Virus record (IMG/VR): IMGVR_UViG_3300029486_000002 | Coordinates: 8,787 to 72,786 of that record | Origin: a virus | Length of the DNA stretch: 64,000 nucleotides | Reading direction: 5' to 3' (one strand) | Shown: positions 1 through 64,000 of the stretch, in pieces | Layout of the letters: every line of letters starts with the position of its first letter | Numbering within the stretch: position 1 is the stretch's first letter | Translations under genes and position numbers: made by a program | Notes under the pieces: model-generated | What the model was told of the DNA's origin: nothing | Seen by the model: only the letters and a program-made list of their open reading frames with translations | Databases searched by the model: none

Positions 1-114
1 GTGAACGAGCAGTTGGCGAAGTTTAAGGAAGACGGAAAAGGCTGCGTTACAGGATTTATTTATGATATTCAGTCTAAACTGAAATACGGAAATATGGAGT
101 GGTCCGAGCTTAGA
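1..114 (+). CDS. 3' end of a gene continuing from upstream of the window (partial)
   Basis: Frame 1 is open from the window edge to a TAA at 112-114. Confidence 0.3.
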
Positions 115-163
115 TAAACACCCCTATAACACAACCTCTTTTTAAAAAAAACGACAGAAGATT

Positions 164-394
164 ATGAAATTTAAGACAGTAAAAACGATATTGATGGATG
201 CTCAGAGCAATCAGCAGCACGGAGTAATAAAGATGCACAGCGACTGCGTGTGTTTCAGTTTTACCAACGGCGACAGCGGCGAGGACGACATCATCGCCTA
301 CAGCAGCGACACGGAGGTTATTTCGGTGTTAGGCAAAGCCGGCAACAGCTATATCGACTGCGAGGCGATAGAGTGCATTGAGGTGTATAAGTAG
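164..394 (+). CDS. hypothetical small protein, Cys-containing (76 aa)
   Basis: ORF track; the A-rich leader and ATG fit Bacteroidetes initiation regions. Confidence 0.35.
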   Translation: MKFKTVKTILMDAQSNQQHGVIKMHSDCVCFSFTNGDSGEDDIIAYSSDTEVISVLGKAGNSYIDCEAIECIEVYK

Positions 395-641
395 ACCATT
401 TCATCTCGCGCCCGGCATGGCCCTTGCGAAGGTTCGACCCCTTCGGCGGGAACGCATAATCATAATCAGAGTATTTTTTGTTTAGCTGCTGCTGCGGTCC
501 GCGAGGATAGCGGCAGCCACAACGCCCACCATGCAGGCATGGCGCCAGGTTCGAGCTCCTGGATGGGCGACTGAAAATAATAAAATACGCATTAATATAT
601 AATTTATGCGTCATTAATTTGGTAGTTATAAATATTATTGC

Positions 642-653
642 TACCTTTGCAAC
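642..653 (+). promoter_or_regulatory. Bacteroidetes-type -7 promoter element TACCTTTGCAAC
   Basis: TAnnTTTG-like box about 35 nt upstream of the ATG at 689; the same TTTGCAAC core recurs at 5637, 11609, 38615 and 49460. Confidence 0.4.
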
Positions 654-688
654 AGATAAAGAAACAACTAATTTAAACTTTAAACTAT

Positions 689-1120
689 ATGCGTAAATCA
701 ATAGACACTTACATCGAAGCGATTGCTCACGACAACGAGCTGTATATTCGCGAGAGCTATATGACAGTAGCAGACTACATCATCAACAACGCAGAGAACT
801 GCTCCGGCTATTACGAGTTCTTTGACGACGACGAACTCGACGAGACTGGCGAACCGACAGAGGCTCAGATTGACGAACTGAAGGCTTATCTCTTAGAGAA
901 CTATACTACACCGATCGAGCATCGTATCGAGGACATTGTGCTCACTAAGCACGGCAACGGTAGCGATAATCTACAGTATGTAGCCGACGGCAAGAACTTC
1001 GAGGTTGATGGCGAGTTCTATGTTGATAAAGAATACCGCCTTCACCACACCCACATCTTCGAGAACGGCGACGAGCAGGAGATAGTAATACCCTACGAGA
1101 ATGGCGAACACAAGTTATAA
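689..1120 (+). CDS. hypothetical highly acidic protein (143 aa)
   Basis: ORF track; strongly D/E-rich; preceded by a promoter-like box. Confidence 0.5.
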   Translation: MRKSIDTYIEAIAHDNELYIRESYMTVADYIINNAENCSGYYEFFDDDELDETGEPTEAQIDELKAYLLENYTTPIEHRIEDIVLTKHGNGSDNLQYVADGKNFEVDGEFYVDKEYRLHHTHIFENGDEQEIVIPYENGEHKL

Positions 1121-1159
1121 CTCTTCCAGCCCTACCGCAACACGGACAAGCGGAAAATT

Positions 1160-1405
1160 ATGAAGATTAAGACCTCAAAGTACAATGAAGTAAGATTATC
1201 TGATGTTGCTCAATACATCAAAGTTCCTGCACAGATAGTAAAGCCATCTACGCCAACAAACGGAGTGTTGATTGGTGAAGTTCAATACGAAGACGGAAAG
1301 AAAGAACGAGTATATTCAGACTACGACGTCCGTATCAATAACATTCAGTTGCCATTTGCAGCTGGAAAGGAAAGCTACTTCGATAGCGAGATAGAAATAA
1401 ACTAA
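1160..1405 (+). CDS. hypothetical protein (81 aa)
   Basis: ORF track; preceded by the conserved intergenic element TTCCAGCCCTACCGCAACACGGACAAGCGG. Confidence 0.45.
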   Translation: MKIKTSKYNEVRLSDVAQYIKVPAQIVKPSTPTNGVLIGEVQYEDGKKERVYSDYDVRINNIQLPFAAGKESYFDSEIEIN

Positions 1406-1443
1406 CAGATTCAGCCCTACGCATCACGGTTAAGCGGAATAAT

Positions 1444-1707
1444 ATGAAACAGTTTCTTTTACAATTGGGTAAGGAAAGTAAGGTATGTTCTAATATAGCA
1501 GAAGCCAAGGAATTTGTCTCTCGTTTTGGACATCTGACGAGTGCAGGAGAAAAGAGAATCACCGGTTTGTTTGATGGCACAATAGGCATAAACCGAGACT
1601 TCGCCTGGATGATGCCCAAGCATATTCCAGAATTAAAGAACTACCCTGAGCAGCATTGCAGAATGTGGATAAAACCATGTCCTGCGGACACCAACGAAGG
1701 AGAATAA
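1444..1707 (+). CDS. hypothetical protein (87 aa)
   Basis: ORF track; preceded by a second copy of the TTCAGCCCTAC...AAGCGG element. Confidence 0.45.
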   Translation: MKQFLLQLGKESKVCSNIAEAKEFVSRFGHLTSAGEKRITGLFDGTIGINRDFAWMMPKHIPELKNYPEQHCRMWIKPCPADTNEGE

Positions 1708-1717
1708 CCAGTACGCC

Positions 1718-1921
1718 ATGCACGAGATAATAGACGTAATACACGACTATCTGTTTGTAACGCTCCGTCTGCGCAATGTGCAGACGGGCGCGACAAGAGA
1801 CTGGAGGTATTGGGACGACCTGGAGGATTGGCTGTGCAAGGAGTACGGCGTGAAGGATCTGAAAGGTCTCGTTATAGAAAAGTTGCCTAATTATGGCGAT
1901 TGGGTAGAATCAGAGAAATAA
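1718..1921 (+). CDS. hypothetical protein (67 aa)
   Basis: ORF track; tightly packed with its neighbours on the same strand. Confidence 0.4.
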   Translation: MHEIIDVIHDYLFVTLRLRNVQTGATRDWRYWDDLEDWLCKEYGVKDLKGLVIEKLPNYGDWVESEK

Positions 1922-2034
1922 AAATCATTCAGCCCTACCGTCGAGGAAATAAAGGATATTTAAAAGTCTAATCAACCACAGAGGACACGGAGAACACAGA
2001 CGATGTGAAACTTGTGGTTTAAATTGATATTGTT

Positions 2035-2817
2035 ATGGCAGAACAGATTAGAGTGTGGAAGTCGAAGAACTTGCACTCCACCTATATGCTTGTATATCGA
2101 GACGAGCTGACGGGGAGGCTGCGCGTCACTCGGATGGATGGCAGGAAGTGTGACAATGAAAATGGCCTGATAAACAGTTATAACATGTTTGGTGGTGGTC
2201 TTTGGGCAGCTTGCAGGGACATGGGTAACGATGTTGCGGAGATACGCGCTGCCGTGGATCGTGAGATAGCCGAGGAGACAGCACAGCGAGAGCGTGAGGA
2301 GCTTCGACTGAAAGCGGAAGCCGAAGCTAAAGCGAAGGCTTTACAGAAGGCTCAGGAGATTAGGGCTGCGCTTGCCGGCACAAAGGACAGCGTATGTATC
2401 AAGCCTATTGAGGTGTTGCAGCGGTACGACCTCTTAGAGGAGCGTCTGGAACAGCTGAAGTCTGGCGAGTATGCCGTTTGCATCAACTATAAGAAGAAGG
2501 GCGTTGTTGAGCTGCGCACGAAAGCACGAACGACCGACCATCTGAAGGTGTTGGCAAAGGTGACGAAGGAGAAAAGAAATAGTAAAGCCTCTTTACATCG
2601 TTTTGCCGTGAAGGTGCGCGAAGCGTATCAGTCGGGCATTGTCATCATCGGCAAGACTCACGCCCTTAAAGGCTTCGGCAAGCGCATTGTGGACGCTGCT
2701 CTCTGCGTCAAGAAGAGCCAGAACACATATTACTCATCGTCTGCGCCACGTCAGTATTACGACAAGAACACGCTTGTGTATATGAAGCTGGAGCAGATAG
2801 AGAAAAATGACTTATAA
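2035..2817 (+). CDS. hypothetical protein with a central coiled-coil (260 aa)
   Basis: ORF track; the E/A/K-rich heptad stretch AEETAQREREELRLKAEAEAKAKALQKAQE. Confidence 0.5.
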   Translation: MAEQIRVWKSKNLHSTYMLVYRDELTGRLRVTRMDGRKCDNENGLINSYNMFGGGLWAACRDMGNDVAEIRAAVDREIAEETAQREREELRLKAEAEAKAKALQKAQEIRAALAGTKDSVCIKPIEVLQRYDLLEERLEQLKSGEYAVCINYKKKGVVELRTKARTTDHLKVLAKVTKEKRNSKASLHRFAVKVREAYQSGIVIIGKTHALKGFGKRIVDAALCVKKSQNTYYSSSAPRQYYDKNTLVYMKLEQIEKNDL

Positions 2818-2828
2818 TGTTATAGACT

Positions 2829-3389
2829 ATGGCAGAAAACAGTAAAACGACGAGATCGGCAGGCAGACCTGCCATCGGTGGCAAGAGACGACAATATGTT
2901 GTGACAGACGATGTGCACGAGTGGATAATGTCGCACGGTGGAGGTAAGTACTTGACGGAGACCATGCGCTGTGTGCGCACTACGAGCGGAGGTAAAGGTG
3001 CTGTGACAGATTATGCGATGTGCATTCTTCGCGCTGCCACTTGCTTCGATTTTGAGGTAGACCTTACCGAGCCTTATGCTGACTTAGGATTGAAAGCCCG
3101 CGACATAATATTGTCGGAGGTAAAAGAGCCTGAGACTTACCATGTTTACAAGGAAGGAACGTGGAAAGATGGCGTTTTTAACAATAACATTGGCTCCCTT
3201 GCTATCAGTTCATCGTCAGAATGCCCTGAAGACGAAAGCAAGCGACGTTATTACAGACCGTCGGGAGACTTCGGGGATTATAAGCGTATTCCTTACAAGC
3301 GGGTGAAGGCAGGAGACTATTGTTTGGTTAATCGGTATGTCGACGACAAAGCACGAGTCGTAGGAGTATTGGCACAAGTAGAGAAGTGA
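2829..3389 (+). CDS. hypothetical protein (186 aa)
   Basis: ORF track; basic N-terminus RSAGRPAIGGKRR. Confidence 0.5.
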   Translation: MAENSKTTRSAGRPAIGGKRRQYVVTDDVHEWIMSHGGGKYLTETMRCVRTTSGGKGAVTDYAMCILRAATCFDFEVDLTEPYADLGLKARDIILSEVKEPETYHVYKEGTWKDGVFNNNIGSLAISSSSECPEDESKRRYYRPSGDFGDYKRIPYKRVKAGDYCLVNRYVDDKARVVGVLAQVEK

Positions 3390-3425
3390 AAAATAAATAA
3401 TAACAATAATAAAAAACGAAATATT

Positions 3426-3731
3426 ATGGCAACAAAGAAAGTTTATCCGTTTATTCATGCAGAGATGTTTGATCTTGAAGGCAACAACGACAGAAAGAAT
3501 GTTGTGTTTGACGCGCGAGAGGTCGAGAGCTATGAATCATGGTCAAGTAAAGACGATGAAGATGAACAAGAGTGCGTACAAGTCAATTTCAAATCGGGAC
3601 GAAAAATGTGTCTATACATGGAACTCGATCAAGAGCTTTACCCTGGCGACAATCTGATTACTGCAATCGACATGGTGCAGTACTCTCACTTCTGGCACGA
3701 CAACGAGGACTCTACTCCGGACGAGGACTAA
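3426..3731 (+). CDS. hypothetical acidic protein (101 aa)
   Basis: ORF track; D/E-rich with a terminal DNEDSTPDED. Confidence 0.45.
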   Translation: MATKKVYPFIHAEMFDLEGNNDRKNVVFDAREVESYESWSSKDDEDEQECVQVNFKSGRKMCLYMELDQELYPGDNLITAIDMVQYSHFWHDNEDSTPDED

Positions 3732-3761
3732 CATTATAATAACTTTAATACTTTACAGAAT

Positions 3762-5366
3762 ATGGCTAAGATTATGGATTTTGAGGAATACCGCGCTTTG
3801 GTGGACGAGGTGAAGGTACATGATTATAAGTACTTCGCCTTGAACAATCCTACTATAAGTGACGAGGAATACGATGCACTGTACTTTGCATTGCAGGAGT
3901 ATGAGGAAGCGCATCCCGACGAGGTACTGAAGGACTCGCCTACGCAGCAGTGCTACAGCGAGAACGGCAACGGCAAGCGCACTGTTGCACGTCGCACGGC
4001 TTGCCTCTCGATGAAGAAGTTGCATGATGCAAAAGCGGTTGTGAAGTACCTGAGAGCGCAGCAGCGTGTTGCAAACATCAGCAGCAAGGGCACGGAGGTG
4101 GATGTAGAGTGGAAATTCGATGGCGAGACGGTGAGCCTTGTTTATCGTCGCGGGAGACTCTCGGAGGCCACTTACGGACATGGCAAAGAGCTGTTCGGTA
4201 TCGACTGCCTGAATCACATGAAGTATGTGAATGGCGTTGAGGGATATGTGGAGCAATGGAAGGATGAGGACCGTGTGGAGCTGAGAGGCGAGGTGATTAT
4301 CTCGCTTGAAGAGTTCGCTCGTTATAGCAAGGCAGGTAAGTCGCCAAGATCTACAAGCAATGGCATTATGTCGAAGAAAGAGGCTGTGCCGTCGGAGTGC
4401 ATCCATCTGGAGTTTCATCCTTTCCGTCTTATTATGGACGGCGTGACAAGACACATGTCGGCGATGCAAGCCTTGGAACGTAACGGCTTTAAGACATCGG
4501 GCTTCGTGTCGGCTCTCAATCTTGAGAAAACGGATGCCGAACTGGAGCAGGACATTGAGAACATCGTGTGCTCTGCCGAGGTGGAGCGTGAGTCGCTGCC
4601 CTACCCTACCGACGGTCTTGTGTTCAAGTTCGACAACTACGACTATTACGACCGTATAGGACAGACCGATCATGACGCAAAGTATAATTGCGCTTTTAAG
4701 TTTCGACCGGTGTTTAAGGCCGTAACCACATATCGCGGACACCATACTACGGTAGGCGAAAAGACTGGCAAGGTGACGTATGTAGCCGACTTTGACGAGG
4801 TGGAAATGAACGGACACCGTTTCGCCCATGCCAACTGCGGAAGCGAGCGCACGTTCCTCCAGAAAGACCTTGTGGCAGGTTGCAAGATAGAGGTCAGCTT
4901 GCACGGTGATGTTATCGTGTGTGTGGATAGAAAGATTGAAGACGAACCGGCTATTGATGAGAACCTTATCATTGAGGAAAAGCCTATCATTGAGGAAGAA
5001 TCTATTGCTATTGACGAGGAGCCTCTTGTTATAGACGAATCGGGATTTGTTCATCATCAGGAGCCTCACATTATAGAGCCGGATATTTATCAGGATCGGG
5101 AGCCGGAAGCAGAGTCGGAGTCTATACCCCAGCCGAAGCCGAAGCCGAAACGCAAGCGTAACTATCCGCAGGTAGGCGAGCCGACGCTGCGAGAGGAACG
5201 TGAAGACACGTCGGCAAGGAGAAAGGATGGCAAACTGAGCGTAAAGAAGGTATTCGCCGGTGCGCTTGCTGTACTCATGTCAGCGTCAATGTTCGTAGTT
5301 GTGGTAGCATTCGCCGGAGCCGCCCTGTTCTTTCTGCCGATGATGGGAGATGTTGCAAAGAAGTGA
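3762..5366 (+). CDS. NAD+-dependent DNA ligase, minimal form (Ia + adenylation + OB domains; no Zn/HhH/BRCT) with acidic repeats and a hydrophobic C-terminal tail
   Basis: N-terminus SDEEYDALYFALQEYEEAHPDEVLKDSPTQ matches the LigA Ia-domain signature; the KxDG adenylation motif EWKFDGETVSL; DGLVFKFD and AFKF motifs; an OB-like HGDVIV; C-terminal IIEEKPIIEEESIAIDEEPLVIDE repeats then VFAGALAVLMSASMFVVVVAFAGAALFFL. Confidence 0.8.
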   Translation: MAKIMDFEEYRALVDEVKVHDYKYFALNNPTISDEEYDALYFALQEYEEAHPDEVLKDSPTQQCYSENGNGKRTVARRTACLSMKKLHDAKAVVKYLRAQQRVANISSKGTEVDVEWKFDGETVSLVYRRGRLSEATYGHGKELFGIDCLNHMKYVNGVEGYVEQWKDEDRVELRGEVIISLEEFARYSKAGKSPRSTSNGIMSKKEAVPSECIHLEFHPFRLIMDGVTRHMSAMQALERNGFKTSGFVSALNLEKTDAELEQDIENIVCSAEVERESLPYPTDGLVFKFDNYDYYDRIGQTDHDAKYNCAFKFRPVFKAVTTYRGHHTTVGEKTGKVTYVADFDEVEMNGHRFAHANCGSERTFLQKDLVAGCKIEVSLHGDVIVCVDRKIEDEPAIDENLIIEEKPIIEEESIAIDEEPLVIDESGFVHHQEPHIIEPDIYQDREPEAESESIPQPKPKPKRKRNYPQVGEPTLREEREDTSARRKDGKLSVKKVFAGALAVLMSASMFVVVVAFAGAALFFLPMMGDVAKK

Positions 5367-5372
5367 GTTATG

Positions 5373-5435
5373 TTTTTGTGGAAATGTGGAAATGTGGAAG
5401 TGCAGAAATACATAAATACACATTTCCACAAAAAC
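5373..5435. repeat. long inverted repeat (hairpin) TTTTTGTGGAAATGTG...CACATTTCCACAAAAA with internal GTGGAAAT x3
   Basis: Perfect 16-nt arms read directly, immediately after the ligase stop. Confidence 0.5.
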
Positions 5436-5439
5436 ATAA

Positions 5440-5620
5440 AACAATAAACACACAAACACATCCATACACAAACACACACATAAATATATAAATACATATA
5501 TACATTAATAAACAAAGCAACTAACAAATTAATCAACTAACAAAGCAATACACATACAAATGCACTTATAAACAAATTAAGCAATAAATAAACAAATAAA
5601 TGTGCATGGATATTTGTTTG
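5440..5620. repeat. G-poor A/C-rich low-complexity repeat tract (ACAAACA / ATAAACAAA / CAACTAACAAA units) upstream of parA
   Basis: About 180 nt with almost no G on the top strand; CAACTAACAAA occurs twice, ATAAACAAA at least four times. Confidence 0.5.
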
Positions 5621-5630
5621 TTTCAATTAT

Positions 5631-5648
5631 AATTCTTAAATTTGCAAC
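5631..5648 (+). promoter_or_regulatory. promoter AATTCTTAAATTTGCAAC (-7 TAAATTTG) for parA
   Basis: An identical 18-mer recurs at 11603; a close variant at 38609; TTTG about 18 nt upstream. Confidence 0.5.
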
Positions 5649-5717
5649 GTATTACAGATTATACGTGTTCTGTATATTTGAATAGTATCATCAATTTTAA
5701 AATATACTTTATAGAAG

Positions 5718-6584
5718 ATGGAAAGACTTAGAGAAGTGCTTGCCTTTGTAAACCACAAAGGCGGTGTAGGAAAAACAACAACGGTGCAGAGTTTAGCGAC
5801 CGGATTGCGCCGTTTTGGTAAAGGAAAATTCGGAGTGGATGCCGATGGACGCAAACGCTTGCCGCGTATGCTCATTATCGACCTTGATCCGCAGGCGTGT
5901 GCCTCGTTCCTCTTCGGATGGAGCGAGACTCAGAACGCAGGTAAGCCTACCGTTTACGACGCATTGGTACAGCAAAGCAATTTGCCCGTTTATCAGGTAC
6001 GTGAGGGAATTTACCTCGCGCCAGCTGCGTCGCAGCTTATATCCATAGAACCGTTTCTGAATCAGCGGGCATTGCCTCGCAAAGCCCTTTGTAAATTGCT
6101 CGCCAAGCCACTGAACGAGTTAGCAGGCACCGAACTGGCAGACGGAGGCGTGAACACCGTTATGGATGCTTTCGACTACGTGCTTATAGACTGCCCACCG
6201 GCTATGTCGTTGCTTACATACAATGCTCTCACAGCCGCTACGAGTGTAGTGCTGCCCGTGCAGCTCGAAGTGTTGGCAACAAAAGGTATTGCCGAAATCA
6301 TCAACGCCATCGAGGAAACACGTGAGGATCTTAATCCCGATCTTGACATTCGTGGCTTGCTGATGGTAATGAGCAACGACCAGACCAACGCCACAAAGGA
6401 GTTTAAGGCATATCTCGGCGAAAAGTATCAGGACTATATGTTTGACGCTTATACGCGCCGCGACACGAAGATGGTCGAAGCGCAAGCTATGCGAGAAGAC
6501 ATCTTTGCTTATGCACCGTATTGCAGGGTAGGGCAGGACTATGAGCGTTTTACCAAGGAGATAATCAACAGTTTCACTTTTTAA
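5718..6584 (+). CDS. parA: ParA/Soj-family partition ATPase
   Basis: Deviant Walker A NHKGGVGKTTT; LIIDLDPQA; VLIDCPP; 288 aa. Confidence 0.85.
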   Translation: MERLREVLAFVNHKGGVGKTTTVQSLATGLRRFGKGKFGVDADGRKRLPRMLIIDLDPQACASFLFGWSETQNAGKPTVYDALVQQSNLPVYQVREGIYLAPAASQLISIEPFLNQRALPRKALCKLLAKPLNELAGTELADGGVNTVMDAFDYVLIDCPPAMSLLTYNALTAATSVVLPVQLEVLATKGIAEIINAIEETREDLNPDLDIRGLLMVMSNDQTNATKEFKAYLGEKYQDYMFDAYTRRDTKMVEAQAMREDIFAYAPYCRVGQDYERFTKEIINSFTF

Positions 6585-6595
6585 TATTATAGGGT

Positions 6596-7051
6596 ATGGC
6601 AAGAGAAATGAAGAAACGAGTTGCGCATTTTGGTCTGGAAAATTCAGACGCTATAGACGAGAACGAGCGCATTTTGGAAGCAGGTAGACAGCAGCGTCAG
6701 GAGAACAGGGAGAAAAAGGGAAGTGGAGAAGCGGCAGCGAATACTGTCACTGCTTCGTCCGCAGAAGTTCCGGCGACTGAAAAGCCGACTGTTTCTACAA
6801 CAACGTCTGAGACCGAGACATCGACAACTATAACTCCTGTAGCAGATCAACCGGCAACCACATCATTCAGCAACGATATTGCTGCGAACATGCGTAAGCC
6901 GAAGGGTAAGAAGACCGAGAATGGCATCACCATATACGTGCCGATGGAGTATTACGAGCGTATCGCCTTGATGAAAATGCGCACTGGCGTGCCTATCAAG
7001 GATTTGGCGCTACAGGCTGTGATTGAGTTTTTGGACAGAAACAAAATGTAA
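6596..7051 (+). CDS. small partner of ParA with a C-terminal ribbon-helix-helix-like segment (ParG/CopG-like centromere-binding candidate)
   Basis: Immediately downstream of parA; the C-terminus ITIYVPMEYYERIALMKMRTGVPIKDLALQAVIEFL resembles RHH beta-alpha-alpha; the S/T-rich linker looks disordered. Confidence 0.5.
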   Translation: MAREMKKRVAHFGLENSDAIDENERILEAGRQQRQENREKKGSGEAAANTVTASSAEVPATEKPTVSTTTSETETSTTITPVADQPATTSFSNDIAANMRKPKGKKTENGITIYVPMEYYERIALMKMRTGVPIKDLALQAVIEFLDRNKM

Positions 7052-7204
7052 AATCTAAAGTCTGATGTACACCGATATGGACAACTTTGAAAAATGCGAG
7101 GCGATATTCAACGAGGACTTGTAATATGTAAGGTAAAATCCTACTAAAGTTTTTTACCTTAAAGTTTACGAAGTCACTACAAAAGTGTGCTGTTTTTGGT
7201 TTGT

Positions 7205-7292
7205 AATACCTACGGATTTGTTTACCAATACCTACGGATTTGTTTACTTAAACCTACGGATTTGTTTACCAACTCCTGCGTTTTTGTTTACC
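7205..7292 (+). repeat. four tandem 22-bp iterons (AATACCTACGGATTTGTTTACC; the fourth copy is a degenerate AACTCCTGCGTTTTTGTTTACC)
   Basis: Exact 22-bp period read directly: 7205, 7227, 7249, 7271. Confidence 0.8.
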
Positions 7293-7332
7293 TCACTGTA
7301 GGTAACTGATTGATAATCAATACGCTCAAAAA

Positions 7333-7415
7333 CCCTTAATATAATATAATTATAAACTATGGATTTTTCGTTTTGAAAGAATAAAAGAATAGTTTATGTT
7401 ACATTATATTAAGGG
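7333..7415. promoter_or_regulatory. AT-rich region bounded by the inverted repeat CCCTTAATATAAT...ATTATATTAAGGG (candidate DNA unwinding element of a theta-type origin)
   Basis: 13-nt perfect inverted arms flank about 57 nt of >80% AT, between the direct and the inverted iterons. Confidence 0.5.
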
Positions 7416-7475
7416 AAATTGGAGGAGTTGAAAATCAACGAGTTAGAGCATACGAAGTAAACAAATATATAGGAG

Positions 7476-7541
7476 TTGGTAAACAAAAACGTAGGTTTTG
7501 ATACATAAAAACGTAGGTTTAAGTACATAAAAACGTAGGTT
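7476..7541 (-). repeat. three tandem 22-bp iteron copies in inverted orientation (core AAAAACGTAGGTT) abutting the rep start codon
   Basis: Copies at 7478, 7498 and 7520; the reverse complement AACCTACGTTTTT matches the iteron core; the last copy ends at 7541 and the ATG is at 7542. Confidence 0.7.
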
Positions 7542-9134
7542 ATGGCAAAGAAAGCGAAAAAAGAAGACAATGAAGGCAAACTTCAACATGCCTTGAACGA
7601 ATTGCGCTGGATAAACACACCTGTCAACTATACATCATACGCTAAAAGCTATTCTCTCATACAACAGGACGTTATGCTGTTGGTAAGCGGACGACTGCAA
7701 GACCATTTTGCCAAGTTTCTTAACGAACATCGTTATTTAAGCAAGGAACGACCCAATGGAGGTATAACGAAAGAAGACCTGTTGAAGATGGGACCGATAC
7801 GTTTGCGCCTGGCTGACTTCGGTATAGACAGCAGCCATTATGACGAGTCGGTAAAGGTGATAAACCAAATGAAGAAGATAGAGTTTCATTTACCGCGTTT
7901 CGATCCAGAGACAGGACTTAGAAAAGGTGAGGACTATATGCCTATATTCAGCAAGATATTTATCCCGAAGAACTTCACATCACGAGAAGGAGAAGATTTC
8001 AACAATTCGGGAGACGGAGAAACAAAGATAGACGAGGACGGACAGGAAGTGCGCAAGTTCCGTCGTGACGGATATATCGAGGTTACAATAAACATTGAGG
8101 TGGCAAAAGCCGTGTTTGATATGGCAGACGGATATTTCAATCATCTTGAACGTATCGCCTATTTCTGCAATTCGGCTTACACGTCACGTCTTTATCTTCT
8201 GTTGATGAAGTACGCGAGCAGGGGGCAGATGCACCCTGCTATAGATTATCGTGAGCTGAAGGAAGCATTGGGTATGTTTAAGGTCGATGTGGAAAAAAGT
8301 GAACAACCCGCAAAGGTTGTCACTACTGAGAAATATCAAAAGTTCTCACAGTTCCGCAAACAGGTGTTGGACGTGGCACGTGGTGACATGGAGCGACTGT
8401 GCGAGGAAAACAAGATAGAGATAATGCTATCGTGCATTGACCCCGACAAAAAAGGCTATGAACCTATTTATAGGGGTAGCGCCAAACGAGGCAATCCTGA
8501 AAAAATCAAGTTTCATATTAAGCGCACACCGTTGGGCTTGGCGAGAGAATTGGAGTTGCATCGTGGTTCGTCAGAAAAACGTTTGTGCGCCAAGTTAATG
8601 TCATTATATCCTACGCTCGACGAAGAACGGCTCAAGGCGTTTGTTGCTGACGTTCCCGAAGACCTTTGGAACGACTTTAAGGCGTATGCCTATAATGGAG
8701 TGCCGAAAGCGGTAGAGCAACCGCATAGATGGAATGGCACGGTGGAGGATTTCGTGTTTTACATTATGGAGCAATGGATAAAACAGCATAGTGTGAAGCA
8801 TGAAGCCCAGCAGCAGACGTTTGCGTTTGTCAAAGCGGAGGAAGTGAAGCCGAAACCGGGCGAAAGAGAATGGCAGCAGCTTGTGGCTATGCTTGACGGC
8901 GAAACAGGCGAGTGGCTGGGTAGTGAGATGTCGGACTTGTTGAAAAAAGTGACGCTTGATGATTATGACGGCAAGACTGTCCGGATTATTGCGACTCAGA
9001 AACAGGTGGCAGACATGGAGAATCTGCTGGGTAATAATGTACTAAAAAATAAATTCAGCCAATTACTTGGTCATTGTTTTAAAGGTGACAAACGTAAAAA
9101 GGTTCGTTTGGATTATAATAAAATAAAAAAATAG
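7542..9134 (+). CDS. putative replication initiator (Rep) protein (530 aa)
   Basis: Sits immediately downstream of iterons, an AT-rich region and inverted iterons, the standard order for iteron-plasmid rep genes; I recognise no named motif, so the assignment is by context. Confidence 0.55.
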   Translation: MAKKAKKEDNEGKLQHALNELRWINTPVNYTSYAKSYSLIQQDVMLLVSGRLQDHFAKFLNEHRYLSKERPNGGITKEDLLKMGPIRLRLADFGIDSSHYDESVKVINQMKKIEFHLPRFDPETGLRKGEDYMPIFSKIFIPKNFTSREGEDFNNSGDGETKIDEDGQEVRKFRRDGYIEVTINIEVAKAVFDMADGYFNHLERIAYFCNSAYTSRLYLLLMKYASRGQMHPAIDYRELKEALGMFKVDVEKSEQPAKVVTTEKYQKFSQFRKQVLDVARGDMERLCEENKIEIMLSCIDPDKKGYEPIYRGSAKRGNPEKIKFHIKRTPLGLARELELHRGSSEKRLCAKLMSLYPTLDEERLKAFVADVPEDLWNDFKAYAYNGVPKAVEQPHRWNGTVEDFVFYIMEQWIKQHSVKHEAQQQTFAFVKAEEVKPKPGEREWQQLVAMLDGETGEWLGSEMSDLLKKVTLDDYDGKTVRIIATQKQVADMENLLGNNVLKNKFSQLLGHCFKGDKRKKVRLDYNKIKK

Positions 9135-9139
9135 TTTTA

Positions 9140-9177
9140 CACCGCTTACCCATTCCCAAAGGTAGGCGGTGTTTTTA
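9140..9177 (+). terminator. rho-independent terminator (CACCGCTTACC...GGTAGGCGGTG then TTTTT)
   Basis: 11-bp stem with one mismatch plus a T-run, directly after the rep stop. Confidence 0.6.
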
Positions 9178-9243
9178 GTATGTCCTGTTTGTGTCGGCGA
9201 CTTTTTTTATTTTTGCACGCAGAAACCAACAAGACATAAATAT

Positions 9244-9840
9244 ATGGGAAAAATCAAAATCATTACATTATGGCTTATGGCTGTAATCACGTTAATGAGC
9301 TGCGCCGCCTCAAGAAAGGTGGAGCAGGGGAGTAGTGAGCAACGGCGTGATAGTGACGTAACTATCGTTAAGGACAGCGTGGTGAAGTCGGAGACGATGA
9401 CGGACAGCAGCGCCGTTAGAGTCACGGACGAGAATCATACATCTGGCACTATGACCGACAAGGGTAGTAACGAGGAAACTATCACTGAGCGAGTGACTGA
9501 GAGTACGGATGCCCAAGGCAACAAGACCACCACCACAGATCGAACCGTACACCGCAAGGGCGACTATGAGCGCAATGCCACATACGAGGCACGACTGAAG
9601 CATCAGGAAGAGATAATGACGCGGATGCAGCACGTAATAGATAGCTTAGTGTTGAGTAACAGGCTGAACGCGGGTACCCACTGGGCAAAGAAGGATAGCA
9701 CGAATGTGGTGAAGGAGAAGAACACAAAGAATATAAAGTCTACGTCAGAATGGTGGCAGCTTGCTCTGATGGTTTTCAGTGTTTCTTCTCTTGTTCTTTG
9801 TTTTTGTCCCTTGTCTTATAGTAAAAAGAATAAAGCATAA
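9244..9840 (+). CDS. lipoprotein, Ser/Thr-rich, with a C-terminal TM segment
   Basis: MGKIKIITLWLMAVITLMSC lipobox; C-terminal WWQLALMVFSVSSLVLCFC; the start is taken at the internal ATG of track ORF 9169. Confidence 0.5.
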   Translation: MGKIKIITLWLMAVITLMSCAASRKVEQGSSEQRRDSDVTIVKDSVVKSETMTDSSAVRVTDENHTSGTMTDKGSNEETITERVTESTDAQGNKTTTTDRTVHRKGDYERNATYEARLKHQEEIMTRMQHVIDSLVLSNRLNAGTHWAKKDSTNVVKEKNTKNIKSTSEWWQLALMVFSVSSLVLCFCPLSYSKKNKA

Positions 9841-9846
9841 GAACTT

Positions 9847-10140
9847 ATGAGTAGAAAGAAACAAGACATAATAGAGAACACCGAGCAGCCGGAAGTCACC
9901 TTACAAGACTTTGTTATCCCTGCCAAGATAGAAGCCTTTTGCGAAAAATACAAGCCGCTCGACCATTGGCGTGAAGACTGCGACATGTTCACCGACTATC
10001 AGCTTCGTACGTACTTCAAGGCAGTAGTATGTCCGTTGGGCGATCCGTTGGCATTGTACCTTCAGGAGTTGGCTGTGAGAGGCTTTAAGATGAAGGACGA
10101 TGAATGTGGAGAGCCTGTCATCTACGCTGCGCTAAGGTGA
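9847..10140 (+). CDS. hypothetical protein (97 aa)
   Basis: ORF track. Confidence 0.45.
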   Translation: MSRKKQDIIENTEQPEVTLQDFVIPAKIEAFCEKYKPLDHWREDCDMFTDYQLRTYFKAVVCPLGDPLALYLQELAVRGFKMKDDECGEPVIYAALR

Positions 10141-10145
10141 TTTTT

Positions 10146-10203
10146 GTTTTTGAATTTTGAATTATCGGCAAAGCCGATTTTGAATTGTCAATTTTGAATT
10201 TAG
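10146..10203 (-). repeat. TTCAAAA-repeat/palindrome element, copy a (reverse orientation; central palindrome ATCGGCAAAGCCGAT)
   Basis: Its reverse complement aligns with the copies at 18486 and 23911; flanked by GAATTTTGAATT units. Confidence 0.5.
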
Positions 10204-10208
10204 AATAT

Positions 10209-10733
10209 ATGAAGAAACCTCATTATTATTACAAGGTGTCGGCTACGTCTAATGTGGGTAGCGACATTCAGAAGTTTATGAACCGCTGCCAGGAAGCCGA
10301 GCAGAAGGCTCTTGATTGGGCTAAAAAACATGGAGCAGAGCACTATTACGAGTCGCCTGAAGGCATGGCAGGTGGAGTAGGAGCCGTGGAGTTTGCCGAC
10401 ACCACCGGACGTGACGGTTGGGATAAGGAAGTGTCGCCCGATGGTCGTGTGTTCTTCTTCCCCATCGAAGGCACCGACTTGGAAAAAGAGATGAATGCCC
10501 TGCCAGTCGTGAGTGAGGCAGAGCTGTTTTGCATACTTAACCTTCAGCCGAAGCGCACGAAAGACAACCTGCCTTTGCCCATGACGTTTGGAAATAGCAC
10601 GCCCATCGTGTTCCTGCATCAAGGCTACTGGTATGCCGACGTTCCGTATGTAAGTGCCGACATGACACTTACCCAGATAGAGGAAAAAGAGTTTTATCGT
10701 CGCAAGATGGCAGCGATAAACGAACGAAAATAA
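10209..10733 (+). CDS. hypothetical protein (175 aa from the ATG at 10209)
   Basis: ORF track 10185 (alternative start); the first ATG is at 10209. Confidence 0.5.
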   Translation: MKKPHYYYKVSATSNVGSDIQKFMNRCQEAEQKALDWAKKHGAEHYYESPEGMAGGVGAVEFADTTGRDGWDKEVSPDGRVFFFPIEGTDLEKEMNALPVVSEAELFCILNLQPKRTKDNLPLPMTFGNSTPIVFLHQGYWYADVPYVSADMTLTQIEEKEFYRRKMAAINERK

Positions 10734-10790
10734 ATAGTAAGTAGTAGATAATAAGTGGTTAATAATTAGTTTTTAGTTTATATTTTTGTG

Positions 10791-10825
10791 CGTTACCCGT
10801 CCGTGAGGATAGGTAACGCTTTTTT
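10791..10825. terminator. bidirectional terminator hairpin CGTTACC-[CGTCCGTGAGGATA]-GGTAACG + T-run
   Basis: 7-bp stem; the loop carries the conserved GTCCGYGAGGATAG motif; it lies between convergent ORFs 10209-10733(+) and 10827-11537(-). Confidence 0.65.
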
Positions 10826-10826
10826 G

Positions 10827-11537
10827 TCAGTCTTGTGTAGGACGGTCGGCAACCATATAACCATTATCCATGCTCATATTTTTGTAGTTTTTTGCTTCGT
10901 TGAGCATACGAGTGAGATTAGCGATTTGCTTTTGTTGTTCTGCAATCACATCGAGCAGACGTGCGCGTTCCTCGCTATGACGCTCTTCGCTCTTCATGCG
11001 TTTAGCTTCGAGGTCGAGCAGTGCTTTCATATTTTGATCGCTAACATTGCCTACTACGATCATCTCTCCTTGCCCCGTATCGTGCGTTTGGACACATATA
11101 GAGGAGGGCTTGTCCGTACCGCTGCACTCTTTTTTATCAGAATCAACAATTCCTGGTACGACGGACGGAATTAGCTGCACGTCTAACGGGTCGAGAAGCG
11201 CACGACTGCCAGCTTTACGCTCTGTAACATAGCCGCCGTCAGGAGCGAATATGTCACCTTCTTGTGGTTGTACGTACATTGAGTTTCCCGTTGGGTCGCT
11301 ATCTTTGTCGTAAAAGAAAGCTGAGATAGGCACTTGAAAGGTGTTGCAGAAGCGCAGAATGCTTGATACTGGCATGGGACATCTGCCTTGCTCCCATAGA
11401 CGCAGACTGTTGTTAGATGTTGATCCGATGGCTTGCAGGATGGTGTTGATGTTTATCCTGCCGTTGGCCTCCATCCATCTGTTGAGAAACGAATAATTGT
11501 ATTGGTACTTCATAACTGAATTATTTAAAAATGACAC
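10827..11537 (-). CDS. HTH (XRE/CI-like) transcriptional repressor candidate
   Basis: N-terminal INTILQAIGSTSNNSLRLWEQGRCPMPVSSILRFCNTF is a helix-turn-helix; the only leftward gene in a rightward block, divergent from the promoter at 11603. Confidence 0.6.
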   Translation of the reverse strand: MSFLNNSVMKYQYNYSFLNRWMEANGRININTILQAIGSTSNNSLRLWEQGRCPMPVSSILRFCNTFQVPISAFFYDKDSDPTGNSMYVQPQEGDIFAPDGGYVTERKAGSRALLDPLDVQLIPSVVPGIVDSDKKECSGTDKPSSICVQTHDTGQGEMIVVGNVSDQNMKALLDLEAKRMKSEERHSEERARLLDVIAEQQKQIANLTRMLNEAKNYKNMSMDNGYMVADRPTQD

Positions 11538-11602
11538 TTAAATCGTTAAAAAAGATAAATACTGAAAAATAAAAGTAATTAAGCTATTGTTATTTATATT
11601 TT

Positions 11603-11620
11603 AATTCTTAAATTTGCAAC
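11603..11620 (+). promoter_or_regulatory. promoter AATTCTTAAATTTGCAAC (identical to 5631-5648)
   Basis: Exact 18-mer repeat; 22 nt upstream of the ATG at 11643. Confidence 0.5.
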
Positions 11621-11642
11621 AAATATAGTGAATAACTGAAAA

Positions 11643-12146
11643 ATGACAAAGGAAAATATCGAGAAAATAACAACACCATTGCAATCTTTGAACGCTAAAG
11701 ATATTTCAGTGGAAGAAAAGAAATCGTTGTCTGATTTTATGCAGGCAAAAGGCTTCTCCGTAGCCACTTTTTATCTGCGTTTCTTTAAGAACGGCTTTTC
11801 TGTTTGGGAAATCATCGGCATTAACGAATGTAAAAAACAATTTTTAGCTATGCCGGAAGTAGCCGAGCTATTATTGTCGTATGCCGGAGACGAAGAGCAA
11901 GGAGCCGATAAGGGCGACAAGGGGTATCTCTATACCTTAGCAAAGAGTGATAAGGTTGGTGCTTTCTACGAATGTCTGAGACGTGCCAATACTGGACTTT
12001 GTAAAAAGTTCTTCGACTTCATGAATGAGCGCGGTATGAGCACCGGCACAGTTATCAAGCGTTTTACCACTGACAATTGGAAGGGATGGGAGTCTAATGG
12101 TATTAAGAATTGTCTTTTCCAGTTTAACCTAAAACCTACTAAATAA
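11643..12146 (+). CDS. hypothetical protein (167 aa)
   Basis: ORF track; first gene after the divergent promoter. Confidence 0.5.
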   Translation: MTKENIEKITTPLQSLNAKDISVEEKKSLSDFMQAKGFSVATFYLRFFKNGFSVWEIIGINECKKQFLAMPEVAELLLSYAGDEEQGADKGDKGYLYTLAKSDKVGAFYECLRRANTGLCKKFFDFMNERGMSTGTVIKRFTTDNWKGWESNGIKNCLFQFNLKPTK

Positions 12147-12147
12147 A

Positions 12148-12813
12148 ATGATAGATGTTACTTTAGATTTTGAGACCTGTGCACTTGCACCTACAGCTGC
12201 CGTGATGAGTGTCGGGGCAGTAGTCTGGAATCGTGATGGAGATAAATCACCTTTTTATGGTGGCAATAGTACTGTTAAATATCCTACATTCTCGGCTCAT
12301 GTAGACCTTCGGGGAATGTTCATCGAGGGTTTTACTTTCGATGAAGAGACAGCCGATTGGTGGAAGCAGAAGAGCGAAGGAGCAAAAGCTGCAGTTCTTG
12401 ACAGTGATGATGACGCTACACCATGTTCGCCTATAGAGACTGTTGTGAGTAACCTCTTTGGATGGGTTAAAGAAATCAAAGAAGCGTTGCACAATCAGGA
12501 CTTGTGTCTTTGGGCTCAAGGTTCAGATTTTGACATTGCTATCTTGCGTAATATCTGCTATAAGTTGGGCATAGAAGTTCCCGTGCATTACACCAACTTC
12601 CGCGACCATCGCACGTTTATCTACGAGGCGGCTCGCTTGATATGTAATGCCCGTGGAGAGTTCTATCATCCGAGTAAGGCATACGACCTTGTTGAGGATT
12701 ATAAGGACATTGATAAAGGCGCGGAACACGACCCTGTATTTGACTGCAAGCGCAGCATCTATTCCACATGGCAGATGATGCGAAAGTTGGCTTGTTTGAA
12801 ATATATTGAATAG
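12148..12813 (+). CDS. DEDD-family 3'-5' exonuclease (DnaQ/epsilon-like)
   Basis: Exo I LDFETCAL (D-x-E); Exo II WAQGSDFDIAIL; Exo III HDPVFDCKRS. Confidence 0.65.
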   Translation: MIDVTLDFETCALAPTAAVMSVGAVVWNRDGDKSPFYGGNSTVKYPTFSAHVDLRGMFIEGFTFDEETADWWKQKSEGAKAAVLDSDDDATPCSPIETVVSNLFGWVKEIKEALHNQDLCLWAQGSDFDIAILRNICYKLGIEVPVHYTNFRDHRTFIYEAARLICNARGEFYHPSKAYDLVEDYKDIDKGAEHDPVFDCKRSIYSTWQMMRKLACLKYIE

Positions 12814-12815
12814 AA

Positions 12816-13232
12816 ATGCCTAACCATGAGTATCTGAATTGCCCTTACATCCCTAATCGCCGGAACAAAAGGCAAGGACGGCCTACGCATCGGGAATATC
12901 TACACCGCATAGCCTATACGGAGACCGTGCGCGACTATGACAGCGACAACAAAGTACTGCTTTTCCATGCTCCATTCGCCTTAGTGAAGGATGTGTGTCA
13001 GAAGTTGTTCACGATGATGCAGGGCAATGTAGGGAATATAATAGTAAGGAACGAGCATTCCTGCCGAGTGAGAAACGGCAAGTGTTATTGGCGTGTGGCT
13101 GTGGAGATAATAGATCTTAATGAGAGCGTCATTTCGTTTAAGGAGTTCGTGCGGATGCTGATTAACTGCATGAAGAACTTGGCTAACTGCACCATCCGAC
13201 ACTTCCGCACGGAAACGTTTCTGAACTTATAG
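12816..13232 (+). CDS. hypothetical protein (138 aa)
   Basis: ORF track. Confidence 0.4.
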   Translation: MPNHEYLNCPYIPNRRNKRQGRPTHREYLHRIAYTETVRDYDSDNKVLLFHAPFALVKDVCQKLFTMMQGNVGNIIVRNEHSCRVRNGKCYWRVAVEIIDLNESVISFKEFVRMLINCMKNLANCTIRHFRTETFLNL

Positions 13233-13403
13233 TAAAAACAAATGTAAAAACAGAAAGAATAACGGACAGCATGGAGAATGAGGTAGCGGCAACGCCCTCC
13301 TATCAGTAAGTTTTATCAGGGTGGACACAAGAGCCTCGGATTCTGGTAATACCGAAAAGTTTGGCATTTCATCGCTGTCCGTTCTTTAATAATAACAGCA
13401 ATC

Positions 13404-16400
13404 ATGTTCTTTCATCCTATCATAAATCGTCTTGCCAACATCGACCTGCACCTTCTCGTGAAGCCCGCCAACGAGCAGCGCATCGAAGGTCAGACCGCAT
13501 GTTTCTGCCCTATCTGCCAAAAGGGACAGGACACGGATGTCGATGCCAAGCAGACACCCCACTTCATTATTTATGAAAATGAGCGAGGTGGACTTTCTTC
13601 GGGCGTGGGTGTTGAAGACAACCGAATGGCAGAGCATGGTACCGTGAAGTGGAAATGCACCCGCACGGGTAAGACCGGCTACGGAGCCATCGAGTTGTAC
13701 GCAGCCAAGATGAACCTTCCGCTGCACGGATATAGTCTTCAGCGCATCTGCCAAAGACTTGTAAGGGATGTGTATGGCGATACCGACGAGGTGCGGCGTG
13801 CCTTCCCTGAGGTGTTTGCCAAGATGGACTACCGTACTCAGGCACAGCAGACCATCGAGACATTCTCTTTCATGCCGAAGACCGACTTCTCGCCACAAGA
13901 GCTTGCAGCCCTTGGGTGTGAGGTGACGCTCGACAAAGGATTGCCTCGCTTCGGCTTTGGCAGTACGTTTACGCCCGACATGCTCAACAAGGACTTCCGC
14001 ATCTACTCTCTGTTGAGTGTCACGCTGCCCGACGTAATACGCGACGGTCAGCATGTGAGCGAGATTATCCACGGTACGCCGTGGAATCCGCTGTTCGTAT
14101 GCTTCGCCTCACAGGAGATAGGTCCGCAGAACTCTTACGGATGTTTCTTCCGTCCAGCAATGGCTGGGAGCGAACCGATAGTGTTCTCTACCGCCGAGGA
14201 GCACAGCGTGAGGAAGGTGAGCAAGTGGCTCATGGGCGACAACGTGTTCGTCTATGCAATGGATCAGCGCAAGAGCGACAACACCGCCGTACATGCAGCC
14301 ATCCTGAAGTTCGAGCCGACGGAGAAGTTTACCGAAGAAAAAGAAATCTGGGTAGAACGTGAAGACAAGAATGGCGTGGGGAAAGGAACATTTAAGCAAG
14401 AGAAGAAGAAGATTCCTACCGCCGAGATAAAAGCTCGCAACATCGTCTTTTGTCGTACACCCGAAGACGCATTGAGTGTGTATTATGCCATGCGTTCCTT
14501 GCGCCTTGATAAGGCGGAAGACCAACACTTCCAAGACTTTTGTTGGTATCACGTGGCGTTCTCCATCGGACGGAGAAACTTCTGGTATATAGAGCGCGGC
14601 GAGTGGAAGCGGGAGAATATTGACTTTAGCGGTGTGCAATATCAGAAGATGAACCGCTTTGCCGAGCACGTCATTATTCTATACCCTAACGACATTGCCT
14701 CACAGCGCGACTGCGGAGCTATATGCACCAAGTTCAGCTCATTGTATTATGCAATGCTGCCAGAAGGTTTCCGATCGCGCTATTGCCGACGCTGGCAATG
14801 GCTATATGGCTGCTCTCCCCGAAGCGTGCGCGATTATCTGCTGACGTACACCATGAACGCGGAGGAGAACTTCCAGTTCGACCATGACCTTCGCCTTCCG
14901 CTCTATTCCCGATTGCGTGTAGCCAGAAACACGGAACCTTTCGAGATAGAATATCCGCGTGACCCTCGAAGCGGAAAGCCAAAGCCACCTACCTGCAAGG
15001 TGTCGCCTACGCGATTGTGGCTCTTTATGGCCGCTCACGGATATTATCGCATGATAGACCCCGAGAGCACCGACCTCGTAGGACAGTATATCCACCTGAA
15101 TAAATGCTTTGTGGAATATATCGACGCAAAGAGTATTATCCAGGCAGCAAAGACAATGCTTTTGGAATATATAGAACAGACATGGCGGCATAGCGACAAC
15201 GAGCGGCGTTTGATGTCCGACTGTGCCAATATGGTGGATAAGACCTTCACGGAGAAGTCTGCCGGAGGTTTGCAGAGTATGGTGATTAATTTTGCCGATG
15301 CCTTCGATGCAAAGACGGAGTACTTCTACTTCAACAATGTGGCACTGAAGATAACGCCCGACAGCATCCGCACGGTGTCGTATGACGACATCAACTTCTT
15401 TATCCCCTCGCTTGCCAAGAAGCCGTATGACTTCACGATGCGGGTGTTCAAGACACCGTTCACCATCACCGAGCGTCAGGAATACCGCGATCGACTTGAA
15501 GCGATAGACAAGAAGGAGAAAATGCAGAATGAGGACGGGTCGCCAGTGTTCACCTACGACGAGATAAAGCAGATGCGTGGCGACCTTATGGAATGGGCGC
15601 AGACATATCGTTGGGATGTCAACTGGCAAGGACAGCAAGAAAAAGACCTTTGGCCTATTCTGCGCATAGTGCGCGGCTTCTCAAACACTCTTTGGGAGCG
15701 AGAACGAGACGTACAGCGTAGTAAAGAAGAACTTACTGAGGACGAGCGAGCTGTAATGAACGCCCATTTTGCCAATATGCTTTCGGGCATAGGCAGGCTT
15801 TGTTATCGTTCATGGGAAGGGATGCAGAACGTCTGTCCTTATCTTCTTGAGGATAATATCGCCGACGAGAAGCAAGCCTCTGGTGGTAGCGGTAAGTCGG
15901 TATTGGTAAACCTCGTGGTTGGTTCGGCTGTCAATGTGTTCAGTGTGGATATGAAAGACTTCCTTACCATTGTCGATGCAAAGTTCTGTCTTTCCGACTT
16001 GCTCACATATCCTGGCAAATATCGTGTAGTACACTGGGAGGACAAGCAGAAGAGCTTTCCGCTCAAATACTTCTACAACAAGATAACCAAAGGTACGAAG
16101 GTTGAAAAGAAATTTGGCGACCCCGTCAGTCTGAAGATGGAAGACTCACCGATGCACGTCATAACAAGCAACAGTCCGTTGAGCGACGACGACCCCTCTA
16201 CTATAGGTCGTTTTCCACTGGTTAGTTTCTCCGACCGTTTTGCTCGCGAGAATCCTCAAAAGCGACAGCCGGCACGATCACCATCCGACATTATGAAGCG
16301 TTTTGATACCGACCCCGCCAAATTGACCGATACCGACCGCAATCAGACCATATACCTTTGCGCCTTGGCAGTGCAGTTCTTGATGCACTACCACACCTTT

Positions 16401-17072
16401 GCCATTGCACCGCAAGGCAATGTGCGTCGCCGCCAGATGGTGCAGAAGCTCACCGAGAGCATTGTCCGCTACTTCGAGTGGTTCTTCTCTCGCAATGAGG
16501 TCTACGGTGTGCCGATATGTACGGACGATATGTTCAACGAGTTTATGCGCGATTGGGCTGATGCTTCCGAGGGTAAGAGCAAGGAGTATAGCCGTGCTAC
16601 CTTCAAGAAGAAGATATACGACTATTGCGAAAACATGTCGATAGCGTGCAATCCTAAGCATCTCTTCGAGAACGAGAGTGACAAGCAGCGCAAATGCTTT
16701 AAGCTCCAGGCATGGGTTACGCAGGAATACTTTACCGGTCGTGAGTGGGAGAATGACAATACCATCGAGCCGAAGTTTATCCGCTATATGCAGACCTCCA
16801 AGCATGTGTTCTTCTTCTTCCGTCCTGGCAAGGATGCGATACCGAAGGACTACCGCGAGCTAAAGCGCATAGCAAAGCAATATGCCGAGCAGCCCGACCC
16901 GCTGCCATACCGCGACGATGACGGCAATATCGTTCAACTCACTGATGAAGAGAAGGAACGTTGGGAGAACAACAAGACACGCAAGCAGGGTAGGCGTATG
17001 ACTCCATCTGTGGCAGCTACGACAGCTACGGCTGTTGTGCCGGATGTAAATGAGGAGAATATGCCGTTCTGA
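13404..17072 (+). CDS. DNA primase-helicase (N-terminal Zn-binding/primase-like region, C-terminal P-loop SF3-like helicase), 1222 aa
   Basis: CFCPICQKGQ Cys cluster near the N-terminus; the Walker A GGSGKS in SGGSGKSVLVNLVVGS around residue 830; typical of phage D5-like primase-helicases. Confidence 0.7.
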   Translation: MFFHPIINRLANIDLHLLVKPANEQRIEGQTACFCPICQKGQDTDVDAKQTPHFIIYENERGGLSSGVGVEDNRMAEHGTVKWKCTRTGKTGYGAIELYAAKMNLPLHGYSLQRICQRLVRDVYGDTDEVRRAFPEVFAKMDYRTQAQQTIETFSFMPKTDFSPQELAALGCEVTLDKGLPRFGFGSTFTPDMLNKDFRIYSLLSVTLPDVIRDGQHVSEIIHGTPWNPLFVCFASQEIGPQNSYGCFFRPAMAGSEPIVFSTAEEHSVRKVSKWLMGDNVFVYAMDQRKSDNTAVHAAILKFEPTEKFTEEKEIWVEREDKNGVGKGTFKQEKKKIPTAEIKARNIVFCRTPEDALSVYYAMRSLRLDKAEDQHFQDFCWYHVAFSIGRRNFWYIERGEWKRENIDFSGVQYQKMNRFAEHVIILYPNDIASQRDCGAICTKFSSLYYAMLPEGFRSRYCRRWQWLYGCSPRSVRDYLLTYTMNAEENFQFDHDLRLPLYSRLRVARNTEPFEIEYPRDPRSGKPKPPTCKVSPTRLWLFMAAHGYYRMIDPESTDLVGQYIHLNKCFVEYIDAKSIIQAAKTMLLEYIEQTWRHSDNERRLMSDCANMVDKTFTEKSAGGLQSMVINFADAFDAKTEYFYFNNVALKITPDSIRTVSYDDINFFIPSLAKKPYDFTMRVFKTPFTITERQEYRDRLEAIDKKEKMQNEDGSPVFTYDEIKQMRGDLMEWAQTYRWDVNWQGQQEKDLWPILRIVRGFSNTLWERERDVQRSKEELTEDERAVMNAHFANMLSGIGRLCYRSWEGMQNVCPYLLEDNIADEKQASGGSGKSVLVNLVVGSAVNVFSVDMKDFLTIVDAKFCLSDLLTYPGKYRVVHWEDKQKSFPLKYFYNKITKGTKVEKKFGDPVSLKMEDSPMHVITSNSPLSDDDPSTIGRFPLVSFSDRFARENPQKRQPARSPSDIMKRFDTDPAKLTDTDRNQTIYLCALAVQFLMHYHTFAIAPQGNVRRRQMVQKLTESIVRYFEWFFSRNEVYGVPICTDDMFNEFMRDWADASEGKSKEYSRATFKKKIYDYCENMSIACNPKHLFENESDKQRKCFKLQAWVTQEYFTGREWENDNTIEPKFIRYMQTSKHVFFFFRPGKDAIPKDYRELKRIAKQYAEQPDPLPYRDDDGNIVQLTDEEKERWENNKTRKQGRRMTPSVAATTATAVVPDVNEENMPF

Positions 17073-17168
17073 TGAATCCACTGAAAAGATTTTTGGGTTC
17101 TTGGTAGTAAAACCTATAGGTTCTTATATAGAGAATATAGATGTAGAATTTTAAACAAAATATAGAGT

Positions 17169-17597
17169 ATGAAATTATACCGTTACATGTCTTCTTTTGA
17201 GATAGCCAAGTTGTTTCATCGAGAGATATTGAAAAATACTACTGACCACAGCAAACTTCGTGGTACAGCAAGTACGGCAAAAGGATTCTGTTTTGGAATT
17301 GGTGACATGGAACAGGCTAAAAAGGATCTTAGACGACTGAAGGGAATCGTCACTTCTGATGCTCTGTTAGTGTTCACACCTAAAAACATTGATAAGTTTA
17401 CACAATGTAAAGGTCGCTATATAGATTATGATAAGATTGATGCTGAAGGGAAATCTATCACAGACTATCCCATAGGAAAAGAACCCCACAAGTACTTCGA
17501 TGAATATTGCGCCGAGAGTTATTCTGTTGACGACATTGAAAAAATAGAGTGTTTTGAAGTGGTACGCCATTCTTTTCCTAAAGCAAAATTCAAATAA
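17169..17597 (+). CDS. hypothetical protein (142 aa)
   Basis: ORF track. Confidence 0.45.
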   Translation: MKLYRYMSSFEIAKLFHREILKNTTDHSKLRGTASTAKGFCFGIGDMEQAKKDLRRLKGIVTSDALLVFTPKNIDKFTQCKGRYIDYDKIDAEGKSITDYPIGKEPHKYFDEYCAESYSVDDIEKIECFEVVRHSFPKAKFK

Positions 17598-17608
17598 AAT
17601 AATACGCT

Positions 17609-17842
17609 ATGCGAACATTCACCCCCCCCAAGTGCGAAAACTGCATCTCTTACGACCATATAAAATGCGGTTGCAGAGAGAAAAGCTCACCTCTGTTCGG
17701 CGGCAATATCAGTCCGTTTCACCTTGCTTGCGGCAACTTTATAAGCGTGTCAAAGGTATATGCACCAAAGAACCGCATAAAGAAGTGGTATAAGGTGCGC
17801 ACGATGGACGACATGAGCGACAGCAGAGCGAGACTATATTAA
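17609..17842 (+). CDS. small Cys-rich (zinc-finger-like) protein
   Basis: CENCISYDHIKCGC plus HLACGNF. Confidence 0.4.
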   Translation: MRTFTPPKCENCISYDHIKCGCREKSSPLFGGNISPFHLACGNFISVSKVYAPKNRIKKWYKVRTMDDMSDSRARLY

Positions 17843-17881
17843 ACAGAAAACAGTAAACAAATAAAAAACAACAAAAACAAA

Positions 17882-18487
17882 ATGGCAAGTTACAACGGCA
17901 ACATCGACTTGCTCTCCTTAAATGGAGCGCAGGTGTTCAAGGGTATCGACTCGAAAAACCCTGAGCGTGTATATGTCTGCATTCCGGCAGGCTTGAACGA
18001 AATTAAAGTGGAGCAGGCTCCTAAAGACCCTACTCGCACATTGGCTAAGTTGCGTGTAAACATCTGGCCACTCAACGAGCAGTACAAGGCTAAGGTGCGC
18101 CAGGCTGCTTTGGAGCGTGGCGACAGCAACGTGACCGTACCGACACACGAAATGCAGATGTCGTTTTCGGTTGACTATATCAAGGACATTGTACGGAAGT
18201 TTCCGAAGCTCGTAGAGCAAGTGAAGGAAGCCAACAAAGAACGCGACCCCGAGATTGTAAACCAAGACCCCACCGACGAGAATACTCACCTCTTCAAGGC
18301 TATCCGCCAGCGAATGAATAAGCGACTGGCTATGCTCTACCAGCCACAGACAACACAGCAACCTTCACCATACGCCACACCGAATGTAGGCGTAGCAGGA
18401 GCAGCTACCGGATATGTGGCGCCAGCCGAGAATACTGACCCACTCGCAGGCTATACCGATGCCGACGTAGGCGATCTGCCGTTCTAA
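17882..18487 (+). CDS. SSB-like protein (single-strand DNA-binding candidate) with a canonical acidic C-terminal tip
   Basis: Ends ...DADVGDLPF; compare the bacterial SSB ...DDDIPF partner-binding tip; preceded by a Gly/Ala/Pro-rich flexible tail; located between the primase-helicase and the clamp. Confidence 0.5.
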   Translation: MASYNGNIDLLSLNGAQVFKGIDSKNPERVYVCIPAGLNEIKVEQAPKDPTRTLAKLRVNIWPLNEQYKAKVRQAALERGDSNVTVPTHEMQMSFSVDYIKDIVRKFPKLVEQVKEANKERDPEIVNQDPTDENTHLFKAIRQRMNKRLAMLYQPQTTQQPSPYATPNVGVAGAATGYVAPAENTDPLAGYTDADVGDLPF

Positions 18488-18540
18488 TTCAAAATGCGCA
18501 ACGCGCATAATTCAAAACTCAAATTTCAAAATTCAAAACT
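18486..18540 (+). repeat. TTCAAAA-repeat/palindrome element, copy b (palindrome ATGCGCAACGCGCAT)
   Basis: AATTCAAAATGCGCAACGCGCATAATTCAAAACTCAAATTTCAAAATTCAAAACT; aligns with 23911-23980. Confidence 0.5.
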
Positions 18541-18541
18541 T

Positions 18542-19732
18542 ATGAAGTTACAAGCCCTATCATCCAAAGCCCTGCACGCTGCCCTTAACAAGTCGGCAAA
18601 GTGTATCGGCTCTAAAAATCCCATTGCCATTTTCGACAATGTGCTGCTGACCTGCAACGAAAGCGGTCTGTTCTTTCTTACGTCATCTACAGCAGAAGCA
18701 CAGCTCACCATCCCGGCGCCCATTTCGTTGTGCGGTGGCAAGTTTGATAAGCCGATAGTGCTACCTATAAAGATGCTCAGTTCGCTGTTAGGCACACTGC
18801 CCGACTGCGTTGTCACTCTTGATATAGAGGAGGGTGGATCGTCGTTCACTGTAGAGTATTGCACCGGCAGTGGCGACAACGTTAAGTCGGGCAAGGCTAA
18901 AATGGCTTATTTCTCGGGCAACGAATACCCTCAGATGCTATTGCCCAAGAGTGAGGCATCAACAATTATTTGCCTGCCTTTTCAGTTGTTCCATTCTGTT
19001 ATAGATACTGCTGATAAGTTTGTTCAGATAGACGAACTTCGCCCCCAGCTTTCCAGCTTGTGTGTAGACATTGCCGACGACCGCTCAGAGGTGGTCTTTG
19101 CGGCTACGAACGGACATACGCTTGCAAAGATAGTACACAGCAATGATCCGCAGAAGGGTGGCAGTGATTTCTTCCGTAGTGGCGAGCCTCGCAAGACGCT
19201 TATCCACCGCAATTACTTCCGCACGTTGTCAGCCTTTGACGGATGCGAGGAGATCAGCATCGAGAACGACGGAAACACCATCCGTTTTTCGTCGGGCGAC
19301 ATCGAACTTATTTGCAAGCACATGGAGGGCAAATACCCTAACTACAGCGGCGTAATTCCGAAGTCCAACCCCTACTTCGTCGTATTTGACAAGAAGGAAA
19401 TGACTGACATCCTGCGCCGTGTCAGTCTGTTCTCAAGTAGCGCAAGCAATCTTGTAAAGGTAGAGAAGAACGGCATTTTCATCAACGTTTCTGCGAGTAA
19501 CATGGATTTTGCTTTGTCCGGCGAAGACCAGGTGCTCATATCTAACGCAGAGTGCCCCGACAATTTCCGCATCGGATTGAAGTCGTCGGCTTTTCAGACC
19601 TGTATCAACTCCATTCCGTCGGACACCATACGAATGCAGTTGCTTGACGCTTCGCACGCCGTAGTGCTCACCGCTGACACACCTGCGCCTAAAGTGATGA
19701 CGCTTGTGATGCCGATGCTGCTTGACGATTAA
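18542..19732 (+). CDS. dnaN: DNA polymerase III beta sliding clamp
   Basis: NPIAIFDNVLLTCNE matches PILGNLLL; RPQLSSLCVDIADDRSEVVFAATNGHTLA matches RYYLNGMLFETEGEELRTVATDGHRLA of E. coli DnaN; about 400 aa; the start is taken at the second ATG because the first lies inside the repeat. Confidence 0.85.
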   Translation: MKLQALSSKALHAALNKSAKCIGSKNPIAIFDNVLLTCNESGLFFLTSSTAEAQLTIPAPISLCGGKFDKPIVLPIKMLSSLLGTLPDCVVTLDIEEGGSSFTVEYCTGSGDNVKSGKAKMAYFSGNEYPQMLLPKSEASTIICLPFQLFHSVIDTADKFVQIDELRPQLSSLCVDIADDRSEVVFAATNGHTLAKIVHSNDPQKGGSDFFRSGEPRKTLIHRNYFRTLSAFDGCEEISIENDGNTIRFSSGDIELICKHMEGKYPNYSGVIPKSNPYFVVFDKKEMTDILRRVSLFSSSASNLVKVEKNGIFINVSASNMDFALSGEDQVLISNAECPDNFRIGLKSSAFQTCINSIPSDTIRMQLLDASHAVVLTADTPAPKVMTLVMPMLLDD

Positions 19733-19764
19733 TTGATAATTCATAACTAATAATTAATAATCAA

Positions 19765-20400
19765 ATGGACGATACTCTCCTCTTTATTCCGCCTTGCTGC
19801 GTAGACAATAAGCTGCCCAAGGCGGTCAACCAGGCACCTCACCGTCAGCTCACGTTTTACACACATGGCGACGTAACGGTGGAGAAATTCTATAAGGCAG
19901 TGAGCCACCTCGTGATAGACTCTCACGTAATGGTGCTCACCATGCCTTTGCCTAAGCAAGAGACATTTATGTTTCTTGAGCAATGCTTTGAGCGAGGATG
20001 GACAACCCACCTCGTGCTATCCACCTACCGCTCATGCGACTCGCTCATAGCAAAACACCTTGGCGATTACGCCGACCGCATCATCTATGCGCAAAGCGGC
20101 GACGTGAGCGACCTAAGCAGCCACATGGTGCTCTACAACAAAGACAGGGCATTGACACTAAGCGGACCGATGTTCGACCGTCCGCAAATAGATGTACGAC
20201 TGGCTGCATACACAATAGTATTCCATCCCTCCCACCTGCTAAACTCTACAGCCGACTGGGGCAATTCGCTCCGTAATATTCTCTTCCCCGACGTACTGCG
20301 TCAGCGCAAGAAGATGTTTGCCGGAGGTGTAAAATTGATAAAGGATAAGGAAATCGACAGGTTCATACACTTGGAATTTCCACCATTCAAAGAAGAATAA
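19765..20400 (+). CDS. hypothetical protein (211 aa)
   Basis: ORF track. Confidence 0.45.
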   Translation: MDDTLLFIPPCCVDNKLPKAVNQAPHRQLTFYTHGDVTVEKFYKAVSHLVIDSHVMVLTMPLPKQETFMFLEQCFERGWTTHLVLSTYRSCDSLIAKHLGDYADRIIYAQSGDVSDLSSHMVLYNKDRALTLSGPMFDRPQIDVRLAAYTIVFHPSHLLNSTADWGNSLRNILFPDVLRQRKKMFAGGVKLIKDKEIDRFIHLEFPPFKEE

Positions 20401-20402
20401 AT

Positions 20403-20714
20403 ATGAGACCACTTACACAGTCATTCACCGAGCTGCGCCGCTATATGGAAAAGTGGCAATGGAACGACCCACGCACGGGACAGCGCGTCACAGGCTTCAA
20501 TCCACCGCAGACAGCACGCAACGTGGCACGTATGCCGTTCTACATACGTTTCCTCACCAAGACGGGACATGTAGACACCGGCACCTGCGTCTGCCTCTCG
20601 GTTGACACCATACGCCACCAGCGCAAGGTGCAGTTTGTGGAGAGTGGCGAGATAAGGGTTGTGAACGACATACTCGTGCTCGAAGTAGATGGCACGAGAT
20701 TTATAACGCATTAA
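20403..20714 (+). CDS. hypothetical protein (103 aa)
   Basis: ORF track; 2-nt spacer from the previous gene. Confidence 0.4.
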   Translation: MRPLTQSFTELRRYMEKWQWNDPRTGQRVTGFNPPQTARNVARMPFYIRFLTKTGHVDTGTCVCLSVDTIRHQRKVQFVESGEIRVVNDILVLEVDGTRFITH

Positions 20715-20940
20715 AACGATTTGTTTACATGGAGTTTAAGTCATTTTTTATGGTAGATTAATATTGTTTTTAAAGCACTACTCTGGTTCGTGAGAATAGG
20801 AGTGGATTTCTAAAACGTTTTTATTTTTGATGGAATTTAGTTTACTTTCTCGCTCGTGAGAGTGGGGAAGTTTTTAGAGTTTTTTTATTTGCTCCGTGTG
20901 CGCAGTCTATAATATAAACAACTTTTAAAAAATCAAAAAT

Positions 20941-21495
20941 ATGAATTTGTTCAAGTCAAAGAAAAAGCAGTCGCTAAAAGAACTGCGTGACCTTACCGCC
21001 GTTTGTTCAATTCTCGACGAGTTTGAGCGTAGGGGCATTATCTTCTGGCGTCGCAGGGACAATCTTCTCCTTATCGAGGAAGTCCTCGCTGTGTTAAAGT
21101 TGGCTGAGGGACGTGCCGGCTTCCACAAGTTCCTCAATCAGGTTGCCATGTGGCAGAGTAATAAACTTATTAACGAGGCCTACGAAGCATATCGTATAGA
21201 GGTAGAAACGGACGCCGTGCGTAAGGCACAACTCAAGTTCGCAAATCTCACCAAAGCCGACATTATGCGCATCCGGCAAGAAGCAAGAGAAAACATGCCG
21301 ATGCTGCCTATGGAGCAGCTTGACTGCATCAAGGAGTTCGACATATTCGTTGTCCGAGCTAATGCTCCTTCGGCGCAGAATGCTACAGAAGAGAGCGGTC
21401 AACTCCTTGCTCTTGGCCATTACGACGGAGAGAAGGTAGAGATGGCAATGTACGATGATGTGAAACACAACCTTGTAAATAGCGACAATGATTAA
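20941..21495 (+). CDS. hypothetical protein (184 aa)
   Basis: ORF track. Confidence 0.45.
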   Translation: MNLFKSKKKQSLKELRDLTAVCSILDEFERRGIIFWRRRDNLLLIEEVLAVLKLAEGRAGFHKFLNQVAMWQSNKLINEAYEAYRIEVETDAVRKAQLKFANLTKADIMRIRQEARENMPMLPMEQLDCIKEFDIFVVRANAPSAQNATEESGQLLALGHYDGEKVEMAMYDDVKHNLVNSDND

Positions 21496-22042
21496 AGTGT
21501 CTTTCAACCATCACGATTTTATGTTCGCCATCGAAGGATTTGTTCATGGCTCGCATCTACGTCAGCACGTATGGCGCAATATCGTCTATAAGGCGATTCC
21601 TCAGATGTCTGCTGACGATATGGACTTTTTGTGGTTTTTCCTTCGTCGAGATACGTTCGGTGTCTATTTCTGTCAGAATAGCCCCCACTTCGGCTACTAT
21701 GATTTCATGCACGTGCTCGCTGCTCTGCATCGGGGCAATCGCTATAAAGTGTTGTTCAGGTCCGAGGATGGTACCAAAACGTTCAGGGCATTCTGCTATC
21801 GCTTCCACGGCAAGTATAGACCGCTGCATCTTTATTATTTCGATGAAAGTATGCGGAGGTGGAAACTTCAACATGCAATAGAAGCGTTTGATGCTTTTAT
21901 TCCCGACGATCAGATAAAGATGGCAGTAAGAAGGCGAGGGGTGCGCAACGAGTACGTACAAGAAGACAAGGAAGAGTGGTGGAACGATTTTGACATATAC
22001 GACGACTTTTGCGAGCGTTTTAACTTAATAAGTCAAAATTAA
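21488..22042 (+). CDS. hypothetical protein (184 aa)
   Basis: ORF track; overlaps the upstream gene by 8 nt. Confidence 0.45.
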   Translation: MIKVSFNHHDFMFAIEGFVHGSHLRQHVWRNIVYKAIPQMSADDMDFLWFFLRRDTFGVYFCQNSPHFGYYDFMHVLAALHRGNRYKVLFRSEDGTKTFRAFCYRFHGKYRPLHLYYFDESMRRWKLQHAIEAFDAFIPDDQIKMAVRRRGVRNEYVQEDKEEWWNDFDIYDDFCERFNLISQN

Positions 22043-22060
22043 AAAGCTAAATGTATAGAT

Positions 22061-22375
22061 ATGAACCCTAAGCTAAAGAAATTTATAAAGCAGTACAAGG
22101 ATAGTTGTAATAAGTTAGCAGAACTCGTCAATATGCAACTGTTTTGCGGTTGCCGCAAGTGGTATTGGATAGGAGAGGAAGTAGGTGGGGCGTGCGACTT
22201 CGAGGAATGTGACGTGCTGAACTCTGAAGATATGGTGCGCATCATCGAGAACGGTCTGACCTACGACCAATATGCCGAGTGGCGTGAGGCCAACCTCGAC
22301 CACGCGCAGTATATAAACTTAAAGTCGTGGCTCATGGGCGCACGGCATGATATGCTGAAGGAAGAAAATAAATAA
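22061..22375 (+). CDS. hypothetical Cys-containing protein (104 aa)
   Basis: ORF track. Confidence 0.4.
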   Translation: MNPKLKKFIKQYKDSCNKLAELVNMQLFCGCRKWYWIGEEVGGACDFEECDVLNSEDMVRIIENGLTYDQYAEWREANLDHAQYINLKSWLMGARHDMLKEENK

Positions 22376-22384
22376 CAGGAATAT

Positions 22385-23044
22385 ATGCGACACTATAGTT
22401 CTCTTTCTGAAGACGAGATTCATTCCCTTTCTTTGGTTTATCCGACAACTGCAAATGTAATGCTCTGTTCTCAGTATGATATTAGCCGTGCTGGATTACA
22501 TCGTCTTGCTGTTGCACATGGATGGGAAAAAGATCGGGCTACAATGGCAATGATGAAGGCGCAAGGTGACAGAATCACAGCCGGCCAGGTAAAATGGCTG
22601 TGCGACAACTACGCTAACATGCCCAATTCTGAGTTAATGTTATATTTGGGTATAGGCGAACATGCTTTAGCGAGGTTAGCACATCAGTACAAATTAAAAA
22701 AGTCGTCCGAATACCTCAAACGTATGGGGACAAAGATATGGGAAGCAACATCCGAACTGAAGGATTTTCTCCCTCTGAACGAGCCGATTATTTCCTCCTA
22801 TTCACGCGGCGCTCGTCGTACTGGCACTATCTACCAAGAGATACAGCGTAATGTAAAAGGTCGCGAGCAAAGAGGCTGTGGTTCTGCCGGTCATGTTGTC
22901 CGAGGTGTGGGCTTCGTGAAACAGCAGCGTATTCGCTGGGTGGGAGAGATAACAGCCCACTACAAGCGTTACCGTTTTCGCTCTACTGATTATCAGTCGG
23001 TGGTGAGCTGGTTGTCGATGATGCGGAACAGGTTGGCGGATTAA
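22385..23044 (+). CDS. hypothetical protein (219 aa)
   Basis: ORF track. Confidence 0.45.
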   Translation: MRHYSSLSEDEIHSLSLVYPTTANVMLCSQYDISRAGLHRLAVAHGWEKDRATMAMMKAQGDRITAGQVKWLCDNYANMPNSELMLYLGIGEHALARLAHQYKLKKSSEYLKRMGTKIWEATSELKDFLPLNEPIISSYSRGARRTGTIYQEIQRNVKGREQRGCGSAGHVVRGVGFVKQQRIRWVGEITAHYKRYRFRSTDYQSVVSWLSMMRNRLAD

Positions 23045-23068
23045 AGTTAGAATTAAACGAATTATATT

Positions 23069-23812
23069 ATGAAAATCCCCGAACAATATAGTCCTTGTAA
23101 AGAATTAGCCGATCTATGCGTTGATAGAGAAGGCAACTTTCTTTATCGTGGAAAGCCTAAAGCCGTAATTCGCCCTGTTAGTAGGCACGGTAAAAAGCTA
23201 ACGGCTCGCATTGCCATTATGCGTGAGAGAAAGCAGATGTATTTTTCTGCCGCCCAGCTTGTCGCTTCTGCTTTCATCCCCGGGTACGATAATCATGCGT
23301 ATATAGAATATAAGGATGGAGACATACATAACATTTGTGCTGACAATCTCAGCATCGTCACGAAAAAAGATTATTATGTAGCTCGCATGGCCGTAGCCAA
23401 CTATTATCACAAGCGAGGCACTTATCAGTATCAGGTAGAACGCATAGAAAATACCATTTTTGATGCCCAAGCCGTATTGCATTATTTCAAGACGGGAGAC
23501 ATGAGCGAGGTAAACAAGCGAGTGGAAACCTACCTGTTTGAATGTTTGATGCTCTACTGCGTCAAAAGCCTACACCTCTCTGAGCAGACGGCATACGAAT
23601 ATGCCGCAGATGTGATTGTTCGGATGTACGATGTATTGTTGTCCGGTCATGCCGTATCTAATCTCGAATATTATTGCAAGGAATTGCTCTTGCATCGCAA
23701 ACGCCATAAGGCCTATGGGTTTAAAGGCACGATAAAGAAAGAAATCAAATTGATGATAAAAGATTTGGATTTGACGCCCATTCAAGAAAAGTATGATGTG
23801 TCGATAGTCTAA
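23069..23812 (+). CDS. HNH endonuclease (HNH_3-type)
   Basis: IEYKDGDIHNICADNLSIVT fits the H-x-DG-x-NNx-x-NL-x-x-T HNH signature; convergent with the terminase. Confidence 0.65.
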   Translation: MKIPEQYSPCKELADLCVDREGNFLYRGKPKAVIRPVSRHGKKLTARIAIMRERKQMYFSAAQLVASAFIPGYDNHAYIEYKDGDIHNICADNLSIVTKKDYYVARMAVANYYHKRGTYQYQVERIENTIFDAQAVLHYFKTGDMSEVNKRVETYLFECLMLYCVKSLHLSEQTAYEYAADVIVRMYDVLLSGHAVSNLEYYCKELLLHRKRHKAYGFKGTIKKEIKLMIKDLDLTPIQEKYDVSIV

Positions 23813-23860
23813 GTTTTATCATCTCAATACATATAGTACTTTTCATCGTATATTAATAAG

Positions 23861-23900
23861 AAGGGCAGCCGTTGTGGTAACGTCTGCCCTTCGCCCTTTT
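23861..23900. terminator. bidirectional terminator hairpin AAGGGCAG...CTGCCCTT
   Basis: 8-bp stem between the convergent HNH (+) and terminase (-) genes. Confidence 0.5.
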
Positions 23901-23910
23901 ATATCATGGA

Positions 23911-23980
23911 AAACTCAAAATTGAACAATTCAAAATGCGCATAGCGCACAAATCAAAACTCAAAATTCAAAACTCAAAAA
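23911..23980 (+). repeat. TTCAAAA-repeat/palindrome element, copy c (palindrome TGCGCATAGCGCA)
   Basis: AAACTCAAAATTGAACAATTCAAAATGCGCATAGCGCACAAATCAAAACTCAAAATTCAAAACTCAAAAA. Confidence 0.5.
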
Positions 23981-23984
23981 TCCC

Positions 23985-25976
23985 TTATCTTCCACTCGGC
24001 AGCACAAACCAACCGCCACCGCCACGGAAGAATTTGTAACCTAAATACAGAGTATCGAAGGCATCCGTGAAGTCGGTACGTTGCTGTAAGGGCAGTGTGT
24101 CCTCACTTTCTGGCTTCTTTTCGCCCGACTTATCCTTATGAAATCCTTTGTACGAAATCTGCACTTCGCAGAGCTGCATGGCTATGATAAGATCGGGGTT
24201 GTTTATTTGGTTAATACGGATGGCGGGGTAGGAGAGGTGAGCAAGACCGTCGTTAATGATTTGATGTTTCACCTCATGCTTTTCTGGCGCACCCATGTCT
24301 ATTGCTGTCACGTTCCAACCTCGTTTCTCCAGTTCTGCAATCACTATCATATAGAAGCGTTCGTCGCTCGAAGCGTACGAGGCTCCCTGCTTGGCAGTGG
24401 AATCGTAGAAATACGTCACGTCGCGGTTGATGGCTCGCTTCGGAGCGTAGTAGTCCGAAAAATCGGCAATTAGTTCGCGTAGTTTGCGCTCGTTCTTTAC
24501 GTAAAAACTCTTTATCACATTCAGACACTCCATGCCGTCACGCGCGTAGCCTTGTCCCACAACGAGTGTATTGATGTTAGCGTTATAGTCGAGAGCTATA
24601 TATAGAGGCAGGGAGTTGATGCAGTCGGAATCCATGCGGCAGTCGTTGCGCTCGGCGAGTTCCTGGAAGTCGGGTTGGTAACTCTCGCTTGTGATGCGTT
24701 TGCCGTTGATGATGCCACTTACCTTTTGTGTGCTAAAATTCGCCTGATTAAGAACATCATCATCTGGGATATAACCGTGAACATGATCAATGTCGAGGTT
24801 GGAATAAAAGCCATCGTTCGATTTCTGTATCTTGACGTTAAGAATTGAGACCGCGAAGGTGTATGGCGGAAGGTCACGCTTCATCTGACGAATATAGTCT
24901 TCGCCCAAAATATCCACATTGTCGAGCGATGACGCACGGCGCACGCAGAAAGCCACACGGCGCAGCTCACGCAGATAACCATCAGTGAACTTCTTTGAGC
25001 GCAGAAACATCTGCATCTCGAAATCTTCTTCTGGCGTGATAAGATACTCATAATCGTAAATTAGTTCGGCATCGTCCTGTGGAATGAGTTTATAGTTGAC
25101 AGCCATCTCCACCATGCCCTTTGTGACGTGTTGGCCATGGTTGGGCATTATCTTGAACTGTCCCTCATGCTTCATCATCTTCAGAGCCACGGCACGGATC
25201 ATCGTGCGCAAATCCTTCGGCACCACATGTACTGAGTGCCCCGTCTTCTTGGCGTTATACAGCAGGTCGTTGTAGCGTATCACCTTATTTGCATAATCCT
25301 CCAACTGCTTCTGCACCCATCGGTAAGTCTTGCCCTTGAACGGACCCGTCTCTACGGTCAGGTCCAGTTTCTCCTCCTCTTTCTCCAGCCACGAACCTTT
25401 GGCAGTGAGCGAGGCATCCGAGAGAAAGCGTGTTGATTTATACATCGGGTTGTGGTCAGAGAAGTTGATGTCGCCCAGCGGATGCGTCTGACCTGAAAGA
25501 GCCGGCATCAATTCGTCTGTTACTTTCTTATACGGGAAGAATCTCGCCTCGTCGCCCACCATTGCCGAGAACGTGTAGGAGTTGGCAGAGGCAGTCTGCG
25601 AGAGAGAAATAAGAACCCATCCGGCACCATTCGCCAGCCAAATGTAGTTGTCGTAGTTCTTAGGTTTGAAGATACTCTCGCGAGCATGTTTCGGTGGTCG
25701 TCCCCACCCAAAGTGAATGCCCTGCGTAAAGCCGAACATACGCTCCATAGCCGCCATCGTACTCGGTATGGTCTTGCCGAAGCCCTGTTGACGCGACACA
25801 GCCACCCATGCGCCGAGCATACCAGGCATAGAGTTGCTTGCCGTCCAGACGTAAGGAGCCACCAAACCATCGGTCTTACCCACACGGCGGGCAGCAATCA
25901 CTCGCTCGTCTTTGGCTCCCATGTATAGCGACTGCTGCTGGAACTTAGTTAAGTAAATATTATGTGCTTGCTGCAT
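23985..25976 (-). CDS. terL: terminase large subunit
   Basis: Walker A RRVGKTDG; Walker B ...MVGDEARFF; C-terminal nuclease-like LDYNANINTLVV and FYDSTAKQG; 663 aa. Confidence 0.8.
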   Translation of the reverse strand: MQQAHNIYLTKFQQQSLYMGAKDERVIAARRVGKTDGLVAPYVWTASNSMPGMLGAWVAVSRQQGFGKTIPSTMAAMERMFGFTQGIHFGWGRPPKHARESIFKPKNYDNYIWLANGAGWVLISLSQTASANSYTFSAMVGDEARFFPYKKVTDELMPALSGQTHPLGDINFSDHNPMYKSTRFLSDASLTAKGSWLEKEEEKLDLTVETGPFKGKTYRWVQKQLEDYANKVIRYNDLLYNAKKTGHSVHVVPKDLRTMIRAVALKMMKHEGQFKIMPNHGQHVTKGMVEMAVNYKLIPQDDAELIYDYEYLITPEEDFEMQMFLRSKKFTDGYLRELRRVAFCVRRASSLDNVDILGEDYIRQMKRDLPPYTFAVSILNVKIQKSNDGFYSNLDIDHVHGYIPDDDVLNQANFSTQKVSGIINGKRITSESYQPDFQELAERNDCRMDSDCINSLPLYIALDYNANINTLVVGQGYARDGMECLNVIKSFYVKNERKLRELIADFSDYYAPKRAINRDVTYFYDSTAKQGASYASSDERFYMIVIAELEKRGWNVTAIDMGAPEKHEVKHQIINDGLAHLSYPAIRINQINNPDLIIAMQLCEVQISYKGFHKDKSGEKKPESEDTLPLQQRTDFTDAFDTLYLGYKFFRGGGGWFVLPSGR

Positions 25977-25978
25977 TG

Positions 25979-26206
25979 TTATCCTGATGTTTTATGTCCT
26001 ATATGCCATTTATTGCACGTCCTGCACCGGTACACCGTATATCCCCGTGCTTTGAGATTCGGGTTCTCTTGTAAGAACTCCCAAGCATCATCCTCGGTCT
26101 CGTATGCTTCCTTCGCCTTCCATGAGTGCTGCTTGCGAGTGTAGTGCTCGGGGTCCGGCTTGAACGGCGGAATTTTATTGAAGTATTTGTGTCGGTTGTT
26201 ATTCAT
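25979..26206 (-). CDS. small zinc-ribbon protein
   Basis: RCRTCNKWHIGH; 75 aa; stop/start 3 nt from terL. Confidence 0.45.
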   Translation of the reverse strand: MNNNRHKYFNKIPPFKPDPEHYTRKQHSWKAKEAYETEDDAWEFLQENPNLKARGYTVYRCRTCNKWHIGHKTSG

Positions 26207-26251
26207 GTGTTATTTTTGTGTTGTTTTGTGTTTTCTGTTGTTCAGTTCCCG

Positions 26252-26846
26252 TCAGTTAAACCATTTCACAGTTGTCTCTCCCTTATACCCTTTCTCCCAC
26301 ACGAACCATGCGTAAGCCGCTGCGCTGCTGCCGTACTTGTCGAAGTCGCCATTCATAGCACATTTCAGTCGCGACGAACTTACCCAGACACGAATGGGGG
26401 GGGGTAGAACGGAAGAGAGCGCGTCGAGCCTTGCCTTCAAGAAAAGTCAGTTTGAGGAACATCGCCACTTTCTTACCTTCGGGAATGATGCTCAGAGCCT
26501 TTTCCACAAACTGCTGCGCATATTTGTAGGGTGGATTGGTCACGATGTTCCCGTCCCACGCCAAGTTGTCTATTGCAAGGAAGTCAGCCACCTCGCCGTA
26601 ACCTCTATCCACAAGGTCGCGGCTCACCACCTCATACCCTGCTGCCTTCAGCACCTCGCTTATGTGTCCTTCGCCACACGCAGGTTCCAATATTCTACCG
26701 TCGAATTGTTCCAACCGGCAAAGCCACTCCGTAGCTTTTGGCTCCGTAGCGTAATAGTCCTCACGCTGTCGTTCTCCGTCAGCATGATTACTCGCTCCTA
26801 ATGTCTTGAACACGGCAGCCGAGCCGCCCACCCAGTCCTTAGCCAT
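26252..26846 (-). CDS. small N6-adenine (or N4-cytosine) DNA methyltransferase, split by a +1 frameshift at a homopolymer of about 9 G (plus strand, near 26396-26404)
   Basis: SAM motif EPACGEGH; catalytic TNPPY; track ORFs 26283-26846 and 26252-26440 overlap in different frames across the G-run; the downstream frame gives the plausible C-terminus ...DFDKYGSSAAAYAWFVWEKGYKGETTVKWFN. Confidence 0.6.
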
Positions 26847-26905
26847 TGCAAGCCTCCTTTCTGTTTATATTGCTATTACTCATAATGTATGACGTTGTGT
26901 TTTGT

Positions 26906-28117
26906 TTACGATTCCTCTCCAAAGTCTATTTTAAGCTGTTGGAACCTCTCGGCATACCATTGTCTGTACGATTTGCCCGAAATCCACCAGTCGTAGATGT
27001 TTTCCGCTATTTCGTTTTCCTGCTCCTCTGTCAAGCGGTCAGAAGAGGAGCTGGACGAAAACCCGTGCATTGCAAGAGACCATATTCCCGTGTTTCGCCT
27101 CTTGTTTCCGTTTTTGTCCCCAGTCGGATTGTTTGTAGAATCGAGCTGGATCCAATGTTCCGGGTCGGGATGCTTGATGTAGCCGCCTGCGTCCTGAGCA
27201 ATCCTCTGACGTTTCTGAGAGGCATCCAGTCCTTGTGGATGTTCCACCAGATGTATTCTTTTTTGAATACCCCCCCGTTTCGGATGGCCTTAATCGCCTT
27301 AATCCAGTTTCTCTTTACATGTGGATAGCGTTCGTTTTCTATCATCTTTTGCTTATGCGAACTCATTGGACAGCCGATGCAACCTATGCGGTGCCAGCCT
27401 TCGTCGTAGAGCGAGCAATGCGGAACTTTCACAACATCATTAAGAAATTCCCATACGTCTTGCTCGGTCCAATAGATAATGGGCGAAATCAGTAGACTCT
27501 CTTTGCCGTGGATGCAGCCTAACGTCTGCTCCTCGTCGGCATTGGTGATGTTCACTCCGTCCTCTCTTGACTTTCGCCTTATGCGTTTCGCCTTCTGCTC
27601 TTGTCTATACTCTTCAAGACCATCGAGGTTGCCGCTAAACTTTCGATTGTTTATCTCCACTTCGTTGCGCTTTGCCCGGCGCGAACTCTCTGCCTTACGT
27701 ATGCCGATAAGCGTAACCTTGCCAGCACCTGCCGTTTCCTTGTATTCAGCGCAGCACCAACGCACACGCATCGTCGGCAATATCTGTCTTTCTACGGCAC
27801 TTTGAAAGATGGATTTACCAGGCTTGTTTAGTTCCACCTCGGGATAGTTTTTCTTCACGAAGCGTATCACTTCGGGCGGGTCAACGCTCGTAAGATTCAT
27901 GTGACCTTGAAACCTTACCCCCCGCTAACTGTGCGATATGGTAGAGAGCCTGAGAATCTTTGCCGCCGCTAAACGCCACAAAATAACCTTGCTCGGCATC
28001 ATAGTTCAGAGCTATCTTCTCTGCTTTTTGCAGTAGCTCCACCGAGTGAAGCATTTTCTTTCGCAATCGTGCCGAAGCACGGTTTAAGGCTTCGGCAAGC
28101 GTAATTTTTATATTCAT
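26906..28117 (-). CDS. PAPS-reductase-family (PP-loop ATP pyrophosphatase-like) protein, interrupted by two apparent frameshifts
   Basis: PP-loop SGGKDS in ORF 27881-28117; the Cys motif HRIGCIGCP in ORF 27031-27900; a plausible C-terminus in ORF 26906-27247; the frame changes coincide with a C-run near 27918-27923 and a C-run/T-run near 27258-27276. Confidence 0.6.
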
Positions 28118-28331
28118 TTATTTATAAATTTGTATTATTATATTTTTACTATCAAAGTCGGCATTTAGATAAATAGGAGGCAGCGTGCCATGCTAAAGAA
28201 CTCACGAAAAGTCATCGTTACCCGAACGCAATCCGAGCGGACGGCGAACGCAATCCAATCGGACGGCGAACGGAGTCTGATCGGGCTGCGTCCAACACGA
28301 CCTTTCATCGTCTCCTCTATTAGTCCAATTA

Positions 28332-29222
28332 TCATTTATATTTTGTTTCCTTCAGTATTATATTTTTGCTCAAAATCGTATCGCAGTGCATTTCCTTATC
28401 ATGCGAATCTTCTTTCTCTTCCATGTATTCAAAGTAATCTGGCTCCTCCGGCTTTCCGCTACTGAGCAGTTCTTCATCCTCGATTTCCTGTAGGTCTTTT
28501 GTGGTAAGACCATACTTGCGAGCCATGCGCAGCTTCTCTTCCTCGGTGTAGTTCACGCGGTCGCGTTTTACGATGCTCACGTCCTGCGTGATGGCAATAC
28601 GACTCATGTCCGGCATCTCGTCCGTAGCGTCCTTCTCCTCCTGAAAGTTGCCATACACATTAGCCAAGGCTTGCATACCTTTGTCTACTGCACGATCGTT
28701 ATTCTGCTGCTTACCCGTGCGTATCAGCCATTCGGCACTGCTCAGATACATAGCCTTGTGTCGCGGACTCTCGTCGGTCTGGAAGAAACGTATCAGGTGG
28801 TTGCATACCAGCACGTCGTTGTTGAGCTCCGTGACGGTACGCGGGCAGATATTGCCCTCGTCGTCGAGAGTAATCTTCAGCGCAAGCACATACTCCTGCG
28901 CCTCCTTATTGCTCTGCGCTGCCTGGTTGAAGAACATCTCATAGTCACGTCGGGCGATATTGCGGCACACCGTCCGAGGGTCGATGTCCTTGTTTTGCAC
29001 CCATCGCTTGTAAAACTCCGAGCATATCTGCATACGGTAGCGTTGCTCCAGCTTTGGGAACGCCGTTTCTATACTTGTGCCGTAACTCAACCATTTGTCA
29101 ATGCGGGCGAGCGTGTTTTGTGTAAGTCCTGACATATCATCATTAGTTTTTTTGTTTCTTGCCTTAAAGTTACAATATTGCCCGTCCTCCATACGGACAT
29201 ACTTAATCTCCCCGCACCCCAC
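28332..29222 (-). CDS. hypothetical protein, first gene of the leftward packaging operon (possible small terminase, by position only)
   Basis: ORF track, 296 aa; operon order 29222 -> 23985 ends in terL. Confidence 0.4.
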   Translation of the reverse strand: MGCGEIKYVRMEDGQYCNFKARNKKTNDDMSGLTQNTLARIDKWLSYGTSIETAFPKLEQRYRMQICSEFYKRWVQNKDIDPRTVCRNIARRDYEMFFNQAAQSNKEAQEYVLALKITLDDEGNICPRTVTELNNDVLVCNHLIRFFQTDESPRHKAMYLSSAEWLIRTGKQQNNDRAVDKGMQALANVYGNFQEEKDATDEMPDMSRIAITQDVSIVKRDRVNYTEEEKLRMARKYGLTTKDLQEIEDEELLSSGKPEEPDYFEYMEEKEDSHDKEMHCDTILSKNIILKETKYK

Positions 29223-29303
29223 AATGTCCGTTATGTGTAGTAACTAATCAGTAAATTTGTTGTATAAAATTCAGGACATCAACACAAAAACACAACACAA
29301 AAC

Positions 29304-29819
29304 ATGAACAATCCATTCTACGTTTCGCGAGCCATTGCCGCAGTGCTCGGCTTGCTGTGGGTTCACATCGAACCCTCGGTCAATTTTATCACCGTGTGCT
29401 TCTTCGCCCTCATCATCGACTGCTATACGGCATGGCGGTGCAACCGTCGCATCTACCAAAGATACCGCGAAGAGATAAAGCGCAACCCGAAGTGCAAGAT
29501 GGACGGCAAGCTGCGCTCCAAGAAGATGGCAAAGATGGTGTGGACGTTCTCGGTCTTAATCATGTGCATCTGCCTCGCCTCATATCTCGACCGTAACATT
29601 CTTGGCTATATGAACACCCACCTCGCCAACCAGCTCACCGCCATGTACTGCCTCGTGCAGTTCGTCAGCATACTCGAAAACGAGAGCACCTGCAACGGAG
29701 CGGCTTGGGCAAGAGTATTGCAAAAGATTGTGGCAGACAAGACCGAGCGACACTTCAACGTGAAACTGAAAGAACTGATGAAGGACAAGGAGGAAGCGGA
29801 GGAAGCAGCAAAAGAATGA
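29304..29819 (+). CDS. multi-pass small membrane protein (holin-like candidate)
   Basis: 3-4 hydrophobic helices (AIAAVLGLLWV, ITVCFFALIIDCY, VWTFSVLIMCICLASYL, MYCLVQFVSIL) and a charged C-terminal tail; 171 aa. Confidence 0.4.
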   Translation: MNNPFYVSRAIAAVLGLLWVHIEPSVNFITVCFFALIIDCYTAWRCNRRIYQRYREEIKRNPKCKMDGKLRSKKMAKMVWTFSVLIMCICLASYLDRNILGYMNTHLANQLTAMYCLVQFVSILENESTCNGAAWARVLQKIVADKTERHFNVKLKELMKDKEEAEEAAKE

Positions 29820-29841
29820 CAAAACAAAACTAAGCAGCATT

Positions 29842-30432
29842 ATGACAATAAGCAATATCCTTGAGCATTGGGCTTCCATCTATAAGCCCCTATCTCACAA
29901 CCCCGAAAGCGAACGCCTCGAAGACCAGAGCTTCTTCCGCATCCGCTACATTGACCTTGAGAACATTTTCTCCCGGAACGCCAACATTGTTCATTCACCG
30001 TGTATGCTTCAGAGTGTAATTACTACGGGAGAACTCGTTGACGCTCGCAAGGCAGTAGTATCTCACCAGGTGTGGTTTCTCTTGAAACTAAAAGATGCTC
30101 CGCAGACCCTCGGTCGTTATAGCGGTACACAGCTCGAACGTGCCACAAGCGACCTTGTGGAGTATTGTGAGCAACTTGTTTCATGGCTCTTTGAAGTGAA
30201 GCGTACGGGCGTTTGCCCCGTCACCAAACGCAGTTTTGCTGACGATGCGCAACTTCTTGCCGAACTTCGCAGCATCGACCCCGAATCTGTATCGTTTGGC
30301 GTTATGCCCGACATCTATGCTAACCAGTGGCTCATAGCAGGAGTGGACTGGAAGAGTCTCAAGCCGCTTTTTTCTTTTCAATGTGGCATGAACGGGCAGT
30401 ATATTCTGCCCAAGGACAACAGTCAAGAATAG
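29842..30432 (+). CDS. hypothetical protein (196 aa)
   Basis: ORF track. Confidence 0.45.
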   Translation: MTISNILEHWASIYKPLSHNPESERLEDQSFFRIRYIDLENIFSRNANIVHSPCMLQSVITTGELVDARKAVVSHQVWFLLKLKDAPQTLGRYSGTQLERATSDLVEYCEQLVSWLFEVKRTGVCPVTKRSFADDAQLLAELRSIDPESVSFGVMPDIYANQWLIAGVDWKSLKPLFSFQCGMNGQYILPKDNSQE

Positions 30433-30442
30433 GAGGTAGGTT

Positions 30443-31018
30443 ATGGCAAGATTTATCTCTCCAGTACAATCGCCCTTCGCTCCATTGTCGCGTATCGCGC
30501 CGCTGTATCTCAGTCAGACCCTCATGGACCTTGAGGCAAACATGCAGGCACAACGCTTTTATCCAACAGAAGTATATCGAGGTTACGAGGAGATAAACCA
30601 ATACCGTAGAGAGCACGGTATGTGGTGGTCTACGGGCGAGGGAGCAAAGTCGTTCGATGGACATATCTATCAGGCAGATGATACGTCGGGGTTGCTCACG
30701 GTAGGCATCCGCTACAATGACTATCTGCGCTACGTTGACCTTGGTGTCGGCTTGACAGGACACCCGTCCGACCCTGCCGCCCATATTACAGCAGACGTGG
30801 TAGATCGTCAACGTCCGGCAAGAAACGCCAAACGTTACATTCGTGGCAAATGGAATCGTAGGCAGGGTAAGTCACACCGTCCTGCCATCCTACGAACCAT
30901 TCGCCGACTGCGTGACCGATACCGCAACTATCTTGCCGACTTCTATGGCTATCAAGGAGCTATAGATATTATACAAGCTCTCGAAGGCTTTGGCGAACAC
31001 GCCAAGTCTACATTCTAA
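30443..31018 (+). CDS. hypothetical protein (191 aa) immediately upstream of the tape measure gene
   Basis: ORF track; the position is typical for tail assembly chaperones. Confidence 0.45.
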   Translation: MARFISPVQSPFAPLSRIAPLYLSQTLMDLEANMQAQRFYPTEVYRGYEEINQYRREHGMWWSTGEGAKSFDGHIYQADDTSGLLTVGIRYNDYLRYVDLGVGLTGHPSDPAAHITADVVDRQRPARNAKRYIRGKWNRRQGKSHRPAILRTIRRLRDRYRNYLADFYGYQGAIDIIQALEGFGEHAKSTF

Positions 31019-31043
31019 ACACTAACACAACACAAAAACAGAT

Positions 31044-34000
31044 ATGGCAAATTTGAAGACCGAAGTAATCCTTACGATGAACGGCAAGGCTGCTATCCAG
31101 GTGCTCGAAGCCCTGAGAGATAAAGCCAAGTCAGTGAGAGAGGAAATAGACCATCTCGACGAGAAAGCCCCCGATTTCAAGCAGCGCAAAGCCGGGCTGG
31201 AAGAAGTGTATAAGGCTTTGCAGTCAGCTGAAACGGATGTTATAAAAGGCACGGAGCGACTGGACCATGCCCTTCAGAATCTTACATCAACATCACTCCA
31301 AAACCTCCGCAAGGCTTTGGGCGACGGTCGTCGTCAGTTGCAAAGTCTGTCAGAAGATGAGCTGAAGGAAAACGAGGAAATACGCAAGAAAATGAAGCAG
31401 GTGGGCGACCAGGTCCGCTTGCTTGAAGGTCAGTATGTCAAGATCCCCGATGGATTAAAGAATATAAAGAACCAGTCAGACCAATGGCTCGACAAGGCCA
31501 TCAAGCAACAACGCGACCTCGTAGGCTCATTGGAAAAATCGGATGCGTCGTATCAGCAGAATCTCGCCACATTGAAGCAGCTGGAAGCCGAGGAGGATAG
31601 ACGCAAGGGCAAGATGAGCGTGTTGGAGGCACGTCAGACTGTAAGCAATGGTAATGCTTCGGCATCTGATTTGCGTCGAGCCAAGGCTACACTTACCGAG
31701 AAGCGCGACAATACGCCTACTAAGTACTACGATGAAATTGGAGACTATAACCGCGAACTTCAGGAGATAGAGAAGCGACTGGAGGCTGTGTCGGGCAAGA
31801 CTCAGAAAGCATCAATGAGTTGGAAGCAGATGAAGCAGGTATTGGCTGAACCCAACAAGGCTTCGGGCGAAGATATAAAGCGTACAATGGAAGTGATACA
31901 GCAGAAGATACAGCAGCTTCCTGCTGGCAGCAAGTATGTAGCCGACCTTCGTCGCCAATACTCCATGCTCGAACAGACTCTCAAGGGTACACGTATGTCG
32001 CAGAGTGCCCTCAACGACATTCTCACTCGTAGCAAGCAGGGTAAGGCTTCCCTCGACGAACTGCGCCGTGCTTACAAGCAACTCGAAGAGGAACTAAACC
32101 AAATCAACACCAAGAGCAAGGAGTTTGCCGATAAGCAGAAGTCGATGAAGGAGCTGAAGAAGAACATCGACGAGGTGACGGGTGCAGCCAACAAGCTGAG
32201 TGGGGCATGGCATACAGCACTGAAGAACCTCACGGCATACGTTGGATTGTTTGCAGCGTTCAACAAGGCGAAAGAACTTGTGACGGGTGCCATTAAGAAG
32301 AATTTGGAGTATTCAGGTTCGTTGACCGACATCCGTAAGGTCAGCGGTCTGACTATGGAGGAAGTAAAAAAACTCTCTACTGAGTTGGCCAAAATAGACA
32401 CCAGAACATCCGTTGATGGACTGGCACAGCTCGCGTACCAGGGTGCGAAGCTCGGTATGGGCAAGTATGGTGTTGAAGGTATGGCCCAGTTCGTAAGAGC
32501 CGCGGATCAAATCAATGTAGCCATTGGTGAGGAGATGGGCGAGGAAGCTCTTCCGGCACTCTCTAAGATGGTGGAAGTTATGGGACTTATTCCGAAAATG
32601 GGTATCGAGAAGGCTATGGAGGCTACAGGCTCTGCCATGTTTAAGTTGTCTTCTACGAGCACATCTACTTCCAACGACATTGTGGAATTTTCTAAGCGAC
32701 TGACGGGTGTTGCTCGTACCGCGGGTATCACAACCGACCAGTTGCTCGCCCTCGGTTCGGCAAGTTCTTCGATGATGCTTATGCCGGAGGTGGCTTCTAC
32801 GGCTATGGGTAAGTTTATCGTAGCTTTGCAGAAAAACCACAACCTTATTGCAAAGGAACTCGGCATACCCGACGAGACCATTAAGAACCTCTATGCGTCG
32901 GGTCACGCTATGGATGCTATCGTGCTTGTACTTGAGAAGATGCGCGACAAGGGTAATATGAATGCCTTGGGCGGAATTTTTAAGGACCTCGGCTCTGACG
33001 GTCAGCGACTCGTTACCGCTATGGTTACGATGTCGAAGAACGTGGATATGCTCAAGGATCATCTCTACGAGTCGGAAGAGGCATTCCGTGAAGCCACAGC
33101 CGTAGGTAAAGAATACTCGATGCAGCAGCAGAGTGCCATCGGTATTCTCGAAAGAGCTAACAACCTTTGGGAAAAGGCGTTTGTCAATCCTGACGGTGTA
33201 GACGCTGTAAAGGGTATGGCGGAATGGTGGTATGAGATGTCGGCAACGATGACAAGCAGTCCGTTACTGAAAGGCACATTGCTTGTTTCTCTTCAGATGG
33301 TTCTTATAGCATTGAAAGCCGTAGCGTCCCTTTTGCCGGTAATCATTGGCTATATAGCTTCACAGGGTCTTTATTCTGGTTTGACCCTTCTGTGGCAATA
33401 CTTGACAGCACTGGGCGTAGCGGTAAAGAGTATGTTTCAATATGCAAGAGCTCTCTTCACGGCTAATGCAGCGCAAAGCACGTTGAACAAGACTATGAAG
33501 CTAAACCCCTGGATAGCTCTCGCGAGTGTCATTGTCGGCGTGGCAGGAGCTATATATGGATATACACAACGTGCAAAGGAGGCGGCTGAAGCAGCGAAGG
33601 AAGCTGAGAGACAGGCAAACGCATGGAAATCCACCCTCGGTCAGGCAGCGATAGAAACGGAAAACTTGAAGGATAAGCTCAAGAACTATAAGCGAATGTT
33701 GAGCGAGGCAAACCTTTCACAAAAGGACCGTCAAGGTCTTATCTCAAGATTTAACAGTGATTTCCGCTCGTACATCAATAATCTCGGCATTGAGATAAAA
33801 AACGTCAAGGATTTACGCGACCATTATGCCGATTTGGCGCAGGAGGCCGAAAGAGCTACCTATTATCGTATGCGTGAGCAAGCAAAGCAAAAGGCCTTGC
33901 CTAAGCTGGACAATGACGTAAACACGGCTTCCAATGCAGTTATGGAGAATATAACGAAGTTGGGATTAGACAAACTCGGTGTGAAGTTTAAGGATATATA

Positions 34001-37000
34001 CCGGTGGGTGAAAGCAGGAATGAGTGCCAAAGACATTACTCTGAAACTGGCGAAAATGTTACCGAGGGAAAAGACAGGATTGGTTGATGGGCTTAACTGG
34101 AAGATAGGCAAGGAGGGTTACATCTACCGTGATACCTATGATAAAGACCATAAAGCTGCCCCCGCTACTGACTTTCAAACGCAGACTGAACTCGCCGAAA
34201 TGTATCGCGACAACCTCTGGTTTGTCAATGCTTACAAAAGGAAAGCAAAGAAATTAAAGCAGATTAACAAGGCTTTCATCAACTGGGTGGACGATGACTA
34301 CCAACCAACTCCTCCCGAGACACCCGGTACTCTCGAAAACAACGCTCCCGATAAGGACGCTATTGCACAGGAAAAACGAGACAAGCGCGACCGTGAGCGT
34401 GCTTGGCGTGAGGAGTTGAAGCAGAAGCAGGATCAGGCGAAGGCTATCATGGATGACGTGGACAACTACTACGACCGTCAGATTAACGCTAAGTTGGCTC
34501 AAGCCATGTCTCTTAATATGGATAAGACCGAGCAGGAACAGTTAGTTCTTCTTTTGAGGCAAAAAAAAGAAATTGCTCGTTCGCAGGTGCGTCTTGCTGT
34601 TGCAGGTAAACCGAATAAGTGGGAGGATGCGAAGAAGATGATGACTGCTGATATGGTGGAGCAAGCAGATGAGACGGGTGTAAATCTTTCGGAAAATTTG
34701 CTTGACGGTATATTGAACAACAATATCGGCAATCTACGCAAACTCATGGAGCAGTTTGGTAAAAATCTCGGTTTGTCTATGAACTCCATCACGGCAGAGA
34801 TTTTTGCAAAAGCCACTCGTAGCGAGCAGAAAATTCTGAAAATGAACCTCAAGCAGATGGAGGCTCGCCGTAAGATTGCTATGGAGCATGACTATACGGG
34901 CATTGTTCAGCAGAACTCGTATGACAGCTTTAACGAAATGGGTTTTGCAGCCCCTACGAAGGAAGAGACTACTGTCACCAAAAAAATGGTTGATGGAAAG
35001 GAGATTCTTGATACGTCTGCTTTTGATAAGCGCAGAAAAGCTATTAAGGATATGTACGAGACAGCTCGCAAGGAACTCGCCCAGCTATATACCATTGATG
35101 TATCAACAACGGATGGTAAGGGAATGCTGATGAAGATGCTCTTTGGCGATGATCCTGACGGTATGGCTGCTCGAATAAAAGCGTCATTGGGCGAAAGCGA
35201 GGAAAGCTGGAAGGCTTTTTACTTGAATCTTATCCAGTATTCGGATAATTACGCGGAAGCCGAAAAGAAAAAGTACGACTCGACAAAGAAAATCTTAGAT
35301 TTCTGGTGGTCTTCCAATAAGCGCAATCTTGCCCAGCAGGACAAATTGCGCAAAATACAGAATGAGAGCAATCTTTTCGGCAAACGCACAAACCTTCTTT
35401 CTAATCTCGGTCTCGCCAATCTTACAGCCGACCCTGAGATTGAATTGATGAAGGCTCGTATGCAAGCAGCTGAAGATTATTACGCCTTTGTGGAACGTAA
35501 CACGAAGAACAAGCAGCTTATCGACGAAGCCGAACGTGCTCGTCAGGAGGCGGAACTTGCTTATGCCAATCAGATGGCAACAGCCATGAAGTCGCGTCTC
35601 TCACAGATGAAGGAACTCGTACAGCCCATCGAGGATTTCGGTGCTGCCGTAGGACAGGCTCTTGCCGAGATGCGCTACGATGCCGAGAGTGCAAACGACG
35701 CTATTAGGTCTGCCCTTAAATCCATGCTAGAATCATGGGGAAAGATGGCTCTCAACGATGTCAACACGCAGATGTGGAAAGCCATTAATGACGCAGCAGC
35801 CAAGCGAGGAAAGAAAAACGCACAGCCCGACATTGAGGCGGCGCGTGCTAATGCCGACGCTAATGCGGTAACGATGAATACGTCGGATATTGGCACGGCG
35901 GGTAATCCTGCTCATGTAATAGTGGATAATGAAACAATGCCATCGGATTCTATGTCGGACAAAAAGACAGATGTCGTTGTGCACTCGGAACCTGGTGGAC
36001 CTGATGCGCTTCCCACGGTTGCTCACAAGGATTTGCCTGCACCGGCTTCTCCTATTTTGGTACCAAACAATACCGAAAGGCATGGGGCAGGAGGGCTTTT
36101 TAAGAGTGTCGCCCCCGACACTCTGCCTTCTTATCCGTCGAAAGACAAAGTTAGCGCAGAACTCCCCGTAACAATAAAAGATGATAATGTTGTTGACTCT
36201 CGTTCTAATTCTCAGGAAAAGTCGGATTTGCAGCACGATTCTCTTTCGCGCGTAGAAGAGAAGAGAAGGGGTAATTTCCCATCTGATTTTCATCCCGATC
36301 TATACCCTGAGATTGCAGGCAATTCAAAGAAAGAAAGTCCTGTACCTTCGGTTGATACAAAAAAATACGAACCGCAGGCAAACGCAGCACTAAAGCGTGC
36401 GCATAATAACAATAACCTTCAAAATGAAGAACGTCGGGAGGGTGTTGTTGGTTTAGGCGATATACAAGAAAATGTTCGAGGTCTTTTAGAAGTTGCTAAG
36501 GATTTACAAAGCAAGGTCTCGGATAGAACAGATAGCAATGTTGGTAGTCCGGCGGAACAAACAGAGGAATCGGATTCTTCTGCAAATTCCACGTCGTATT
36601 TCGATCCTGCTCATCGCACACAAAAAGCCTTGCCCGCAGATGCTCAGGAATCTCAAGGCAAAGTTCGCAAATCGCCTTCAAATCAAAAACAAGGTTCTCC
36701 AGCGTTAAAGGGCGTAGCAGAACAGGCAGGAGATTCTTTTGCTGATGCTATTACGGGACAATCTTCCTTTGCTGAAGCAGGTGCAGGAATTGTAATGGGC
36801 GGAGTAAATGCTGCTCTTAATGCAGATCTCGGTGACAGTAAGAAGAAAAAGAAAGAGGAAAAGCAGCGCAAAAAACAGCTTCGAGAAGAGAAGAAGCACC
36901 AAAAAGCTCTTTCCAAAGAGGTTAAGCAGGGCACAAAGGAGCGCGAGAAGACTACCGACAAGGGCGTGAAGAATATGACCGTCGCAACGGAGCAAGGAAA

Positions 37001-37838
37001 TAAAGAGCAGAGTAAAGGCACAGAGGCTGCACAGCAGACTATGCTTAGTGCAACAGATGGAGTTCTTAACGCTACTCTCGTTGCGAAACAAAAAAACAAT
37101 GATGCTGTTGTACAATCGGATGCAGCGCGTACTGAAAGCGAGGTGACATTCTCTATCGCTGGAGCAATGGCAAAGTGCTTTGAGTTCTTAGGTCCGATCG
37201 CTGGTCCTATTGCCGCTGCCGTAGTCATGTCAACTCTTATGGGACTTCTTCAGTGGGCTTTAAGTTCAGCTCTTGGTGGAGGAAAGAAGAAGAACTCAAC
37301 CAAGGGTCCTAATACTAAGGTCGTATCTGGTATGCTTACCTACGATTCCGGCAACGTGCAAGACCTTCGTCCGTTTGTCGGCAACGATGGTAGTCTCTAT
37401 TGGGCAACCGAGGACGACAAACCACACAACGGTGTGTCGCTCCTCACTCAGCCTACCGCTACCACCATTAACGGCCGTCCGTCGTTGGTAGCCGAGAACG
37501 GTCCCGAGTTGGTAATCGGACGTGAGACTACGCAAGCAATGATGATGAATAATCCGCAACTGCTGAAGGCTCTCGTCAATTACGACCGCAACTATTCCGG
37601 TCGCCGCGCCTACGACACTGGCAATATAGCCGAGACAAGCCCCACAATCGCCGCAGGAACTTCCGTAACTGATGAAATGGAGTCTTACCAAGCAAACACC
37701 AACGTCGCCCTTCTGCAAGCCGTAAACACGCTCCTGCAACGCCTGGAGCGACCTATTGAGGCAAAGATTGATATGTACGGCCGTGGCAAACTCTATGACA
37801 GCATGACAAAGGCCAATCAGTTTATGAAGAACAAATAG
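31044..37838 (+). CDS. tail tape measure protein (2264 aa)
   Basis: Long coiled-coil N-terminus; central TMP-like hydrophobic block (GITTDQLLALGSASSSMMLMPEVASTAMGKFIVALQ; LLKGTLLVSLQMVLIALKAVASLLPVIIGYIASQ); Lys/Glu-rich repeats; distinct C-terminal domain. Confidence 0.7.
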   Translation: MANLKTEVILTMNGKAAIQVLEALRDKAKSVREEIDHLDEKAPDFKQRKAGLEEVYKALQSAETDVIKGTERLDHALQNLTSTSLQNLRKALGDGRRQLQSLSEDELKENEEIRKKMKQVGDQVRLLEGQYVKIPDGLKNIKNQSDQWLDKAIKQQRDLVGSLEKSDASYQQNLATLKQLEAEEDRRKGKMSVLEARQTVSNGNASASDLRRAKATLTEKRDNTPTKYYDEIGDYNRELQEIEKRLEAVSGKTQKASMSWKQMKQVLAEPNKASGEDIKRTMEVIQQKIQQLPAGSKYVADLRRQYSMLEQTLKGTRMSQSALNDILTRSKQGKASLDELRRAYKQLEEELNQINTKSKEFADKQKSMKELKKNIDEVTGAANKLSGAWHTALKNLTAYVGLFAAFNKAKELVTGAIKKNLEYSGSLTDIRKVSGLTMEEVKKLSTELAKIDTRTSVDGLAQLAYQGAKLGMGKYGVEGMAQFVRAADQINVAIGEEMGEEALPALSKMVEVMGLIPKMGIEKAMEATGSAMFKLSSTSTSTSNDIVEFSKRLTGVARTAGITTDQLLALGSASSSMMLMPEVASTAMGKFIVALQKNHNLIAKELGIPDETIKNLYASGHAMDAIVLVLEKMRDKGNMNALGGIFKDLGSDGQRLVTAMVTMSKNVDMLKDHLYESEEAFREATAVGKEYSMQQQSAIGILERANNLWEKAFVNPDGVDAVKGMAEWWYEMSATMTSSPLLKGTLLVSLQMVLIALKAVASLLPVIIGYIASQGLYSGLTLLWQYLTALGVAVKSMFQYARALFTANAAQSTLNKTMKLNPWIALASVIVGVAGAIYGYTQRAKEAAEAAKEAERQANAWKSTLGQAAIETENLKDKLKNYKRMLSEANLSQKDRQGLISRFNSDFRSYINNLGIEIKNVKDLRDHYADLAQEAERATYYRMREQAKQKALPKLDNDVNTASNAVMENITKLGLDKLGVKFKDIYRWVKAGMSAKDITLKLAKMLPREKTGLVDGLNWKIGKEGYIYRDTYDKDHKAAPATDFQTQTELAEMYRDNLWFVNAYKRKAKKLKQINKAFINWVDDDYQPTPPETPGTLENNAPDKDAIAQEKRDKRDRERAWREELKQKQDQAKAIMDDVDNYYDRQINAKLAQAMSLNMDKTEQEQLVLLLRQKKEIARSQVRLAVAGKPNKWEDAKKMMTADMVEQADETGVNLSENLLDGILNNNIGNLRKLMEQFGKNLGLSMNSITAEIFAKATRSEQKILKMNLKQMEARRKIAMEHDYTGIVQQNSYDSFNEMGFAAPTKEETTVTKKMVDGKEILDTSAFDKRRKAIKDMYETARKELAQLYTIDVSTTDGKGMLMKMLFGDDPDGMAARIKASLGESEESWKAFYLNLIQYSDNYAEAEKKKYDSTKKILDFWWSSNKRNLAQQDKLRKIQNESNLFGKRTNLLSNLGLANLTADPEIELMKARMQAAEDYYAFVERNTKNKQLIDEAERARQEAELAYANQMATAMKSRLSQMKELVQPIEDFGAAVGQALAEMRYDAESANDAIRSALKSMLESWGKMALNDVNTQMWKAINDAAAKRGKKNAQPDIEAARANADANAVTMNTSDIGTAGNPAHVIVDNETMPSDSMSDKKTDVVVHSEPGGPDALPTVAHKDLPAPASPILVPNNTERHGAGGLFKSVAPDTLPSYPSKDKVSAELPVTIKDDNVVDSRSNSQEKSDLQHDSLSRVEEKRRGNFPSDFHPDLYPEIAGNSKKESPVPSVDTKKYEPQANAALKRAHNNNNLQNEERREGVVGLGDIQENVRGLLEVAKDLQSKVSDRTDSNVGSPAEQTEESDSSANSTSYFDPAHRTQKALPADAQESQGKVRKSPSNQKQGSPALKGVAEQAGDSFADAITGQSSFAEAGAGIVMGGVNAALNADLGDSKKKKKEEKQRKKQLREEKKHQKALSKEVKQGTKEREKTTDKGVKNMTVATEQGNKEQSKGTEAAQQTMLSATDGVLNATLVAKQKNNDAVVQSDAARTESEVTFSIAGAMAKCFEFLGPIAGPIAAAVVMSTLMGLLQWALSSALGGGKKKNSTKGPNTKVVSGMLTYDSGNVQDLRPFVGNDGSLYWATEDDKPHNGVSLLTQPTATTINGRPSLVAENGPELVIGRETTQAMMMNNPQLLKALVNYDRNYSGRRAYDTGNIAETSPTIAAGTSVTDEMESYQANTNVALLQAVNTLLQRLERPIEAKIDMYGRGKLYDSMTKANQFMKNK

Positions 37839-37923
37839 CCTTCCGTAAGCTGCCTTTGCAGTAATTCGCAAGTAGTAAAGCATTTCTCTTGCGCTATTTT
37901 TCGTAATCAACAAAGCATTTATT

Positions 37924-37960
37924 AGGTCGTCACGCCGTTAGGCGAGGCGACCTTTTTCTT
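37924..37960 (+). terminator. rho-independent terminator AGGTCG...CGACCT + T-run after the tape measure gene
   Basis: 6-bp perfect stem, a GC-rich loop region, TTTTTCTTTTG. Confidence 0.55.
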
Positions 37961-38608
37961 TTGCGTTTCACTCGCATTTCTTCCGTTTTTCTCGCTTATT
38001 CAAGAATAAACTTCCGCCCCAAGAGTCAAAGTCTTCAAACTCTTGTAATTCCTTAATAATCATGGATATTACATATAATCTAATCATCAAAAGTCCATAA
38101 ATCTACTAAAAAACACTACTACTATATATAAATTTCGCCAATTTTCTTTCTTTCCCCATTTTCAAAACTCCCCAACCCTAACAATATAGTTAGTAGCATT
38201 AACGCCTATGGCGTAAATAATTGACATTTAATAAGTTGTAGGATATAGGGAAAGGCAAGGCGATGCCGAAAAAACGCTATAAAATGCCTTATTTCTACTA
38301 TTCTTTATATTTTTTTTTGTTCTTTGCGCTCGTATAGATATATAAAAAATTACCCCATTTTTAAACTTTTAATTGATAAGTAGTGGAAAATCAGAAAGTT
38401 AAATCGCTTTTTGAAAAATTCATTGGGCGGTCACGAAGTGGATTTTGGGTGGACAGCAGAAGCGTTTTTTAAAATTACGAACTTTTCGTTTTTTGACATT
38501 TTTTGAAAAAATGGACTTGAAAACAAAAAACTGGACTTTTGAAGAATTAAAGTCCAAACATAACTAACGTAGGAAAAACGTAGCTAAAATATTGTTTATA
38601 TCAATTTT

Positions 38609-38626
38609 AATTATTAAATTTGCAAC
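38609..38626 (+). promoter_or_regulatory. promoter AATTATTAAATTTGCAAC (variant of the 5631/11603 18-mer)
   Basis: 17/18 identity with the other two copies; 35 nt upstream of the ATG at 38662. Confidence 0.5.
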
Positions 38627-38661
38627 CGATATGATAACCCAGTTATTTCTACTTATAAAAT

Positions 38662-39741
38662 ATGTTTGACGAGATATGCTCTATATATTCTGATGCGCTC
38701 GACAATGTAGGTCGGTATGTAGACCGTGAAACTGGTGAGTGCATTCAGCAAATGACTATCCGCGAGTTCTGCCTTACGGATCGTTGGAAACCCTATGTGC
38801 AGCACCTCCGCGCTATGCGCAAAGAGTATGGCAGTAAGGCGAAGAAAATGCAGGAGTACATCGACACTAAGAAGCATTTGCCAGGAGCTACATTGAGTGG
38901 CTTGTTCAGCATCTACGACGATGAGTGCATGCGTAAGGATGGGTCGAAGTTTATAGCTCCAGTCTCGCGTCGAGAAACTCATCTGAAGCAACACACTGGT
39001 TGGCTCGCCATCGACATAGACCTTGCGGACAACGCCCATCTGAGCAATTTTGAAAATGTGCGCTTCGCTTGCGGTTATCGTCCTGAAATAGCCTTGCTGA
39101 TGCGGTCGTGCTCCGGCAGCGGATATTTCGGTTTAGTAAAACTGGCTTATCCTGAACGGCACAAAGACCAGTTCAAAGCTCTACTCAAAGATTATGCAGC
39201 TATCGGCATTACGCTTGACAAGGCTTGCAGCAATATCGGACGTGTGCGTTTCGCTTCATGGGATGATTCTGAGCACATATATATAAATAAAAATGTGGTG
39301 CCGTATAAGGGACTGGAAGGTGAGCAAGCTCAGCTTGTCTCTTTGGCTTCACGCCAAGCGTATCGCTCGCACAATGCGAATGTAGAGTATAAAGCCGAAG
39401 GCAACTCTAACTTCTGGGAACAGCAGCGTGTGCAAGACAGATTGGTCGAGCTTATTGTGCAGGAACTTGTGGGCAACCATCGGAATATTACCGAGAGTTA
39501 TGACGACTGGGTGAAAGCGGGATGGGCATTGCGATCACATCCGTATGGTTTTGACTTATTCCACCAACTATCAAGATGCAGCTCCAAATATAATGAAGCG
39601 CAGACAAACCTGAAATGGCAGCAGTTGGGAAGCAGTCAGACCGTGACGTACAACTATCTCATTCATGCTTGTAAGGTGGCATTGGGAGAGGAAACATATC
39701 GTCAGATTTGTAGGCGAGTTTGGAGTGAGCTGAAGGAGTAA
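38662..39741 (+). CDS. hypothetical protein with a primase-like / VirE-N-like acidic motif
   Basis: WLAIDIDLAD (h-h-D-h-D) resembles primase-polymerase catalytic motifs; 359 aa; assignment weak. Confidence 0.4.
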   Translation: MFDEICSIYSDALDNVGRYVDRETGECIQQMTIREFCLTDRWKPYVQHLRAMRKEYGSKAKKMQEYIDTKKHLPGATLSGLFSIYDDECMRKDGSKFIAPVSRRETHLKQHTGWLAIDIDLADNAHLSNFENVRFACGYRPEIALLMRSCSGSGYFGLVKLAYPERHKDQFKALLKDYAAIGITLDKACSNIGRVRFASWDDSEHIYINKNVVPYKGLEGEQAQLVSLASRQAYRSHNANVEYKAEGNSNFWEQQRVQDRLVELIVQELVGNHRNITESYDDWVKAGWALRSHPYGFDLFHQLSRCSSKYNEAQTNLKWQQLGSSQTVTYNYLIHACKVALGEETYRQICRRVWSELKE

Positions 39742-39908
39742 AAATAAAGGGAAACGCCTTAAACACTTTACAAGTGTTAAACCGAAAACTCAAAAACGGC
39801 AAAAACGCCCACGTTTTCGCAAAAAATGAGGCTTACGTGTGTTTTACGGTGGTCTTATGATTCTATATTGATTGCTCAAATGTTAAAATTCAAACAAAAA
39901 AACAATAT

Positions 39909-40412
39909 ATGAAACTGATAACAATTACTGGTCCGAGTGGTGCTGGAAAGGACACTGTGGCTCGGATGCTGTCCGACTTGGGTGGATATAAAGTGTTGTG
40001 TTCTTATACCACACGTCCGAAGCGTGAAGGCGAGATTGATGGTGTGGAACATCATTTTGTGGAAAAATGCGACGTGCAGCACGACAAGATGTTAGCATAC
40101 ACCCAGTATGGTGGCTATGAGTATTGGACCACCATCGACCAGGTGACAGACAAGGCTGTTTACGTTATTGACGAGGACGGTCTGAGAGCCTTGTGTGAGA
40201 AATTCCCCAGCAGCGAGCTGTTCAAGGTTTGCGTGTCGGCATGGGAAGCAACCCGACTGCGCAGAGGGGTGTCGCAGGAACGTATGGATCGCGACAGACA
40301 GCGCAATCTTCTGCCCTTGTCATTCTACGATGCAGTAATCTTCAACAACGGCTCTCTCCCAAGTCTGTTCGACAAGGTGCAGCGACGAGTATTGTGTAAG
40401 CTTCAAAAATAA
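39909..40412 (+). CDS. guanylate kinase-like (d)NMP kinase
   Basis: P-loop GPSGAGKDT; TTRPKREGEIDGVEHHFV matches the guanylate kinase signature TTRxxRxGExdGxdYxFV. Confidence 0.65.
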   Translation: MKLITITGPSGAGKDTVARMLSDLGGYKVLCSYTTRPKREGEIDGVEHHFVEKCDVQHDKMLAYTQYGGYEYWTTIDQVTDKAVYVIDEDGLRALCEKFPSSELFKVCVSAWEATRLRRGVSQERMDRDRQRNLLPLSFYDAVIFNNGSLPSLFDKVQRRVLCKLQK

Positions 40413-40432
40413 TAAACTAAAATTTATCCATA

Positions 40433-41329
40433 ATGAAATTCATCGAACCACAAGTGGAATGGTGGCGCCAGACATCTCTTCCACGACATATAGCAAGAGT
40501 GGGCAGAATATGCTACAAGGCTAAGGGCAAGCAGCCCGAAGAAGGAATAACCGAAGAGAAAGTGGAAGCGTTCATTCAGAAGCGTGACGAAGAACGCTGC
40601 AAGGGGTTCTGGGAAAGCGGACACCGCTCGATGTATCGCCACGGCACAATATACTTTTTCATGCCCAACGAAAAGGGTCTTCCTAACTACATTTGGGCGT
40701 ATCTGAACGCTTCTCCCTACATCGACTATGCCACAAAGAACCATAAGGTATGGATCAGCACTAATATGCAGTTCATGCTTGAGAACAAAAACCTGATGGA
40801 CGCGCTTAGTCCGTATGGTATCAGCGAAGAAAAGTTTATTGAGAAGGCTCAGAAGTACGAGTGTGAGGAAGCATTCTCCATTATCCGAATGACGCTGGTA
40901 GTGACTACACAGATAAGCACATCGCGCGAGCTCAACCGCACATCGCCCAACAGCATAGCCGAGCAGAGCACACGCTATTGCAATCTGGAGAAGAAGGGTG
41001 GCGTACAGATAGCACGTCCGCATTGGTATTTTTATGGCACTCGTTGGCAGCGTATGGTGTATCGTTTTGTATGCCGAGTATGCGAGTGGGGCTACAACCG
41101 ACTTCTGAAGTCTGGATTGAAGCCGGAGGATGCACGAGGCGTTCTGCCTCTTGATACCTATACTGTTGTGGCATATACATACACGATTGCCGACTGGAAG
41201 CATATTCTTGACCTTCGTTATCATGGCAAGACCGGCACACCGCATCCTAATGCAAAAATTCTTGGCGAGAAAATACGCTACATCATCATTGTGCGTATGC
41301 GCCAGTATTGTGAGAAGTTTGACATTTAA
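40433..41329 (+). CDS. thyX: flavin-dependent thymidylate synthase ThyX-like
   Basis: ARGVLPLDTYTVVAYTYTIADWKHILDLRYHGKTGTPHPNAKILGEKI aligns with ThyX [46 protein letters not shown]; the STRY (SxRY) element is present but the RHR triplet is degenerate (NRT). Confidence 0.55.
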   Translation: MKFIEPQVEWWRQTSLPRHIARVGRICYKAKGKQPEEGITEEKVEAFIQKRDEERCKGFWESGHRSMYRHGTIYFFMPNEKGLPNYIWAYLNASPYIDYATKNHKVWISTNMQFMLENKNLMDALSPYGISEEKFIEKAQKYECEEAFSIIRMTLVVTTQISTSRELNRTSPNSIAEQSTRYCNLEKKGGVQIARPHWYFYGTRWQRMVYRFVCRVCEWGYNRLLKSGLKPEDARGVLPLDTYTVVAYTYTIADWKHILDLRYHGKTGTPHPNAKILGEKIRYIIIVRMRQYCEKFDI

Positions 41330-41352
41330 TCATCAATATAAACATATATATC

Positions 41353-41742
41353 ATGGCAAATTTAACTTTAAACGAATATCAGGACAAGGCAATGAGTACT
41401 TGTCTGCCTGAGAGTGACAATCTCTTCTATATGCTTGCCAATCTCGTAGGTGAGGTTGGCGAGTTTGCAAGCAAAGCCGGCAAGCACATGCGTAAGGGCA
41501 AGCTGCATATAACCACAACACAACGCGACGAGGAAGGCAAAATTCTGCATACGCAGGTGTGGAACGTCAGTGACGAGGAACGTCAGCTTATGCTTTCTGA
41601 AATCGGTGATATTCTCTGGCAGACTGCCGGACTCGCCAAAGTTATGGGTGTAACGCTCGAAGAAGTGGCAGAAGAAAATCTCGCAAAACTTGCCTCTCGC
41701 AAGCAGCGAAATGTAATTTCCGGCGAAGGAGATATGCGTTAG
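41353..41742 (+). CDS. mazG: MazG-family nucleotide pyrophosphohydrolase
   Basis: EVGEFASK and EIGDILWQTAGLAKVMG motifs. Confidence 0.7.
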   Translation: MANLTLNEYQDKAMSTCLPESDNLFYMLANLVGEVGEFASKAGKHMRKGKLHITTTQRDEEGKILHTQVWNVSDEERQLMLSEIGDILWQTAGLAKVMGVTLEEVAEENLAKLASRKQRNVISGEGDMR

Positions 41743-41783
41743 TTTTTGTTTGATAATCAACCTTATGATAAATAGCATAAATT

Positions 41784-42740
41784 ATGGCTAAATCAAATCC
41801 TATCAAAGCGAGAGAAGAACTTGTTAGCAACCAGCCCACTATTTACTCTTTCCATTTCAAGGATGTGCCCACAAGCAAGTATGCCGAGACCCTCGATGTG
41901 CTCTTTCACAATCCCGACTATAATGACGCTGTAGAGAAGCGCAACCGACTCGTAAAGTCGGTTGAACGTTTGCGTCCAGGTTCGAGCGAAATGGTGACCC
42001 TTGTGCGCACCATTCAGCAGCATGATCGCAAATTGGCAGACATCATGTATGCTTCCATCGTGCAGACAAACCTACATTCAGAGGTTAGCTATGATTTTCT
42101 TTCGTTCGGTACTTTGCTGAAGTATTATGTTGACTACAACAAGGACGGTATGCGTGAGCGTGTTGACCGCATGGCAGCCAATCTTGATAAGGTAACGTTC
42201 CTCGCCGATATGCTTGAGAGTGTTGTTACCGATGTTAAAGCCGATATGCGCGAAATATTCAACGATGGTATAGAGTTCAATCAGTTTGATGCTGTACTGA
42301 AGGTGCTTACTCAACTACGCGGATTCTTTAAGTCTGCCCGACGTGGTGATGCCGATTCGCCCGAAGCGCAGCTCTACTTCGACTACTCTGACTCTATCAA
42401 TGATTATCTTGAGAAGCGGCTGAAGACCTATACCGACAAGTATCGCAAACTGCATCCGGTTGCGCAAGTTTACACTGAAGCCGACCTTGTAGAAGGTCTT
42501 AACCAGTTCTTTGGTCGTAACGACAAGTTCGACATGAGCGTTATCGCTCATACCGAGTCTGGAGGCTGCTATATTGACTTTGCACAGCTCTGCCTCCGTC
42601 TTAGTCGTAACGACATTGAGAAGATAGAAAAAGTGACCGGCAAGATGCAGTCTAACAACATGACCGATGTTGCATTGCGCTACAGCTTCAATACCACTGA
42701 TTTAATTATGAGCCAATATAAACGGCCAAAACTAAAATAA
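41784..42740 (+). CDS. hypothetical protein (318 aa)
   Basis: ORF track. Confidence 0.5.
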   Translation: MAKSNPIKAREELVSNQPTIYSFHFKDVPTSKYAETLDVLFHNPDYNDAVEKRNRLVKSVERLRPGSSEMVTLVRTIQQHDRKLADIMYASIVQTNLHSEVSYDFLSFGTLLKYYVDYNKDGMRERVDRMAANLDKVTFLADMLESVVTDVKADMREIFNDGIEFNQFDAVLKVLTQLRGFFKSARRGDADSPEAQLYFDYSDSINDYLEKRLKTYTDKYRKLHPVAQVYTEADLVEGLNQFFGRNDKFDMSVIAHTESGGCYIDFAQLCLRLSRNDIEKIEKVTGKMQSNNMTDVALRYSFNTTDLIMSQYKRPKLK

Positions 42741-42748
42741 TAACCGTT

Positions 42749-43480
42749 ATGTCTAACATTTACCTTCGCCTACCTACCAGTCGTTGCCAGTTCTTCCGTA
42801 ATCGCGACCCCAAGCATGTGCTTGCCAAGGATGAGCCGTTGGTGTTTAGTGTCTATACGCATGAGCATTTTATCCTCCGTCATTATATTACGAACACAAC
42901 GGAACAATCTCGTTCGCTTGATCCTCAATGTTTTTCGCACCAGCAATGGCGTAACATGATGGCGGGGCGGCATCCCAATGGTGGAACTTCAATATTGCTT
43001 CGTGATAATCAAAACTATCTTTCTTTTGACGAAGTGCAACGTATTTTTGGCTATCGTGATTACAATAAAAGTGAAGATATGGACTATATCTGTATTCGTT
43101 TGCCCTACGAAGTAGAGGTTGTTGATGTCGTAAAGCAAGTTACATCGACGTGGAATCTCACTAAGGAAGGTGTGTGGCAACTCAAAGCTGCGCTTAACAA
43201 TGAATTTAAGCGCAGCCTTATAGAGTGGGCCATGTCTACTTTTGACTATTGCATCTCCAACAATCGTATTATCTGTCGTAAGCACGTAGCTATGCTTGAA
43301 CGCTTCCTAATGCGTTACGGTATTGACCCTACCGAGCAAGAGAAAAACAATATGAGGCGCGTCATTGATCGTTGGTTTGCTACGGAGCACAAGAATTTCA
43401 AGGCTTATTCTTGTGCTGATATGCAGTTCATAGACGAGAGTGAGCGCACAGTCTCGTTCGAGAGAATAGAATGGGAATAA
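42749..43480 (+). CDS. hypothetical protein (243 aa)
   Basis: ORF track. Confidence 0.5.
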   Translation: MSNIYLRLPTSRCQFFRNRDPKHVLAKDEPLVFSVYTHEHFILRHYITNTTEQSRSLDPQCFSHQQWRNMMAGRHPNGGTSILLRDNQNYLSFDEVQRIFGYRDYNKSEDMDYICIRLPYEVEVVDVVKQVTSTWNLTKEGVWQLKAALNNEFKRSLIEWAMSTFDYCISNNRIICRKHVAMLERFLMRYGIDPTEQEKNNMRRVIDRWFATEHKNFKAYSCADMQFIDESERTVSFERIEWE

Positions 43481-43551
43481 CGTTTCTATGTGAACAACCG
43501 TTAAATGATTTTATAAATTAAGTTAAAAAAACAACCCTTTTTAAAAAGTAA

Positions 43552-44046
43552 ATGGAATTGTCAAATAAATGCAAAGAATTGTTCCTTGATGGCATTACCG
43601 ATGTAATGTTTTACCCAAGGGAAGAGTGTGTTATACCGATACCCTTCAGTATGGCACAAGTGTTATATATTAATAATTGTAGTTTCCCTGCCGAGCCAAC
43701 TTTACGCTTGGCTACGAGTGGCGAAAACTACGTTATTGTAGAGAATCTTAAAGTGAAGATGACGTCCGCCAAACAGGGCAATGGCACTATATATACATAT
43801 AATATTAGTGCAAATGTGGCAAATGGAGGCGAAAATGTGGCTGAAGCGTACCGAAATATGCGTGATAAGGAGTATTACGTGGTATTGCGCAAGATGGACG
43901 GTTCGTTGCAGTTGTGCTACACCTTGCCCCATACATTCGACATAAGTAGCACCACAGACCATAGTCAGACTGAGTTGGCGCGAACCGTCACTGCCACCAC
44001 ACAAGCCCTGTCGGAGCCGATACCTATCACACTTCGAGACGCATAG
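43552..44046 (+). CDS. hypothetical protein (164 aa)
   Basis: ORF track. Confidence 0.5.
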   Translation: MELSNKCKELFLDGITDVMFYPREECVIPIPFSMAQVLYINNCSFPAEPTLRLATSGENYVIVENLKVKMTSAKQGNGTIYTYNISANVANGGENVAEAYRNMRDKEYYVVLRKMDGSLQLCYTLPHTFDISSTTDHSQTELARTVTATTQALSEPIPITLRDA

Positions 44047-44093
44047 TATTTTAGACCATTTTTCAATGCCTTAGATTATATATTACGTCGTTG

Positions 44094-44118
44094 TCCGCGA
44101 GGATAGCGGCGTTTTTTT
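44094..44118 (+). terminator. hairpin TCCGCGAGGATAGCGG + T7 run
   Basis: CCGC/GCGG stem with a GAGGATA loop followed by TTTTTTT; same 16-mer as at 498-513. Confidence 0.45.
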
Positions 44119-44166
44119 GTCCTAAATATTACCGAAGCAGCCTTTAATTTTGCATACGGATAACAC

Positions 44167-44240
44167 AGCGGAGTGGTAGCAGTTGGTAGCTCACTTGGTT
44201 CATACCCAAGAGGTCGAAGGTTCGAGCCCTTCCTCCGCAA
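44167..44240 (+). tRNA. tRNA-Met (anticodon CAT; could alternatively be a lysidine-modified Ile2)
   Basis: Anticodon arm CTTGG-TTCATAC-CCAAG; T arm GAAGG-TTCGAGC-CCTTC; acceptor 6 bp + A1.A72 mismatch; 74 nt; D-arm pairing is weak. Confidence 0.7.
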
Positions 44241-44301
44241 CATGGTCAGTCGGTAACAAGATTGATTTTTCAGGATAACAACACAAAACACATTTTTACT
44301 A

Positions 44302-45990
44302 ATGAAAGGCTTATTTGAAATACTCACCGGAAAGAAGTGGATGGTTAGTCCCGACTTCGTGCATGGTATTCGCAAGTCGCTTGAGCACAACCTAAACACT
44401 CATGCGGCTTTCAGCAAGCCGGAGAAGAGCTGTGGATATGTCACCGCAGAGGATGCCGAGGGCAACACCTACTATCCAGAGGAATATCAGATTTCGGAGG
44501 ATGGCAAGCAGGTGAGAGGCAACTGGACTTTGGACCTTCCTGATGACGACGAGCACGCACAGAACTTCCCCTTCGTTTCGGTACTTTCCGTTGACGGTCC
44601 TATCACTCGCAACGGCGGCTATTGCTCGTATGGCTCTATCGACCACCGCGACATGATGATGCGAGCTGCCGACCATCCTCTTTGTCGTGGTCACGTTTTC
44701 GTCATCAATACTCCCGGCGGTTCGGCATGGGCAAAAAACGACTATGCTCTTGCCATTGACTATGCTCACTCAAAAGGTCAGAAGGTGATTGCTTTGGTTG
44801 ATGGTTTGTGTGCCTCGGCAGGAATGTATCTCGCTTCTCTTTGCGATGAGCGCTATTACATGAACCCCAAAGATCAGGTCGGTTGTATCGGCGTAATGGC
44901 AGCGTTCTACACTTTGCCCGATGGAGCGAAAGACGAGTACACCGACGAGACCTACCATGAGCTTTATGACCCCGAGTCATTTGACAAGAACAAGGCTTAT
45001 CGCGACATTGCCAATAAGGATGATGACAAGGAGCTTATCAAAGAACTTGCCGATCTTGGCGTTGAGTTTCGCGCCGATGTCAAAAAAGCTTGCCCTAACG
45101 CAAAGGACGAACACCTGAAAGGCAAAGTGTTCAATGCAGAGGACGTGAAGGGCATTTTGATGGACGGTCAGTCGTCATTTATGGGAGTAGTGCAACACGC
45201 CTTTGAACTTTATGATGGCAGAGCCGAACTCATCAACCGTGAGCAGGCAGTTGAGCCACAGAACGAGCCGGAGATTGAGCCGGAGTCAGAGGAACCGGAA
45301 GCAACCAATACAAATACTAATATCAATATGGAGAAATATCCTCTTATTTGCAACGCTTGCGGATTGCAGGCTGGCGAGATTGCCGTTACGGAAGAGGGCG
45401 CGTATATGAACGCCTCGCTTCTTGACTCTCTCGAAGCCCACATGAAAGAAGCTGAGCAGAAGGTGACTAACGCAGAGCAGAAAGTCACCACAGCGGAGAA
45501 CGCTCTCGCAGAATTGCAGGGCAAGTTTGATGAAATCTCCGCTCAAGTAAACGCAGCCAACGAAGCAAAGGAAGTCGCGGAGACCGCACTCGCCCAGGCT
45601 AACGAGGCTCACAGTACAGAACTAAGCGACCTTAACGCGCAGCACACCGATGCTCTTGCCAAAAAGGACGACGAGCTGAAAGCTCTCGCCAAGGCAAAGG
45701 ACAAAGAGATTGCCCAGCTCACAGCCGACAAGACTGATGCCGAGGCAAACCTTCAGACCGCTAAGGACGCGCTTGCTACAGCCGAGCAGACCATTGCCGA
45801 CAAGCAGGCTCAGATTGCCGCGCTCACCAATGAGGCTGGCGAAGAGCTAAACAGCGGCGAGGCTCCTGAGAACAATGGCGAGGGTGTGAAAACTCCGCAG
45901 CTGCGTACCTTTGATGGCAGCAAGTACAAGACCAACGTTGAGCGAAAGGCTGCTTTCCAGCGCTTCCTGCATGGCGAGGAAGAGAAATAA
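44302..45990 (+). CDS. prohead protease (S49/ClpP-like) fused to a coiled-coil scaffold domain
   Basis: INTPGGSAW (NxPGG motif) and the Ser nucleophile context GLCASAGMYLA; C-terminal about 200 aa of heptad repeats (AEQKVTNAEQKVTTAENALAELQ...). Confidence 0.7.
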   Translation: MKGLFEILTGKKWMVSPDFVHGIRKSLEHNLNTHAAFSKPEKSCGYVTAEDAEGNTYYPEEYQISEDGKQVRGNWTLDLPDDDEHAQNFPFVSVLSVDGPITRNGGYCSYGSIDHRDMMMRAADHPLCRGHVFVINTPGGSAWAKNDYALAIDYAHSKGQKVIALVDGLCASAGMYLASLCDERYYMNPKDQVGCIGVMAAFYTLPDGAKDEYTDETYHELYDPESFDKNKAYRDIANKDDDKELIKELADLGVEFRADVKKACPNAKDEHLKGKVFNAEDVKGILMDGQSSFMGVVQHAFELYDGRAELINREQAVEPQNEPEIEPESEEPEATNTNTNINMEKYPLICNACGLQAGEIAVTEEGAYMNASLLDSLEAHMKEAEQKVTNAEQKVTTAENALAELQGKFDEISAQVNAANEAKEVAETALAQANEAHSTELSDLNAQHTDALAKKDDELKALAKAKDKEIAQLTADKTDAEANLQTAKDALATAEQTIADKQAQIAALTNEAGEELNSGEAPENNGEGVKTPQLRTFDGSKYKTNVERKAAFQRFLHGEEEK

Positions 45991-46049
45991 AAACTCTCAA
46001 CCAACACAAACAACAAAAACATTAACAAAGACACAAAAACACAACAATT

Positions 46050-47342
46050 ATGGCAAATTTACCTAAAGATTTTATCGGCCTTGACGCGCTTCAGCACGTA
46101 GCCGAGGAGGTTTCTAAGGAAATTGTAATGGGTCCGGGCTATTCGGATGCAGAAGAGATGGATCGCCTTGGTATCGAAATCGTTACTGGTGTTAAGTTCC
46201 AGCGCACTTTCCATTTGTTCATCCGTAAGGGTGGCACCACACGTCGTAAGGACGTTCACCGCAAGATCGACAGCGAGGCTGGTTTCCTGAAAGAGCGCCC
46301 CCTTGTTGCCAAGCTCTCTTGGGATAAGTTTCCTGGCAACATCGACGACTTCTGTGAGACAGTATTCGGCACCGACGCTCAGGGTCAGTTCCCTCTCTCT
46401 TCACAGGCTGTAGAGGCAATCCTCAAGGACTATGCCGACAACCTCGCAGCTAACTTGTGGTTTGGCGACATTTCGCTCGACAATGGTGACGATAGTGTTC
46501 CTGCCCATGATCAGGCAATGGCGCTCTACGACGGTTTCCACACCTGCATCAAGCACGACATCGAGGATGGCCTTATTTCAGAGGCTAACGGCAACCTCGT
46601 TCCTTGTGAGGCTATCTCCGCTCCAGCTAACAACGACGACTCTGCGCCTTACGACAACTTCTTGGCTTGGCACATGAAGTGGGATGAGCGTCTGCGCAAG
46701 GTTCCTACACGTGTCTACATGAACGAGACCACAGCTATGAACATCGCTGCCGGTTATGCCAACAAGTTCCATGGCAACTTCCGGGTAGACTACAATCAGG
46801 GCGACAACTTCAAGTTGCCTGGACTCTCAAAGGTTACTATCTGTCCTATCTCAGGCTTCGGCGAGGGCGACCGTATGTACGCTACCATCGACAAGAACTT
46901 TGTTTATGGCGTTGACACCTTGAGCAACCAGCAGTACGTAAGTGTTCGCCTCGGTTCTGACCGAGACCACAGAGACCTGTCTTTCCAGATTCAGAGCATA
47001 CAGGGATGCGGTACGAGATCTTTCTTGCGTAGCGCCCTATGCGTCAGCGACGGTCCGCTCGTTGCTCCTGAGTATGTTGCCGGCGACTACGATAACACTA
47101 TGCTCGTGATTACCCTTGCTGGTACTGACGGTCAGAAACCAGACGGTACAGTAAAGGTAAATGGCACAGGTTACACCAAGCCGCTTGAAACTGCGCCTAA
47201 TCAGATTCTCTCTCTTGAGGCAGTCGATGGTACTACCTATAAGTTTGCAGGTTGGAGCAACGGCAAGACCGAGAAGAAGATTCAGCTCACCGCCACCGGC
47301 ATGAACATGGGCTTGACAGCTTTCTTCAAGAAGAACGGTTAA
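46050..47342 (+). CDS. major capsid protein candidate with a C-terminal Ig-like (Bacteroidetes Big/Flg_new-like) domain
   Basis: Directly downstream of the protease-scaffold gene; 430 aa; the C-terminal TYKFAGWSNG pattern. Confidence 0.6.
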   Translation: MANLPKDFIGLDALQHVAEEVSKEIVMGPGYSDAEEMDRLGIEIVTGVKFQRTFHLFIRKGGTTRRKDVHRKIDSEAGFLKERPLVAKLSWDKFPGNIDDFCETVFGTDAQGQFPLSSQAVEAILKDYADNLAANLWFGDISLDNGDDSVPAHDQAMALYDGFHTCIKHDIEDGLISEANGNLVPCEAISAPANNDDSAPYDNFLAWHMKWDERLRKVPTRVYMNETTAMNIAAGYANKFHGNFRVDYNQGDNFKLPGLSKVTICPISGFGEGDRMYATIDKNFVYGVDTLSNQQYVSVRLGSDRDHRDLSFQIQSIQGCGTRSFLRSALCVSDGPLVAPEYVAGDYDNTMLVITLAGTDGQKPDGTVKVNGTGYTKPLETAPNQILSLEAVDGTTYKFAGWSNGKTEKKIQLTATGMNMGLTAFFKKNG

Positions 47343-47468
47343 TACCTAACGGAGTTTCTTTCACTCTATATTTTCACGGGCGACGGTCGTGGCTGACCTG
47401 ACGGAACATGCTTACCCGCCGCCCTTCTTTTAAACAATACATTCAACAACACAAAAACTCATAAGAAT

Positions 47469-48032
47469 ATGGCAGTAACAGCAACATGTCCTGAGATTAA
47501 GGATATTCTCGCCGCTAATGAATGCTTAGAGAACTTTGGCGGCCTTGGCTTCAATGTGTATGCTTTCAACAAAGGCGACCTCAAGGCTCCTTTGAAAGCA
47601 GAAAAGAACGTTTATCCTGCTCTGACCGCCGAGTCGTTCAACACTGGCAAGGGTCTCTACAAATTTGAATGCAAAGAAAGTAGTCAGGGACACACTTTCG
47701 AGAGCCTTGGTCGCAGAAAAGGTTTCAAGCAGCAGCTTGATTACGTGCTTGAGAGCGTAAACGCAGAGTCTGCAGAATTGGCTCGCGCCCTGAACAACCT
47801 TGACCTTGGTTATATTATCCAGGATGGCGAGAAGAGTATTATCGTGTACGACCCTCAGCACAAGTTTGAGTATGCTTCGGGTGGCATTAAGGGCGACACG
47901 GGCAAGAAGGCCGACGACGACCGTCAGGTGGAACTGTCCGGCTCTCTGCAACCCTGTACATACGGACGTTACGAGATTACAGAGCCTGAGACCGGCGGTT
48001 GGGACTCGCTTCTCGCGTCAAAAAAAGGGTAA
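47469..48032 (+). CDS. hypothetical structural-module protein (187 aa)
   Basis: ORF track; follows the capsid gene. Confidence 0.45.
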   Translation: MAVTATCPEIKDILAANECLENFGGLGFNVYAFNKGDLKAPLKAEKNVYPALTAESFNTGKGLYKFECKESSQGHTFESLGRRKGFKQQLDYVLESVNAESAELARALNNLDLGYIIQDGEKSIIVYDPQHKFEYASGGIKGDTGKKADDDRQVELSGSLQPCTYGRYEITEPETGGWDSLLASKKG

Positions 48033-48183
48033 GCGATATTGACGCACAGAGCGAAAGCAATATCGCTAAGGAAGTGTTCGACGATGCCGACTCTTCTTTC
48101 TTCAGCACAAGTGAAGAAGGAACGACGGCAAAGAAGAGCAAGAAATAATCGCTCATACGAGAAAGATTTTTTCGTCATACGAC

Positions 48184-48237
48184 AAATCCCTGCATCTATC
48201 CTTTATCTACAAAAGGTATGGATGCAGGGATTTTTAT
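48184..48237 (+). terminator. terminator AAATCCCTGCATC...GATGCAGGGATTT + T-run
   Basis: 13-bp perfect stem then TTTTTATTAT. Confidence 0.6.
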
Positions 48238-48319
48238 TATATATATTAGTATTCTGATAAATTTATACTAAAATTAGCGTTTTTAATACAAAATATAATC
48301 TAAATTAGATAATTATCTT

Positions 48320-48331
48320 TAATTTTGCAAT
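48320..48331 (+). promoter_or_regulatory. promoter-like TAATTTTGCAAT upstream of the LysR gene
   Basis: TAnnTTTG box about 60 nt upstream of the ATG at 48391. Confidence 0.4.
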
Positions 48332-48390
48332 TAGAAAAGCTTCTTTGATTACATTGTTGTAAACGTAGAATAACTAAAAATATAGGTTTT

Positions 48391-49320
48391 ATGGAATTAA
48401 GACATTTACGCTCCTTTGTTTATGTCGCCGAAACAAAGTCGTTTAGTACGGCTACCACACGTTGTTGCGTCACCCAGTCGGCGGTAAGCCAGCACATTCG
48501 CGCCCTGGAGGACGAGTTGGGTTGCAAACTGCTTATCCGCACTTCGCACGGCATTATGCTCACTGAAAGCGGCGAAGCCCTGTTGCCTCGTGCCAAAGAA
48601 ATACTGAAGCAGACCGAGGACTGCAAAGAGCAAATCAATGCCCTTAACAACTGCATGACCGGCGAATTGCGCATAGGCGTAGGTTCTTTTATTGCTCCGT
48701 ATGTCCGTATGGCAGCATTGATATTTATGGAGAGATACCCCAACGTGCGTATCAATGCCGAGTTCACCAAAGCATATATTCTTAACCAATCGCTAAGGGC
48801 GCACATGTTAGACCTTGCTTTCACTATGAATATGGCTTACAGCCACGAGGGAATAGAGACTACACCCTGCATACCCTTTAATGTGTATGCTATCATGCGC
48901 GATACCCATCCGCTTGCCTCACTTCCAAAGGTGTCGTATGAAGACATTCTGAAGCACCCTATCATTATGCCCGACGTAGGCGAACGTGCGATTGAGACCT
49001 TTCAAAAAAACATTCAGCGCGACCTATACAAACTCAACATCAAGTGTATCATCAGCGACCCCGACGAAGCCCTTGCTTCGGTGGAAGAAACCAAGTACGT
49101 CACCTTCATGCCTAAGCTCTACCTGCGCAACCACCCTACCCTTGTAGCGCGTCCCGTTGTCGGACTCGAACAACAGTTGATGAGCAACGCCCACTGGATG
49201 CAGGACGTACCCAAGAAGCGAGCCGCACAATTATTTCTTGACATCATCCGCGACGAAGTGGTGCCATACATTTCCGTAGCCGAAGATTCGCAAGGGAAGT
49301 TCACACCGCATCCCCGATAG
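48391..49320 (+). CDS. LysR-family transcriptional regulator
   Basis: N-terminal HTH LRHLRSFVYVAETKSFSTATTRCCVTQSAVSQHIRALEDELGCKLLIR; 309 aa with a substrate-binding-domain-like C-terminus. Confidence 0.85.
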   Translation: MELRHLRSFVYVAETKSFSTATTRCCVTQSAVSQHIRALEDELGCKLLIRTSHGIMLTESGEALLPRAKEILKQTEDCKEQINALNNCMTGELRIGVGSFIAPYVRMAALIFMERYPNVRINAEFTKAYILNQSLRAHMLDLAFTMNMAYSHEGIETTPCIPFNVYAIMRDTHPLASLPKVSYEDILKHPIIMPDVGERAIETFQKNIQRDLYKLNIKCIISDPDEALASVEETKYVTFMPKLYLRNHPTLVARPVVGLEQQLMSNAHWMQDVPKKRAAQLFLDIIRDEVVPYISVAEDSQGKFTPHPR

Positions 49321-49345
49321 TCATTAGAATATCTTATACTGTACC

Positions 49346-49380
49346 GAGCCTCACGTTAGCAGCGTGAGGCTTTTTTATTT
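49346..49380 (+). terminator. strong rho-independent terminator GAGCCTCACG...CGTGAGGCT + TTTTTTATTTT
   Basis: 9-10-bp stem and a T-run immediately after the LysR stop. Confidence 0.7.
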
Positions 49381-49459
49381 TAGTATTAGCCGAAATTATA
49401 CGTTATTCCACGGCAAGAACACTTAATAAGAAACACTTCGCCCACACCACTTTCTCCCC

Positions 49460-49471
49460 TACCTTTGCAAC
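49460..49471 (+). promoter_or_regulatory. promoter-like TACCTTTGCAAC (identical to 642-653)
   Basis: Exact 12-mer repeat; 10 nt upstream of the ATG at 49482. Confidence 0.4.
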
Positions 49472-49481
49472 AAGTTCAATA

Positions 49482-50021
49482 ATGAACGAAATCAACCAAG
49501 CACAAAACACTATGCAGATTAAAACTAATGACGGCAACTATGATGTTGCCAGCAAGGGACTTGGCAATACAGCCTTGGGTCTCGGCATCGCAGGCTTGGC
49601 AACGAGCCTATTGGGAGGCAGCGCCTCGCTTCTGGGCATCGGAAGAAACAACGGCATGACAGCCAATCCTACCGACCCTGATGCGCGTTTCGTAACTAAG
49701 AGTGAGACTAACCTCATCCAAGAGAACAGCACTCTGAAAACCGAACTCGCCATTCAGAAGAGCGAAAACTACACCGACAAGAAGCTCGTGGAAGTGACAC
49801 AGTATCTCGATACGAAGTTGCGCCGTGTAGAAGACAAAGTGGATGCAAACAAGGATGCGCAGCAAGCCGTCAACGCACAGCAGATGGCTTACAATGCGGC
49901 AGCTAACGCCAGCATCGACGTGCTCAAGTCGCAGGTGGCATCGTTGTCGAGCGTAACCAAGTTGTTCATCCCTTCAACCAACGTATGCCAGACCGGTTGC
50001 GGTTGCGGATGCAATCAGTAA
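49482..50021 (+). CDS. membrane-anchored coiled-coil protein with a Cys-rich C-terminus
   Basis: Gly-zipper TM ALGLGIAGLATSLLGGSASLLGIG; a coiled-coil core; ends CQTGCGCGCNQ. Confidence 0.45.
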   Translation: MNEINQAQNTMQIKTNDGNYDVASKGLGNTALGLGIAGLATSLLGGSASLLGIGRNNGMTANPTDPDARFVTKSETNLIQENSTLKTELAIQKSENYTDKKLVEVTQYLDTKLRRVEDKVDANKDAQQAVNAQQMAYNAAANASIDVLKSQVASLSSVTKLFIPSTNVCQTGCGCGCNQ

Positions 50022-50047
50022 GAGAATAACGTAATCCAGCTATATAT

Positions 50048-50470
50048 ATGGAATACAAAAACTCACAAATCTTGGCGGCAGTCGTGTCCGAATGGGCACG
50101 ACCCGCCATTTCGCAGATAGCCGCAGGCAACCTCATGCGCCTACCCATGCTTCAGTCTCTGCAAGCCACCATCAGTTCGTTAGGCATTGTCAGTGGCAGT
50201 TATGCCCTACAGAAGGACATCGAGCCACTCATCCAGCCAATCATCAATTCGCTCGTCGCACCTATGCTTGCCCGATATTTCGGTCAGATACCCGAAGAGA
50301 GCATACCGCAGATGGCACATGACATAGTGGAGAAGATGCGAGGTAACGGACCGCTGTCTGTGCTCGAGGGTATGGTGACGTTTGAAGACGAAGACCTCAC
50401 CGAGCTTGCCGATCTTCTTGACAAGAACCTACCCGTAGGGCAGACGCAAGGCTATCAGGTAAAACATTAA
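50048..50470 (+). CDS. hypothetical protein (140 aa)
   Basis: ORF track. Confidence 0.4.
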   Translation: MEYKNSQILAAVVSEWARPAISQIAAGNLMRLPMLQSLQATISSLGIVSGSYALQKDIEPLIQPIINSLVAPMLARYFGQIPEESIPQMAHDIVEKMRGNGPLSVLEGMVTFEDEDLTELADLLDKNLPVGQTQGYQVKH

Positions 50471-50528
50471 ACAGAGTAACAAACCAAGCGGCGGCAAGCA
50501 TCGTCGCTATAATAAAACATAAACGATT

Positions 50529-50957
50529 ATGAACAAACGTACCATTCCGGCTATCATCATAGCCACACTTGCGGCTGGTGCAACCGCCGCTGCACCCTAT
50601 TATGATGTCAATATCACACAGCAGCTTTGTACCCCGGCTTGCGTAGATGAGACACCCGTGTTCGCTCCGAAGTTCTCCGTCAAGAGCATTGCCAACGTAG
50701 GCACATCGCAGTATATCATCGTCATTCACGTTGAGGGTGTAATAAGCTACATCCCATGCAACTGCGGCTCGTGCTGCACACGCTCACAAGTGGTGTCGCA
50801 AGACTTCACCATACCTGTGTTCAGCGCCACAGCCATCAACTCGGCAACAATAACAGTAGGTACCGTACAGAACGGCATAGCACGCATATCTTGCTGCAAC
50901 TGTTCCAAGACTTTCGTGTCCGACTGCCCCGTAACGCTCACCCTTGCAACTACATAA
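50529..50957 (+). CDS. secreted Cys-rich small protein (signal peptide, 10 Cys)
   Basis: MNKRTIPAIIIATLAAGATAAAP signal-like; CNCGSCC and SCCNCS clusters. Confidence 0.45.
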   Translation: MNKRTIPAIIIATLAAGATAAAPYYDVNITQQLCTPACVDETPVFAPKFSVKSIANVGTSQYIIVIHVEGVISYIPCNCGSCCTRSQVVSQDFTIPVFSATAINSATITVGTVQNGIARISCCNCSKTFVSDCPVTLTLATT

Positions 50958-51261
50958 AGCCATGATAGTTCTGATAGCTATAGCCACCATGATAGCTGCC
51001 ACGCTTGCCCAACACCTCGGACTGGCCGAAGCCATTGCCCGTGTTGTTGACAAGGTGGCATCATGCCCTCAGTGTTTCACCTTTTGGGTTACAATGTCGG
51101 CGTTGCTCTACCTCGGCCACGATGTCTACGCATCGGCGCTGTCGGCTATTGTGGTGGCATATCTGTCAAACTGGTTTGTGTTGTTGCTGCTTATTCTTCA
51201 ACGAAAATTTACGAAACTCTATGAAAAAGAAAGACACACCACCGACCGCCTCGACCACTAA
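50944..51261 (+). CDS. small membrane protein (2-3 TM) with a CPQC motif
   Basis: IVLIAIATMIAATLA, FTFWVTMSALLYL and FVLLLLIL hydrophobic stretches. Confidence 0.4.
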   Translation: MQLHKAMIVLIAIATMIAATLAQHLGLAEAIARVVDKVASCPQCFTFWVTMSALLYLGHDVYASALSAIVVAYLSNWFVLLLLILQRKFTKLYEKERHTTDRLDH

Positions 51262-51394
51262 GGTAAAGGCAGAAAGCAAGCCCCAAGCGCAAACTTTCTT
51301 TCCAACGTTGCACATCTCTGCGCAAAAAACATTACTTATCCCACATTTTCGGGGCATCTGCCCTACATGTTAAACATATAAAGACTCAAACAAA

Positions 51395-51898
51395 ATGAAT
51401 TACAAACAGATGATTGAACAGGCTCGTGCCAATGGTATGGCTACCGAGAAGAAGATGTGGGCAGCAGTAGAAACTCTCTCTACCGATCTCCTTGCGCTGG
51501 AGCAGACCGACCCCAAACTCTATTGGCACATATTGCGCCGTCAGCACGCCGTTCTCTATGGACGACACTATTCTGAGAAGATGGCCAACCACGATGTTAA
51601 TGCTCTTGTCTATAGCGGCATGTACGACGAGGAGGGTACGCCAACCGGCGGAGGTGCACATTGGACTCGTATCAAGGTAGACGAGCTGACTAAGGGCATG
51701 AAGTTTCACTCAAATGTCAACGCATGGGACAAATACGTCGCCTTCAATTCGATGTACGCCGACCTCTGCGCTTGCATGAACGAAGAGGAGATAATCAAAG
51801 CCGCCTACGCTTTCTACTTTTGTGATGACGACTGGCAGCCCTGCGAAGATGACTGCACTAAGGTGTGGGACTATAATGCCCTACACGCCACCCTCTAA
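51395..51898 (+). CDS. hypothetical protein (167 aa)
   Basis: ORF track. Confidence 0.45.
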   Translation: MNYKQMIEQARANGMATEKKMWAAVETLSTDLLALEQTDPKLYWHILRRQHAVLYGRHYSEKMANHDVNALVYSGMYDEEGTPTGGGAHWTRIKVDELTKGMKFHSNVNAWDKYVAFNSMYADLCACMNEEEIIKAAYAFYFCDDDWQPCEDDCTKVWDYNALHATL

Positions 51899-52060
51899 TT
51901 TTTTGAATTTTTACATTTGTATTCTTCAAAGCCACTTTGCGCTAATTACACAATTCGCAGAGTGGCTTCATTTGTATCTTCTCCTTATACGCCCCCCCAC
52001 CATGTCCGCCCCACCAAATTAAAAACTCCTACATTTGCCTATGAAAGAAACCCGAAAATT

Positions 52061-53134
52061 ATGACACAACGAAACATCAACCTAACACTGCCCCGATCAT
52101 GGAACGAGTGCAGCACCGAGCAGTTGGAGCTCATCTCCCGGATAATGCTTGAACAGATAGAGCGAGCCGACCGTTATCATCCCTTCGACATGCGCAACGT
52201 CAAGATAGCGTGCTTCTTTGTTCTTGCAGGTATAGAGATAGTGGAAGGCATAGACGAGTCGAAGCCTCTTGAGAAGCAACACTACACTTGCCGACTCTCC
52301 ACCCCAAGCCGACGCAACCGTTTCTTCTGTCGCAAACAGCAGGAGGAAGAAACCTTCCCCATCTACTTATGGCAGTTCAACTATTGGCTAACGCCTAAGC
52401 CGAAGACCGACGACCGCAACTCGGCTGAGTATCTTGTCTCCGGTGCCGGATTGCTCGACTGGCTCGACAACGAGCGTGGAGCTCACCTCTCTCGCTTCCC
52501 CTACCCTACCCTTCGCCTACGCAACAAACGTGGTCTGCTACATCGCAAGACCGACTATGAAGGTCCGGTGCAGGATATGGACGGCTTTTCATGGCAGCAG
52601 TATCGTTTTGCCTCCGATCTCATGGGACAATACACCTCGCTCGCCAACAACCTTGTCAAGATGAAGCAGTTGGGCAAGTTCACGGCCGAGCAGATAGCAC
52701 AGCAAGCCGACAGCGTAGACCGGGCACGTTCCATGTTCCTCGCCACTATCTTCAACCGTCGTATCAACTTCATTGACACCAACACCAACCTCAAGGTGCA
52801 TGATTTCCACTACGACGTGCGCCAATTCGACACCCAAGCCCCACTCTTCCGTCACTTCCCCGATTACCAATGGCAACCTATCCTCTTCTGGTGGACCGGC
52901 ATGATGCACGCCCTCTCACGGCGTTATCCCCATGTGTTCAAGGTGCAGAAGCTTGATCCTCGCAAGCGGCCGTCAACGCCCTTGGAGATATACACCGCCA
53001 CCATCGCCACCATGCAGAAATACGCCTCGCTCACCGAAGATCAGGTGAACAATCAGTCGTATTCGCTTGTTCTGGAACATCTGGAGCGACTGAGCAAGGA
53101 GAATGAGGAAATGGAAAAGATTAGGAAGACGTAG
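52061..53134 (+). CDS. hypothetical protein (357 aa from the internal ATG)
   Basis: Track ORF 51917; the start is placed at MTQRNINL because an A-rich leader precedes it. Confidence 0.45.
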   Translation: MTQRNINLTLPRSWNECSTEQLELISRIMLEQIERADRYHPFDMRNVKIACFFVLAGIEIVEGIDESKPLEKQHYTCRLSTPSRRNRFFCRKQQEEETFPIYLWQFNYWLTPKPKTDDRNSAEYLVSGAGLLDWLDNERGAHLSRFPYPTLRLRNKRGLLHRKTDYEGPVQDMDGFSWQQYRFASDLMGQYTSLANNLVKMKQLGKFTAEQIAQQADSVDRARSMFLATIFNRRINFIDTNTNLKVHDFHYDVRQFDTQAPLFRHFPDYQWQPILFWWTGMMHALSRRYPHVFKVQKLDPRKRPSTPLEIYTATIATMQKYASLTEDQVNNQSYSLVLEHLERLSKENEEMEKIRKT

Positions 53135-53159
53135 TAGAATATTAACGGAAATATAGAGT

Positions 53160-53804
53160 ATGAAGAAGATTCTGTTCAATGACAAGTACGGTCTCACACA
53201 GGCTGTACTCGAAGGCAGAAAGACCCAGACCAGGCGTATGCTAAATCCTACAATGTTTTTTCAAAGATTGGAGACCTACGAAGGGTGGTCAAATGAGGAC
53301 ATTAGTGTTTGGAAAAGGTTATGTAATAGACGACTCTATGAAGCCCAAGGAGATATGCTTCAGCAGATGTTTGATTACGCATTGTCGTCTTCACGTTACA
53401 AACTTGGTGAAACCATAGCCATCGCACAGAGATACGAAGATATGGCAAAGGACGATGACCTTTTCCGTCTTTGTTGCAATATTTGGGGGCGCATCCTATT
53501 CGAGAAAGGATTGCACAACAAGATGTTTGTCAAGGCAGACCTTATGCCCCATCATATTTGCATCACCAACATCCGCGTAGAACGTCTGCAAGACATCAGC
53601 GAAGAAGACTGTCTGAAAGAAGGCATTTGGCGTGACGACAACGTAGGGCTTGAAGGTACGACGTATTGGTATCACGGTCTTGCCAATTCCTCGTTCCGCA
53701 CTCCGCAGCAAGCCTACGCTTCCCTTATCGACCGCCTTTCCGGCAAAGGTACTTGGGTAAGTAATCCTTATGTATTTGTTTATGATTTTGAACTAATAGA
53801 TTAG
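53160..53804 (+). CDS. hypothetical protein (214 aa); the N-terminus is weakly ASCH/PUA-like
   Basis: ORF track; LTQAVLEGRKTQTRR pattern; preceded by the TATTAACGGAAATATAGAG upstream motif. Confidence 0.45.
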   Translation: MKKILFNDKYGLTQAVLEGRKTQTRRMLNPTMFFQRLETYEGWSNEDISVWKRLCNRRLYEAQGDMLQQMFDYALSSSRYKLGETIAIAQRYEDMAKDDDLFRLCCNIWGRILFEKGLHNKMFVKADLMPHHICITNIRVERLQDISEEDCLKEGIWRDDNVGLEGTTYWYHGLANSSFRTPQQAYASLIDRLSGKGTWVSNPYVFVYDFELID

Positions 53805-53807
53805 CTT

Positions 53808-54011
53808 ATGTATATCAAGGTAATACGTCGCAACCGTCCCGGCTGCGAAAAAGTAACAAACAATAACGTCACAATAACCGACCCTTCGGACCTTTTTTCG
53901 ACTATAGAAGATGCGTTGAAATATTGGAAAGAACTTGACCGTAATGCCGTAAGGTTGAATTTGAAGGATTTAAGCGGAACAAAAAATATAAAGAACAATG
54001 AAGATACATAA
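53808..54011 (+). CDS. hypothetical small protein (67 aa)
   Basis: ORF track. Confidence 0.3.
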   Translation: MYIKVIRRNRPGCEKVTNNNVTITDPSDLFSTIEDALKYWKELDRNAVRLNLKDLSGTKNIKNNEDT

Positions 54012-54261
54012 AGAAAAACAATACATCGTGACCGTTAATTCGGAATATGTCAGGCTTTTGTATAAACAGCAGACTGGAGAGAAGAAATCGCAGGATGAGG
54101 TTCTTTACGCAGTAATAAAAAATATAGACGATTTTCTTGAAGGCAAACTAAAGAGGATAGTCCGTTTTCTTATGCCTGACGGGTCTTTTTCGTTCACCAT
54201 TACGTCACTTGCGCAGTATAACCTGCAAGAACGACGCAAGGCGAAGCGAAGAAAGAGATAA
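53998..54261 (+). CDS. hypothetical small basic protein (87 aa)
   Basis: ORF track; overlaps the upstream ORF. Confidence 0.3.
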   Translation: MKIHKEKQYIVTVNSEYVRLLYKQQTGEKKSQDEVLYAVIKNIDDFLEGKLKRIVRFLMPDGSFSFTITSLAQYNLQERRKAKRRKR

Positions 54262-54295
54262 AATGATGTGAGTATTAACGAAAATATAGAAGACA

Positions 54296-54733
54296 ATGAA
54301 AAAAGAGAAAATAAAGCAGTTGGTGGATGTAATGCAGGCGTATGTAAATGGCAAAACTATCCAATATTACAACGTTGACCTTAGCTTTAAGATTGAACAT
54401 CCAGGAGAGCCTAATTTCAACTGTAAATGGGTAGATGTGGATGAAGGACATCATTTTAGACCTGATTGTTACGACTACCGTATCAAGCCCAAACCCAAGT
54501 ACCGCCCGTTTAAAAATGTAGACGAGTGCTGGCAGGAAATGCTGAAGCACCAACCGTTCGGATGGATTAAGAGCAAGACAGGAGGCCATTATTCTATGGT
54601 CACGGTAGTAGGTGCTGATGAAAAAATGAAGAGTATTGCGATAAGTGGCAGACATATTTGGCCTTTCGATGAAACACTGAGCAACTACACCTTCGCCGAT
54701 GGCACTCCTTTCGGCATCAAGGAGGAACACTAA
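54296..54733 (+). CDS. hypothetical protein (145 aa)
   Basis: ORF track; preceded by TATTAACGAAAATATAGAAG. Confidence 0.45.
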   Translation: MKKEKIKQLVDVMQAYVNGKTIQYYNVDLSFKIEHPGEPNFNCKWVDVDEGHHFRPDCYDYRIKPKPKYRPFKNVDECWQEMLKHQPFGWIKSKTGGHYSMVTVVGADEKMKSIAISGRHIWPFDETLSNYTFADGTPFGIKEEH

Positions 54734-54746
54734 AGGTTCTCACATC

Positions 54747-54840
54747 GAATTTAACGGATTCAACGGATTCTTGTTTGTCATCGAATGACGCAAAACTAAC
54801 GAAGACGAAGATAATTCGTGAAATTCGTAAAATTCGATGA
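54747..54840 (+). repeat. 90-bp composite repeat A: AACGGATTC x2, hairpin GTCATCGAATGAC, three tandem 9-mers ATTCGTGAA/ATTCGTAAA/ATTCGATGA
   Basis: Aligns over about 85 nt with 62243-62326. Confidence 0.5.
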
Positions 54841-54877
54841 CGATAATATTAACAACATAAAAGGATTTGCAGAGATT

Positions 54878-55255
54878 ATGAAAGCATGTTCAAAAAATAA
54901 GGTACTTGCTGCCATCTGCAACCGTCAAGGCATCAACCTCTATCACCATCAGCTCGACGGAGCTTCGTGGCAGATTTGCGCTGGAGGCTATGTTGTGAAC
55001 GGATATTCAGACGGTCGCTCTGTGCATCGGTTATTGTCTAAAATGAGTGGTGTGCTTGTTTTACTATTGAAATACGGCAATCTTCGGCCGTGGCATATTT
55101 TCGGTTACGAGCGTAATATCACATGGCGCAGGGAAATTCATGCGATTATGCCTATAGCCGAGCCTTTGTGCGATAAAGGCAGAAAGGTTTATACCTATTA
55201 TGACAAAGAATATGATGAGTGGTTACAAGCATATTACGACTTGAAAAATTCATAA
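54878..55255 (+). CDS. hypothetical protein (125 aa from the ATG at 54878)
   Basis: Track ORF 54818 starts on GTG inside the repeat; the internal ATG follows the upstream motif TATTAACAACATAAAAGGATTTGCAGAGATT. Confidence 0.4.
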   Translation: MKACSKNKVLAAICNRQGINLYHHQLDGASWQICAGGYVVNGYSDGRSVHRLLSKMSGVLVLLLKYGNLRPWHIFGYERNITWRREIHAIMPIAEPLCDKGRKVYTYYDKEYDEWLQAYYDLKNS

Positions 55256-55297
55256 GGGAAAGAGATTATTAACAACATAACGGATTTATAGAGAATT

Positions 55298-55825
55298 ATG
55301 CGAACGATTAAGTTTAAGGGCATCTGGTTTGAAGATGGTGGTTGGGTACACGGTGCATTGATGCGCAAGGTTCAGCATTGGCGTTCTTGCATAGACGGTC
55401 ATGTGGCCCATGTAGAGAACTACGACTATATCGTCAATCAAGACGAAATTGACAACTTGAAATATCATCAGGTTCATCCCTCTTCGATCTGCCAGTTTAC
55501 GGGATTTACCGACAAGAATGGCAAGGAGATTTACGAGGGTGACGTGTTGCGGTCGGACAGTTATCCGTACAGCTGCCTTGAAGACAACGAGCGCGACAAC
55601 TACTATGCCGTAGTGTATTACTGCAAGGAGGAAGCTTTCTTTGGTATAGTGACGGCAGTGAATCCCGACTCTAAAGTATGCGGTATTTCTGACGGCATTC
55701 TTGATTATGCCCAGAAAGATAAAATGAAGAACTTTGAGGTTGTTGGCAATATCCACGAAAAGAAGTGGCAACAATACGGCGAATACTTTAAGACTGAAGA
55801 AGGAAAGGAGGCCGACAATGATTAA
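55298..55825 (+). CDS. YopX-family phage protein
   Basis: IKFKGIW...QFTGFTDKNGKEIYEGDVL matches the YopX core. Confidence 0.6.
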   Translation: MRTIKFKGIWFEDGGWVHGALMRKVQHWRSCIDGHVAHVENYDYIVNQDEIDNLKYHQVHPSSICQFTGFTDKNGKEIYEGDVLRSDSYPYSCLEDNERDNYYAVVYYCKEEAFFGIVTAVNPDSKVCGISDGILDYAQKDKMKNFEVVGNIHEKKWQQYGEYFKTEEGKEADND

Positions 55826-56279
55826 TGCAGAAGACCTTAGAATAGGCGACATTGTGCAGACAAACAAAGACTGCATGTTTCCGAAAGACACCTTGTGTAT
55901 CGTTACCGAAATCCATCCCGACCGACAGCATAATGACAAGAAGGGAGTCGTCAGTTTGAAGGCTGTCAACGACGAAGACGACGGCCCCTGGGGGACATGG
56001 TGCTGCAACATCGATGGTGTGCCGGTCACGCCCGAAATCCTTCGCAATAATGACTTTAAGGAAGAGGTTGAGGGCAAGTACTTTACAAGACCAATTAAAG
56101 CAAGAGCAGGCAGTTTCCTTGCCAGATATTTGGCTGTAGAACGAAAAAAATACGCTTGGGCAATATTCATAAAGTATTACAACGTGACAGGCTATGCACT
56201 CTTATATCATATAAAGTACGTTCACGAACTACAGCTCGTCCTTAAAATAGTGAAATTTAGTCTGGAATTTAAAGTATAG
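55818..56279 (+). CDS. hypothetical protein (153 aa) overlapping the YopX stop (ATGA)
   Basis: Internal ATG of track ORF 55734; the start overlaps the preceding stop. Confidence 0.4.
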   Translation: MINAEDLRIGDIVQTNKDCMFPKDTLCIVTEIHPDRQHNDKKGVVSLKAVNDEDDGPWGTWCCNIDGVPVTPEILRNNDFKEEVEGKYFTRPIKARAGSFLARYLAVERKKYAWAIFIKYYNVTGYALLYHIKYVHELQLVLKIVKFSLEFKV

Positions 56280-56375
56280 TTCTATGAAAGCAAAAACAAG
56301 GTTCTGTTTGACAGATACAACCTTTACTTTAGAGGTGTTTGGAAGAAACCCCACAACTATCCCTCGCTGTTAGAT

Positions 56376-56852
56376 ATGGTAGAGCGTCGTATAGGATGGA
56401 GGGTTGACGTACTTCGTTGTTGTAATAACTGGGAAGATATTGTTTCTACTGACCGTAAAGTGCTTTCCAACTTTTGCGACCCGAAGAAATTTCATTTTCC
56501 AAAAAAGTGGCGCATTGACCCCCGTGTTTTTGACCCGAGATGGGATCTATCCCATGAATATTATGTCGTGAGGAAGAAAAACAATCGGTATAAGGTTGTT
56601 CTGAATAAACCCAAAAGACCTTCCGCCGGAAGAACCTTGGTGGTAGATACAAAGAGAGGCTATATCCGTGAGATTGGCGACAAGGTGTGGTATCATCCAG
56701 ATTATATGGATTTCGACTGTCAGACTTGTGCTGATTTCGGAACCTGTATGACGGGGTCTTACGACAAGAGTTTTTGTGGGGTGGCTGCAAAGTGTGGACT
56801 CGGTCACGGTAACACATGGCAGGAAGTAATAGAAAACAATGATCAACATTAA
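56376..56852 (+). CDS. hypothetical Cys-containing protein (158 aa)
   Basis: ORF track. Confidence 0.45.
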   Translation: MVERRIGWRVDVLRCCNNWEDIVSTDRKVLSNFCDPKKFHFPKKWRIDPRVFDPRWDLSHEYYVVRKKNNRYKVVLNKPKRPSAGRTLVVDTKRGYIREIGDKVWYHPDYMDFDCQTCADFGTCMTGSYDKSFCGVAAKCGLGHGNTWQEVIENNDQH

Positions 56853-57093
56853 GATTTCGGTACATCCGGTTAGCCATCGGCTCGAATGGCGAGGATGGGG
56901 GGGGTAATTTCTCGCCCGCCCTTCGAGCCACCGACTACAAATGCCCACATTGCATAATGATTGAATATGACTAAGAAGCATCCATTCGACGATTTTCATC
57001 AGCGCATCCATTGGAACGGAACCTGTATCGGAACCATAACTCAACAATGGGGTAATCCTGCACCTCGTCACGGATGGAGATTAATTATTGAAT

Positions 57094-57411
57094 ATGACTG
57101 ACCCTCACTACAAGCGCGGCACTATCAGCAAGGACGGCAAGCTGTATGGCCGCTATCCCGACGGCTCGCTCTACCGCATCTACTCTACCACCGACCGACC
57201 GTTCCTTCAGTTGGTGGACCGAGAGGGCGAGACGTTCCTTCGCATACGCCAAGCCACCGAGCTGGGCTATACCGACTGTCCCTGCCCAGGATCTGCCGAC
57301 CTAAGTTATCCGTCCTCGGCTCTGAGGCGCAGTCGCACAGTCGGGGAGGGTAAGCTCGTAAACGCACTGACCGCTGTAAGTGGCGGAATCTGCGTGTTTG
57401 TTGAATTATAA
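57094..57411 (+). CDS. array member (106 aa, MTDPHY..., ends ...ICVFVEL)
   Basis: Track ORF 57088 (TTG); the ATG at 57094 lies inside the junction ATTGAATATGACTGAC. Confidence 0.4.
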   Translation: MTDPHYKRGTISKDGKLYGRYPDGSLYRIYSTTDRPFLQLVDREGETFLRIRQATELGYTDCPCPGSADLSYPSSALRRSRTVGEGKLVNALTAVSGGICVFVEL

Positions 57412-57430
57412 ATTAAAGGAGAAATGAATT

Positions 57431-57724
57431 ATGAGTTACAATACAACGAAGATAACCGTATTTAACGACGAAAAGGAAAAGGATGAAGACGTAAAACTCT
57501 TCTACTCTACCATTACCGACAATGTAGGCATCACCTGTGGAGAGCAAGATGTATTTCTTACCCAAGACCAATTCAAGGCTTTGGCTTATCTTATGAGGAG
57601 ATGTTTCTATACAAGAGACATGTTGGATAAAATGCAGGTAGCTATCGATCGTTGCAAGTGTCCTTATAACGTCTTTTCTTCTCACTACGAAAATACTTGG
57701 AAATTAGAGGTTGAGAAGGACTGA
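57431..57724 (+). CDS. array member (97 aa, Cys-containing)
   Basis: ORF track. Confidence 0.4.
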   Translation: MSYNTTKITVFNDEKEKDEDVKLFYSTITDNVGITCGEQDVFLTQDQFKALAYLMRRCFYTRDMLDKMQVAIDRCKCPYNVFSSHYENTWKLEVEKD

Positions 57725-57725
57725 T

Positions 57726-57857
57726 ATGACTAATATTGACTTTTATCAATATCCTCGTGGCAATAACGATGGAGGCAAATTAGGCACAGACGTTTGTCCT
57801 ACCGTAACAATCAATTCGTGGCCGCAAAATGTATTTCTGATTGAAGAATATGAATGA
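57726..57857 (+). CDS. array member (43 aa, MTNIDF..., ends LIEEYE)
   Basis: Hand translation; its stop overlaps the next ATG (GAATATGAATGA). Confidence 0.3.
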   Translation: MTNIDFYQYPRGNNDGGKLGTDVCPTVTINSWPQNVFLIEEYE

Positions 57858-58002
57858 AATAAAGATAGACTTCCACGTCCCTTCCGTAGCAGGAATCTAC
57901 TGGAATGCGTCGCCCGATTTCCAAAGGCCGCCGTTGGGAGGATTAAGCCGATGTATCAGGACTGATAATCATGCTCCAGGAATTTTAATAGAATACAAAT
58001 AA
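57850..58002 (+). CDS. array member (50 aa, MNEIKIDF..., ends GILIEYK)
   Basis: Hand translation. Confidence 0.3.
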   Translation: MNEIKIDFHVPSVAGIYWNASPDFQRPPLGGLSRCIRTDNHAPGILIEYK

Positions 58003-58052
58003 CATCAACCCCTTATACAAAACAACAATATAATCATGGATAAAAAGAAAAT

Positions 58053-58571
58053 GTGACAAACGGAAACAGTGTTTGGGAAGACTTCAAACATTGGCACAAA
58101 GGATTCAGTCGCTCTAAGGCTGCAAAATATAGAGGAAAGGATCGAGAATTTCTTGAGATTTTACGAAAGGAGTTAAGTATTATAAACAATAAAATTATGA
58201 GGAAAAACGATCGATTGCCTAACGTGATATTCATGTCACCGAAGGCTTCTGAGTTGATAGAAAGTCTGACAACAGAAGATGAAGTTTTGTTTGAGACCGA
58301 AGCAAATGGTATAAGCGTCAAAAATGCGTCCTTGTCTGATTCCGACATGGACAAAACATCCGAATATCGCAACATTGTTCAACTGTGGCATCCTGCCAGA
58401 GAGAAACCACATTGCATAGGATCGCTTCTCTGTTGGCGACTCGGTGGTACATTCTTCGTGCATGAACATTACGATCATAACGAACAGAATTGGCGAATGT
58501 TTATCAGCGAATACGAAGTGCAGCGTTATTGTTATATTGGCAACTTGGAACCGATTTATCCTTTTGATTGA
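58053..58571 (+). CDS. array member (172 aa, GTG start, MTNGNS...)
   Basis: ORF track; ends ...IYPFD with TGA 5 nt before the next ATGACTAAC. Confidence 0.4.
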   Translation: MTNGNSVWEDFKHWHKGFSRSKAAKYRGKDREFLEILRKELSIINNKIMRKNDRLPNVIFMSPKASELIESLTTEDEVLFETEANGISVKNASLSDSDMDKTSEYRNIVQLWHPAREKPHCIGSLLCWRLGGTFFVHEHYDHNEQNWRMFISEYEVQRYCYIGNLEPIYPFD

Positions 58572-58576
58572 GGAAT

Positions 58577-58717
58577 ATGACTAACATCAAACCCTTAAAT
58601 GTCTGTATAGGAGGAATAGCAGTAACACTGAATACCCGATACGAGCAACTTTGCATTGAGCATCTGATGTCACTCGCCCACTTTCCGAGGACAGGCGTAA
58701 TGATTGAATACAAATAA
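58577..58717 (+). CDS. array member (46 aa, MTNIKPLNVCIGG..., ends GVMIEYK)
   Basis: Hand translation. Confidence 0.3.
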   Translation: MTNIKPLNVCIGGIAVTLNTRYEQLCIEHLMSLAHFPRTGVMIEYK

Positions 58718-58727
58718 CAGCAACAAT

Positions 58728-60047
58728 ATGATCACAAAACTCAATTTCACCGACCGCACCATCAAGAGCTATGCCATCCGCAAGCTCACACCCAAGGAGT
58801 GTTTTCGTCTGATGGGCGTTCGTGACAATGTAATCGGCACTATGCAGAGCAGTAATGCTCAAGCAGCCGAACGACTGCCCGACTGGAAGGGCAAGGGTAA
58901 ACCCGAAGACATGGCTATATCTGCCTCACAGCAGTACAAGCAAGCCGGAAACAGCATCGTGGTGGACGTGTTGGCTCACATCTACGAGCAACTTTTCTTC
59001 CCCGCACCACCCAAGCCACGCCCAGGCGAGCAACTCACTCTCTTCGACGACCCCGAAGACTCCCTGCCCTCCCTTCCTACCACCGCAACCGACAAGAACG
59101 AGGAGAAGATATTCCTCACCACGTTCTCCGGCTACGACTCGCAGCTTATGGCAGCTGATGTGCTACGGGAGTGGCATCCCGACTTCCGATGGAAGTGCGT
59201 AGGATGGAGCGACATCGACAAATACGCCTGTCAGATGCACAACCTCGTCTTTCCTCAGTTTGCCGACTGCGCCTTGGGCGACATCACCAAGATTGACTGG
59301 CACGAAGTAAAACGCTCACTCGAAGGTTGCGAAGTGGATCTCTTCACCTATTCCTCGCCCTGTCAGGACATCAGTCAGGCTGGCAAGCAGATGGGCTTGC
59401 AGGAGGGCAGCGACACCCGAAGCGCACTGCTTTGGCGAGTGGCGGATGCCGTGGAGGTGCTTCGCCCGAAGTATCTCTTGCAGGAGAACGTGGCGGCACT
59501 GGTAAGTCTGAAGTTCATGCCCGACTTCCAGAAGTGGCTCGACAAACTTTCGTCGCTCGGCTATGTGAGCCGTTGGGCGCGACTCAACGCAAAGAACTAT
59601 GGTGTGCCACAAAACCGCGATCGTGTGTTCTGTATTTCCATGCGCCGTGACGTAGCCTTCGACTATCAGTTCCCCGAACCCTTCGAGCTGAAAACTCGAC
59701 TGGAAGACGTGCTCGAAGAGGAAGTGGCCGACCGCTATTTCCTCAAGGACGATGCCGTGAGCAAGCTCCTCAAGGCAAACGACTCTGACAACGCCCTATT
59801 TCTTCAGTTTGATCTGCCACCAACACACGAGGCGGCAATGTTCTTGAAAACGTGGCTTACGTTGTGGATGCAAGCAACCGATGGTTGGAAAATGAAACCT
59901 ATAAGTCTTCATCTCGCCCTTTATTCGGCAAAGCAGAAAATGGAGCTGTCTTATTCCGTGTTCACGGATAAGGGAGTGGTTGCATTATGCGATGAGTTTC
60001 AACGGCTGTTCAAGGAGAATATGGAGAGAAAACATCATGCGAACTGA
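58728..60047 (+). CDS. DNA (cytosine-5)-methyltransferase with circularly permuted motif order (IX/X first, then I, IV, VI, VIII)
   Basis: N-terminal RKLTPKECFRLMGV and QAGNSIVVDVL (motif X); then TFSGYDS (I), SSPCQDIS (IV), ENVAALV (VI), GVPQNRDRVF (VIII); no motif X at the C-terminus. Confidence 0.8.
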   Translation: MITKLNFTDRTIKSYAIRKLTPKECFRLMGVRDNVIGTMQSSNAQAAERLPDWKGKGKPEDMAISASQQYKQAGNSIVVDVLAHIYEQLFFPAPPKPRPGEQLTLFDDPEDSLPSLPTTATDKNEEKIFLTTFSGYDSQLMAADVLREWHPDFRWKCVGWSDIDKYACQMHNLVFPQFADCALGDITKIDWHEVKRSLEGCEVDLFTYSSPCQDISQAGKQMGLQEGSDTRSALLWRVADAVEVLRPKYLLQENVAALVSLKFMPDFQKWLDKLSSLGYVSRWARLNAKNYGVPQNRDRVFCISMRRDVAFDYQFPEPFELKTRLEDVLEEEVADRYFLKDDAVSKLLKANDSDNALFLQFDLPPTHEAAMFLKTWLTLWMQATDGWKMKPISLHLALYSAKQKMELSYSVFTDKGVVALCDEFQRLFKENMERKHHAN

Positions 60048-60228
60048 TAATCCACCAGAGAGGGTAGTCCGCATTATTGCCGACCTAATCGGGGGTGGCA
60101 GACTGTTGACACATCAATCCTCAATGTTCAGTGCCGAGCGGTTCGGCGGCGTGTATCATAACATAGCCATCACAATTATGGCAAGGACAGATTGCAGTGA
60201 CGTTTTCTTTATAGCAGTAGAATTATGA
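60037..60228 (+). CDS. array member (63 aa, MRTDNPP..., ends ...FFIAVEL); start overlaps the MTase stop
   Basis: Internal ATG of track ORF 59980. Confidence 0.35.
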   Translation: MRTDNPPERVVRIIADLIGGGRLLTHQSSMFSAERFGGVYHNIAITIMARTDCSDVFFIAVEL

Positions 60229-60553
60229 ATCAATATCCAAACATCAATTCGGGGAGGCAAATCGGATGTATCTGCGAAGGTCGCTTGATTCCGTCAACAC
60301 CAGGATGGCACGATATATGCCCTTCGCATCTATTCGCCTCGTGGTTGTAGTCCTTGTATTCCGTCAAGGGCTGAAGACGCAACGATTTGCCCAAAAATAG
60401 TAATAGAACTATGAACAATCCTCATCCCATCGTCCTCGGCTCCTACAGTCCCTCGCAGAACGGCATCATTGTGTCACCACACGGCATAGCCCTGTGTATT
60501 GCTGGGGGGAGGTAAGGGGCACGACGTGGATAAACCGAAAATATTGATAGAGT

Positions 60554-60736
60554 ATGATTGACTTTTCCGTCCTCGTCCACTACCGCACCGAGGAAGCAAA
60601 AGCCTTCCGCCGTGAGCATGGCGACCGGGGAGGGTGTAAATACGGCGATAAGTATCACCGCCCCAGTCCGTGGCCGTGGTGCAATTCGATAACAACAGTA
60701 ACAAAAGACAACCTATTATGCGTAACATTTATCTGA
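60554..60736 (+). CDS. array member (60 aa, MIDFSVL...)
   Basis: ORF track; the ATG lies in the junction TATGATTGA. Confidence 0.35.
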   Translation: MIDFSVLVHYRTEEAKAFRREHGDRGGCKYGDKYHRPSPWPWCNSITTVTKDNLLCVTFI

Positions 60737-60894
60737 TACACGAAGCCCGAACCGAACACGCAAAGGCCGTGCGTCGCAGAACCGGCACTAACGATTTTCG
60801 CGATAAGGAATGGAATCTGCGGTCAGGACACCTGATGCAATGTATAGGTACGTTTCTCACTACAGACAATCTGATTGCAATATGCTACGAATAA
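60718..60894 (+). CDS. array member (58 aa, MRNIYLIHEAR..., ends IAICYE)
   Basis: Internal ATG of track ORF 60670. Confidence 0.35.
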   Translation: MRNIYLIHEARTEHAKAVRRRTGTNDFRDKEWNLRSGHLMQCIGTFLTTDNLIAICYE

Positions 60895-61034
60895 GAATAG
60901 CAGCCTTCCGAGGTCGCCCGTTGAATGGTTATGGTTACTCCAACATTCAGCGAATGGAGATAAACGTTGGAGGTACAACCAACACCCTCACCTCAGTAGG
61001 CAAAGACAATATGGTATTGATAACGTATGATTAA
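60882..61034 (+). CDS. array member (50 aa, MLRIRIAAF..., ends VLITYD)
   Basis: Internal ATG of track ORF 60810. Confidence 0.35.
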   Translation: MLRIRIAAFRGRPLNGYGYSNIQRMEINVGGTTNTLTSVGKDNMVLITYD

Positions 61035-61307
61035 CCAAATTCCTTTTGTGCAACGCACATCGCAGCTCTGTCCACGTCGGGGGGTACTCCACCGCACTGT
61101 CCGCACGCTACGACGGATGGGCAGGACTCTACGACGAGCACGGACAGCACACCATTGTATTGATAGAATATGATTAGATTGCAAATCTTAAATTCTCCCT
61201 CCACCAAGTATGCGCCACCATTCTTACGCATTACCACAAGGAGGGAGCAGGTAATATCATACAAGGTACAAGTTCGCTCGTCAAAGCACCAGCTGTATTG
61301 ATAGAAT

Positions 61308-61490
61308 ATGAATAACAGAAAAAGTAAAATCCGTATGGTATGGCGTGACGACGACTCTATCCGCTTTTACCAAGACACTCCCGACAAGCGAGGGGTGAGC
61401 GAGTTGATGATAAACAATATGTGGGGGGGTAGCCTATACGATAATATCGGGAAATGTGGCAAACGTCCTCATTCCACTATAAGAGTATGA
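61308..61490 (+). CDS. array member (60 aa, MNNRKSKIRMVW...)
   Basis: ORF track. Confidence 0.35.
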   Translation: MNNRKSKIRMVWRDDDSIRFYQDTPDKRGVSELMINNMWGGSLYDNIGKCGKRPHSTIRV

Positions 61491-61672
61491 ATATGACTGA
61501 CAAGTATTACATCGGATGGGTACGCAGCGGCAAGGACGGCAAGGGTCTCGTAAAGAGCCGACCGCGCAAACGGATAGCCAATACCGTGACAACATCGCCA
61601 CCAGGCTGCTTTGCCGACCCTCGCGACGGGCTGGGCAACACCACACCGCATATAGTATATGAGTATGAGTAA
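61487..61672 (+). CDS. array member (61 aa, MNMTDKYYIGW..., ends HIVYEYE)
   Basis: Internal ATG of track ORF 61454. Confidence 0.35.
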   Translation: MNMTDKYYIGWVRSGKDGKGLVKSRPRKRIANTVTTSPPGCFADPRDGLGNTTPHIVYEYE

Positions 61673-61692
61673 CCAATAAAAACCAATAGACA

Positions 61693-61860
61693 ATGAAAAC
61701 TGACACCACACGCACCCTCGTAGTTGGCATAATGCAGACACCACCCTACACTCATATGTTCGAGAGTGCACGTCGTGTATATTCTGCCAAAGGTTTAAGT
61801 CCGGCTTGTCTCACACACGGTGGGGGTAATCAAGAGATTAAGGTGTTGGTGGAGCTGTAA
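61693..61860 (+). CDS. array member (55 aa, MKTDTTRT..., ends ...IKVLVEL)
   Basis: Hand translation, 56 codons. Confidence 0.3.
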   Translation: MKTDTTRTLVVGIMQTPPYTHMFESARRVYSAKGLSPACLTHGGGNQEIKVLVEL

Positions 61861-62242
61861 AGCATGTCCACGCCCCCAAAACAATTCTTAGTAGATTTGC
61901 ACAAGCATACGAAGAACTAAAATAGATACTTCTATTTCACTCGTATAGATACTCCCATTTAGTTCGGGTATATGTAATGTTTAATTTAATACTTCATTTT
62001 TTATGGCAATGTCATTGGAATTGAGTAAGACGAATGCCTACAATCCTTCTACCAAGAAGCAGGGCTATCGCGCCACCGTCAAGTCCAACGGAAAAGCAGA
62101 CATGGACTCTTCTTAGGGTGGCGGTCAGAAGCCGCCTTCAGAGTTTGAAGCATAACATCGGTGAGTGTATTACCATTTCAATTCTTTCCAATTCTTACAA
62201 AATTGGAAAGAATGGAGTTTCCCGAGAAAAGGTTTTTTACAT

Positions 62243-62326
62243 CGGATTAAACGGATTGAATGGATTTTTCTTTTGTCATCAAATGAAACAAACTAAAATC
62301 CGTGAAATCCGTAAAATCTGATGACA
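62243..62326 (+). repeat. 90-bp composite repeat B (AACGGATTG/AATGGATTT, hairpin GTCATCAAATGAAAC, ATCCGTGAA/ATCCGTAAA/ATCTGATGA)
   Basis: Aligns with 54747-54840; track ORF 62034-62321 is probably spurious across it. Confidence 0.5.
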
Positions 62327-62495
62327 AAAAAGAAACTTATCCCGAAGGCCAAGGGATCGTACTCAGTGTGTCGCATGTCGCTACTCCGTAAAACGTAATT
62401 AACGGGCTCTGATGCAGACGAGCGAGACGAAGGAAAACGCTATAACCACTGCATATCTTATTTTAATTAACGGATTTATAGACAAAGAAACAATT

Positions 62496-63314
62496 ATGAG
62501 AAAATTATTTTCAATTCTTTTTGCGCTTGTCGCAGTAGTGATGTTATCCTCGTGCCGTTTTGTTTCGCCCGATGCCGACGAGGAAACCGTGTTGGTAAAG
62601 AAACCATGGATATTCGGACATGGTGGTGTTGACGACACTCCAGTTCAGAGTGGTCTGACATGGTGTGCACTGAGTACTCGTGCCGAGACATTCAAGATTG
62701 TTCCGGTACGTCACGAGGTGCTTCTTGACGACATCTTCTCCGACGACAACACTCCGCTCGACTTCCATTCTGTCATAGTCACGCAGGTGGAGCAGGGCCG
62801 TTCGCCCATACTGTTGCAGAACTATGGACGTGATTGGTTTAATACTAATCTATACAACTATTTCTGCAATCTTGTCAGAGACCATATCTCACAATATAGC
62901 CCATTCGATTTGATGTCTAACCGTCAGGTATTGAGCACTATCGACAAGAAGATTTTGAAGCAGATGCAGGATTACGTTGCAGCCCTCTCCAAGCACAAGC
63001 CGATGCCCGTTATCATCAAGGATGTTATTATCGGTAAGGCAACACCCAACAAGGAACAGCTTGCCGAAATGAACCGCACGGCTAAAATGGTACAGGCCAA
63101 GCAGACGCAGGAACGTGAATACGAGGTTCAGGTGGCTCGCGAGAAGGCTGAGCGTCAAAAGGCTGTGGCAGATAAGGCGTATATGAGCGAGATGAATCTT
63201 AACCCACAGCAGTTTATTCAGCTTAAATGGGTGGAGACGGTGGCTCAGAAGCAGGGCGCAAACATAGATGTGCTCGTAGGTCCAGCTGAGCACATGTGGA
63301 ACATCAAACGATAA
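62496..63314 (+). CDS. SPFH/band-7-like lipoprotein with a C-terminal coiled-coil
   Basis: MRKLFSILFALVAVVMLSSC lipobox; SPFH-like core ...TWCALSTRAETFKIVPVRHEVLLDDIFSDDNTPLDFHSVIVTQVEQG; E/K/Q coiled-coil; the start is taken from track ORF 62412 (internal Met). Confidence 0.5.
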   Translation: MRKLFSILFALVAVVMLSSCRFVSPDADEETVLVKKPWIFGHGGVDDTPVQSGLTWCALSTRAETFKIVPVRHEVLLDDIFSDDNTPLDFHSVIVTQVEQGRSPILLQNYGRDWFNTNLYNYFCNLVRDHISQYSPFDLMSNRQVLSTIDKKILKQMQDYVAALSKHKPMPVIIKDVIIGKATPNKEQLAEMNRTAKMVQAKQTQEREYEVQVAREKAERQKAVADKAYMSEMNLNPQQFIQLKWVETVAQKQGANIDVLVGPAEHMWNIKR

Positions 63315-63335
63315 ACAATTAAAACAACAACGATT

Positions 63336-63716
63336 ATGGTATCAATTATTTCAGCGTTAATAATCCTCTTGGTTATCTTCGTGCTTTCCTTAATCTCCTC
63401 TTGGCTCGACAAGTTCGGACGGAAGCACAAGGAGAAGTTAATAGAGAAAGCTATCGACAAGGTTTCCTCGCTTCTTAACTCCAAGATTGCATTGGTGATG
63501 GATCAGTACAAGACTGGTCCGTGGTATCTTATGGTATATACCAAAGAAGCCAACCACCCGATATTGATTTCCAACAACAATATCCGCAGTGTACACCCAG
63601 ACGCTCTGCATCGCAAGATTATCATCAAGCAGTTCAATGGCGAAGATATGGTGATTGAGAACGTGGAGAACTATGAGTTGTGCTCGGCAAACAATATGTG
63701 CGACTACGACATGTAG
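63336..63716 (+). CDS. small membrane protein, NfeD-like candidate partner of the SPFH protein
   Basis: N-terminal TM IISALIILLVIFVLSLISSWL; a beta-rich C-terminal half; downstream of the SPFH gene. Confidence 0.35.
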   Translation: MVSIISALIILLVIFVLSLISSWLDKFGRKHKEKLIEKAIDKVSSLLNSKIALVMDQYKTGPWYLMVYTKEANHPILISNNNIRSVHPDALHRKIIIKQFNGEDMVIENVENYELCSANNMCDYDM

Positions 63717-63778
63717 GCGGACACGACCAACATCATACTTTGACTGGATGTTTCATTCTTAATTTTAACTTAGGCATG

Positions 63779-63813
63779 GTCCTGTTGTCCGTGAGGAAAG
63801 CAGGGCTTTTTGT
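63779..63813 (+). terminator. hairpin with a TCCGTGAGGAAAG loop + T-run
   Basis: CCTG...CAGG stem and CTTTTTG; the loop is related to the GTCCGYGAGGATAG family. Confidence 0.45.
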
Positions 63814-63902
63814 TTATCTCCTCCTCTAACCATGTCTACTCCTTCTCCCCGTCTTTCCTTATCTTTGCGCTATAACATTTAACAATACACACATTCATCA
63901 CA

Positions 63903-64000
63903 ATGACAACAGTTAGCAATATCAGCGAGCTCCAACAGCGTAGTGAGGAGTTCCAGTCGCAAGGCTACGAGGCCGTTCTGCCTGGCGCGTTCTGTGCGCC
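63903..64000 (+). CDS. 5' end of a gene continuing beyond the window (MTTVSNISELQQRSEEFQSQGYEAVLPG...)
   Basis: Open frame from the ATG at 63903 to the window edge. Confidence 0.3.
   Translation, partial: MTTVSNISELQQRSEEFQSQGYEAVLPGAFCA

What the first reader, a model, noticed from the sequence alone, without database searches (positions are those of the whole stretch)
5370..9134. Plasmid-type partition and replication cassette inside a tailed-phage genome (phage-plasmid lifestyle)
The cassette runs, in plasmid order: a G-poor repeat tract; parA (deviant Walker A KGGVGKTT); a small RHH-like partner; four exact 22-bp iterons; an AT-rich inverted repeat; three inverted iterons touching the ATG of a 530-aa Rep candidate; and a terminator. 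This is the architecture of iteron-controlled theta replicons with type Ib partition, yet the same contig encodes terminase, capsid, protease and tape measure. The window also holds a CI-like HTH repressor and no integrase. Together these point to an extrachromosomal (plasmid) prophage state.
Basis: partly seen in the sequence, partly recalled or inferred. Interest (0 to 1): 0.75.

Follow-up and report, generated by a model that had tools for sequence, protein, structure and literature searches.

The report
Plasmid replicon-partition cassette in Prevotella phage
A roughly 90-kb tailed phage of gut Prevotella, with no integrase, carries a complete plasmid-style maintenance unit (iteron origin with Rep initiator, ParA with a small DNA-binding partner and a repeat array), so it most likely persists in its host as a low-copy plasmid, a known lifestyle that I found no report of for this host group.

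Summary
The cassette is real. parA (5718-6584) has the deviant Walker A motif. The 530-aa protein (7542-9134) is a two-winged-helix iteron initiator: its best fold matches are R6K pi and mini-F RepE, and its N-terminal 330 aa are about 32% identical to Rep proteins of Segatella plasmids. The origin is two inverted arms of four 22-bp-spaced iterons around an 83% A+T core. The iterons are not all exact, and there are four inverted copies, not three. The G-poor tract is 29 phased 8-bp units built like the TP228 parH centromere. The small protein's ribbon-helix-helix fold has only marginal support.

Comparison across about 65 distinct relatives gives the strongest evidence. Iteron sequence switches with Rep class. 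The 8-bp unit switches with the small protein's C-terminal domain. Its N-terminus switches with ParA.

No integrase was found in the window or in a complete 86-kb relative. Maps are circular. None of the contigs listed or sized (more than 150) exceeds 110 kb. The host is Prevotella/Segatella, not Bacteroides.

Plasmid-prophage maintenance is the best reading (about 0.75) but is inferred, not shown. This is a new member of a known kind. Modular shuffling of specificity classes, and conserved foreign iterons in each origin, add interest.

The parts
5368..5439 (+). Perfect 21-bp inverted repeat just after the ligase stop codon. It is a candidate terminator of the upstream gene and also forms the left edge of the repeat array.
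   Evidence: I8, 100% complementary. RNA fold -31.5 kcal/mol, z = -7.8.
5377..5608 (.). Array of 29 phased 8-bp units (TAMAYAAA: a yACA-type box plus an A-rich spacer). Candidate centromere/operator for the small RHH-like protein.
   Evidence: Lag-8 autocorrelation 0.625 against 0.366, z = 9. Unit type covaries with the C-terminal domain of the small protein in 59 of 59 distinct loci, including 8 recombinants. Same build as TP228 parH-OF (PMC3130281).
5637..5648 (+). Bacteroidota-type promoter motif TAAATTTGCAAC, 70 bp upstream of parA.
   Evidence: Pattern TAnnTTTGnAAC occurs 5 times on the + strand against 0.59 expected, each time ahead of a gene block. Assigning it as the Bacteroidota -7 element rests on general knowledge.
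5718..6584 (+). parA: a 288-aa deviant Walker-A partition ATPase with no N-terminal HTH domain.
   Evidence: Pfam AAA_31 3.5e-36 and CbiA 1.3e-12. Closest solved structures are Soj 1WCV at 1e-26, pSM19035 delta, and ParF. KGGVGKTT at aa 14-21.
6596..7051 (+). Small partner protein of 151 aa. It has an N-terminal helical segment, a disordered T/S/P/E-rich linker, and a C-terminal strand-helix-helix (RHH-like) domain.
   Evidence: AlphaFold model. A family profile hits only the RHH protein ORF56 of pRN1, E = 0.0013. Sub-threshold RHH_3, RHH_1 and Omega_Repress hits occur in relatives. The N-terminus covaries with the ParA class and the C-terminus with the repeat unit.
7052..7106 (+). Relic of the 3' end of a roughly 170-188-aa ORF. 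Many relatives carry the intact ORF between the small gene and rep.
   Evidence: Near-identical to the end of the intact ORF in L045 and L043. The ORF is called in L217-L228. No Pfam match.
7129..7160 (.). Conserved hairpin AAGGTAAAATCCTACTAAAGTTTTTTACCTT. It matches the unit that serves as the cognate iteron in another Rep class of the family.
   Evidence: I11; -15.2 kcal/mol, z = -4.
7170..7192 (+). Single copy of a foreign (class B) iteron, GAAGTCACTACAAAAGTGTGCTG.
   Evidence: In class-B relatives this sequence forms the 4+4 iteron arrays. At least 90% conserved at 21 of 23 positions across 31 distinct class-A origins.
7206..7293 (+). Left iteron arm: four direct repeats at 22-bp spacing, core CCTACGGATTTGTTTAC.
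7294..7456 (.). A+T-rich spacer and candidate unwinding region. It includes the invariant palindrome TGATAATCA (7311-7319) and an imperfect inverted repeat.
   Evidence: 72% A+T overall and 83% in 7330-7412, against 53% for the window. Inverted repeat I5. The palindrome is 100% conserved in 31 origins.
7454..7541 (-). Right iteron arm: four inverted copies at 22-bp spacing. The last one abuts the rep ATG, which makes it a probable autoregulation site.
   Evidence: The autoregulation role is an inference from the position.
7542..9134 (+). rep: a 530-aa initiator. It has an N-terminal two-winged-helix iteron-binding module (about aa 20-335) and a family-specific C-terminal domain of about 200 aa.
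   Evidence: A family profile hits R6K pi (2NRA) at E = 5e-6. Foldseek top hits are pi (E = 3.9e-7, TM 0.63), RepE54 and the 8AAN Rep complex. About 32% identical to Segatella plasmid Reps. Pfam Rep3_N is below its cut-off.
9139..9177 (+). Intrinsic-terminator-like hairpin (12-bp stem, 10-nt loop) followed by a U-run.
   Evidence: -19.6 kcal/mol, z = -5.0. The consensus scanner missed it because its loop limit is 8 nt.

Best explanation
Positions 5368-9177 are the plasmid-mode maintenance module of a temperate, integrase-less siphovirus-type phage of Prevotella/Segatella. The phage genome is about 85-109 kb with a circular map.

Replication. Rep monomers bind the eight 22-bp-spaced iterons, arranged as two inverted arms. 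They open the 83% A+T core between the arms and recruit a helicase for theta replication. The arm that abuts the rep start codon also makes Rep repress its own gene.

Partition. This is a type Ib-like system. The small protein binds the phased 8-bp array next to the par promoter through its C-terminal RHH-like domain. Its N-terminal segment engages the Walker-type ParA, which positions plasmid copies for segregation. The same binding probably autoregulates the operon.

Lytic growth. The phage's own primase/helicase-like proteins, clamp and ligase presumably serve lytic replication.

Shown here: the protein families and folds, the repeat architecture, cognate covariation between protein and DNA, the absence of an integrase, circular maps, and the size ceiling on contigs.

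Inferred: DNA binding, origin firing, segregation, autoregulation, and the plasmid-prophage state itself.
For: Rep.
- Profile hit to R6K pi at E = 5e-6.
- Predicted fold matches pi, RepE and Rep-iteron complexes.
- Homology to Rep genes on four Segatella/Prevotella plasmids.
- S. copri DSM 18205 plasmid NZ_CP085934 has parA, a small ORF, seven 22-bp-spaced iterons abutting the ATG plus inverted copies upstream, then rep.
- The iteron core occurs 6 times against 0.13 expected, only in the origin.
- Across the family, the iteron sequence changes with the Rep class while the architecture stays the same. Classes A, B and C match perfectly, and at least four further classes each have their own repeats.

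Partition.
- ParA family assignment.
- 8-bp periodic array with z = 9, present upstream of parA in all alleles and, in some, on both sides of the promoter.
- Array type follows the C-terminal domain of the small protein: 37 of 37 and 22 of 22, including 8 recombinant loci where ParA class and RHH type disagree.
- The N-terminus follows the ParA class.
- The array has the same build as TP228 parH-OF, whose tetramer boxes sit every 8 bp and are coated by RHH ParG (PMC3130281).

Lifestyle.
- Terminase, protease, tape measure and tail-fibre genes are on the same replicon.
- No integrase in the window or in the rest of an 86-kb relative.
- Contig ends join in relatives, which indicates a circular map.
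- All contigs listed with lengths in IMG/VR, GTDB and metagenome scans are at most 109 kb.
- In exact-protein look-ups, 0 of about 115 collection blocks has a contig over 200 kb.
- A whole-element-sized contig (94.5 kb) is binned in a Prevotella MAG.
- Different Rep classes co-occur in the same samples.
- Free recombination of par and rep specificity modules is what incompatibility pressure on plasmids would produce.
Against: - There is no direct evidence of plasmid carriage. All sequences come from metagenomes or MAGs. No copy-number, isolate, Hi-C or induction data were available.
- A virulent phage would also appear as separate circular contigs of about 90 kb.
- The window Rep scores below Pfam's Rep3_N cut-off (18.1 against 22.4 bits).
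- The RHH fold is supported only marginally (best E = 0.0013; Foldseek found nothing significant).
- No DnaA box lies in the origin.
- No clear repressor/antirepressor switch was identified.
- A few carrier contigs of 115-147 kb are on record and could not be inspected.
- The covariation counts are not phylogenetically independent.
Confidence: 0.75

Rival explanations
1. The phage is essentially lytic, or only forms a transient carrier state. In this reading the Rep-iteron origin is its ordinary early (theta) replication origin, like lambda O/ori. ParA and its partner only distribute replicating genomes or manipulate the host, and there is no stable plasmid prophage.
For: - The phage encodes its own primase-like (38662-39741), D5-like (13404-17072), clamp and ligase functions.
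- Rep carries a C-terminal domain of about 200 aa that stays with the phage backbone when the DNA-binding half is swapped. This fits recruitment of a phage-encoded partner.
- No convincing CI/Cro switch was found.
- The metagenomic contig pattern cannot distinguish the two lifestyles.
Against: - A full type Ib-like partition operon with a long centromere-like array is conserved in all relatives, with cognate covariation. It has no obvious use in a purely lytic cycle.
- The cassette is homologous in proteins and layout to that of bona fide Segatella plasmids.
- Diversification into many rep/par specificity classes resembles incompatibility-driven evolution.
- The element is binned with Prevotella MAGs.
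Confidence: 0.15
2. The element is mainly a Prevotella plasmid that carries a defective or domesticated phage gene set (cryptic prophage or GTA-like). It would no longer be an infectious phage.
For: - The replicon and partition genes are plasmid-type and related to Segatella plasmids.
- It carries cargo-like genes: a LysR regulator, SPFH, PAPS reductase, ThyX and methyltransferases.
Against: - A complete and syntenic set of packaging, head, tail and tail-fibre genes is conserved over hundreds of contigs at 45-100% protein identity.
- The sequences are catalogued as viral genomes (IMG/VR; 'Siphoviridae sp. ctMOb8').
- No conjugation or mobilisation genes were seen.
Confidence: 0.06
3. The phage integrates using an unrecognised recombinase. 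In this reading the cassette is an inert plasmid fragment picked up by recombination.
For: - Many ORFs have no family match, so a novel recombinase cannot be excluded.
- A few contigs of 115-147 kb exist that were not inspected.
Against: - The cassette is intact and under clear constraint. Iterons, the palindrome and the arrays are conserved, and proteins covary with their DNA sites.
- No contig over 200 kb and no flanking chromosomal genes were seen in any locus.
- Circular joins occur at arbitrary or repeat positions rather than at one att site.
Confidence: 0.03

Closest known systems
TP228 parFGH (type Ib partition: ParF ATPase, RHH protein ParG, parH-OF centromere/operator)
   Same: - A small Walker-type ParA without an HTH domain, followed by a small protein with a flexible N-terminal part and a C-terminal strand-helix-helix domain.
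- A long array of short boxes every 8 bp, lying upstream of and around the operon promoter.
- In TP228 there are 20 ACTC boxes separated by 4-bp AT spacers, each bound by one ParG dimer (PMC3130281).
   Different: - No detectable sequence similarity between the small protein and ParG.
- The small protein is twice as long, with a low-complexity linker of about 50 aa.
- The box sequence differs (yACA, or TAC-type in other alleles).
- The array is longer: 29 units here and up to about 75 in relatives.
- ParA is 288 aa and closer to Soj than to ParF.
Rep_3-type iteron initiators (R6K pi, mini-F RepE, pPS10 RepA)
   Same: - Two-winged-helix fold, and a profile hit to pi.
- 22-bp-spaced iterons next to an A+T-rich region.
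- Iterons overlapping the start of rep, which suggests autoregulation.
   Different: - Only 12-15% identity to the solved proteins. The Pfam score is below the curated cut-off.
- The iterons form two inverted four-copy arms flanking the A+T-rich core.
- No DnaA box.
- An extra C-terminal domain of about 200 aa.
Segatella copri DSM 18205 plasmid unnamed2 (NZ_CP085934) and other Segatella/Prevotella plasmids
   Same: - Closest natural relatives of the cassette. Rep is 29-32% identical over aa 8-334 and ParA is 40% identical.
- The order parA, small ORF, iterons, rep is the same.
- The iterons are 22-bp-spaced, abut the rep ATG, and have inverted copies upstream.
   Different: - These are 59-317-kb plasmids carrying metabolic genes and no phage genes.
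- Their Rep lacks the phage-type C-terminal domain.
- The iteron sequence differs (GGTAAAYAnnnnnGTGGTTTT).
Classical phage-plasmids (P1, with RepA/iterons and ParAB-parS; also N15 and SSU5 types)
   Same: A tailed phage without an integrase that carries a plasmid replicon and an active partition system, alongside separate lytic replication functions.
   Different: - No sequence relationship: Rep has no tblastn hit in 50,697 phage records.
- Partition is type Ib-like, not P1's type Ia.
- The host phylum is Bacteroidota.
- Plasmid carriage has not been demonstrated.
Earlier suggestions of episomal gut Bacteroidota phages: the RepA-like, integrase-less branch of 'Quimbyviridae' (PMC8008677) and the crAssphage phage-plasmid proposal (PMC10983915)
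   Same: Gut Bacteroidota phages for which a plasmid-like state is inferred from a Rep-like gene and the absence of an integrase.
   Different: Here a full iteron origin and a partition operon with its centromere-like array are identified and supported by covariation. No relationship to those phage groups was tested.
Siphoviridae sp. ctMOb8 (UniProt A0A8S5Q035, 'DNA replication protein')
   Same: Its Rep is 98% identical. This phage type is therefore already deposited as an uncultivated viral genome with an automatic annotation.
   Different: I found no description of the replicon, the partition system or the lifestyle in the searchable literature.

Membership tests
Rep_3 / two-winged-helix iteron initiators (pi, RepE, RepA) | Sequence match to Pfam Rep3_N/Rep3_C at the curated threshold | tested here: not met
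   Rep3_N scores 18.1 bits against a cut-off of 22.4 (E = 0.0038). Rep3_C has E = 0.081. Some relatives at 40-44% identity carry precomputed PF01051/PF21205 hits.
Rep_3 / two-winged-helix iteron initiators (pi, RepE, RepA) | Profile-level or fold-level similarity to solved WH1-WH2 initiators | tested here: met
   A 41-sequence profile hits R6K pi 2NRA at E = 5.3e-6. For the model (pLDDT 75), the top 30 Foldseek hits are all pi, RepE or Rep-iteron complexes. The best is E = 3.9e-7 with TM 0.63.
Rep_3 / two-winged-helix iteron initiators (pi, RepE, RepA) | Tandem iterons of about 17-22 bp next to an A+T-rich region and the rep gene | tested here: met
   4+4 copies at 22-bp spacing around an 83% A+T core, abutting the ATG.
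Rep_3 / two-winged-helix iteron initiators (pi, RepE, RepA) | Iterons are the cognate binding sites of this Rep | tested here: inconclusive
   There is no binding assay. Comparative support is strong: the iteron sequence switches with the Rep class in every one of about 65 distinct loci.
Rep_3 / two-winged-helix iteron initiators (pi, RepE, RepA) | DnaA box(es) in the origin (common in this class but not universal) | tested here: not met
   No TTATCCACA with up to 1 mismatch lies between 7052 and 7541.
Rep_3 / two-winged-helix iteron initiators (pi, RepE, RepA) | Supports autonomous replication | not testable with these tools
   Requires cloning into a suicide vector and transfer to Segatella/Prevotella.
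Type Ib plasmid partition systems (ParF/ParG, delta/omega) | Small deviant Walker-A ParA without an N-terminal DNA-binding domain | tested here: met
   KGGVGKTT starts at residue 14. The protein is 288 aa. AAA_31 matches at 3.5e-36, and Soj, delta and ParF are the closest solved relatives.
Type Ib plasmid partition systems (ParF/ParG, delta/omega) | Centromere-binding protein with a ribbon-helix-helix fold | tested here: inconclusive
   - The model shows an extended segment plus two helices at aa 110-148.
- The only PDB profile hit is the RHH protein ORF56, E = 0.0013.
- RHH_3, RHH_1 and Omega_Repress hits appear in 8 of 48 relatives, all below threshold.
- Foldseek and Pfam on the window protein find nothing.
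Type Ib plasmid partition systems (ParF/ParG, delta/omega) | Centromere of multiple short repeats upstream of the operon, doubling as the operator | tested here: met
   29 phased 8-bp units end 29 bp before the promoter motif. In other alleles the array surrounds the promoter.
Type Ib plasmid partition systems (ParF/ParG, delta/omega) | The partner protein links the centromere (one domain) to ParA (the other domain) | tested here: inconclusive
   Only comparative evidence is available. The C-terminal type tracks the repeat unit (59 of 59, Fisher 1e-16, with 8 recombinants). The N-terminal type tracks the ParA class.
Phage-plasmids | Phage packaging and virion genes and plasmid rep/par genes on one replicon | tested here: met
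Phage-plasmids | No integration module | tested here: met
   No recombinase family hit among the larger window ORFs, or among the larger ORFs of the 26 kb that complete relative contig 108496. A novel recombinase cannot be excluded.
Phage-plasmids | Maintained as an extrachromosomal replicon in lysogens | not testable with these tools
   Only indirect evidence is available:
- Circular maps.
- No carrier contig over 200 kb.
- All listed contigs are at most 109 kb.
- A 94.5-kb contig is binned in a Prevotella MAG.
Phage-plasmids | Relatedness to a described phage-plasmid group (P1, N15, SSU5 and others) | tested here: not met
   No megablast or tblastn match of the cassette or Rep in the phage collection. 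No match of the phage in PLSDB.

The most novel reading that the evidence does not exclude
This is an abundant family of Prevotella phage-plasmids in which replication and partition specificities are combinatorially shuffled. At least 7 Rep/iteron classes, at least 3 RHH/centromere classes and 3 ParA classes occur on one backbone.

Each origin also deliberately keeps single or paired copies of rival classes' iterons. The window (class A) holds one class-B iteron at 7170-7192 and a class-D-type unit at 7129-7160. Class-B origins hold an inverted pair of class-A iterons.

In the most novel reading, these foreign iterons are functional. They would act as decoys or handcuffing sites that titrate a competitor's initiator and so impose incompatibility on co-infecting relatives. 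Alternatively they would sense such relatives. They would not be recombination scars.
Probability: 0.15. Interest if true: 0.8.

Novelty: new member of a known kind. Interest (0 to 1): 0.55.

Why it matters
- Prevotella/Segatella copri is a dominant and hard-to-manipulate gut genus, with few genetic tools and few characterised phages.
- A widespread, integrase-less phage family that appears to persist as a plasmid would change how 'temperate' and 'virulent' are scored in gut viromes. Integrase-based classifiers would call this phage lytic.
- It would explain why phage-sized contigs are binned with Prevotella MAGs.
- It would supply a compact, well-delimited replicon-plus-partition module (about 3.8 kb, in several compatible specificity classes) for building shuttle vectors for Segatella.
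- The natural shuffling of Rep/iteron and RHH/centromere pairs is also a ready-made dataset for studying DNA-recognition specificity and plasmid incompatibility.

Tried and rejected
- Megablast of the cassette and of 25 kb of the phage against phage and plasmid collections found no relevant match. The only hit was a 57-bp tRNA-like match.
- An exact look-up of the window Rep found nothing on record.
- Terminal direct repeats were sought in four contigs whose two ends I held. None were found, and the simple junction test failed. Mapping the ends separately showed that the contigs break inside the repeat arrays.
- SPFH homologues on 295-412-kb IMG/VR contigs looked like possible integrated copies, but they share only that one gene.
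- Foldseek on the small-protein model gave nothing significant; the top hit was the MatP RHH region at E = 2.6.
- Pfam on the small protein and on 10 C-terminal variants gave nothing.
- The sigma-70 promoter and terminator scan was no better than shuffles and missed the real hairpin.
- No DnaA boxes lie in the origin.
- Rfam found only the tRNA.
- No family match for the extra ORF or for nine neighbouring ORFs.
- Six literature searches found no description of a Prevotella/Segatella phage-plasmid.
- The look-up of NCBI-sourced carriers did not reveal whether any is an isolate genome.
- Bacteroides as host was considered and rejected. All host signals point to Prevotella/Segatella.

Full report
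OBSERVATION

Upstream of parA lies a G-poor tract. It is not merely low-complexity: positions 5377-5608 read as 29 consecutive 8-bp units with consensus TAMAYAAA. The lag-8 match fraction is 0.625 against 0.366 ± 0.028 in shuffles (z = 9), and it stays elevated at lags 16 and 24. The tract begins inside a perfect 21-bp inverted repeat that follows the stop codon of an NAD-dependent DNA ligase gene. It ends 29 bp before the motif TAAATTTGCAAC. The pattern TAnnTTTGnAAC occurs five times on the + strand of the window, each time ahead of a gene block, against 0.59 expected. From general knowledge this is the Bacteroidota -7 promoter element.

parA (5718-6584) matches AAA_31 at 3.5e-36 and carries KGGVGKTT at residues 14-21. 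Its nearest solved relatives are Soj, pSM19035 delta and ParF.

The origin region holds four direct 22-bp-spaced iterons (7206-7293) and four inverted ones (7454-7541). The last inverted copy touches the rep ATG. The two arms flank a 163-bp stretch that is 72% A+T overall and 83% in its core. Only the 17-nt core CCTACGGATTTGTTTAC is exact, and only in three copies. The inverted arm has four copies, not three. The core with up to 3 mismatches occurs six times in 64 kb, all in the origin, against 0.13 expected.

A 12-bp-stem hairpin followed by a U-run follows rep.

WHAT THE PROTEINS ARE

The 530-aa protein scores below Pfam's cut-off for Rep3_N (E = 0.0038). Four other results establish what it is:
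- Its first 334 residues are 29-32% identical to annotated replication initiators on four Segatella/Prevotella plasmids.
- A 41-sequence profile of its family hits the R6K pi protein (2NRA) at E = 5e-6.
- For its AlphaFold model (pLDDT 75), the thirty best PDB matches are pi, mini-F RepE54 and Rep-iteron/DUE complexes. The best has E = 3.9e-7 and TM 0.63.
- Some relatives at about 40% identity carry precomputed Rep_3 Pfam hits.

It is therefore a two-winged-helix iteron initiator with an additional C-terminal domain of about 200 aa.

The 151-aa protein has no Pfam match. Its model shows confident N-terminal helices, a disordered linker of about 50 aa, and a C-terminal extended segment followed by two helices. 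A profile of 48 cluster representatives hits a single PDB protein, the RHH protein ORF56 of plasmid pRN1, over the whole domain at E = 0.0013. The commonest Pfam hits among the relatives are RHH_3, RHH_1 and Omega_Repress, all sub-threshold. Foldseek found nothing significant. I treat the RHH fold as probable, not established.

COMPARATIVE EVIDENCE

Scans of IMG/VR, GTDB genomes and metagenome contigs returned about 150 related loci, giving 65 distinct complete cassettes. Gene order (ligase, parA, small gene, origin, rep) is conserved, but the modules are mosaic:
- ParA falls into three classes: at least 88%, 70-88% and about 44% identity to the window protein.
- Rep falls into at least seven classes.
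- These classes occur in many combinations.

Three covariations follow.

(i) Iteron sequence changes with Rep class while the architecture is kept: two inverted arms, 22-bp spacing, the last copy at the ATG.
- Class A uses CCTACGGATTTGTTTAC.
- Class B uses GAAGTCACTACAAAAGTGTGCC.
- Class C uses AGGTAAAAAACATTATGACC.
- Further classes have their own repeats.
- The S. copri plasmid NZ_CP085934 has the same design with yet another iteron.

(ii) The 8-bp array is present upstream of parA in every allele examined among the phage relatives. In some alleles it lies on both sides of the promoter motif. Its unit type follows the C-terminal domain of the small protein. All 37 loci with the GIT[IV]YV strand have ACA-type units. 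All 22 loci with GIV[VI][ND]V or SVKVTI have TAC-type units. These include seven loci that combine window-type ParA with the other RHH type, and one locus with the converse combination (Fisher 1e-16; the counts are not phylogenetically independent).

(iii) The N-terminal segment of the small protein follows the ParA class.

Together these results indicate a two-domain adaptor: the C-terminus on the repeats and the N-terminus on ParA. This is the logic of type Ib partition. The array itself is built like TP228 parH-OF, where 20 tetramer boxes are spaced by 4-bp AT spacers and each is bound by one RHH ParG dimer (PMC3130281).

THE ELEMENT AND ITS HOST

The window encodes:
- a large terminase (23985-25976, minus strand; 30% identical to an annotated phage terminase);
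- an S49 head protease and a 2264-aa tape measure;
- a sliding clamp, a PriCT-type primase-like protein and a D5-like protein;
- ThyX, methyltransferases and a LysR regulator.

The 26 kb that complete a close 85.9-kb relative encode tail-fibre and structural proteins, methylases and an HTH protein. No recombinase family was hit in the window or in that remainder.

Contig ends of independent assemblies join when mapped on relatives. One 89.8-kb contig starts in one iteron arm and ends in the other. The map is therefore circular, and assemblies tend to break in the repeats.

All contigs listed with lengths are at most 109 kb. In exact-protein look-ups, none of about 115 collection blocks has a contig over 200 kb. 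A few carriers of 115-147 kb are on record and could not be inspected.

Four host signals agree on Prevotella/Segatella:
- the plasmid homologues;
- two Prevotella MAGs, one with a 94.5-kb contig;
- source names of identical proteins;
- the promoter motif.

Different Rep classes co-occur in six samples, in three of them at similar coverage.

MECHANISM AND CONFIDENCE

I conclude that this is the plasmid-mode replicon and type Ib-like partition system of an integrase-less temperate phage, that is, a phage-plasmid. My confidence is about 0.75.

The family and fold assignments, the repeat architecture and the covariations are shown. DNA binding, origin firing, autoregulation through the ATG-proximal arm, segregation, and the extrachromosomal prophage state are inferred.

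The main rival (0.15) is a lytic or carrier-state phage that uses Rep and the iterons as its ordinary origin. Metagenomic contigs cannot exclude it.

COMPARISON AND NOVELTY

The cassette works like a mini-F/R6K-type iteron replicon joined to a TP228-type partition system. Its closest natural relatives are Segatella plasmids. As a lifestyle it parallels P1, but it is unrelated in sequence, and no match was found in 50,697 phage or 72,556 plasmid records.

A Rep 98% identical is already deposited as 'DNA replication protein' of the uncultivated Siphoviridae sp. ctMOb8. Episomal replication has been suggested for other gut Bacteroidota phages (PMC8008677; PMC10983915). I found no description of a Prevotella/Segatella phage-plasmid.

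This is therefore a new member of a known kind.

AN UNEXPLAINED EXTRA

Left of its own iteron array, every origin keeps single or paired copies of iterons that are the working arrays of other Rep classes.

The window has a class-D-type unit, present as a conserved hairpin (7129-7160), and one class-B iteron (7170-7192). That iteron is at least 90% conserved at 21 of 23 positions in 31 distinct class-A origins, while neighbouring positions vary. Class-B origins carry an inverted pair of class-A iterons. Classes E, F and G carry mixtures.

Repeated module swaps that leave scars are the simple explanation. However, the reciprocal A-in-B and B-in-A pattern, together with the conservation, leaves room for functional cross-class sites that impose incompatibility on rivals. 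I give that reading a probability of about 0.15.

Noticed in passing
window 7129-7192; L038, L041, L125, L126, L131 origin regions: Each origin carries conserved copies of other Rep classes' iterons to the left of its own array. The window holds one class-B iteron and a class-D-type hairpin. Class-B origins hold an inverted pair of class-A iterons. It is unresolved whether these are recombination scars or functional cross-class sites.
   Followed up: partly
window 8545-9134 (Rep aa ~335-530): The C-terminal ~200 aa of Rep show no detectable similarity to the Segatella plasmid Reps. They are retained (73% identity over aa 404-530) in class-C Reps whose N-terminal halves show no detectable sequence similarity to the window's. 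The last ~90 aa (helix-helix-strand-strand-helix-strand) gave a weak fold hit to DnaA domain I (4TPS_D, E = 0.27). This may be a helicase- or replisome-recruiting domain.
   Followed up: partly
window 7052-7106; L217 2476-3042: The window keeps only the 3' end of a ~170-188-aa ORF that sits between the small par gene and rep in many relatives. The intact ORF has no Pfam match.
   Followed up: partly
L010, L012, L014, L022, L024, L058-L060: Short-read assemblies of this phage family frequently break exactly in the iteron arms or in the 8-bp array. As a result, complete circles are reported as linear contigs without terminal repeats.
   Followed up: yes
window 642, 5637, 11609, 38615, 49460 (+ strand): The motif TAnnTTTGnAAC (Bacteroidota promoter-like) occurs five times against 0.59 expected. 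Each copy lies just upstream of a gene block, and three copies sit within a longer shared ~31-nt sequence.
   Followed up: partly
window 48391-49320: A full-length LysR-family regulator (HTH_1 plus LysR_substrate) lies among the head genes of the phage. Other cargo-like genes are SPFH/Band 7 (62412-63314), PAPS reductase (27031-27900, minus strand) and ThyX (40433-41329).
   Followed up: no
window 60047-62034: About 2 kb without any ORF of 90 aa or more on the + strand, in an otherwise densely coding + strand genome.
   Followed up: no
L234-L280 (metagenome contigs): Class-A and class-B Rep variants co-occur in six samples. In three of them the coverage is similar, for example ERZ1034992 at 117x and 102x. 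This is compatible with co-residence of compatible classes.
   Followed up: partly
L082, L085, L087, L089: SPFH homologues (65-70% identity) lie on IMG/VR contigs of 295-412 kb. These contigs share only that gene with the window, so they are unrelated elements.
   Followed up: yes
window 44167-44241: A tRNA-Met (CAT) gene lies just upstream of the head protease gene. An 89.5% match of 57 bp to Ochrobactrum phage POI1126 falls on it.
   Followed up: no

What the first reader, a model, noticed from the sequence alone, without database searches (positions are those of the whole stretch)
18486..18540. Three copies of a ~60-bp TTCAAAA-repeat element whose central palindrome covaries (10146-10203 rev, 18486-18540, 23911-23980)
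Each copy has TTCAAAA(C/T) octamer repeats flanking a 13-15-nt perfect palindrome. The palindrome sequence differs between copies (ATCGGCAAAGCCGAT / ATGCGCAACGCGCAT / TGCGCATAGCGCA) while staying palindromic. This compensatory change argues for a conserved hairpin or cruciform structure rather than one fixed protein half-site. The copies sit at operon boundaries: before 10209, between SSB and dnaN, and between the HNH and terminase genes.
Basis: seen in the sequence. Interest (0 to 1): 0.6.

Follow-up and report, generated by a model that had tools for sequence, protein, structure and literature searches.

The report
Host-derived palindromic repeat in a Prevotella phage
The three TTCAAAA-plus-hairpin copies are real, but they are not a private phage signal: they belong to a short palindromic repeat family found in large numbers in Prevotella/Leyella chromosomes and shared with the phages of those bacteria.

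Summary
A covariance model finds exactly three copies in the window (E 4e-13 to 4e-9; next best 0.4), and the hairpin covaries. Across 32 distinct copies, three stem pairs swap G-C for C-G, 91% of cells pair, and 0 of 500 shuffles match this.

The element is not phage-specific. The same roughly 75-nt unit gave 377 hits in 849 kb of Prevotella / Leyella stercorea / P. merdae DNA, next to housekeeping genes. It also occurs in several phage lineages.

The usual form is an inverted pair (here "T-L") with the heptad arms facing outward. The reverse order was never seen. Whole pairs, including their unique inner spacers, recur at unrelated loci at 90-96% identity. Orthologous sites show presence/absence differences without a clear target duplication.

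I read this as a REP/BIME/REPIN- or MITE-like mobile palindromic repeat. In one orientation it gives a hairpin followed by UUUUGAAUU, which looks like a terminator (copies A and C). Copy B, the flagged one, is a solo half in the other orientation, and its hairpin is decaying in relatives. The mobilising enzyme and any effect on transcripts are inferred, not shown.

In passing: in the host clade, 23S_rRNA_IVP genes sit inside these inverted pairs.

The parts
10133..10206 (-). Copy A, full unit, reverse orientation ('T' relative to the + strand genes). The heptad run 10141-10161 (TTTTTGTTTTTGAATTTTGAATT) starts right after the TGA of gene 9847-10140. Hairpin ATCGGC-AAA-GCCGAT lies at 10164-10178, followed by TTTTGAATTGTCAATTTTGAATTT, and the ATG of gene 10209-10733 is about 31 nt after the hairpin.
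   Evidence: I5/I6; terminator-like on + strand; 70.8 bits, E 4.9e-10
18485..18540 (+). Copy B (the flagged one), a solo half in 'L' orientation that matches only model positions 21-76. The stop codon of the SSB-like gene 17882-18487 overlaps its 5' end. Hairpin ATGCGC-AAC-GCGCAT lies at 18494-18508. Four heptads (18511-18538) run up to the dnaN ATG at 18542.
   Evidence: D12; dnaN = phrog_947; 65.4 bits, E 4.4e-9; relatives L016, L017, L018, L024 and L081 carry a full inverted pair at this site
23906..23981 (+). Copy C, full unit. It reads as hairpin + TTTTGAATT on the minus strand, directly after the stop (23985) of the minus-strand putative large terminase 23985-25976. Hairpin TGCGC-ATA-GCGCA lies at 23936-23948, the heptads at 23953-23979, and the small dyad TCAAAATTGA at 23915-23924.
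   Evidence: 88.4 bits, E 4.2e-13; the same site is occupied in relatives L018, L024, L032, L072, L098, L101, L111, L112, L121 and L125
23860..23903 (+). Ordinary terminator-like hairpin GAAGGGCAG...CTGCCCTTC followed by GCCCTTTTAT, serving the + strand gene 23069-23812. It is not part of the repeat, but it lies just upstream of copy C at this convergent junction.
   Evidence: sequence; conserved next to copy C in relatives
25968..26002 (.). Empty site. Relatives L111, L133 and L176 carry a 177-185 bp inverted pair here, with flanks 83-88% identical to the window.
   Evidence: c76, c109, c163

Best explanation
The three copies belong to a dispersed palindromic repeat family of Prevotellaceae (Prevotella, Leyella stercorea, P. 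merdae) that also populates the genomes of their phages.

One unit is about 75 nt: AAYTCAAAAWTGAAYAAYTCAAAAT, then a 5-6 bp G+C stem with a free 3-nt loop, then (A/Y)AATTCAAAA followed by 2-5 more YTCAAAA heptads. The natural module is two units head to head. This gives a 150-250 bp imperfect palindrome with the heptad arms pointing outward (T-L), comparable to a BIME/REPIN or a MITE.

Shown: the module is copied as a whole to unrelated intergenic sites. It varies in copy number and in presence/absence between related genomes. It can lose either half.

Inferred: spread uses a host enzyme that recognises the hairpin with its conserved feet in single-stranded DNA. A REP-associated (RAYT) or IS200/IS605-type HUH tyrosine transposase is the obvious candidate, acting in trans on replicating phage DNA.

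Inferred effect on expression: when a gene is transcribed into the U-rich side (T orientation), the RNA ends in a G+C hairpin followed by UUUUGAAUU. That is a weak intrinsic terminator or a 3'-end protecting hairpin, as for copy A after gene 9847-10140 and copy C after the terminase gene. In the opposite orientation (copy B) the unit only supplies a G-free, A-rich leader that abuts the start codon. Copy B is best seen as the surviving passenger half of a former pair.
For: Window: exactly three copies.

Relatives: more than 50 distinct copies with one consensus and covarying stems.

An HMM found 377 copies in 849 kb, beside sufB/sufC, prfB, der, era, ackA, icd and dxs-like genes (gene names are read from N-terminal sequences, my knowledge). 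In all of IMG/VR the strict core occurs in only 59 stretches.

Architecture between co-directional host genes: TL 25, TLL 23, TLLL 6, TTLL 5, L 13, T 11, and never LT.

Duplicative spread: 12 pairs of non-orthologous loci share whole modules, including unique inner spacers, at 90-96% identity. Similarity stops at the outer heptads.

Presence/absence and copy-number differences occur at orthologous sites in hosts and phages, with no convincing target-site duplication.

Intergenic-type neutrality: 28% of convergent, 20% of co-directional and 18% of divergent spacers carry the element, not significantly different.

Terminator-like anatomy in the T orientation. In long spacers the cluster sits 15-45 nt after the upstream stop (13 cases near the stop, 2 near the start). 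Hairpins are perfect in 82/95 T copies against 98/142 L copies (Fisher p = 0.003).

Literature: REP-associated transposase subclasses occur in Bacteroidetes (PMC6006769), and MITEs shared by hosts and their viruses, including Prevotella phages, have been reported in bulk (PMC11602168).
Against: No transposase was found. No HUH/Tyr-motif ORF occurs in about 1.5 Mb of fetched loci.

No target-site duplication or fixed target was seen, so ectopic gene conversion or recombination between heptad arrays could explain the spread instead of transposition.

The terminator reading is weak in several ways. Stems are only 5-6 bp and the U run is 4 U. Many copies have TTAGGAA in place of TTTTGAA after the hairpin. 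Copy A is followed 31 nt later by a gene with no room for its own promoter. Modules often fill whole short spacers between genes that must still be expressed. The C-site hairpin has a mismatch at the loop-closing pair in the closest relatives (L001).

The T versus L hairpin difference rests on copies that are not phylogenetically independent. Gene calls were a naive longest-ORF method, which placed 31 of 377 host copies 'inside' an ORF.
Confidence: 0.68

Rival explanations
1. A phage-evolved regulatory signal: a family of intrinsic terminators or transcript-boundary hairpins that the phage uses to structure its operons.
For: Hairpin plus T-run in all three copies on one strand. A and C follow stop codons in that orientation. 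The terminase-site copy is kept in relatives whose proteins are roughly 60-100% identical to the window's.
Against: The identical element is far more abundant in host chromosomes. Copy B is in the non-terminating orientation inside a run of same-strand genes. Whole modules with unique spacers are copied between unrelated loci. A related phage lineage lacks the element entirely. An intrinsic terminator would not require near-invariant flanks.
Confidence: 0.12
2. A DNA-level protein-binding array. The contiguous YTCAAAA heptads, and the TTCAA-AA-TTGAA dyad, would be iterated sites for a host or phage DNA-binding protein such as a nucleoid, partition or repressor protein. The hairpin would be a secondary feature, and orientation would then be irrelevant.
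For: Heptad positions 2-7 are about 95% conserved over hundreds of copies, while the loop is free. A second heptad variant, TTCCTAA, substitutes in blocks. There is no bias among intergenic types. Either half can be lost at a given site.
Against: No candidate protein was identified. The strict outward-arm geometry (never LT) and the covarying G+C stem are not explained by linear iterons. Conservation of the flanks is equally expected for a transposase recognition sequence or from recent copying.
Confidence: 0.12
3. A hairpin promoter for a phage RNA polymerase, as in coliphage N4 (5-7 bp stem, 3-nt loop, three copies), or another phage-specific promoter driving dnaN and other genes.
For: The stem and loop dimensions and the copy number resemble N4 early promoters (my knowledge). 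Many L-oriented copies lie 25-45 nt upstream of start codons.
Against: The largest ORF is a tape-measure protein (phrog_25337/28), and no RNA polymerase was seen among the proteins scanned. Two of the three window copies point away from any gene they could drive. The element is abundant in host chromosomes. In host locus L172 a sequence fitting the Bacteroidota -7 motif (TATTTTTG) lies upstream of an L copy, which would put the element inside the 5' leader (the motif is from my knowledge).
Confidence: 0.03
4. An RNase III-type processing site. In a read-through transcript, the U-rich arm of T pairs with the A-rich arm of L to form a roughly 60-bp duplex that is cut, separating cistrons. This would resemble T7 intercistronic sites or the stems of 23S rRNA intervening sequences.
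For: The pair at the SSB-dnaN site of L024 folds at -94 kcal/mol (z = -15.9), and another pair folds at -58.7 kcal/mol. 23S_rRNA_IVP genes sit inside such pairs.
Against: It applies only to pairs, and the window phage has only solo halves, which form 6-bp stems. It does not explain dispersal. It is compatible with the best explanation, as an effect rather than a rival origin.
Confidence: 0.1

Closest known systems
REP / BIME / REPIN elements of Proteobacteria (with RAYT, the REP-associated tyrosine transposase)
   Same: Short G+C hairpin with conserved feet. Extragenic, with many copies per genome. Several stem subfamilies occur in one genome. The typical unit is two inverted copies forming a larger hairpin that is copied as a whole. 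Located next to gene ends, where REPs are known to act as mRNA 3' stabilisers or attenuators (my knowledge; PMC6006769 for definitions).
   Different: No GTAG-type tetranucleotide. The arms are arrays of an A-rich heptad (YTCAAAA). The host is Bacteroidota. No RAYT has been linked so far. Copies are also present in phage genomes.
Bacterial MITEs such as Correia elements of Neisseria, and the host-virus shared MITEs surveyed in PMC11602168
   Same: A 150-250 bp non-coding palindromic module in intergenic DNA, variable between strains and shared between host and phage. Correia elements also alter transcription and are cut by RNase III (my knowledge).
   Different: No target-site duplication was seen and no parent insertion sequence is known. 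The termini are heptad arrays of variable length, and half-units are common.
Rho-independent (intrinsic) terminators
   Same: In one orientation there is a G+C stem, a short loop, then UUUUGAAUU. T-oriented copies sit 15-45 nt after stop codons.
   Different: Near-invariant 30-nt flanks, dispersal as a unit, frequent occurrence in the non-terminating orientation, and a short stem and U-run.
Coliphage N4 virion-RNA-polymerase hairpin promoters
   Same: 5-7 bp stem, 3-nt loop, three copies in a phage genome.
   Different: No such polymerase gene was seen, the orientations are inconsistent, and the element is mainly chromosomal in the host.
23S rRNA intervening sequences carrying a 23S_rRNA_IVP (PF05635) ORF
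   Same: Inverted arms forming a long stem that encloses an IVP gene. In the host clade, IVP genes sit inside T...L pairs.
   Different: The sites here are between protein genes, not in rRNA. The window phage has no IVP gene, and no excision has been shown.

Membership tests
REP/BIME/REPIN | Short imperfect palindrome able to form a stable stem-loop, structure conserved | tested here: met
   5-6 bp G+C stem with three covarying pairs and 91% of cells paired
REP/BIME/REPIN | Extragenic and present in many copies per host genome | tested here: met
   377 hits in 849 kb of host loci, many contigs per genome, housekeeping neighbours. 346 of 377 are outside naive ORF calls.
REP/BIME/REPIN | Inverted doublets that replicate as a unit | tested here: met
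   T-L order only, never L-T. 12 non-orthologous pairs of whole modules at 90-96% identity.
REP/BIME/REPIN | A cognate RAYT (Y1 HUH transposase) gene, usually flanked by the repeats | tested here: inconclusive
RAYT subclasses are known in Bacteroidetes (PMC6006769).
REP/BIME/REPIN | Conserved guide tetranucleotide (GTAG-like) at the 5' foot of the hairpin | tested here: not met
   The foot is AAAAT / A(Y)AAT, with no GTAG. A different conserved foot is present.
MITE | Terminal inverted repeats bounding a short non-coding element | tested here: met
   The outward heptad arms plus hairpins form inverted termini of 150-250 bp modules
MITE | Target-site duplication at insertions | tested here: not met
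   Filled versus empty sites show no consistent duplication. The best case has only a 4-nt ATGA repeat.
MITE | A related autonomous insertion sequence with the same termini | tested here: inconclusive
   No transposase-bearing version was seen. The only ORF found inside modules is a 23S_rRNA_IVP gene.
Intrinsic terminator | G+C hairpin immediately followed by a U-rich tract on the transcript | tested here: met
   Met for copies A and C on the transcribed strand and for T-oriented copies in general. Not met for copy B, whose terminator-like strand is antisense to the flanking genes.
Intrinsic terminator | Transcripts actually end there | not testable with these tools
   No RNA 3'-end data are available
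N4-type hairpin promoter | Cognate phage-encoded RNA polymerase, and copies oriented towards the genes they drive | tested here: not met
   The largest ORF is a tape-measure protein. A and C point against the neighbouring genes.

The most novel reading that the evidence does not exclude
The T-L module may be the ORF-less form of a so far undescribed mobile element whose full version consists of the same inverted heptad/hairpin arms enclosing a 23S_rRNA_IVP four-helix-bundle gene. This is the same layout as ORF-bearing 23S rRNA intervening sequences. Under this reading the element family moves between Prevotella chromosomes and the genomes of phages replicating in them. It would give the IVP protein family (relatives of the DGR accessory protein Avd) a first functional context. 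It would also provide a live case of host repeats colonising phage DNA.
Probability: 0.2. Interest if true: 0.7.

Novelty: new member of a known kind. Interest (0 to 1): 0.45.

Why it matters
It changes what the three copies mean. They are a shared host-phage repeat rather than a phage regulatory code.

That gives a sequence-only host assignment for a very common, uncultured human-gut phage: its DnaN is indexed in 441 blocks of the assembly collection, Hadza samples included. The assigned host group is Prevotella/Leyella.

It also documents a REPIN/MITE-like family in Bacteroidota with unusually clear anatomy (heptad arms, covarying stem, strict outward geometry). This could be used to look for the enzyme that moves it and to test whether host repeats enter phage DNA during infection.

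The side observation, that 23S_rRNA_IVP genes sit inside these modules, offers a testable lead on a protein family of unknown function.

Tried and rejected
1. Chance A-rich similarity: rejected.

2. crAss-like or N4-like virion RNA polymerase promoters: I first suspected the 2264-aa ORF, but it is a tape-measure protein, and the orientations do not fit.

3. Bacteroidota sigma-A promoter inside the element (TTTG, 19-21 nt, TAnnTTTG; motif from my knowledge): by-eye spacing checks on both strands did not fit. The L strand has no TTTG at all.

4. Known RNA families: Rfam at gathering threshold finds only a tRNA in the window. A permissive search of the pairs gives only sub-threshold plant miRNA-precursor models, that is, generic long hairpins.

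5. GenBank phages: no near match to the region and no match to the element, though the low-complexity filter may hide it.

6. Literature: string searches for the heptad arrays and searches for Prevotella repeats, REP and MITE found no description of this family. One search failed on syntax. The supplement of PMC11602168 is not held.

7. Target-site duplications at filled versus empty sites: none convincing.

8. RAYT-like motif scan of all fetched loci: nothing.

9. Depletion from divergent spacers, as expected for a pure terminator: not seen.

10. G-U versus A-C bias of stem mismatches in the transcript sense: too few cases to decide.

Full report
**The observation**

I write each in the orientation that shows TTCAAAA.

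- Copy A (window 10206 to 10133, minus strand): ...AAATTCAAAATTGACAATTCAAAAT-CGGCTTTGCCG-ATAATTCAAAATTCAAAAACAAAAA.
- Copy B (18485-18540, +): AATTCAAAAT-GCGCAACGCGC-ATAATTCAAAACTCAAATTTCAAAATTCAAAAC, followed directly by TTATG of dnaN.
- Copy C (23906-23981, +): AAAACTCAAAATTGAACAATTCAAAAT-GCGCATAGCGC-ACAAATCAAAACTCAAAATTCAAAACTCAAAAA.

B and C are 89% identical over 53 nt, and A is their inverted counterpart. The heptamer alone is not enriched in the window. A covariance model built from related copies finds exactly these three sites at E 4e-13 to 4e-9, and nothing else better than E = 0.4.

**The genome around it**

The window belongs to a tailed phage:

- a tape-measure protein at 31044-37838;
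- a DnaN-like clamp at 18542-19732;
- an HNH protein at 23069-23812;
- a weak large-terminase match at 23985-25976 on the minus strand.

It has no near relative in GenBank phages. Its DnaN sequence is indexed in 441 blocks of public assemblies, including Hadza gut samples.

The 'SSB' label for 17882-18487 has no profile support. The protein does end in the typical ...GDLPF tail (read; the motif is from my knowledge).

**Relatives**

Loci around DnaN homologues, and pattern scans of IMG/VR, gave more than 50 distinct copies. They share one consensus: AAYTCAAAAWTGAAYAAYTCAAAAT, then T-SSS-C nnn G-SSS-A, then (Y)AATTCAAAA(YTCAAAA)2-5.

Conservation differs sharply by region:

- The flanks are nearly invariant.
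- The outer T-A pair and the loop-closing C-G pair are invariant.
- The three middle pairs occur as GCGC, CGGC or CGCC with the matching complement.
- The loop is free.

On 32 distinct copies the three middle pairs show changes on both sides in 13, 13 and 9 rows. 91% of cells pair, 0 of 500 shuffles reach the covariation score, and slid registers fail.

One caveat applies. At a single orthologous site, the one after the terminase gene, different relatives carry different stem classes. That would need six coordinated substitutions. The variation therefore reflects replacement by other family members more than stepwise compensatory mutation.

**Architecture**

In relatives, the spacer between the SSB-like gene and dnaN holds two units head to head (L016, L017, L018, L024, L081). 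The order is: stop codon, (TTTTGAR)n, hairpin, TTTTGAATTGTTCAAT..., then ...AAYTCAAAATTGAAYAATTCAAAAT, hairpin, (AATTCAAAAY)n, ATG.

I call the first half T, because the transcript carries the U-rich strand with a hairpin followed by UUUUGAAUU. I call the second half L, because the transcript carries the A-rich strand.

The window phage differs from its relatives at two sites:

- At the SSB-dnaN site it kept only L (copy B).
- At the spacer before gene 10209 it kept only T (copy A). There, L024 and L121 have T-L, and L125 has only L.

Copy C lies at the convergent junction after the terminase gene. It is in T orientation for that gene, next to an ordinary terminator that serves the opposite strand.

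A pair can fold into a duplex of about 60 bp as RNA: -94 kcal/mol with z = -15.9 for one pair, and -58.7 kcal/mol for another.

**The decisive result**

A strict core pattern was scanned over one genome per bacterial species. Almost all were Prevotella, Leyella stercorea or P. merdae, with many contigs per genome.

An HMM of the unit finds 377 copies in these 849 kb. The neighbouring ORFs look like sufB, sufC, prfB, der, era, ackA, icd and dxs (names are read from the N-terminal sequences, my knowledge). The copies are therefore chromosomal, not prophage-borne.

The same strict core occurs in only 59 stretches of the whole IMG/VR collection. It is found both in relatives of this phage and in contigs that share no gene with the window. 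Close relatives have three strict copies per contig. One relative of 83 kb (contig 114438) has at least ten.

**Behaviour of the family**

- Order. Between co-directional host genes the order of copies is TL (25), TLL (23), TLLL (6), TTLL (5), L (13) or T (11), and never LT. The module always has its heptad arms outward.
- Position. In long spacers it sits 15-45 nt after the upstream stop codon.
- Spacer type. It is not significantly biased among convergent, co-directional and divergent spacers.
- Copying. Twelve pairs of loci with unrelated flanks share entire modules, unique inner spacers included, at 90-96% identity. Similarity ends in the outer heptads.
- Polymorphism. Orthologous sites differ by presence/absence or by number of units, in hosts and in phages, with no consistent target-site duplication.
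- The window has an empty site at 25968-26002 where three relatives carry a pair.
- One related phage lineage (L021-L023, 75% DnaN identity) has no copy at all, only heptad-like remnants.

**What it is**

These properties define a REP/BIME/REPIN-like or MITE-like repeat: a small structured palindrome, extragenic, in high copy, doubled in inverted orientation, copied as a unit, and turning over quickly.

Free loops, structured G+C stems and invariant feet are what recognition by a hairpin-binding single-strand DNA enzyme would give. REP-associated tyrosine transposases are known in Bacteroidetes (PMC6006769). I could not test for one. Recombination between heptad arrays remains a possible alternative way of spreading.

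MITEs shared between hosts and their viruses, Prevotella phages included, have been reported in a bulk survey (PMC11602168). I found no description of this particular family.

**What it does**

This part is inference.

In T orientation the anatomy is that of a weak intrinsic terminator or 3'-end hairpin. T copies follow stop codons closely. Their hairpins are intact more often than those of L copies: 82/95 against 98/142, p = 0.003. That comparison does not correct for relatedness.

Several facts argue against a strong terminator:

- the stem and the U-run are short;
- TTAGGAA often replaces TTTTGAA after the hairpin;
- modules often fill whole short spacers between genes that must still be expressed;
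- copy A is followed 31 nt later by the next gene;
- the hairpin at the C site has a mismatch in the closest relatives.

Copy B, the flagged one, cannot terminate sense transcription. Its hairpin shows A-C, G-U or other mismatches in relatives L008, L009, L011 and L012. Its heptads form the G-free, A-rich leader directly before the dnaN ATG. I read it as the leftover half of a pair.

**Rejected readings**

An N4-type hairpin promoter, a phage operator and chance similarity are rejected for the reasons given under the rival explanations. Rfam has no matching family.

**Seen in passing**

Genes in the host loci are normally bracketed L-gene-T: 26 cases, against 3 of the opposite geometry. Two of those three opposite cases enclose a 23S_rRNA_IVP gene (PF05635, E 5.5e-27).

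A metagenome scan with that protein extended this. About 40 loci carry homologues at least about 73% identical together with element copies. Nearly all of them have a T copy 33-90 nt upstream and L copies 26-110 nt downstream of the gene. They fall into several paralogue groups, with two copies on one contig in two cases. More distant homologues have no element.

The IVP gene therefore sits inside the module, as it does inside the stem of some 23S rRNA intervening sequences. The window phage has no IVP gene.

**Verdict**

The element is a host-derived dispersed palindromic repeat, not a phage-specific regulatory code. It is a new family of a known kind. The IVP association is the most novel lead.

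Noticed in passing
window 7205-7292 and 7457-7553: Two arrays of a 22-bp iteron (AATACCTACGGATTTGTTTACC, about 4 copies each) in inverted orientation. They flank an A+T-rich dyad region (7303-7445), directly upstream of the 530-aa gene 7542-9134, which has weak Rep3 (WH1) similarity. This is probably the replication origin and its initiator.
   Followed up: partly
window 619-653, 5614-5648, 11586-11620, 38592-38626: Four copies of a 35-nt motif ending TTAAATTTGCAAC (TTG...TAnnTTTG type). It fits the Bacteroidota sigma-A promoter consensus (my knowledge), and each copy lies ahead of a block of + strand genes.
   Followed up: no
host loci L192:5192-5575, L241 about 5960-6320 (minus strand), metagenome loci L301-L335 and L350-L354: Genes of the 23S_rRNA_IVP family (PF05635) lie inside the inverted T...L module, with a T copy upstream and L copies downstream. 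This is the opposite of the usual L-gene-T bracketing. It is seen in about 40 loci and several paralogue groups of the Prevotella clade, and not in more distant homologues.
   Followed up: partly
window 25968-26002: Empty site between the terminase start and the next gene. Relatives L111, L133 and L176 carry a 177-185 bp T-L pair there.
   Followed up: yes
L120:605-951, and host locus L244: One T copy followed by five tandem L copies with a longer 7-bp stem and 4-nt loop (TTGCGAC-GYAY-GTCGCAA). L120 is a 4.2-kb IMG/VR 'viral' contig that is about 95% identical to host locus L244, so it is probably host DNA.
   Followed up: partly
L021-L023 (positions about 5960-6010), relatives with 75% DnaN identity: This related phage lineage has no copy of the element. 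Only heptad-like remnants (TTTAAAACTTAAATTTAAAACTTAA) remain before dnaN. This suggests the element is dispensable and perhaps host-dependent.
   Followed up: partly
window 17856-17892, 31018-31054, 46024-46060 (also 3409-3432, 60161-60184): A family of C/A-rich, G-poor leaders (ACAAAAACA...ATATGGCAA) directly upstream of ATGGCAA start codons, including the tape-measure gene.
   Followed up: no
window 60540-61314: Four copies of a 21-nt motif, TGTATTGATAGAATATGATTA, spaced 138-473 nt apart, each ending at an ATG. These may be starts of small paralogous genes.
   Followed up: no
window 37839-38661: An 820-nt stretch with no ORF of 60 aa or more and about 40% G+C, lying between the tape-measure gene and the next promoter-like motif. 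It contains several hairpins, for example GGTCGTCACGCC...GGCGAGGCGACC near 37926-37955.
   Followed up: no
window 44167-44241: A tRNA-Met gene (anticodon CAT) on the + strand.
   Followed up: no

Follow-up and report, generated by a model that had tools for sequence, protein, structure and literature searches.

A tandem array of target-recognition-domain minigenes around a circularly permuted C5 cytosine DNA methyltransferase core in a gut phage

Gene content of the array

The window analyzed here is a 64 000 nt stretch of viral DNA (IMG/VR record IMGVR_UViG_3300029486_000002), in which ~17 mini-ORFs between 56.8 and 61.9 kb surround one methyltransferase gene (Table 1). Each mini-ORF encodes one target-recognition domain (TRD) of about 45 aa (range 43–105 aa), in which the recognition loop reads x-T-(L/V/I)-T and the last beta-strand ends in ...hhEY(D/E) or ...VxVEL. 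An earlier sequence-only reading of the mini-ORFs did not mention the 439-aa methyltransferase gene in their midst.

The product of this gene is a circularly permuted methyltransferase core without a TRD: motifs IX–X (RKLTPKEC, GNSIVV) come first, followed by motifs I–VIII (FSGYDS, SPCQDIS, ENV, QNRDRVF) and, at the C-terminal end, by a helical tail of ~75 aa. Its PF00145 match is split into two stretches, leaving profile positions ~217–290 uncovered, and its AF2 model (pLDDT >90) matches M.MpeI/M.HhaI over only ~215–270 columns. The core is found in 80/80 related phages. Two non-TRD ORFs, neither with a match in Pfam or PHROG, lie among the cassettes, and the longer one (172 aa) is a rare insertion, present only in this window and 1–2 relatives.

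Table 1. Features of the array (window coordinates; Dulem, TRDs of the Dulem virus 40 beta subunit)
Feature	Position	Strand	Description	Tract or break	Matches and copies in relatives
c1	56839..56974	+	TRD minigene, frame-broken; ATG 56839 overlaps stop of preceding ORF as ATGA; ends ...CPHCIMIEYD-stop (TAA 56972-74)	Frame shifts at G8, 56897-56904	Tract G4-G8; G7 would be in frame by sequence reading
c2	56967..57101	+	Intact TRD minigene, 44 aa; ends ...RLIIEYD-stop		Family 9, 16/16 copies intact, dN/dS 0.08
c3	57094..57411	+	Intact long TRD minigene, 105 aa; ends ...GGICVFVEL-stop		Dulem residues 139-156, E 1.4e-4; G8 tract of variable length in family
ORF	57431..57724	+	Non-TRD ORF, 97 aa, nested in array		About 21/80 relatives
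c5	57726..57857	+	Intact TRD minigene, 43 aa; ...CPTVTINSWPQNVFLIEEYE-stop		Dulem residues 164-196, E 3e-8
c6	57850..58002	+	Intact TRD minigene, 50 aa; ...GLSRCIRTDNHAPGILIEYK-stop		Dulem residues 199-225, E 2e-7; family 6, 18/18 copies intact
ORF	58053..58571	+	Non-TRD ORF, 172 aa, GTG start, ends within fossil junction		
Fossil junction	58564..58585	+	Frame 0 LLIEEYD-stop; gives c8 its ATG		
c8	58577..58717	+	Intact TRD minigene, 46 aa; ...GIAVTLNT...GVMIEYK-stop, 10 nt ahead of methylase ATG		Family 3, 19/23 copies intact; downstream of methylase in one relative (L060)
Core	58728..60047	+	C5 cytosine DNA methyltransferase core, 439 aa		PF00145, E 1.7e-50
c10	60037..60228	+	Intact TRD minigene, 63 aa; start overlaps methylase stop; ...ITIMARTDCSDVFFIAVEL-stop		Family 2, 18 copies intact, 12 broken, mostly at G5 tract
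c10b	60225..60414	+	TRD minigene, frame-broken; head MNQYPNINSGRQIGCICEG..., tail ...YALRIYSPRGCSPCIPSRAEDATICPKIVIEL-stop in different frame		Family 21, 8/10 copies intact
c11	60411..60561	+	TRD minigene, frame-broken; repaired peptide ...SPHGIALCIAGGGKGHDVDKPKILIEYD-stop	G6, 60504-60509	G5 in most relatives
c12	60554..60736	+	Intact TRD minigene, 60 aa; ...CNSITTVTKDNLLCVTFI-stop		Dulem 'NCVTTVQKDSML'
c13	60718..60894	+	TRD minigene, 58 aa; ...CIGTFLTTDNLIAICYE-stop		Family 7, 18 loci
c14	60882..61034	+	Intact TRD minigene, 50 aa; ...TNTLTSVGKDNMVLITYD-stop		Dulem residues 94-136, E 1.6e-4
c15	61027..61177	+	TRD minigene, frame-broken; out-of-frame reading ends at TGA of next junction's ATGA (61171-73)	G6, 61079-61084	G5 (in frame, majority), G7, G8 or G9
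c16	61170..61315	+	TRD minigene, frame-broken; tail ...VCATILTHYHKEGAGNIIQG...AVLIEYE-stop; out-of-frame reading ends at TGA of TTGATAG in next junction	1-nt deletion within C-rich tract, ~61196-61206	Dulem residues 11-40, E 6.6e-5
c17	61308..61490	+	60-aa ORF, TRD status uncertain; degenerate junction ...STIRV-stop, ATGA overlap with c18	Holds G7, 61423-61429	G6-G9
c18	61487..61672	+	Intact TRD minigene; (MN)MTDKYY...IANTVTTSPPG...TTPHIVYEYE-stop		Homologue fused in frame to core C-terminus in natural variant P0146
c19	61693..61860	+	TRD minigene, 55 aa, last of array; ...RVYSAKGLSPACLTHGGGNQEIKVLVEL-stop		Dulem residues 66-91, E 5e-4

Homology of the minigenes to methyltransferase TRDs

Sequence comparison assigns the mini-ORFs to the TRDs of C5 cytosine methyltransferases. 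In chimeras that place a cassette between motifs I–VIII and motifs IX–X of the core, the two PF00145 stretches obtained without a cassette merge into one continuous match (positions 23–322 of 324), with 181 bits for c5 and 184 bits for c19, and a core–cassette chimera aligns to M.HhaI straight across its TRD (GIAitLSayGGG versus GIAlciaGGG); c11 aligns to the M.HhaI TRD. Moreover, the beta subunit of Dulem virus 40 holds multiple TRDs in a single reading frame, and six cassettes each match a different one of these (E 3e-8 to 5e-4); c3 matches positions 109–161 of phrog_8411, directly ahead of the profile part matched by motif IX of the core. The ORF bodies, previously taken to be unrelated, are divergent homologous modules, and the Cys pairs once highlighted are not common to the whole cassette family.

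Small size, variability and encoding by a phage, together with the Cys pairs of some of the proteins, might be expected of independent effectors of anti-defence or host takeover that have no connection with the methylase. We regard this explanation as scarcely credible, as the mini-ORFs show specific homology to methyltransferase TRDs and invariably occur in linkage with a C5 methylase core that lacks a TRD. The proposal of small anti-defence effectors may hold only in the sense of anti-restriction methylation; rather than free-standing proteins, the mini-ORFs appear to be the specificity modules missing from the adjacent core.

Junctions and mosaic arrays

Searching the window for the 20-mer ATTGATAGAATATGAYTAAC with ≤3 mismatches gave five matches, all on the + strand within the array (56956, 60543, 61016, 61159 and 61297), and none in 100 dinucleotide-preserving shuffles. 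By repeat search, about 10 junction copies are found between 56.8 and 61.9 kb (56954, 57081, 57977, 58564, 58697, 60541, 61013, 61156, 61294 and 61480), with none expected by chance, in line with the recurring ~20-nt stop–start junction described before. The identical pair reported at 61158 and 61297 is real, as the exact 17-mer GTATTGATAGAATATGA occurs twice, but lies 1–2 nt away, at 61157 and 61295. Both classes of termini were recovered, namely ...(L/I/M)IEY(D/E/K)-stop and ...VxVEL-stop at 57411, 60228 and 61860; a fourth copy of the latter class (KIVIEL-stop) ends at 60414. However, the junction ATTGATAGAATATGAnTAA closes three frames, not two, and supplies the next ATG.

The stop/start overlaps recur across the 80 related phages: at Y-type junctions the ATG precedes the stop by 5 nt (ATGAnTAA) in 400/519 cases (77%), and EL-type junctions show ATGA in 66/131. 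To separate nucleotide from peptide conservation, synonymous codons were redrawn with the phage's own codon usage for 698 junctions. An overlapping ATG is present in 80% of them (48% under this null), stops in all three frames in 64% (null 34%), and both under the strict criterion in 55% (null 23%), figures that are inflated by the shared ancestry of the 80 loci. The junctions are hence conserved beyond the peptide constraint, as had been claimed, and the overlaps fit the translational coupling also suggested there. This excess conservation fits a translational function (three-frame stop plus ATG) at least as well as recombination anchoring.

Among the 80 relatives the core is constant, and the arrays draw in mosaic fashion on 123 cassette families, with 1–17 cassettes per genome; cassettes are present, absent or replaced, whereas junctions and core are conserved. 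Homology breakpoints fall within 15 nt of a junction in 333/623 cases (null mean 68), cassette order differs in a few cases, and one cassette lies on the opposite side of the core. Junction 58564–58585 has been retained at the nucleotide level though the ORF before it reads a different frame. All of this agrees with the view of the sequence-only reading that the junction is mainly a ~20-nt homology patch for cassette exchange, duplication or deletion by homologous or single-strand-annealing recombination, with translation secondary. Yet conservation in excess of the peptide falls precisely on the nucleotides that make the ATG and the stops in the other frames; selection against broken modules would likewise place breakpoints at module borders and could also have produced the observed clustering; and all copies are direct repeats, favouring deletion over exchange within a genome. 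We therefore consider a primarily recombinational role possible but rather doubtful. The two functions are not exclusive, and anchoring probably contributes to the evolution of the array without explaining the role of the ORFs. By the test that it had set itself, the cassette-shuffling interpretation is borne out as to mosaic arrays, conserved junctions and clustered breakpoints, but its anchor role is no better supported than the translational one.

In nine cassette families dN/dS is 0.07–0.23, and in two more 0.40–0.41; homologues of the commonest cassette in databases all (122/122) have 33–83 aa. As judged from these sequences, the minigenes behave as stand-alone peptides under purifying selection. 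Mini-ORFs ending in ...LLIEYE-stop also lie upstream in a lineage of 48% identity (L083). In natural variants, a TRD is fused to the C-terminus of the core (P0146, nine member sequences) or TRDs to its N-terminus (P0251, P0261, P0302), and others are TRD-less (P0271, P0328); covalent linkage of TRD and core thus appears to be optional in nature.

Such fusions at both ends, together with cassettes that overlap or abut the ends of the core, could indicate a silent archive, in which a cassette functions only once mutation or recombination has fused it in frame to the core, in a slot at the C-terminus (P0146) or at the N-terminus (P0302). In favour of this view, cassette archives of such a type are known from antigenic variation. 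We nevertheless hold it to be unlikely: cassettes far from the core retain their own ATG and stop at dN/dS of 0.07–0.2, unexpected for silent copies; fusions are rare, with nearly all listed homologues of the core having 435–440 aa; and in the window and most relatives, which lack a fused TRD, the methylase would be left without any specificity module.

Alternatively, ribosomes might frameshift or hop at every junction and produce one long multi-TRD polyprotein, resembling the multispecific methylases of Bacillus phages or the Dulem virus beta subunit. Homologous TRDs are indeed in frame in Dulem virus 40 and P0251, and the frame shift at Y-type junctions reads as a constant +1 in the sequence. 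But the target frame carries TGA-TAG directly upstream of the ATG, TAT-GAn-TAA has no slippery re-pairing site, EL-type junctions require a different shift, ten or more serial events would give a negligible yield, and downstream TRDs would have no motif IX–X to join. Recoding is thus very unlikely.

Tract polymorphism and proposed mode of action

The reading frame is broken in six of the window's roughly 17 cassettes, and frame-breaking indels occur almost only within poly-G/C tracts. Four of the five G≥6 runs of the 64-kb window lie inside the 5-kb array, and flanking homopolymers showed no variation. As a share of Gly codons, GGG reaches 15% in the cassettes, against 4% in long ORFs of the phage and 0/17 in the core. 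Many independent sequences contain OFF alleles whose truncation lies precisely at the tract; in the most widespread family, that of c11 (61 loci, 52 intact, dN/dS 0.07), ON and OFF alleles each recur in public data. The cassettes show a tract-length ON/OFF polymorphism, seen between assemblies, not within a clone. It could reflect no more than pseudogenisation of the ordinary kind, at those sites that are most prone to indels; G5–G6 tracts are short for classical phase variation. That the whole array is the functionless wreck of a once-continuous multi-TRD methylase gene, as the six broken cassettes might suggest, is extremely improbable, since in relatives each family consists mostly of intact copies, purifying selection is strong, and starts and stops keep a regular, conserved placement across thousands of metagenomic sequences; the neutral dN/dS and random stop placement expected from decay were looked for and not found.

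Taken together, we think it probable, if by no means certain, that the region forms a single operon, in a gut phage of the Prevotella type, encoding a split, modular, multispecific C5 cytosine DNA methyltransferase. The mode of action that we infer (separate translation, trans-complementation, one specificity per TRD, a role against restriction, and how fast and how reversibly specificities switch) would run as follows. The whole array would be transcribed as a single mRNA, on which each junction would halt ribosomes in all three frames (TGA-TAG, ATGA, TAA) and offer the next ATG within a few nucleotides of the stop in an A/T-rich context. With stops and a nearby ATG, the TRDs would therefore be made as separate peptides by termination–reinitiation, and a frameshift in one cassette would largely be kept from the next. 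This frame reset is only partial, because 65% of frame-broken copies stop prematurely, 40–190 nt ahead of the next ATG; only 3/62 read through the next junction. Each TRD peptide would dock on the core at the usual place of a covalent TRD, between motifs VIII and IX, its conserved C-terminal strand probably pairing with a hairpin (MITKLNFTDRTIKSYAIRKL) that is conserved at the N-terminus of the core. AlphaFold left the fused TRD of P0146 unplaced (pLDDT ~30 for residues 440–491). To our knowledge, no C5 methylase has been described in which a free 45-aa peptide completes the DNA-binding domain. Competition of many TRDs for a single core poses a stoichiometry problem.

Each core–TRD pair would methylate one target sequence, and jointly the TRDs may allow the phage to forestall many Type II restriction systems of its hosts. 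Length changes of the poly-G/C tracts could remove or restore single specificities, and phages could acquire, lose or trade whole cassettes, the breakpoints falling at the junctions that they share. If true, the system would probably represent a modular, individually switchable multispecific anti-restriction methylase that protects against many host restriction enzymes.

M.AquI and M.EcoHK31I, natural cases of fragment complementation in C5 methylases, provide a precedent. In Dulem virus 40 the TRDs lie in frame within one multi-TRD beta subunit, whereas in the present phage they are encoded as separate minigenes.

The array and its junctions

The sequence-only reading of this part of the window as a series of short ORFs joined by a reused junction holds. 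Searching with the junction 20-mer gave five matches with up to three mismatches, all of them on the + strand within 56.9-61.3 kb and none in shuffled sequences, and a repeat search of the region groups about 10 junction copies. The exact 17-mer GTATTGATAGAATATGA is indeed present twice, its positions being 1-2 nt off those first given. The ends of the encoded peptides, ...(L/I/M)IEY(D/E/K) (Y-type) and ...VxVEL (EL-type), are as described, with an additional fourth VEL-type end. However, the junction was said to place stops in two frames and in fact closes three; also missed at first were a 439-aa gene within the array and frame changes in the middle of several cassettes.

To place the array among its relatives we used 80 related phage loci (methylase 70-99% identical; contigs of 33-110 kb), whose source names suggest Prevotella-associated Caudoviricetes; scanning genome collections for relatives gave only MAG-binned phage contigs and no isolate host. 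These loci contain 698 array junctions with LIEYD, LIEYE, MIEYD, VFVEL and VAVEL as prevailing C-termini. The consensus of 497 Y-type junctions is nTA-TTG-ATA-GAA-TAT-GAn-TAA: one frame encodes L-I-E-Y-(D/E)-stop, the second is stopped by the TGA of ATGA, and the third reads TGA-TAG, one codon and then the ATG of the next cassette. This ATG lies 5 nt ahead of the stop (ATGAnTAA) in 400 of 519 Y-type junctions and 1 nt ahead of it (ATGA) in 66 of 131 EL-type junctions. As a null model the peptide was kept and synonymous codons were redrawn 200 times with the phage's own codon usage. Stops in all three frames were observed in 64% of the junctions (null 34%), an overlapping ATG in 80% (null 48%) and the strict combination of three-frame stop plus ATG in 55% (null 23%); all three observed values exceed the largest of the 200 redraws, the loci not being phylogenetically independent. 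Nucleotide conservation at the junctions thus goes beyond the peptide constraint, as had been claimed, and the excess is accounted for because the conserved positions create the start and the extra-frame stops.

The overlap or abutment of stop and start that marks operons coupled by termination-reinitiation is found at the array junctions, and no + strand terminator was found within the array (the sigma-70 promoter consensus is uninformative for a Bacteroidota-type host; only this terminator result was used). From its sequence, the junction can be read as a termination-reinitiation coupler that would also restrict frameshifted translation. Among 62 frame-broken cassette copies, 19 stop inside the next junction, 40 earlier, and 3 read through. 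An explanation as RNA element was dropped, an Rfam scan of the region giving just one sub-threshold chance match.

Across the 80 loci the cassettes vary while the junctions are conserved, the pattern that the sequence-only reading had proposed as a test of cassette exchange. Each 100-bp bin of the array is common to 1 to 72 loci, and arrays hold 1-17 cassettes (median 9; that of the window is the largest). Cassette order is mainly collinear, with alternatives per slot and a few order inversions, and one cassette family is found on either side of the methylase gene. Of 623 homology breakpoints between the window and its relatives, 333 are no more than 15 nt away from a junction (null mean 68, maximum 94). 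This clustering is no proof that the junction is a recombination substrate, because selection for intact modules yields the same pattern. Inverted repeats flanking the cassettes were not found, all junction copies of the array being on the + strand in direct orientation, and PHROG scans of the neighbour genes gave no recombinase.

The cassettes of the 80 loci fall into 123 DNA families, within which most copies are intact from junction ATG to junction stop. Values of dN/dS are 0.07-0.23 in nine families and 0.40-0.41 in two others. The commonest cassette has 122 homologues among 5.8 billion proteins, all of them stand-alone proteins of 33-83 aa named 'hypothetical'. Purifying selection acts on the minigenes as short ORFs; a decaying gene or a silent archive is at odds with this.

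Features of the window and of related loci (positions in the window unless a locus is named)
Feature	Position	Length or type	Remark
tRNA-Met (CAT)	44167-44241		single gene, directly upstream of head-maturation protease gene
ORF at C7 tract	51822-52022	66 aa
Overlapping ORF at C7 tract	51917-53134	405 aa	TTG start, other frame
Cys-rich ORF	56376-56852	158 aa	ATGA overlap with first cassette
Non-TRD ORF	57431-57724	97 aa	inside array
Non-TRD ORF	58053-58571	172 aa	inside array
Junction copy	58564-58585		contains end of 172-aa ORF
Methylase core	58728-60047	439 aa	+ strand
Fourth VEL-type end	60414
Exact junction 17-mer, two copies	61157, 61295	17 nt
Tract in array	56897	G8	frame break of c1
Tract in array	60504	G6	frame break of c11
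Tract in array	61079	G6	frame break of c15
Tract in array	61423	G7	within c17, status uncertain
Tract outside array	17622	C8
Tract outside array	26396	G9
Tract outside array	27270	C7
Tract outside array	27918	C6
Tract outside array	51992	C7	at overlap of 66-aa and 405-aa ORFs
Methylase start region, L003	~6001-6145		long methylase ORF begins only at 6145
Called methylase P0271, L083 (Logan SRR30574127)	681-2654	623 aa	long acidic stretch inserted between IX and X
Alternative frame in P0271 insert, L083	1030-1209		TRD-like ORF ending ...LMLIEY*
Split methylase, Dulem virus 40 (PP511379 = L081)	3974-5914		annotated only as two methylases

A methyltransferase core and its recognition modules

The 439-aa gene (the core) matches PF00145 with an E-value of 1.7e-50, the match being split into two stretches. 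FSGYDS, SPCQDIS, ENV, QNRDRVF, RKLTPKEC and GNSIVV, read directly in the ORF, answer to the C5 methyltransferase motifs I (FxGxG), IV (PCQ), VI (ENV), VIII (QxRxR), IX (RxLTxxE) and X (GNSxxV), the motif set of a C5 cytosine DNA methyltransferase (PF00145). Motifs IX-X (RKLTPKEC, GNSIVV) are carried at the N-terminus and are followed by I-VIII, residues 155-351 corresponding to profile positions 22-216. Since both the two PF00145 stretches and direct reading place IX-X N-terminal of I-VIII, the core is circularly permuted. A target-recognition domain (TRD) is absent from the core polypeptide between motifs VIII and IX, and the match of the native ORF to PF00145 leaves out positions ~217-290, which are covered only once a mini-ORF has been spliced in. 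Neither is there a covalent TRD ahead of motif IX: the core begins MITKLNFTDRTIKSYAIRKLTP, directly at the pre-motif-IX hairpin, and the upstream TRD cassette c8 stops at a TAA 10 nt before the core ATG, in a different frame. Motif VIII is followed merely by a helical tail of ~75 aa, also present in all relatives. The ends of this tail (product residues ~365-439) are conserved (FDLPPTHEAAMFLKTWL ... FKENMERK) and its middle varies, relatives showing at least four versions of it; the tail might serve in docking or regulation.

In an AlphaFold model of a natural core variant, residues 20-340 reach pLDDT >90, and the match of the AF2 core to M.MpeI and M.HhaI spans only ~215-270 columns, i.e. the large domain. 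For P0146, a natural core-TRD fusion, a shallow alignment gave pLDDT 33; with a diverse alignment the core was confident and the fused TRD (residues 440-491) unplaced (pLDDT ~30). In one relative (L003, methylase 97% identical) the long methylase ORF starts late, and a stop or frameshift must therefore lie between motif X and motif I; this core may itself be split or inactivated.

When a cassette is spliced between the motif VIII region of the core and its IX-X segment, PF00145 aligns to the chimera as a single stretch (23-322 of 324) with a gain of 2-9 bits. Aligned to M.HhaI, the chimera matches without interruption through the TRD of that enzyme ('vlGsysps.qngiivsphGIAlciaGGGkg' vs 'rLGivgkgGqgeriystrGIAitlsayGGGif'). 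Cassettes c16, c19/c11, c14/c12, c3, c5 and c6 each match a separate TRD of Dulem virus 40 (E 3e-8 to 5e-4), and c3 and core motif IX match neighbouring parts of one PHROG profile. Because of these matches the ORF bodies, first taken to be unrelated, have to be regarded as divergent members of one module type, homologous TRDs with the common layout x-(T/S/C)-(L/V/I)-(T/S)... and a terminal beta-strand. About 17 divergent TRD-like cassettes on both sides of one core make up multiple tandem TRD modules per catalytic framework. Pfam searches with individual mini-ORFs gave zero matches, the peptides being too short and divergent, and nothing in GenBank phages matched in blastn of the 5.7-kb region or in tblastn of two cassettes.

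Not all ORFs of the region are of this type. Those of 97 aa and 172 aa inside the array have no Pfam or PHROG match. The latter, absent from all relatives but one or two, terminates within a junction copy that still spells LLIEEYD* in another frame; by its rarity and its ending it resembles a recent insertion within a cassette. The Cys-rich ORF preceding the first cassette (…DCQTCADFGTCMTGSYDKSFCGVAAKCG…) is common to just 10 of the 80 relatives and likewise matches no Pfam or PHROG family.

Tract-length variation and a possible use in trans

Four of the five runs of at least six G in the 64-kb window fall in the 5-kb array. The frame-broken cassettes of the window are c1, c10b, c11, c15 and c16, with c17 doubtful, and in c1, c11 and c15 it is a homopolymer inside the cassette that sets the frame, as in phase-variable genes. 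The array tracts vary in relatives between G4 and G9, their flanks being conserved; frame-breaking indels in seven cassette families lie nearly all in G or C tracts, and homopolymers of flanking genes, our control tracts, are invariant. ON/OFF polymorphism in tract length, a further mark of phase-variable genes, occurs among close relatives. For family 0, ON alleles are abundant in public data (clusters of 114-261 sequences), and several OFF alleles, which end directly behind the tract, form clusters of 8-30 sequences; the peptide of the window's c15 in its OFF state had no identical sequence on record. Of the Gly codons in intact cassettes 15% are GGG; for long phage ORFs the figure is 4%, and none of the 17 in the core is GGG. 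Assembly error is an unlikely cause of the frame breaks, given the tract variation of relatives, the invariant controls, the recurrence of OFF alleles in numerous independent sequences and the GGG enrichment; moreover, the window's long ORFs show no such breaks. The polymorphism, known from consensus assemblies, fits mutable ON/OFF switching of single TRDs, for which tracts of G5-G6 are short by the standard of classical phase variation. Outside the array the only other long G/C homopolymers of the window are the five listed in the table; the C7 at the overlap of two ORFs may mark a second frameshift-prone or phase-variable gene.

The most parsimonious account of the array is that the TRDs are made separately and complement the core in trans. 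Each TRD peptide would be translated on its own and would lend the core one specificity, the outcome being a multispecific anti-restriction methylase. In support of trans-complementation, the core itself lacks a TRD and is yet kept in all 80 loci and in thousands of sequences, and the TRD peptides have conserved ends and a variable middle, as would be expected of interchangeable subunits docking on one partner. Covalent TRD linkage is moreover not obligatory in natural enzymes: the C-terminus of the core carries a fused c18-like TRD in P0146, the relatives P0251, P0261 and P0302 have TRDs fused at the N-terminus, and P0271 and P0328 are without a TRD. A lineage of 48% identity (L083) likewise has upstream mini-ORFs ending ...LLIEYE*; in this locus the gene call of P0271 may run through a cassette. 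A last argument for complementation is that C5 methylases tolerate natural and artificial splits around the variable region (PMC3404938, PMC5944983).

Recoding at the junctions could instead join the cassettes into a TRD polyprotein. This is unlikely: the target frame holds two stops, a slippery site is absent, the two junction types would require unlike shifts, and the downstream TRDs would have no motif IX-X to join. If, alternatively, the array were an archive in which only cassettes fused to the core are active, distant cassettes should hardly be under selection, as they are, and fusions are rare; that idea conflicts with the data. Returning to separately made TRDs, we tentatively propose, as a possibility somewhat short of probable, a C5 methylase working like a Type I system: a TRD-less core plus a library of exchangeable ~45-aa TRD peptides acting in trans, each expressed from its own minigene through a three-frame stop/restart junction and switchable by a poly-G tract.

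If this is true, one enzyme would have a combinatorial, heritable but mutable set of up to ~17 methylation specificities, more than 120 TRD types would be available across the phage family, and it would be explained how an abundant gut phage family of ~90-105 kb copes with the numerous restriction systems of its Prevotella-type hosts. Should the TRD peptides act in trans, free specificity subunits would be seen here for the first time in a cytosine methylase, and no multispecific methylase would have a larger known repertoire; in Bacillus phages the maximum is 3-4 active TRDs per chain. The 80+ combinations of cassettes found in nature amount to an experiment from which TRD sequence could be mapped to DNA target. 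The modules might also serve as a compact kit of swappable 45-aa DNA-reading units for programmable 5mC writing, and the junction, a short element combining three-frame stop and restart without Shine-Dalgarno, would be of interest in Bacteroidota translation and operon design. Furthermore, thousands of 45-60-aa 'hypothetical' phage ORFs in public data can be labelled.

Comparison with known systems

The components, i.e. TRDs, permutation, splitting, coupling and tract switching, are known. Their combination appears to be undescribed, as does the possible use of free ~45-aa specificity peptides; our full-text literature searches turned up no account of TRD minigenes standing free of their C5 methylase. 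In the multispecific methylases of Bacillus phages, one catalytic framework carries several tandem TRDs; these measure ~40-50 aa, have a core of T-L type and follow one another without a break in a single polypeptide, between motifs VIII and IX; each TRD is thought to give one target, 3-4 are active, inactive ('pseudo') TRDs occur, and the role is anti-restriction. The array resembles them in being phage-encoded with several TRD modules per framework, and in the anti-restriction role proposed here. In contrast to them, each TRD here has an ORF and a stop to itself, and a genome may hold up to 17 of them, placed to the left and right of a permuted core; contiguous single-frame TRDs of the SPR/phi3T type are absent from the array, which has a stop at every boundary (in three frames in 64%). 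Among these enzymes are M.SPRI, M.Phi3TI, M.Rho11sI and M.H2I (Trautner laboratory); the papers on them are cited in PMC8936443.

Dulem virus 40 is a lemur-gut phage with a split methylase: the alpha protein (XCD03592, 258 aa) has motifs I-VIII, and the beta protein (XCD03591, 373 aa) has six in-frame tandem TRDs followed by IX-X. This is likely an undescribed multispecific enzyme. Both are gut phage systems with catalytic and recognition parts on separate polypeptides, homologous module by module. Unlike in the window, the TRDs of Dulem virus 40 form one in-frame fusion with IX-X, without stop/start junctions or conserved ...IEYD ends, and its core is not permuted.

Natural split C5 methylases form active enzymes from separately translated polypeptides, so that non-covalent complementation around the variable region works: M.AquI alpha has I-VIII and half of the variable region, beta the remainder and IX-X, and the beta subunit of M.EcoHK31I contributes only motif IX (PMC3404938). 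With separate ORFs under purifying selection, the architecture of the window is compatible with a split C5 methylase. M.AquI and M.EcoHK31I, however, have two fixed subunits and one specificity, whereas the separate piece here would be the TRD alone (~45 aa), taken from a library. The M.AquI split pattern is absent, the split point being different and IX-X staying fused to I-VIII in the core. The order IX-X-I-VIII is shared with the permuted type H enzymes (M.BssHII, M.Alw26I, M2.Eco31I, M.Esp3I, M2.BsaI), whose new N-terminus lies in the variable region (PMC5944983); these, like P0251, P0261 and P0302, have a covalent TRD before motif IX, which the window core lacks. Tandem methylase genes of Bacillus phage BC-VP resembled permuted matches and are actually adjoining ordinary genes.

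Type I S subunits and phase-variable methylases (phasevarions; Type III mod, Type I/IIG; homopolymer or SSR switching; PMC11868660, PMC4889913) share with the array as proposed here an exchangeable separate specificity module, recombination between conserved flanks and tract-length ON/OFF switching. They are bacterial adenine-methylase systems of unrelated folds that use invertases and inverted repeats or single-gene SSRs, whereas here a phage cytosine methylase is combined with direct-repeat junctions and one tract per minigene; the inverted repeats and site-specific recombinase that define a shufflon or inverton are lacking in the array. Termination-reinitiation coupling at ATGA/TAATG, finally, occurs in many bacterial and phage operons, with EcoKI hsdM/hsdS as an example (PMC3510504). 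As in such operons, the stop overlaps the start and an upstream Shine-Dalgarno sequence would be unnecessary. Unlike ordinary couplers, the array junction is a reused element of ~18 nt that closes three frames and, as coding sequence, supplies both the conserved final strand of the peptide before it and the opening residues of the one after it.
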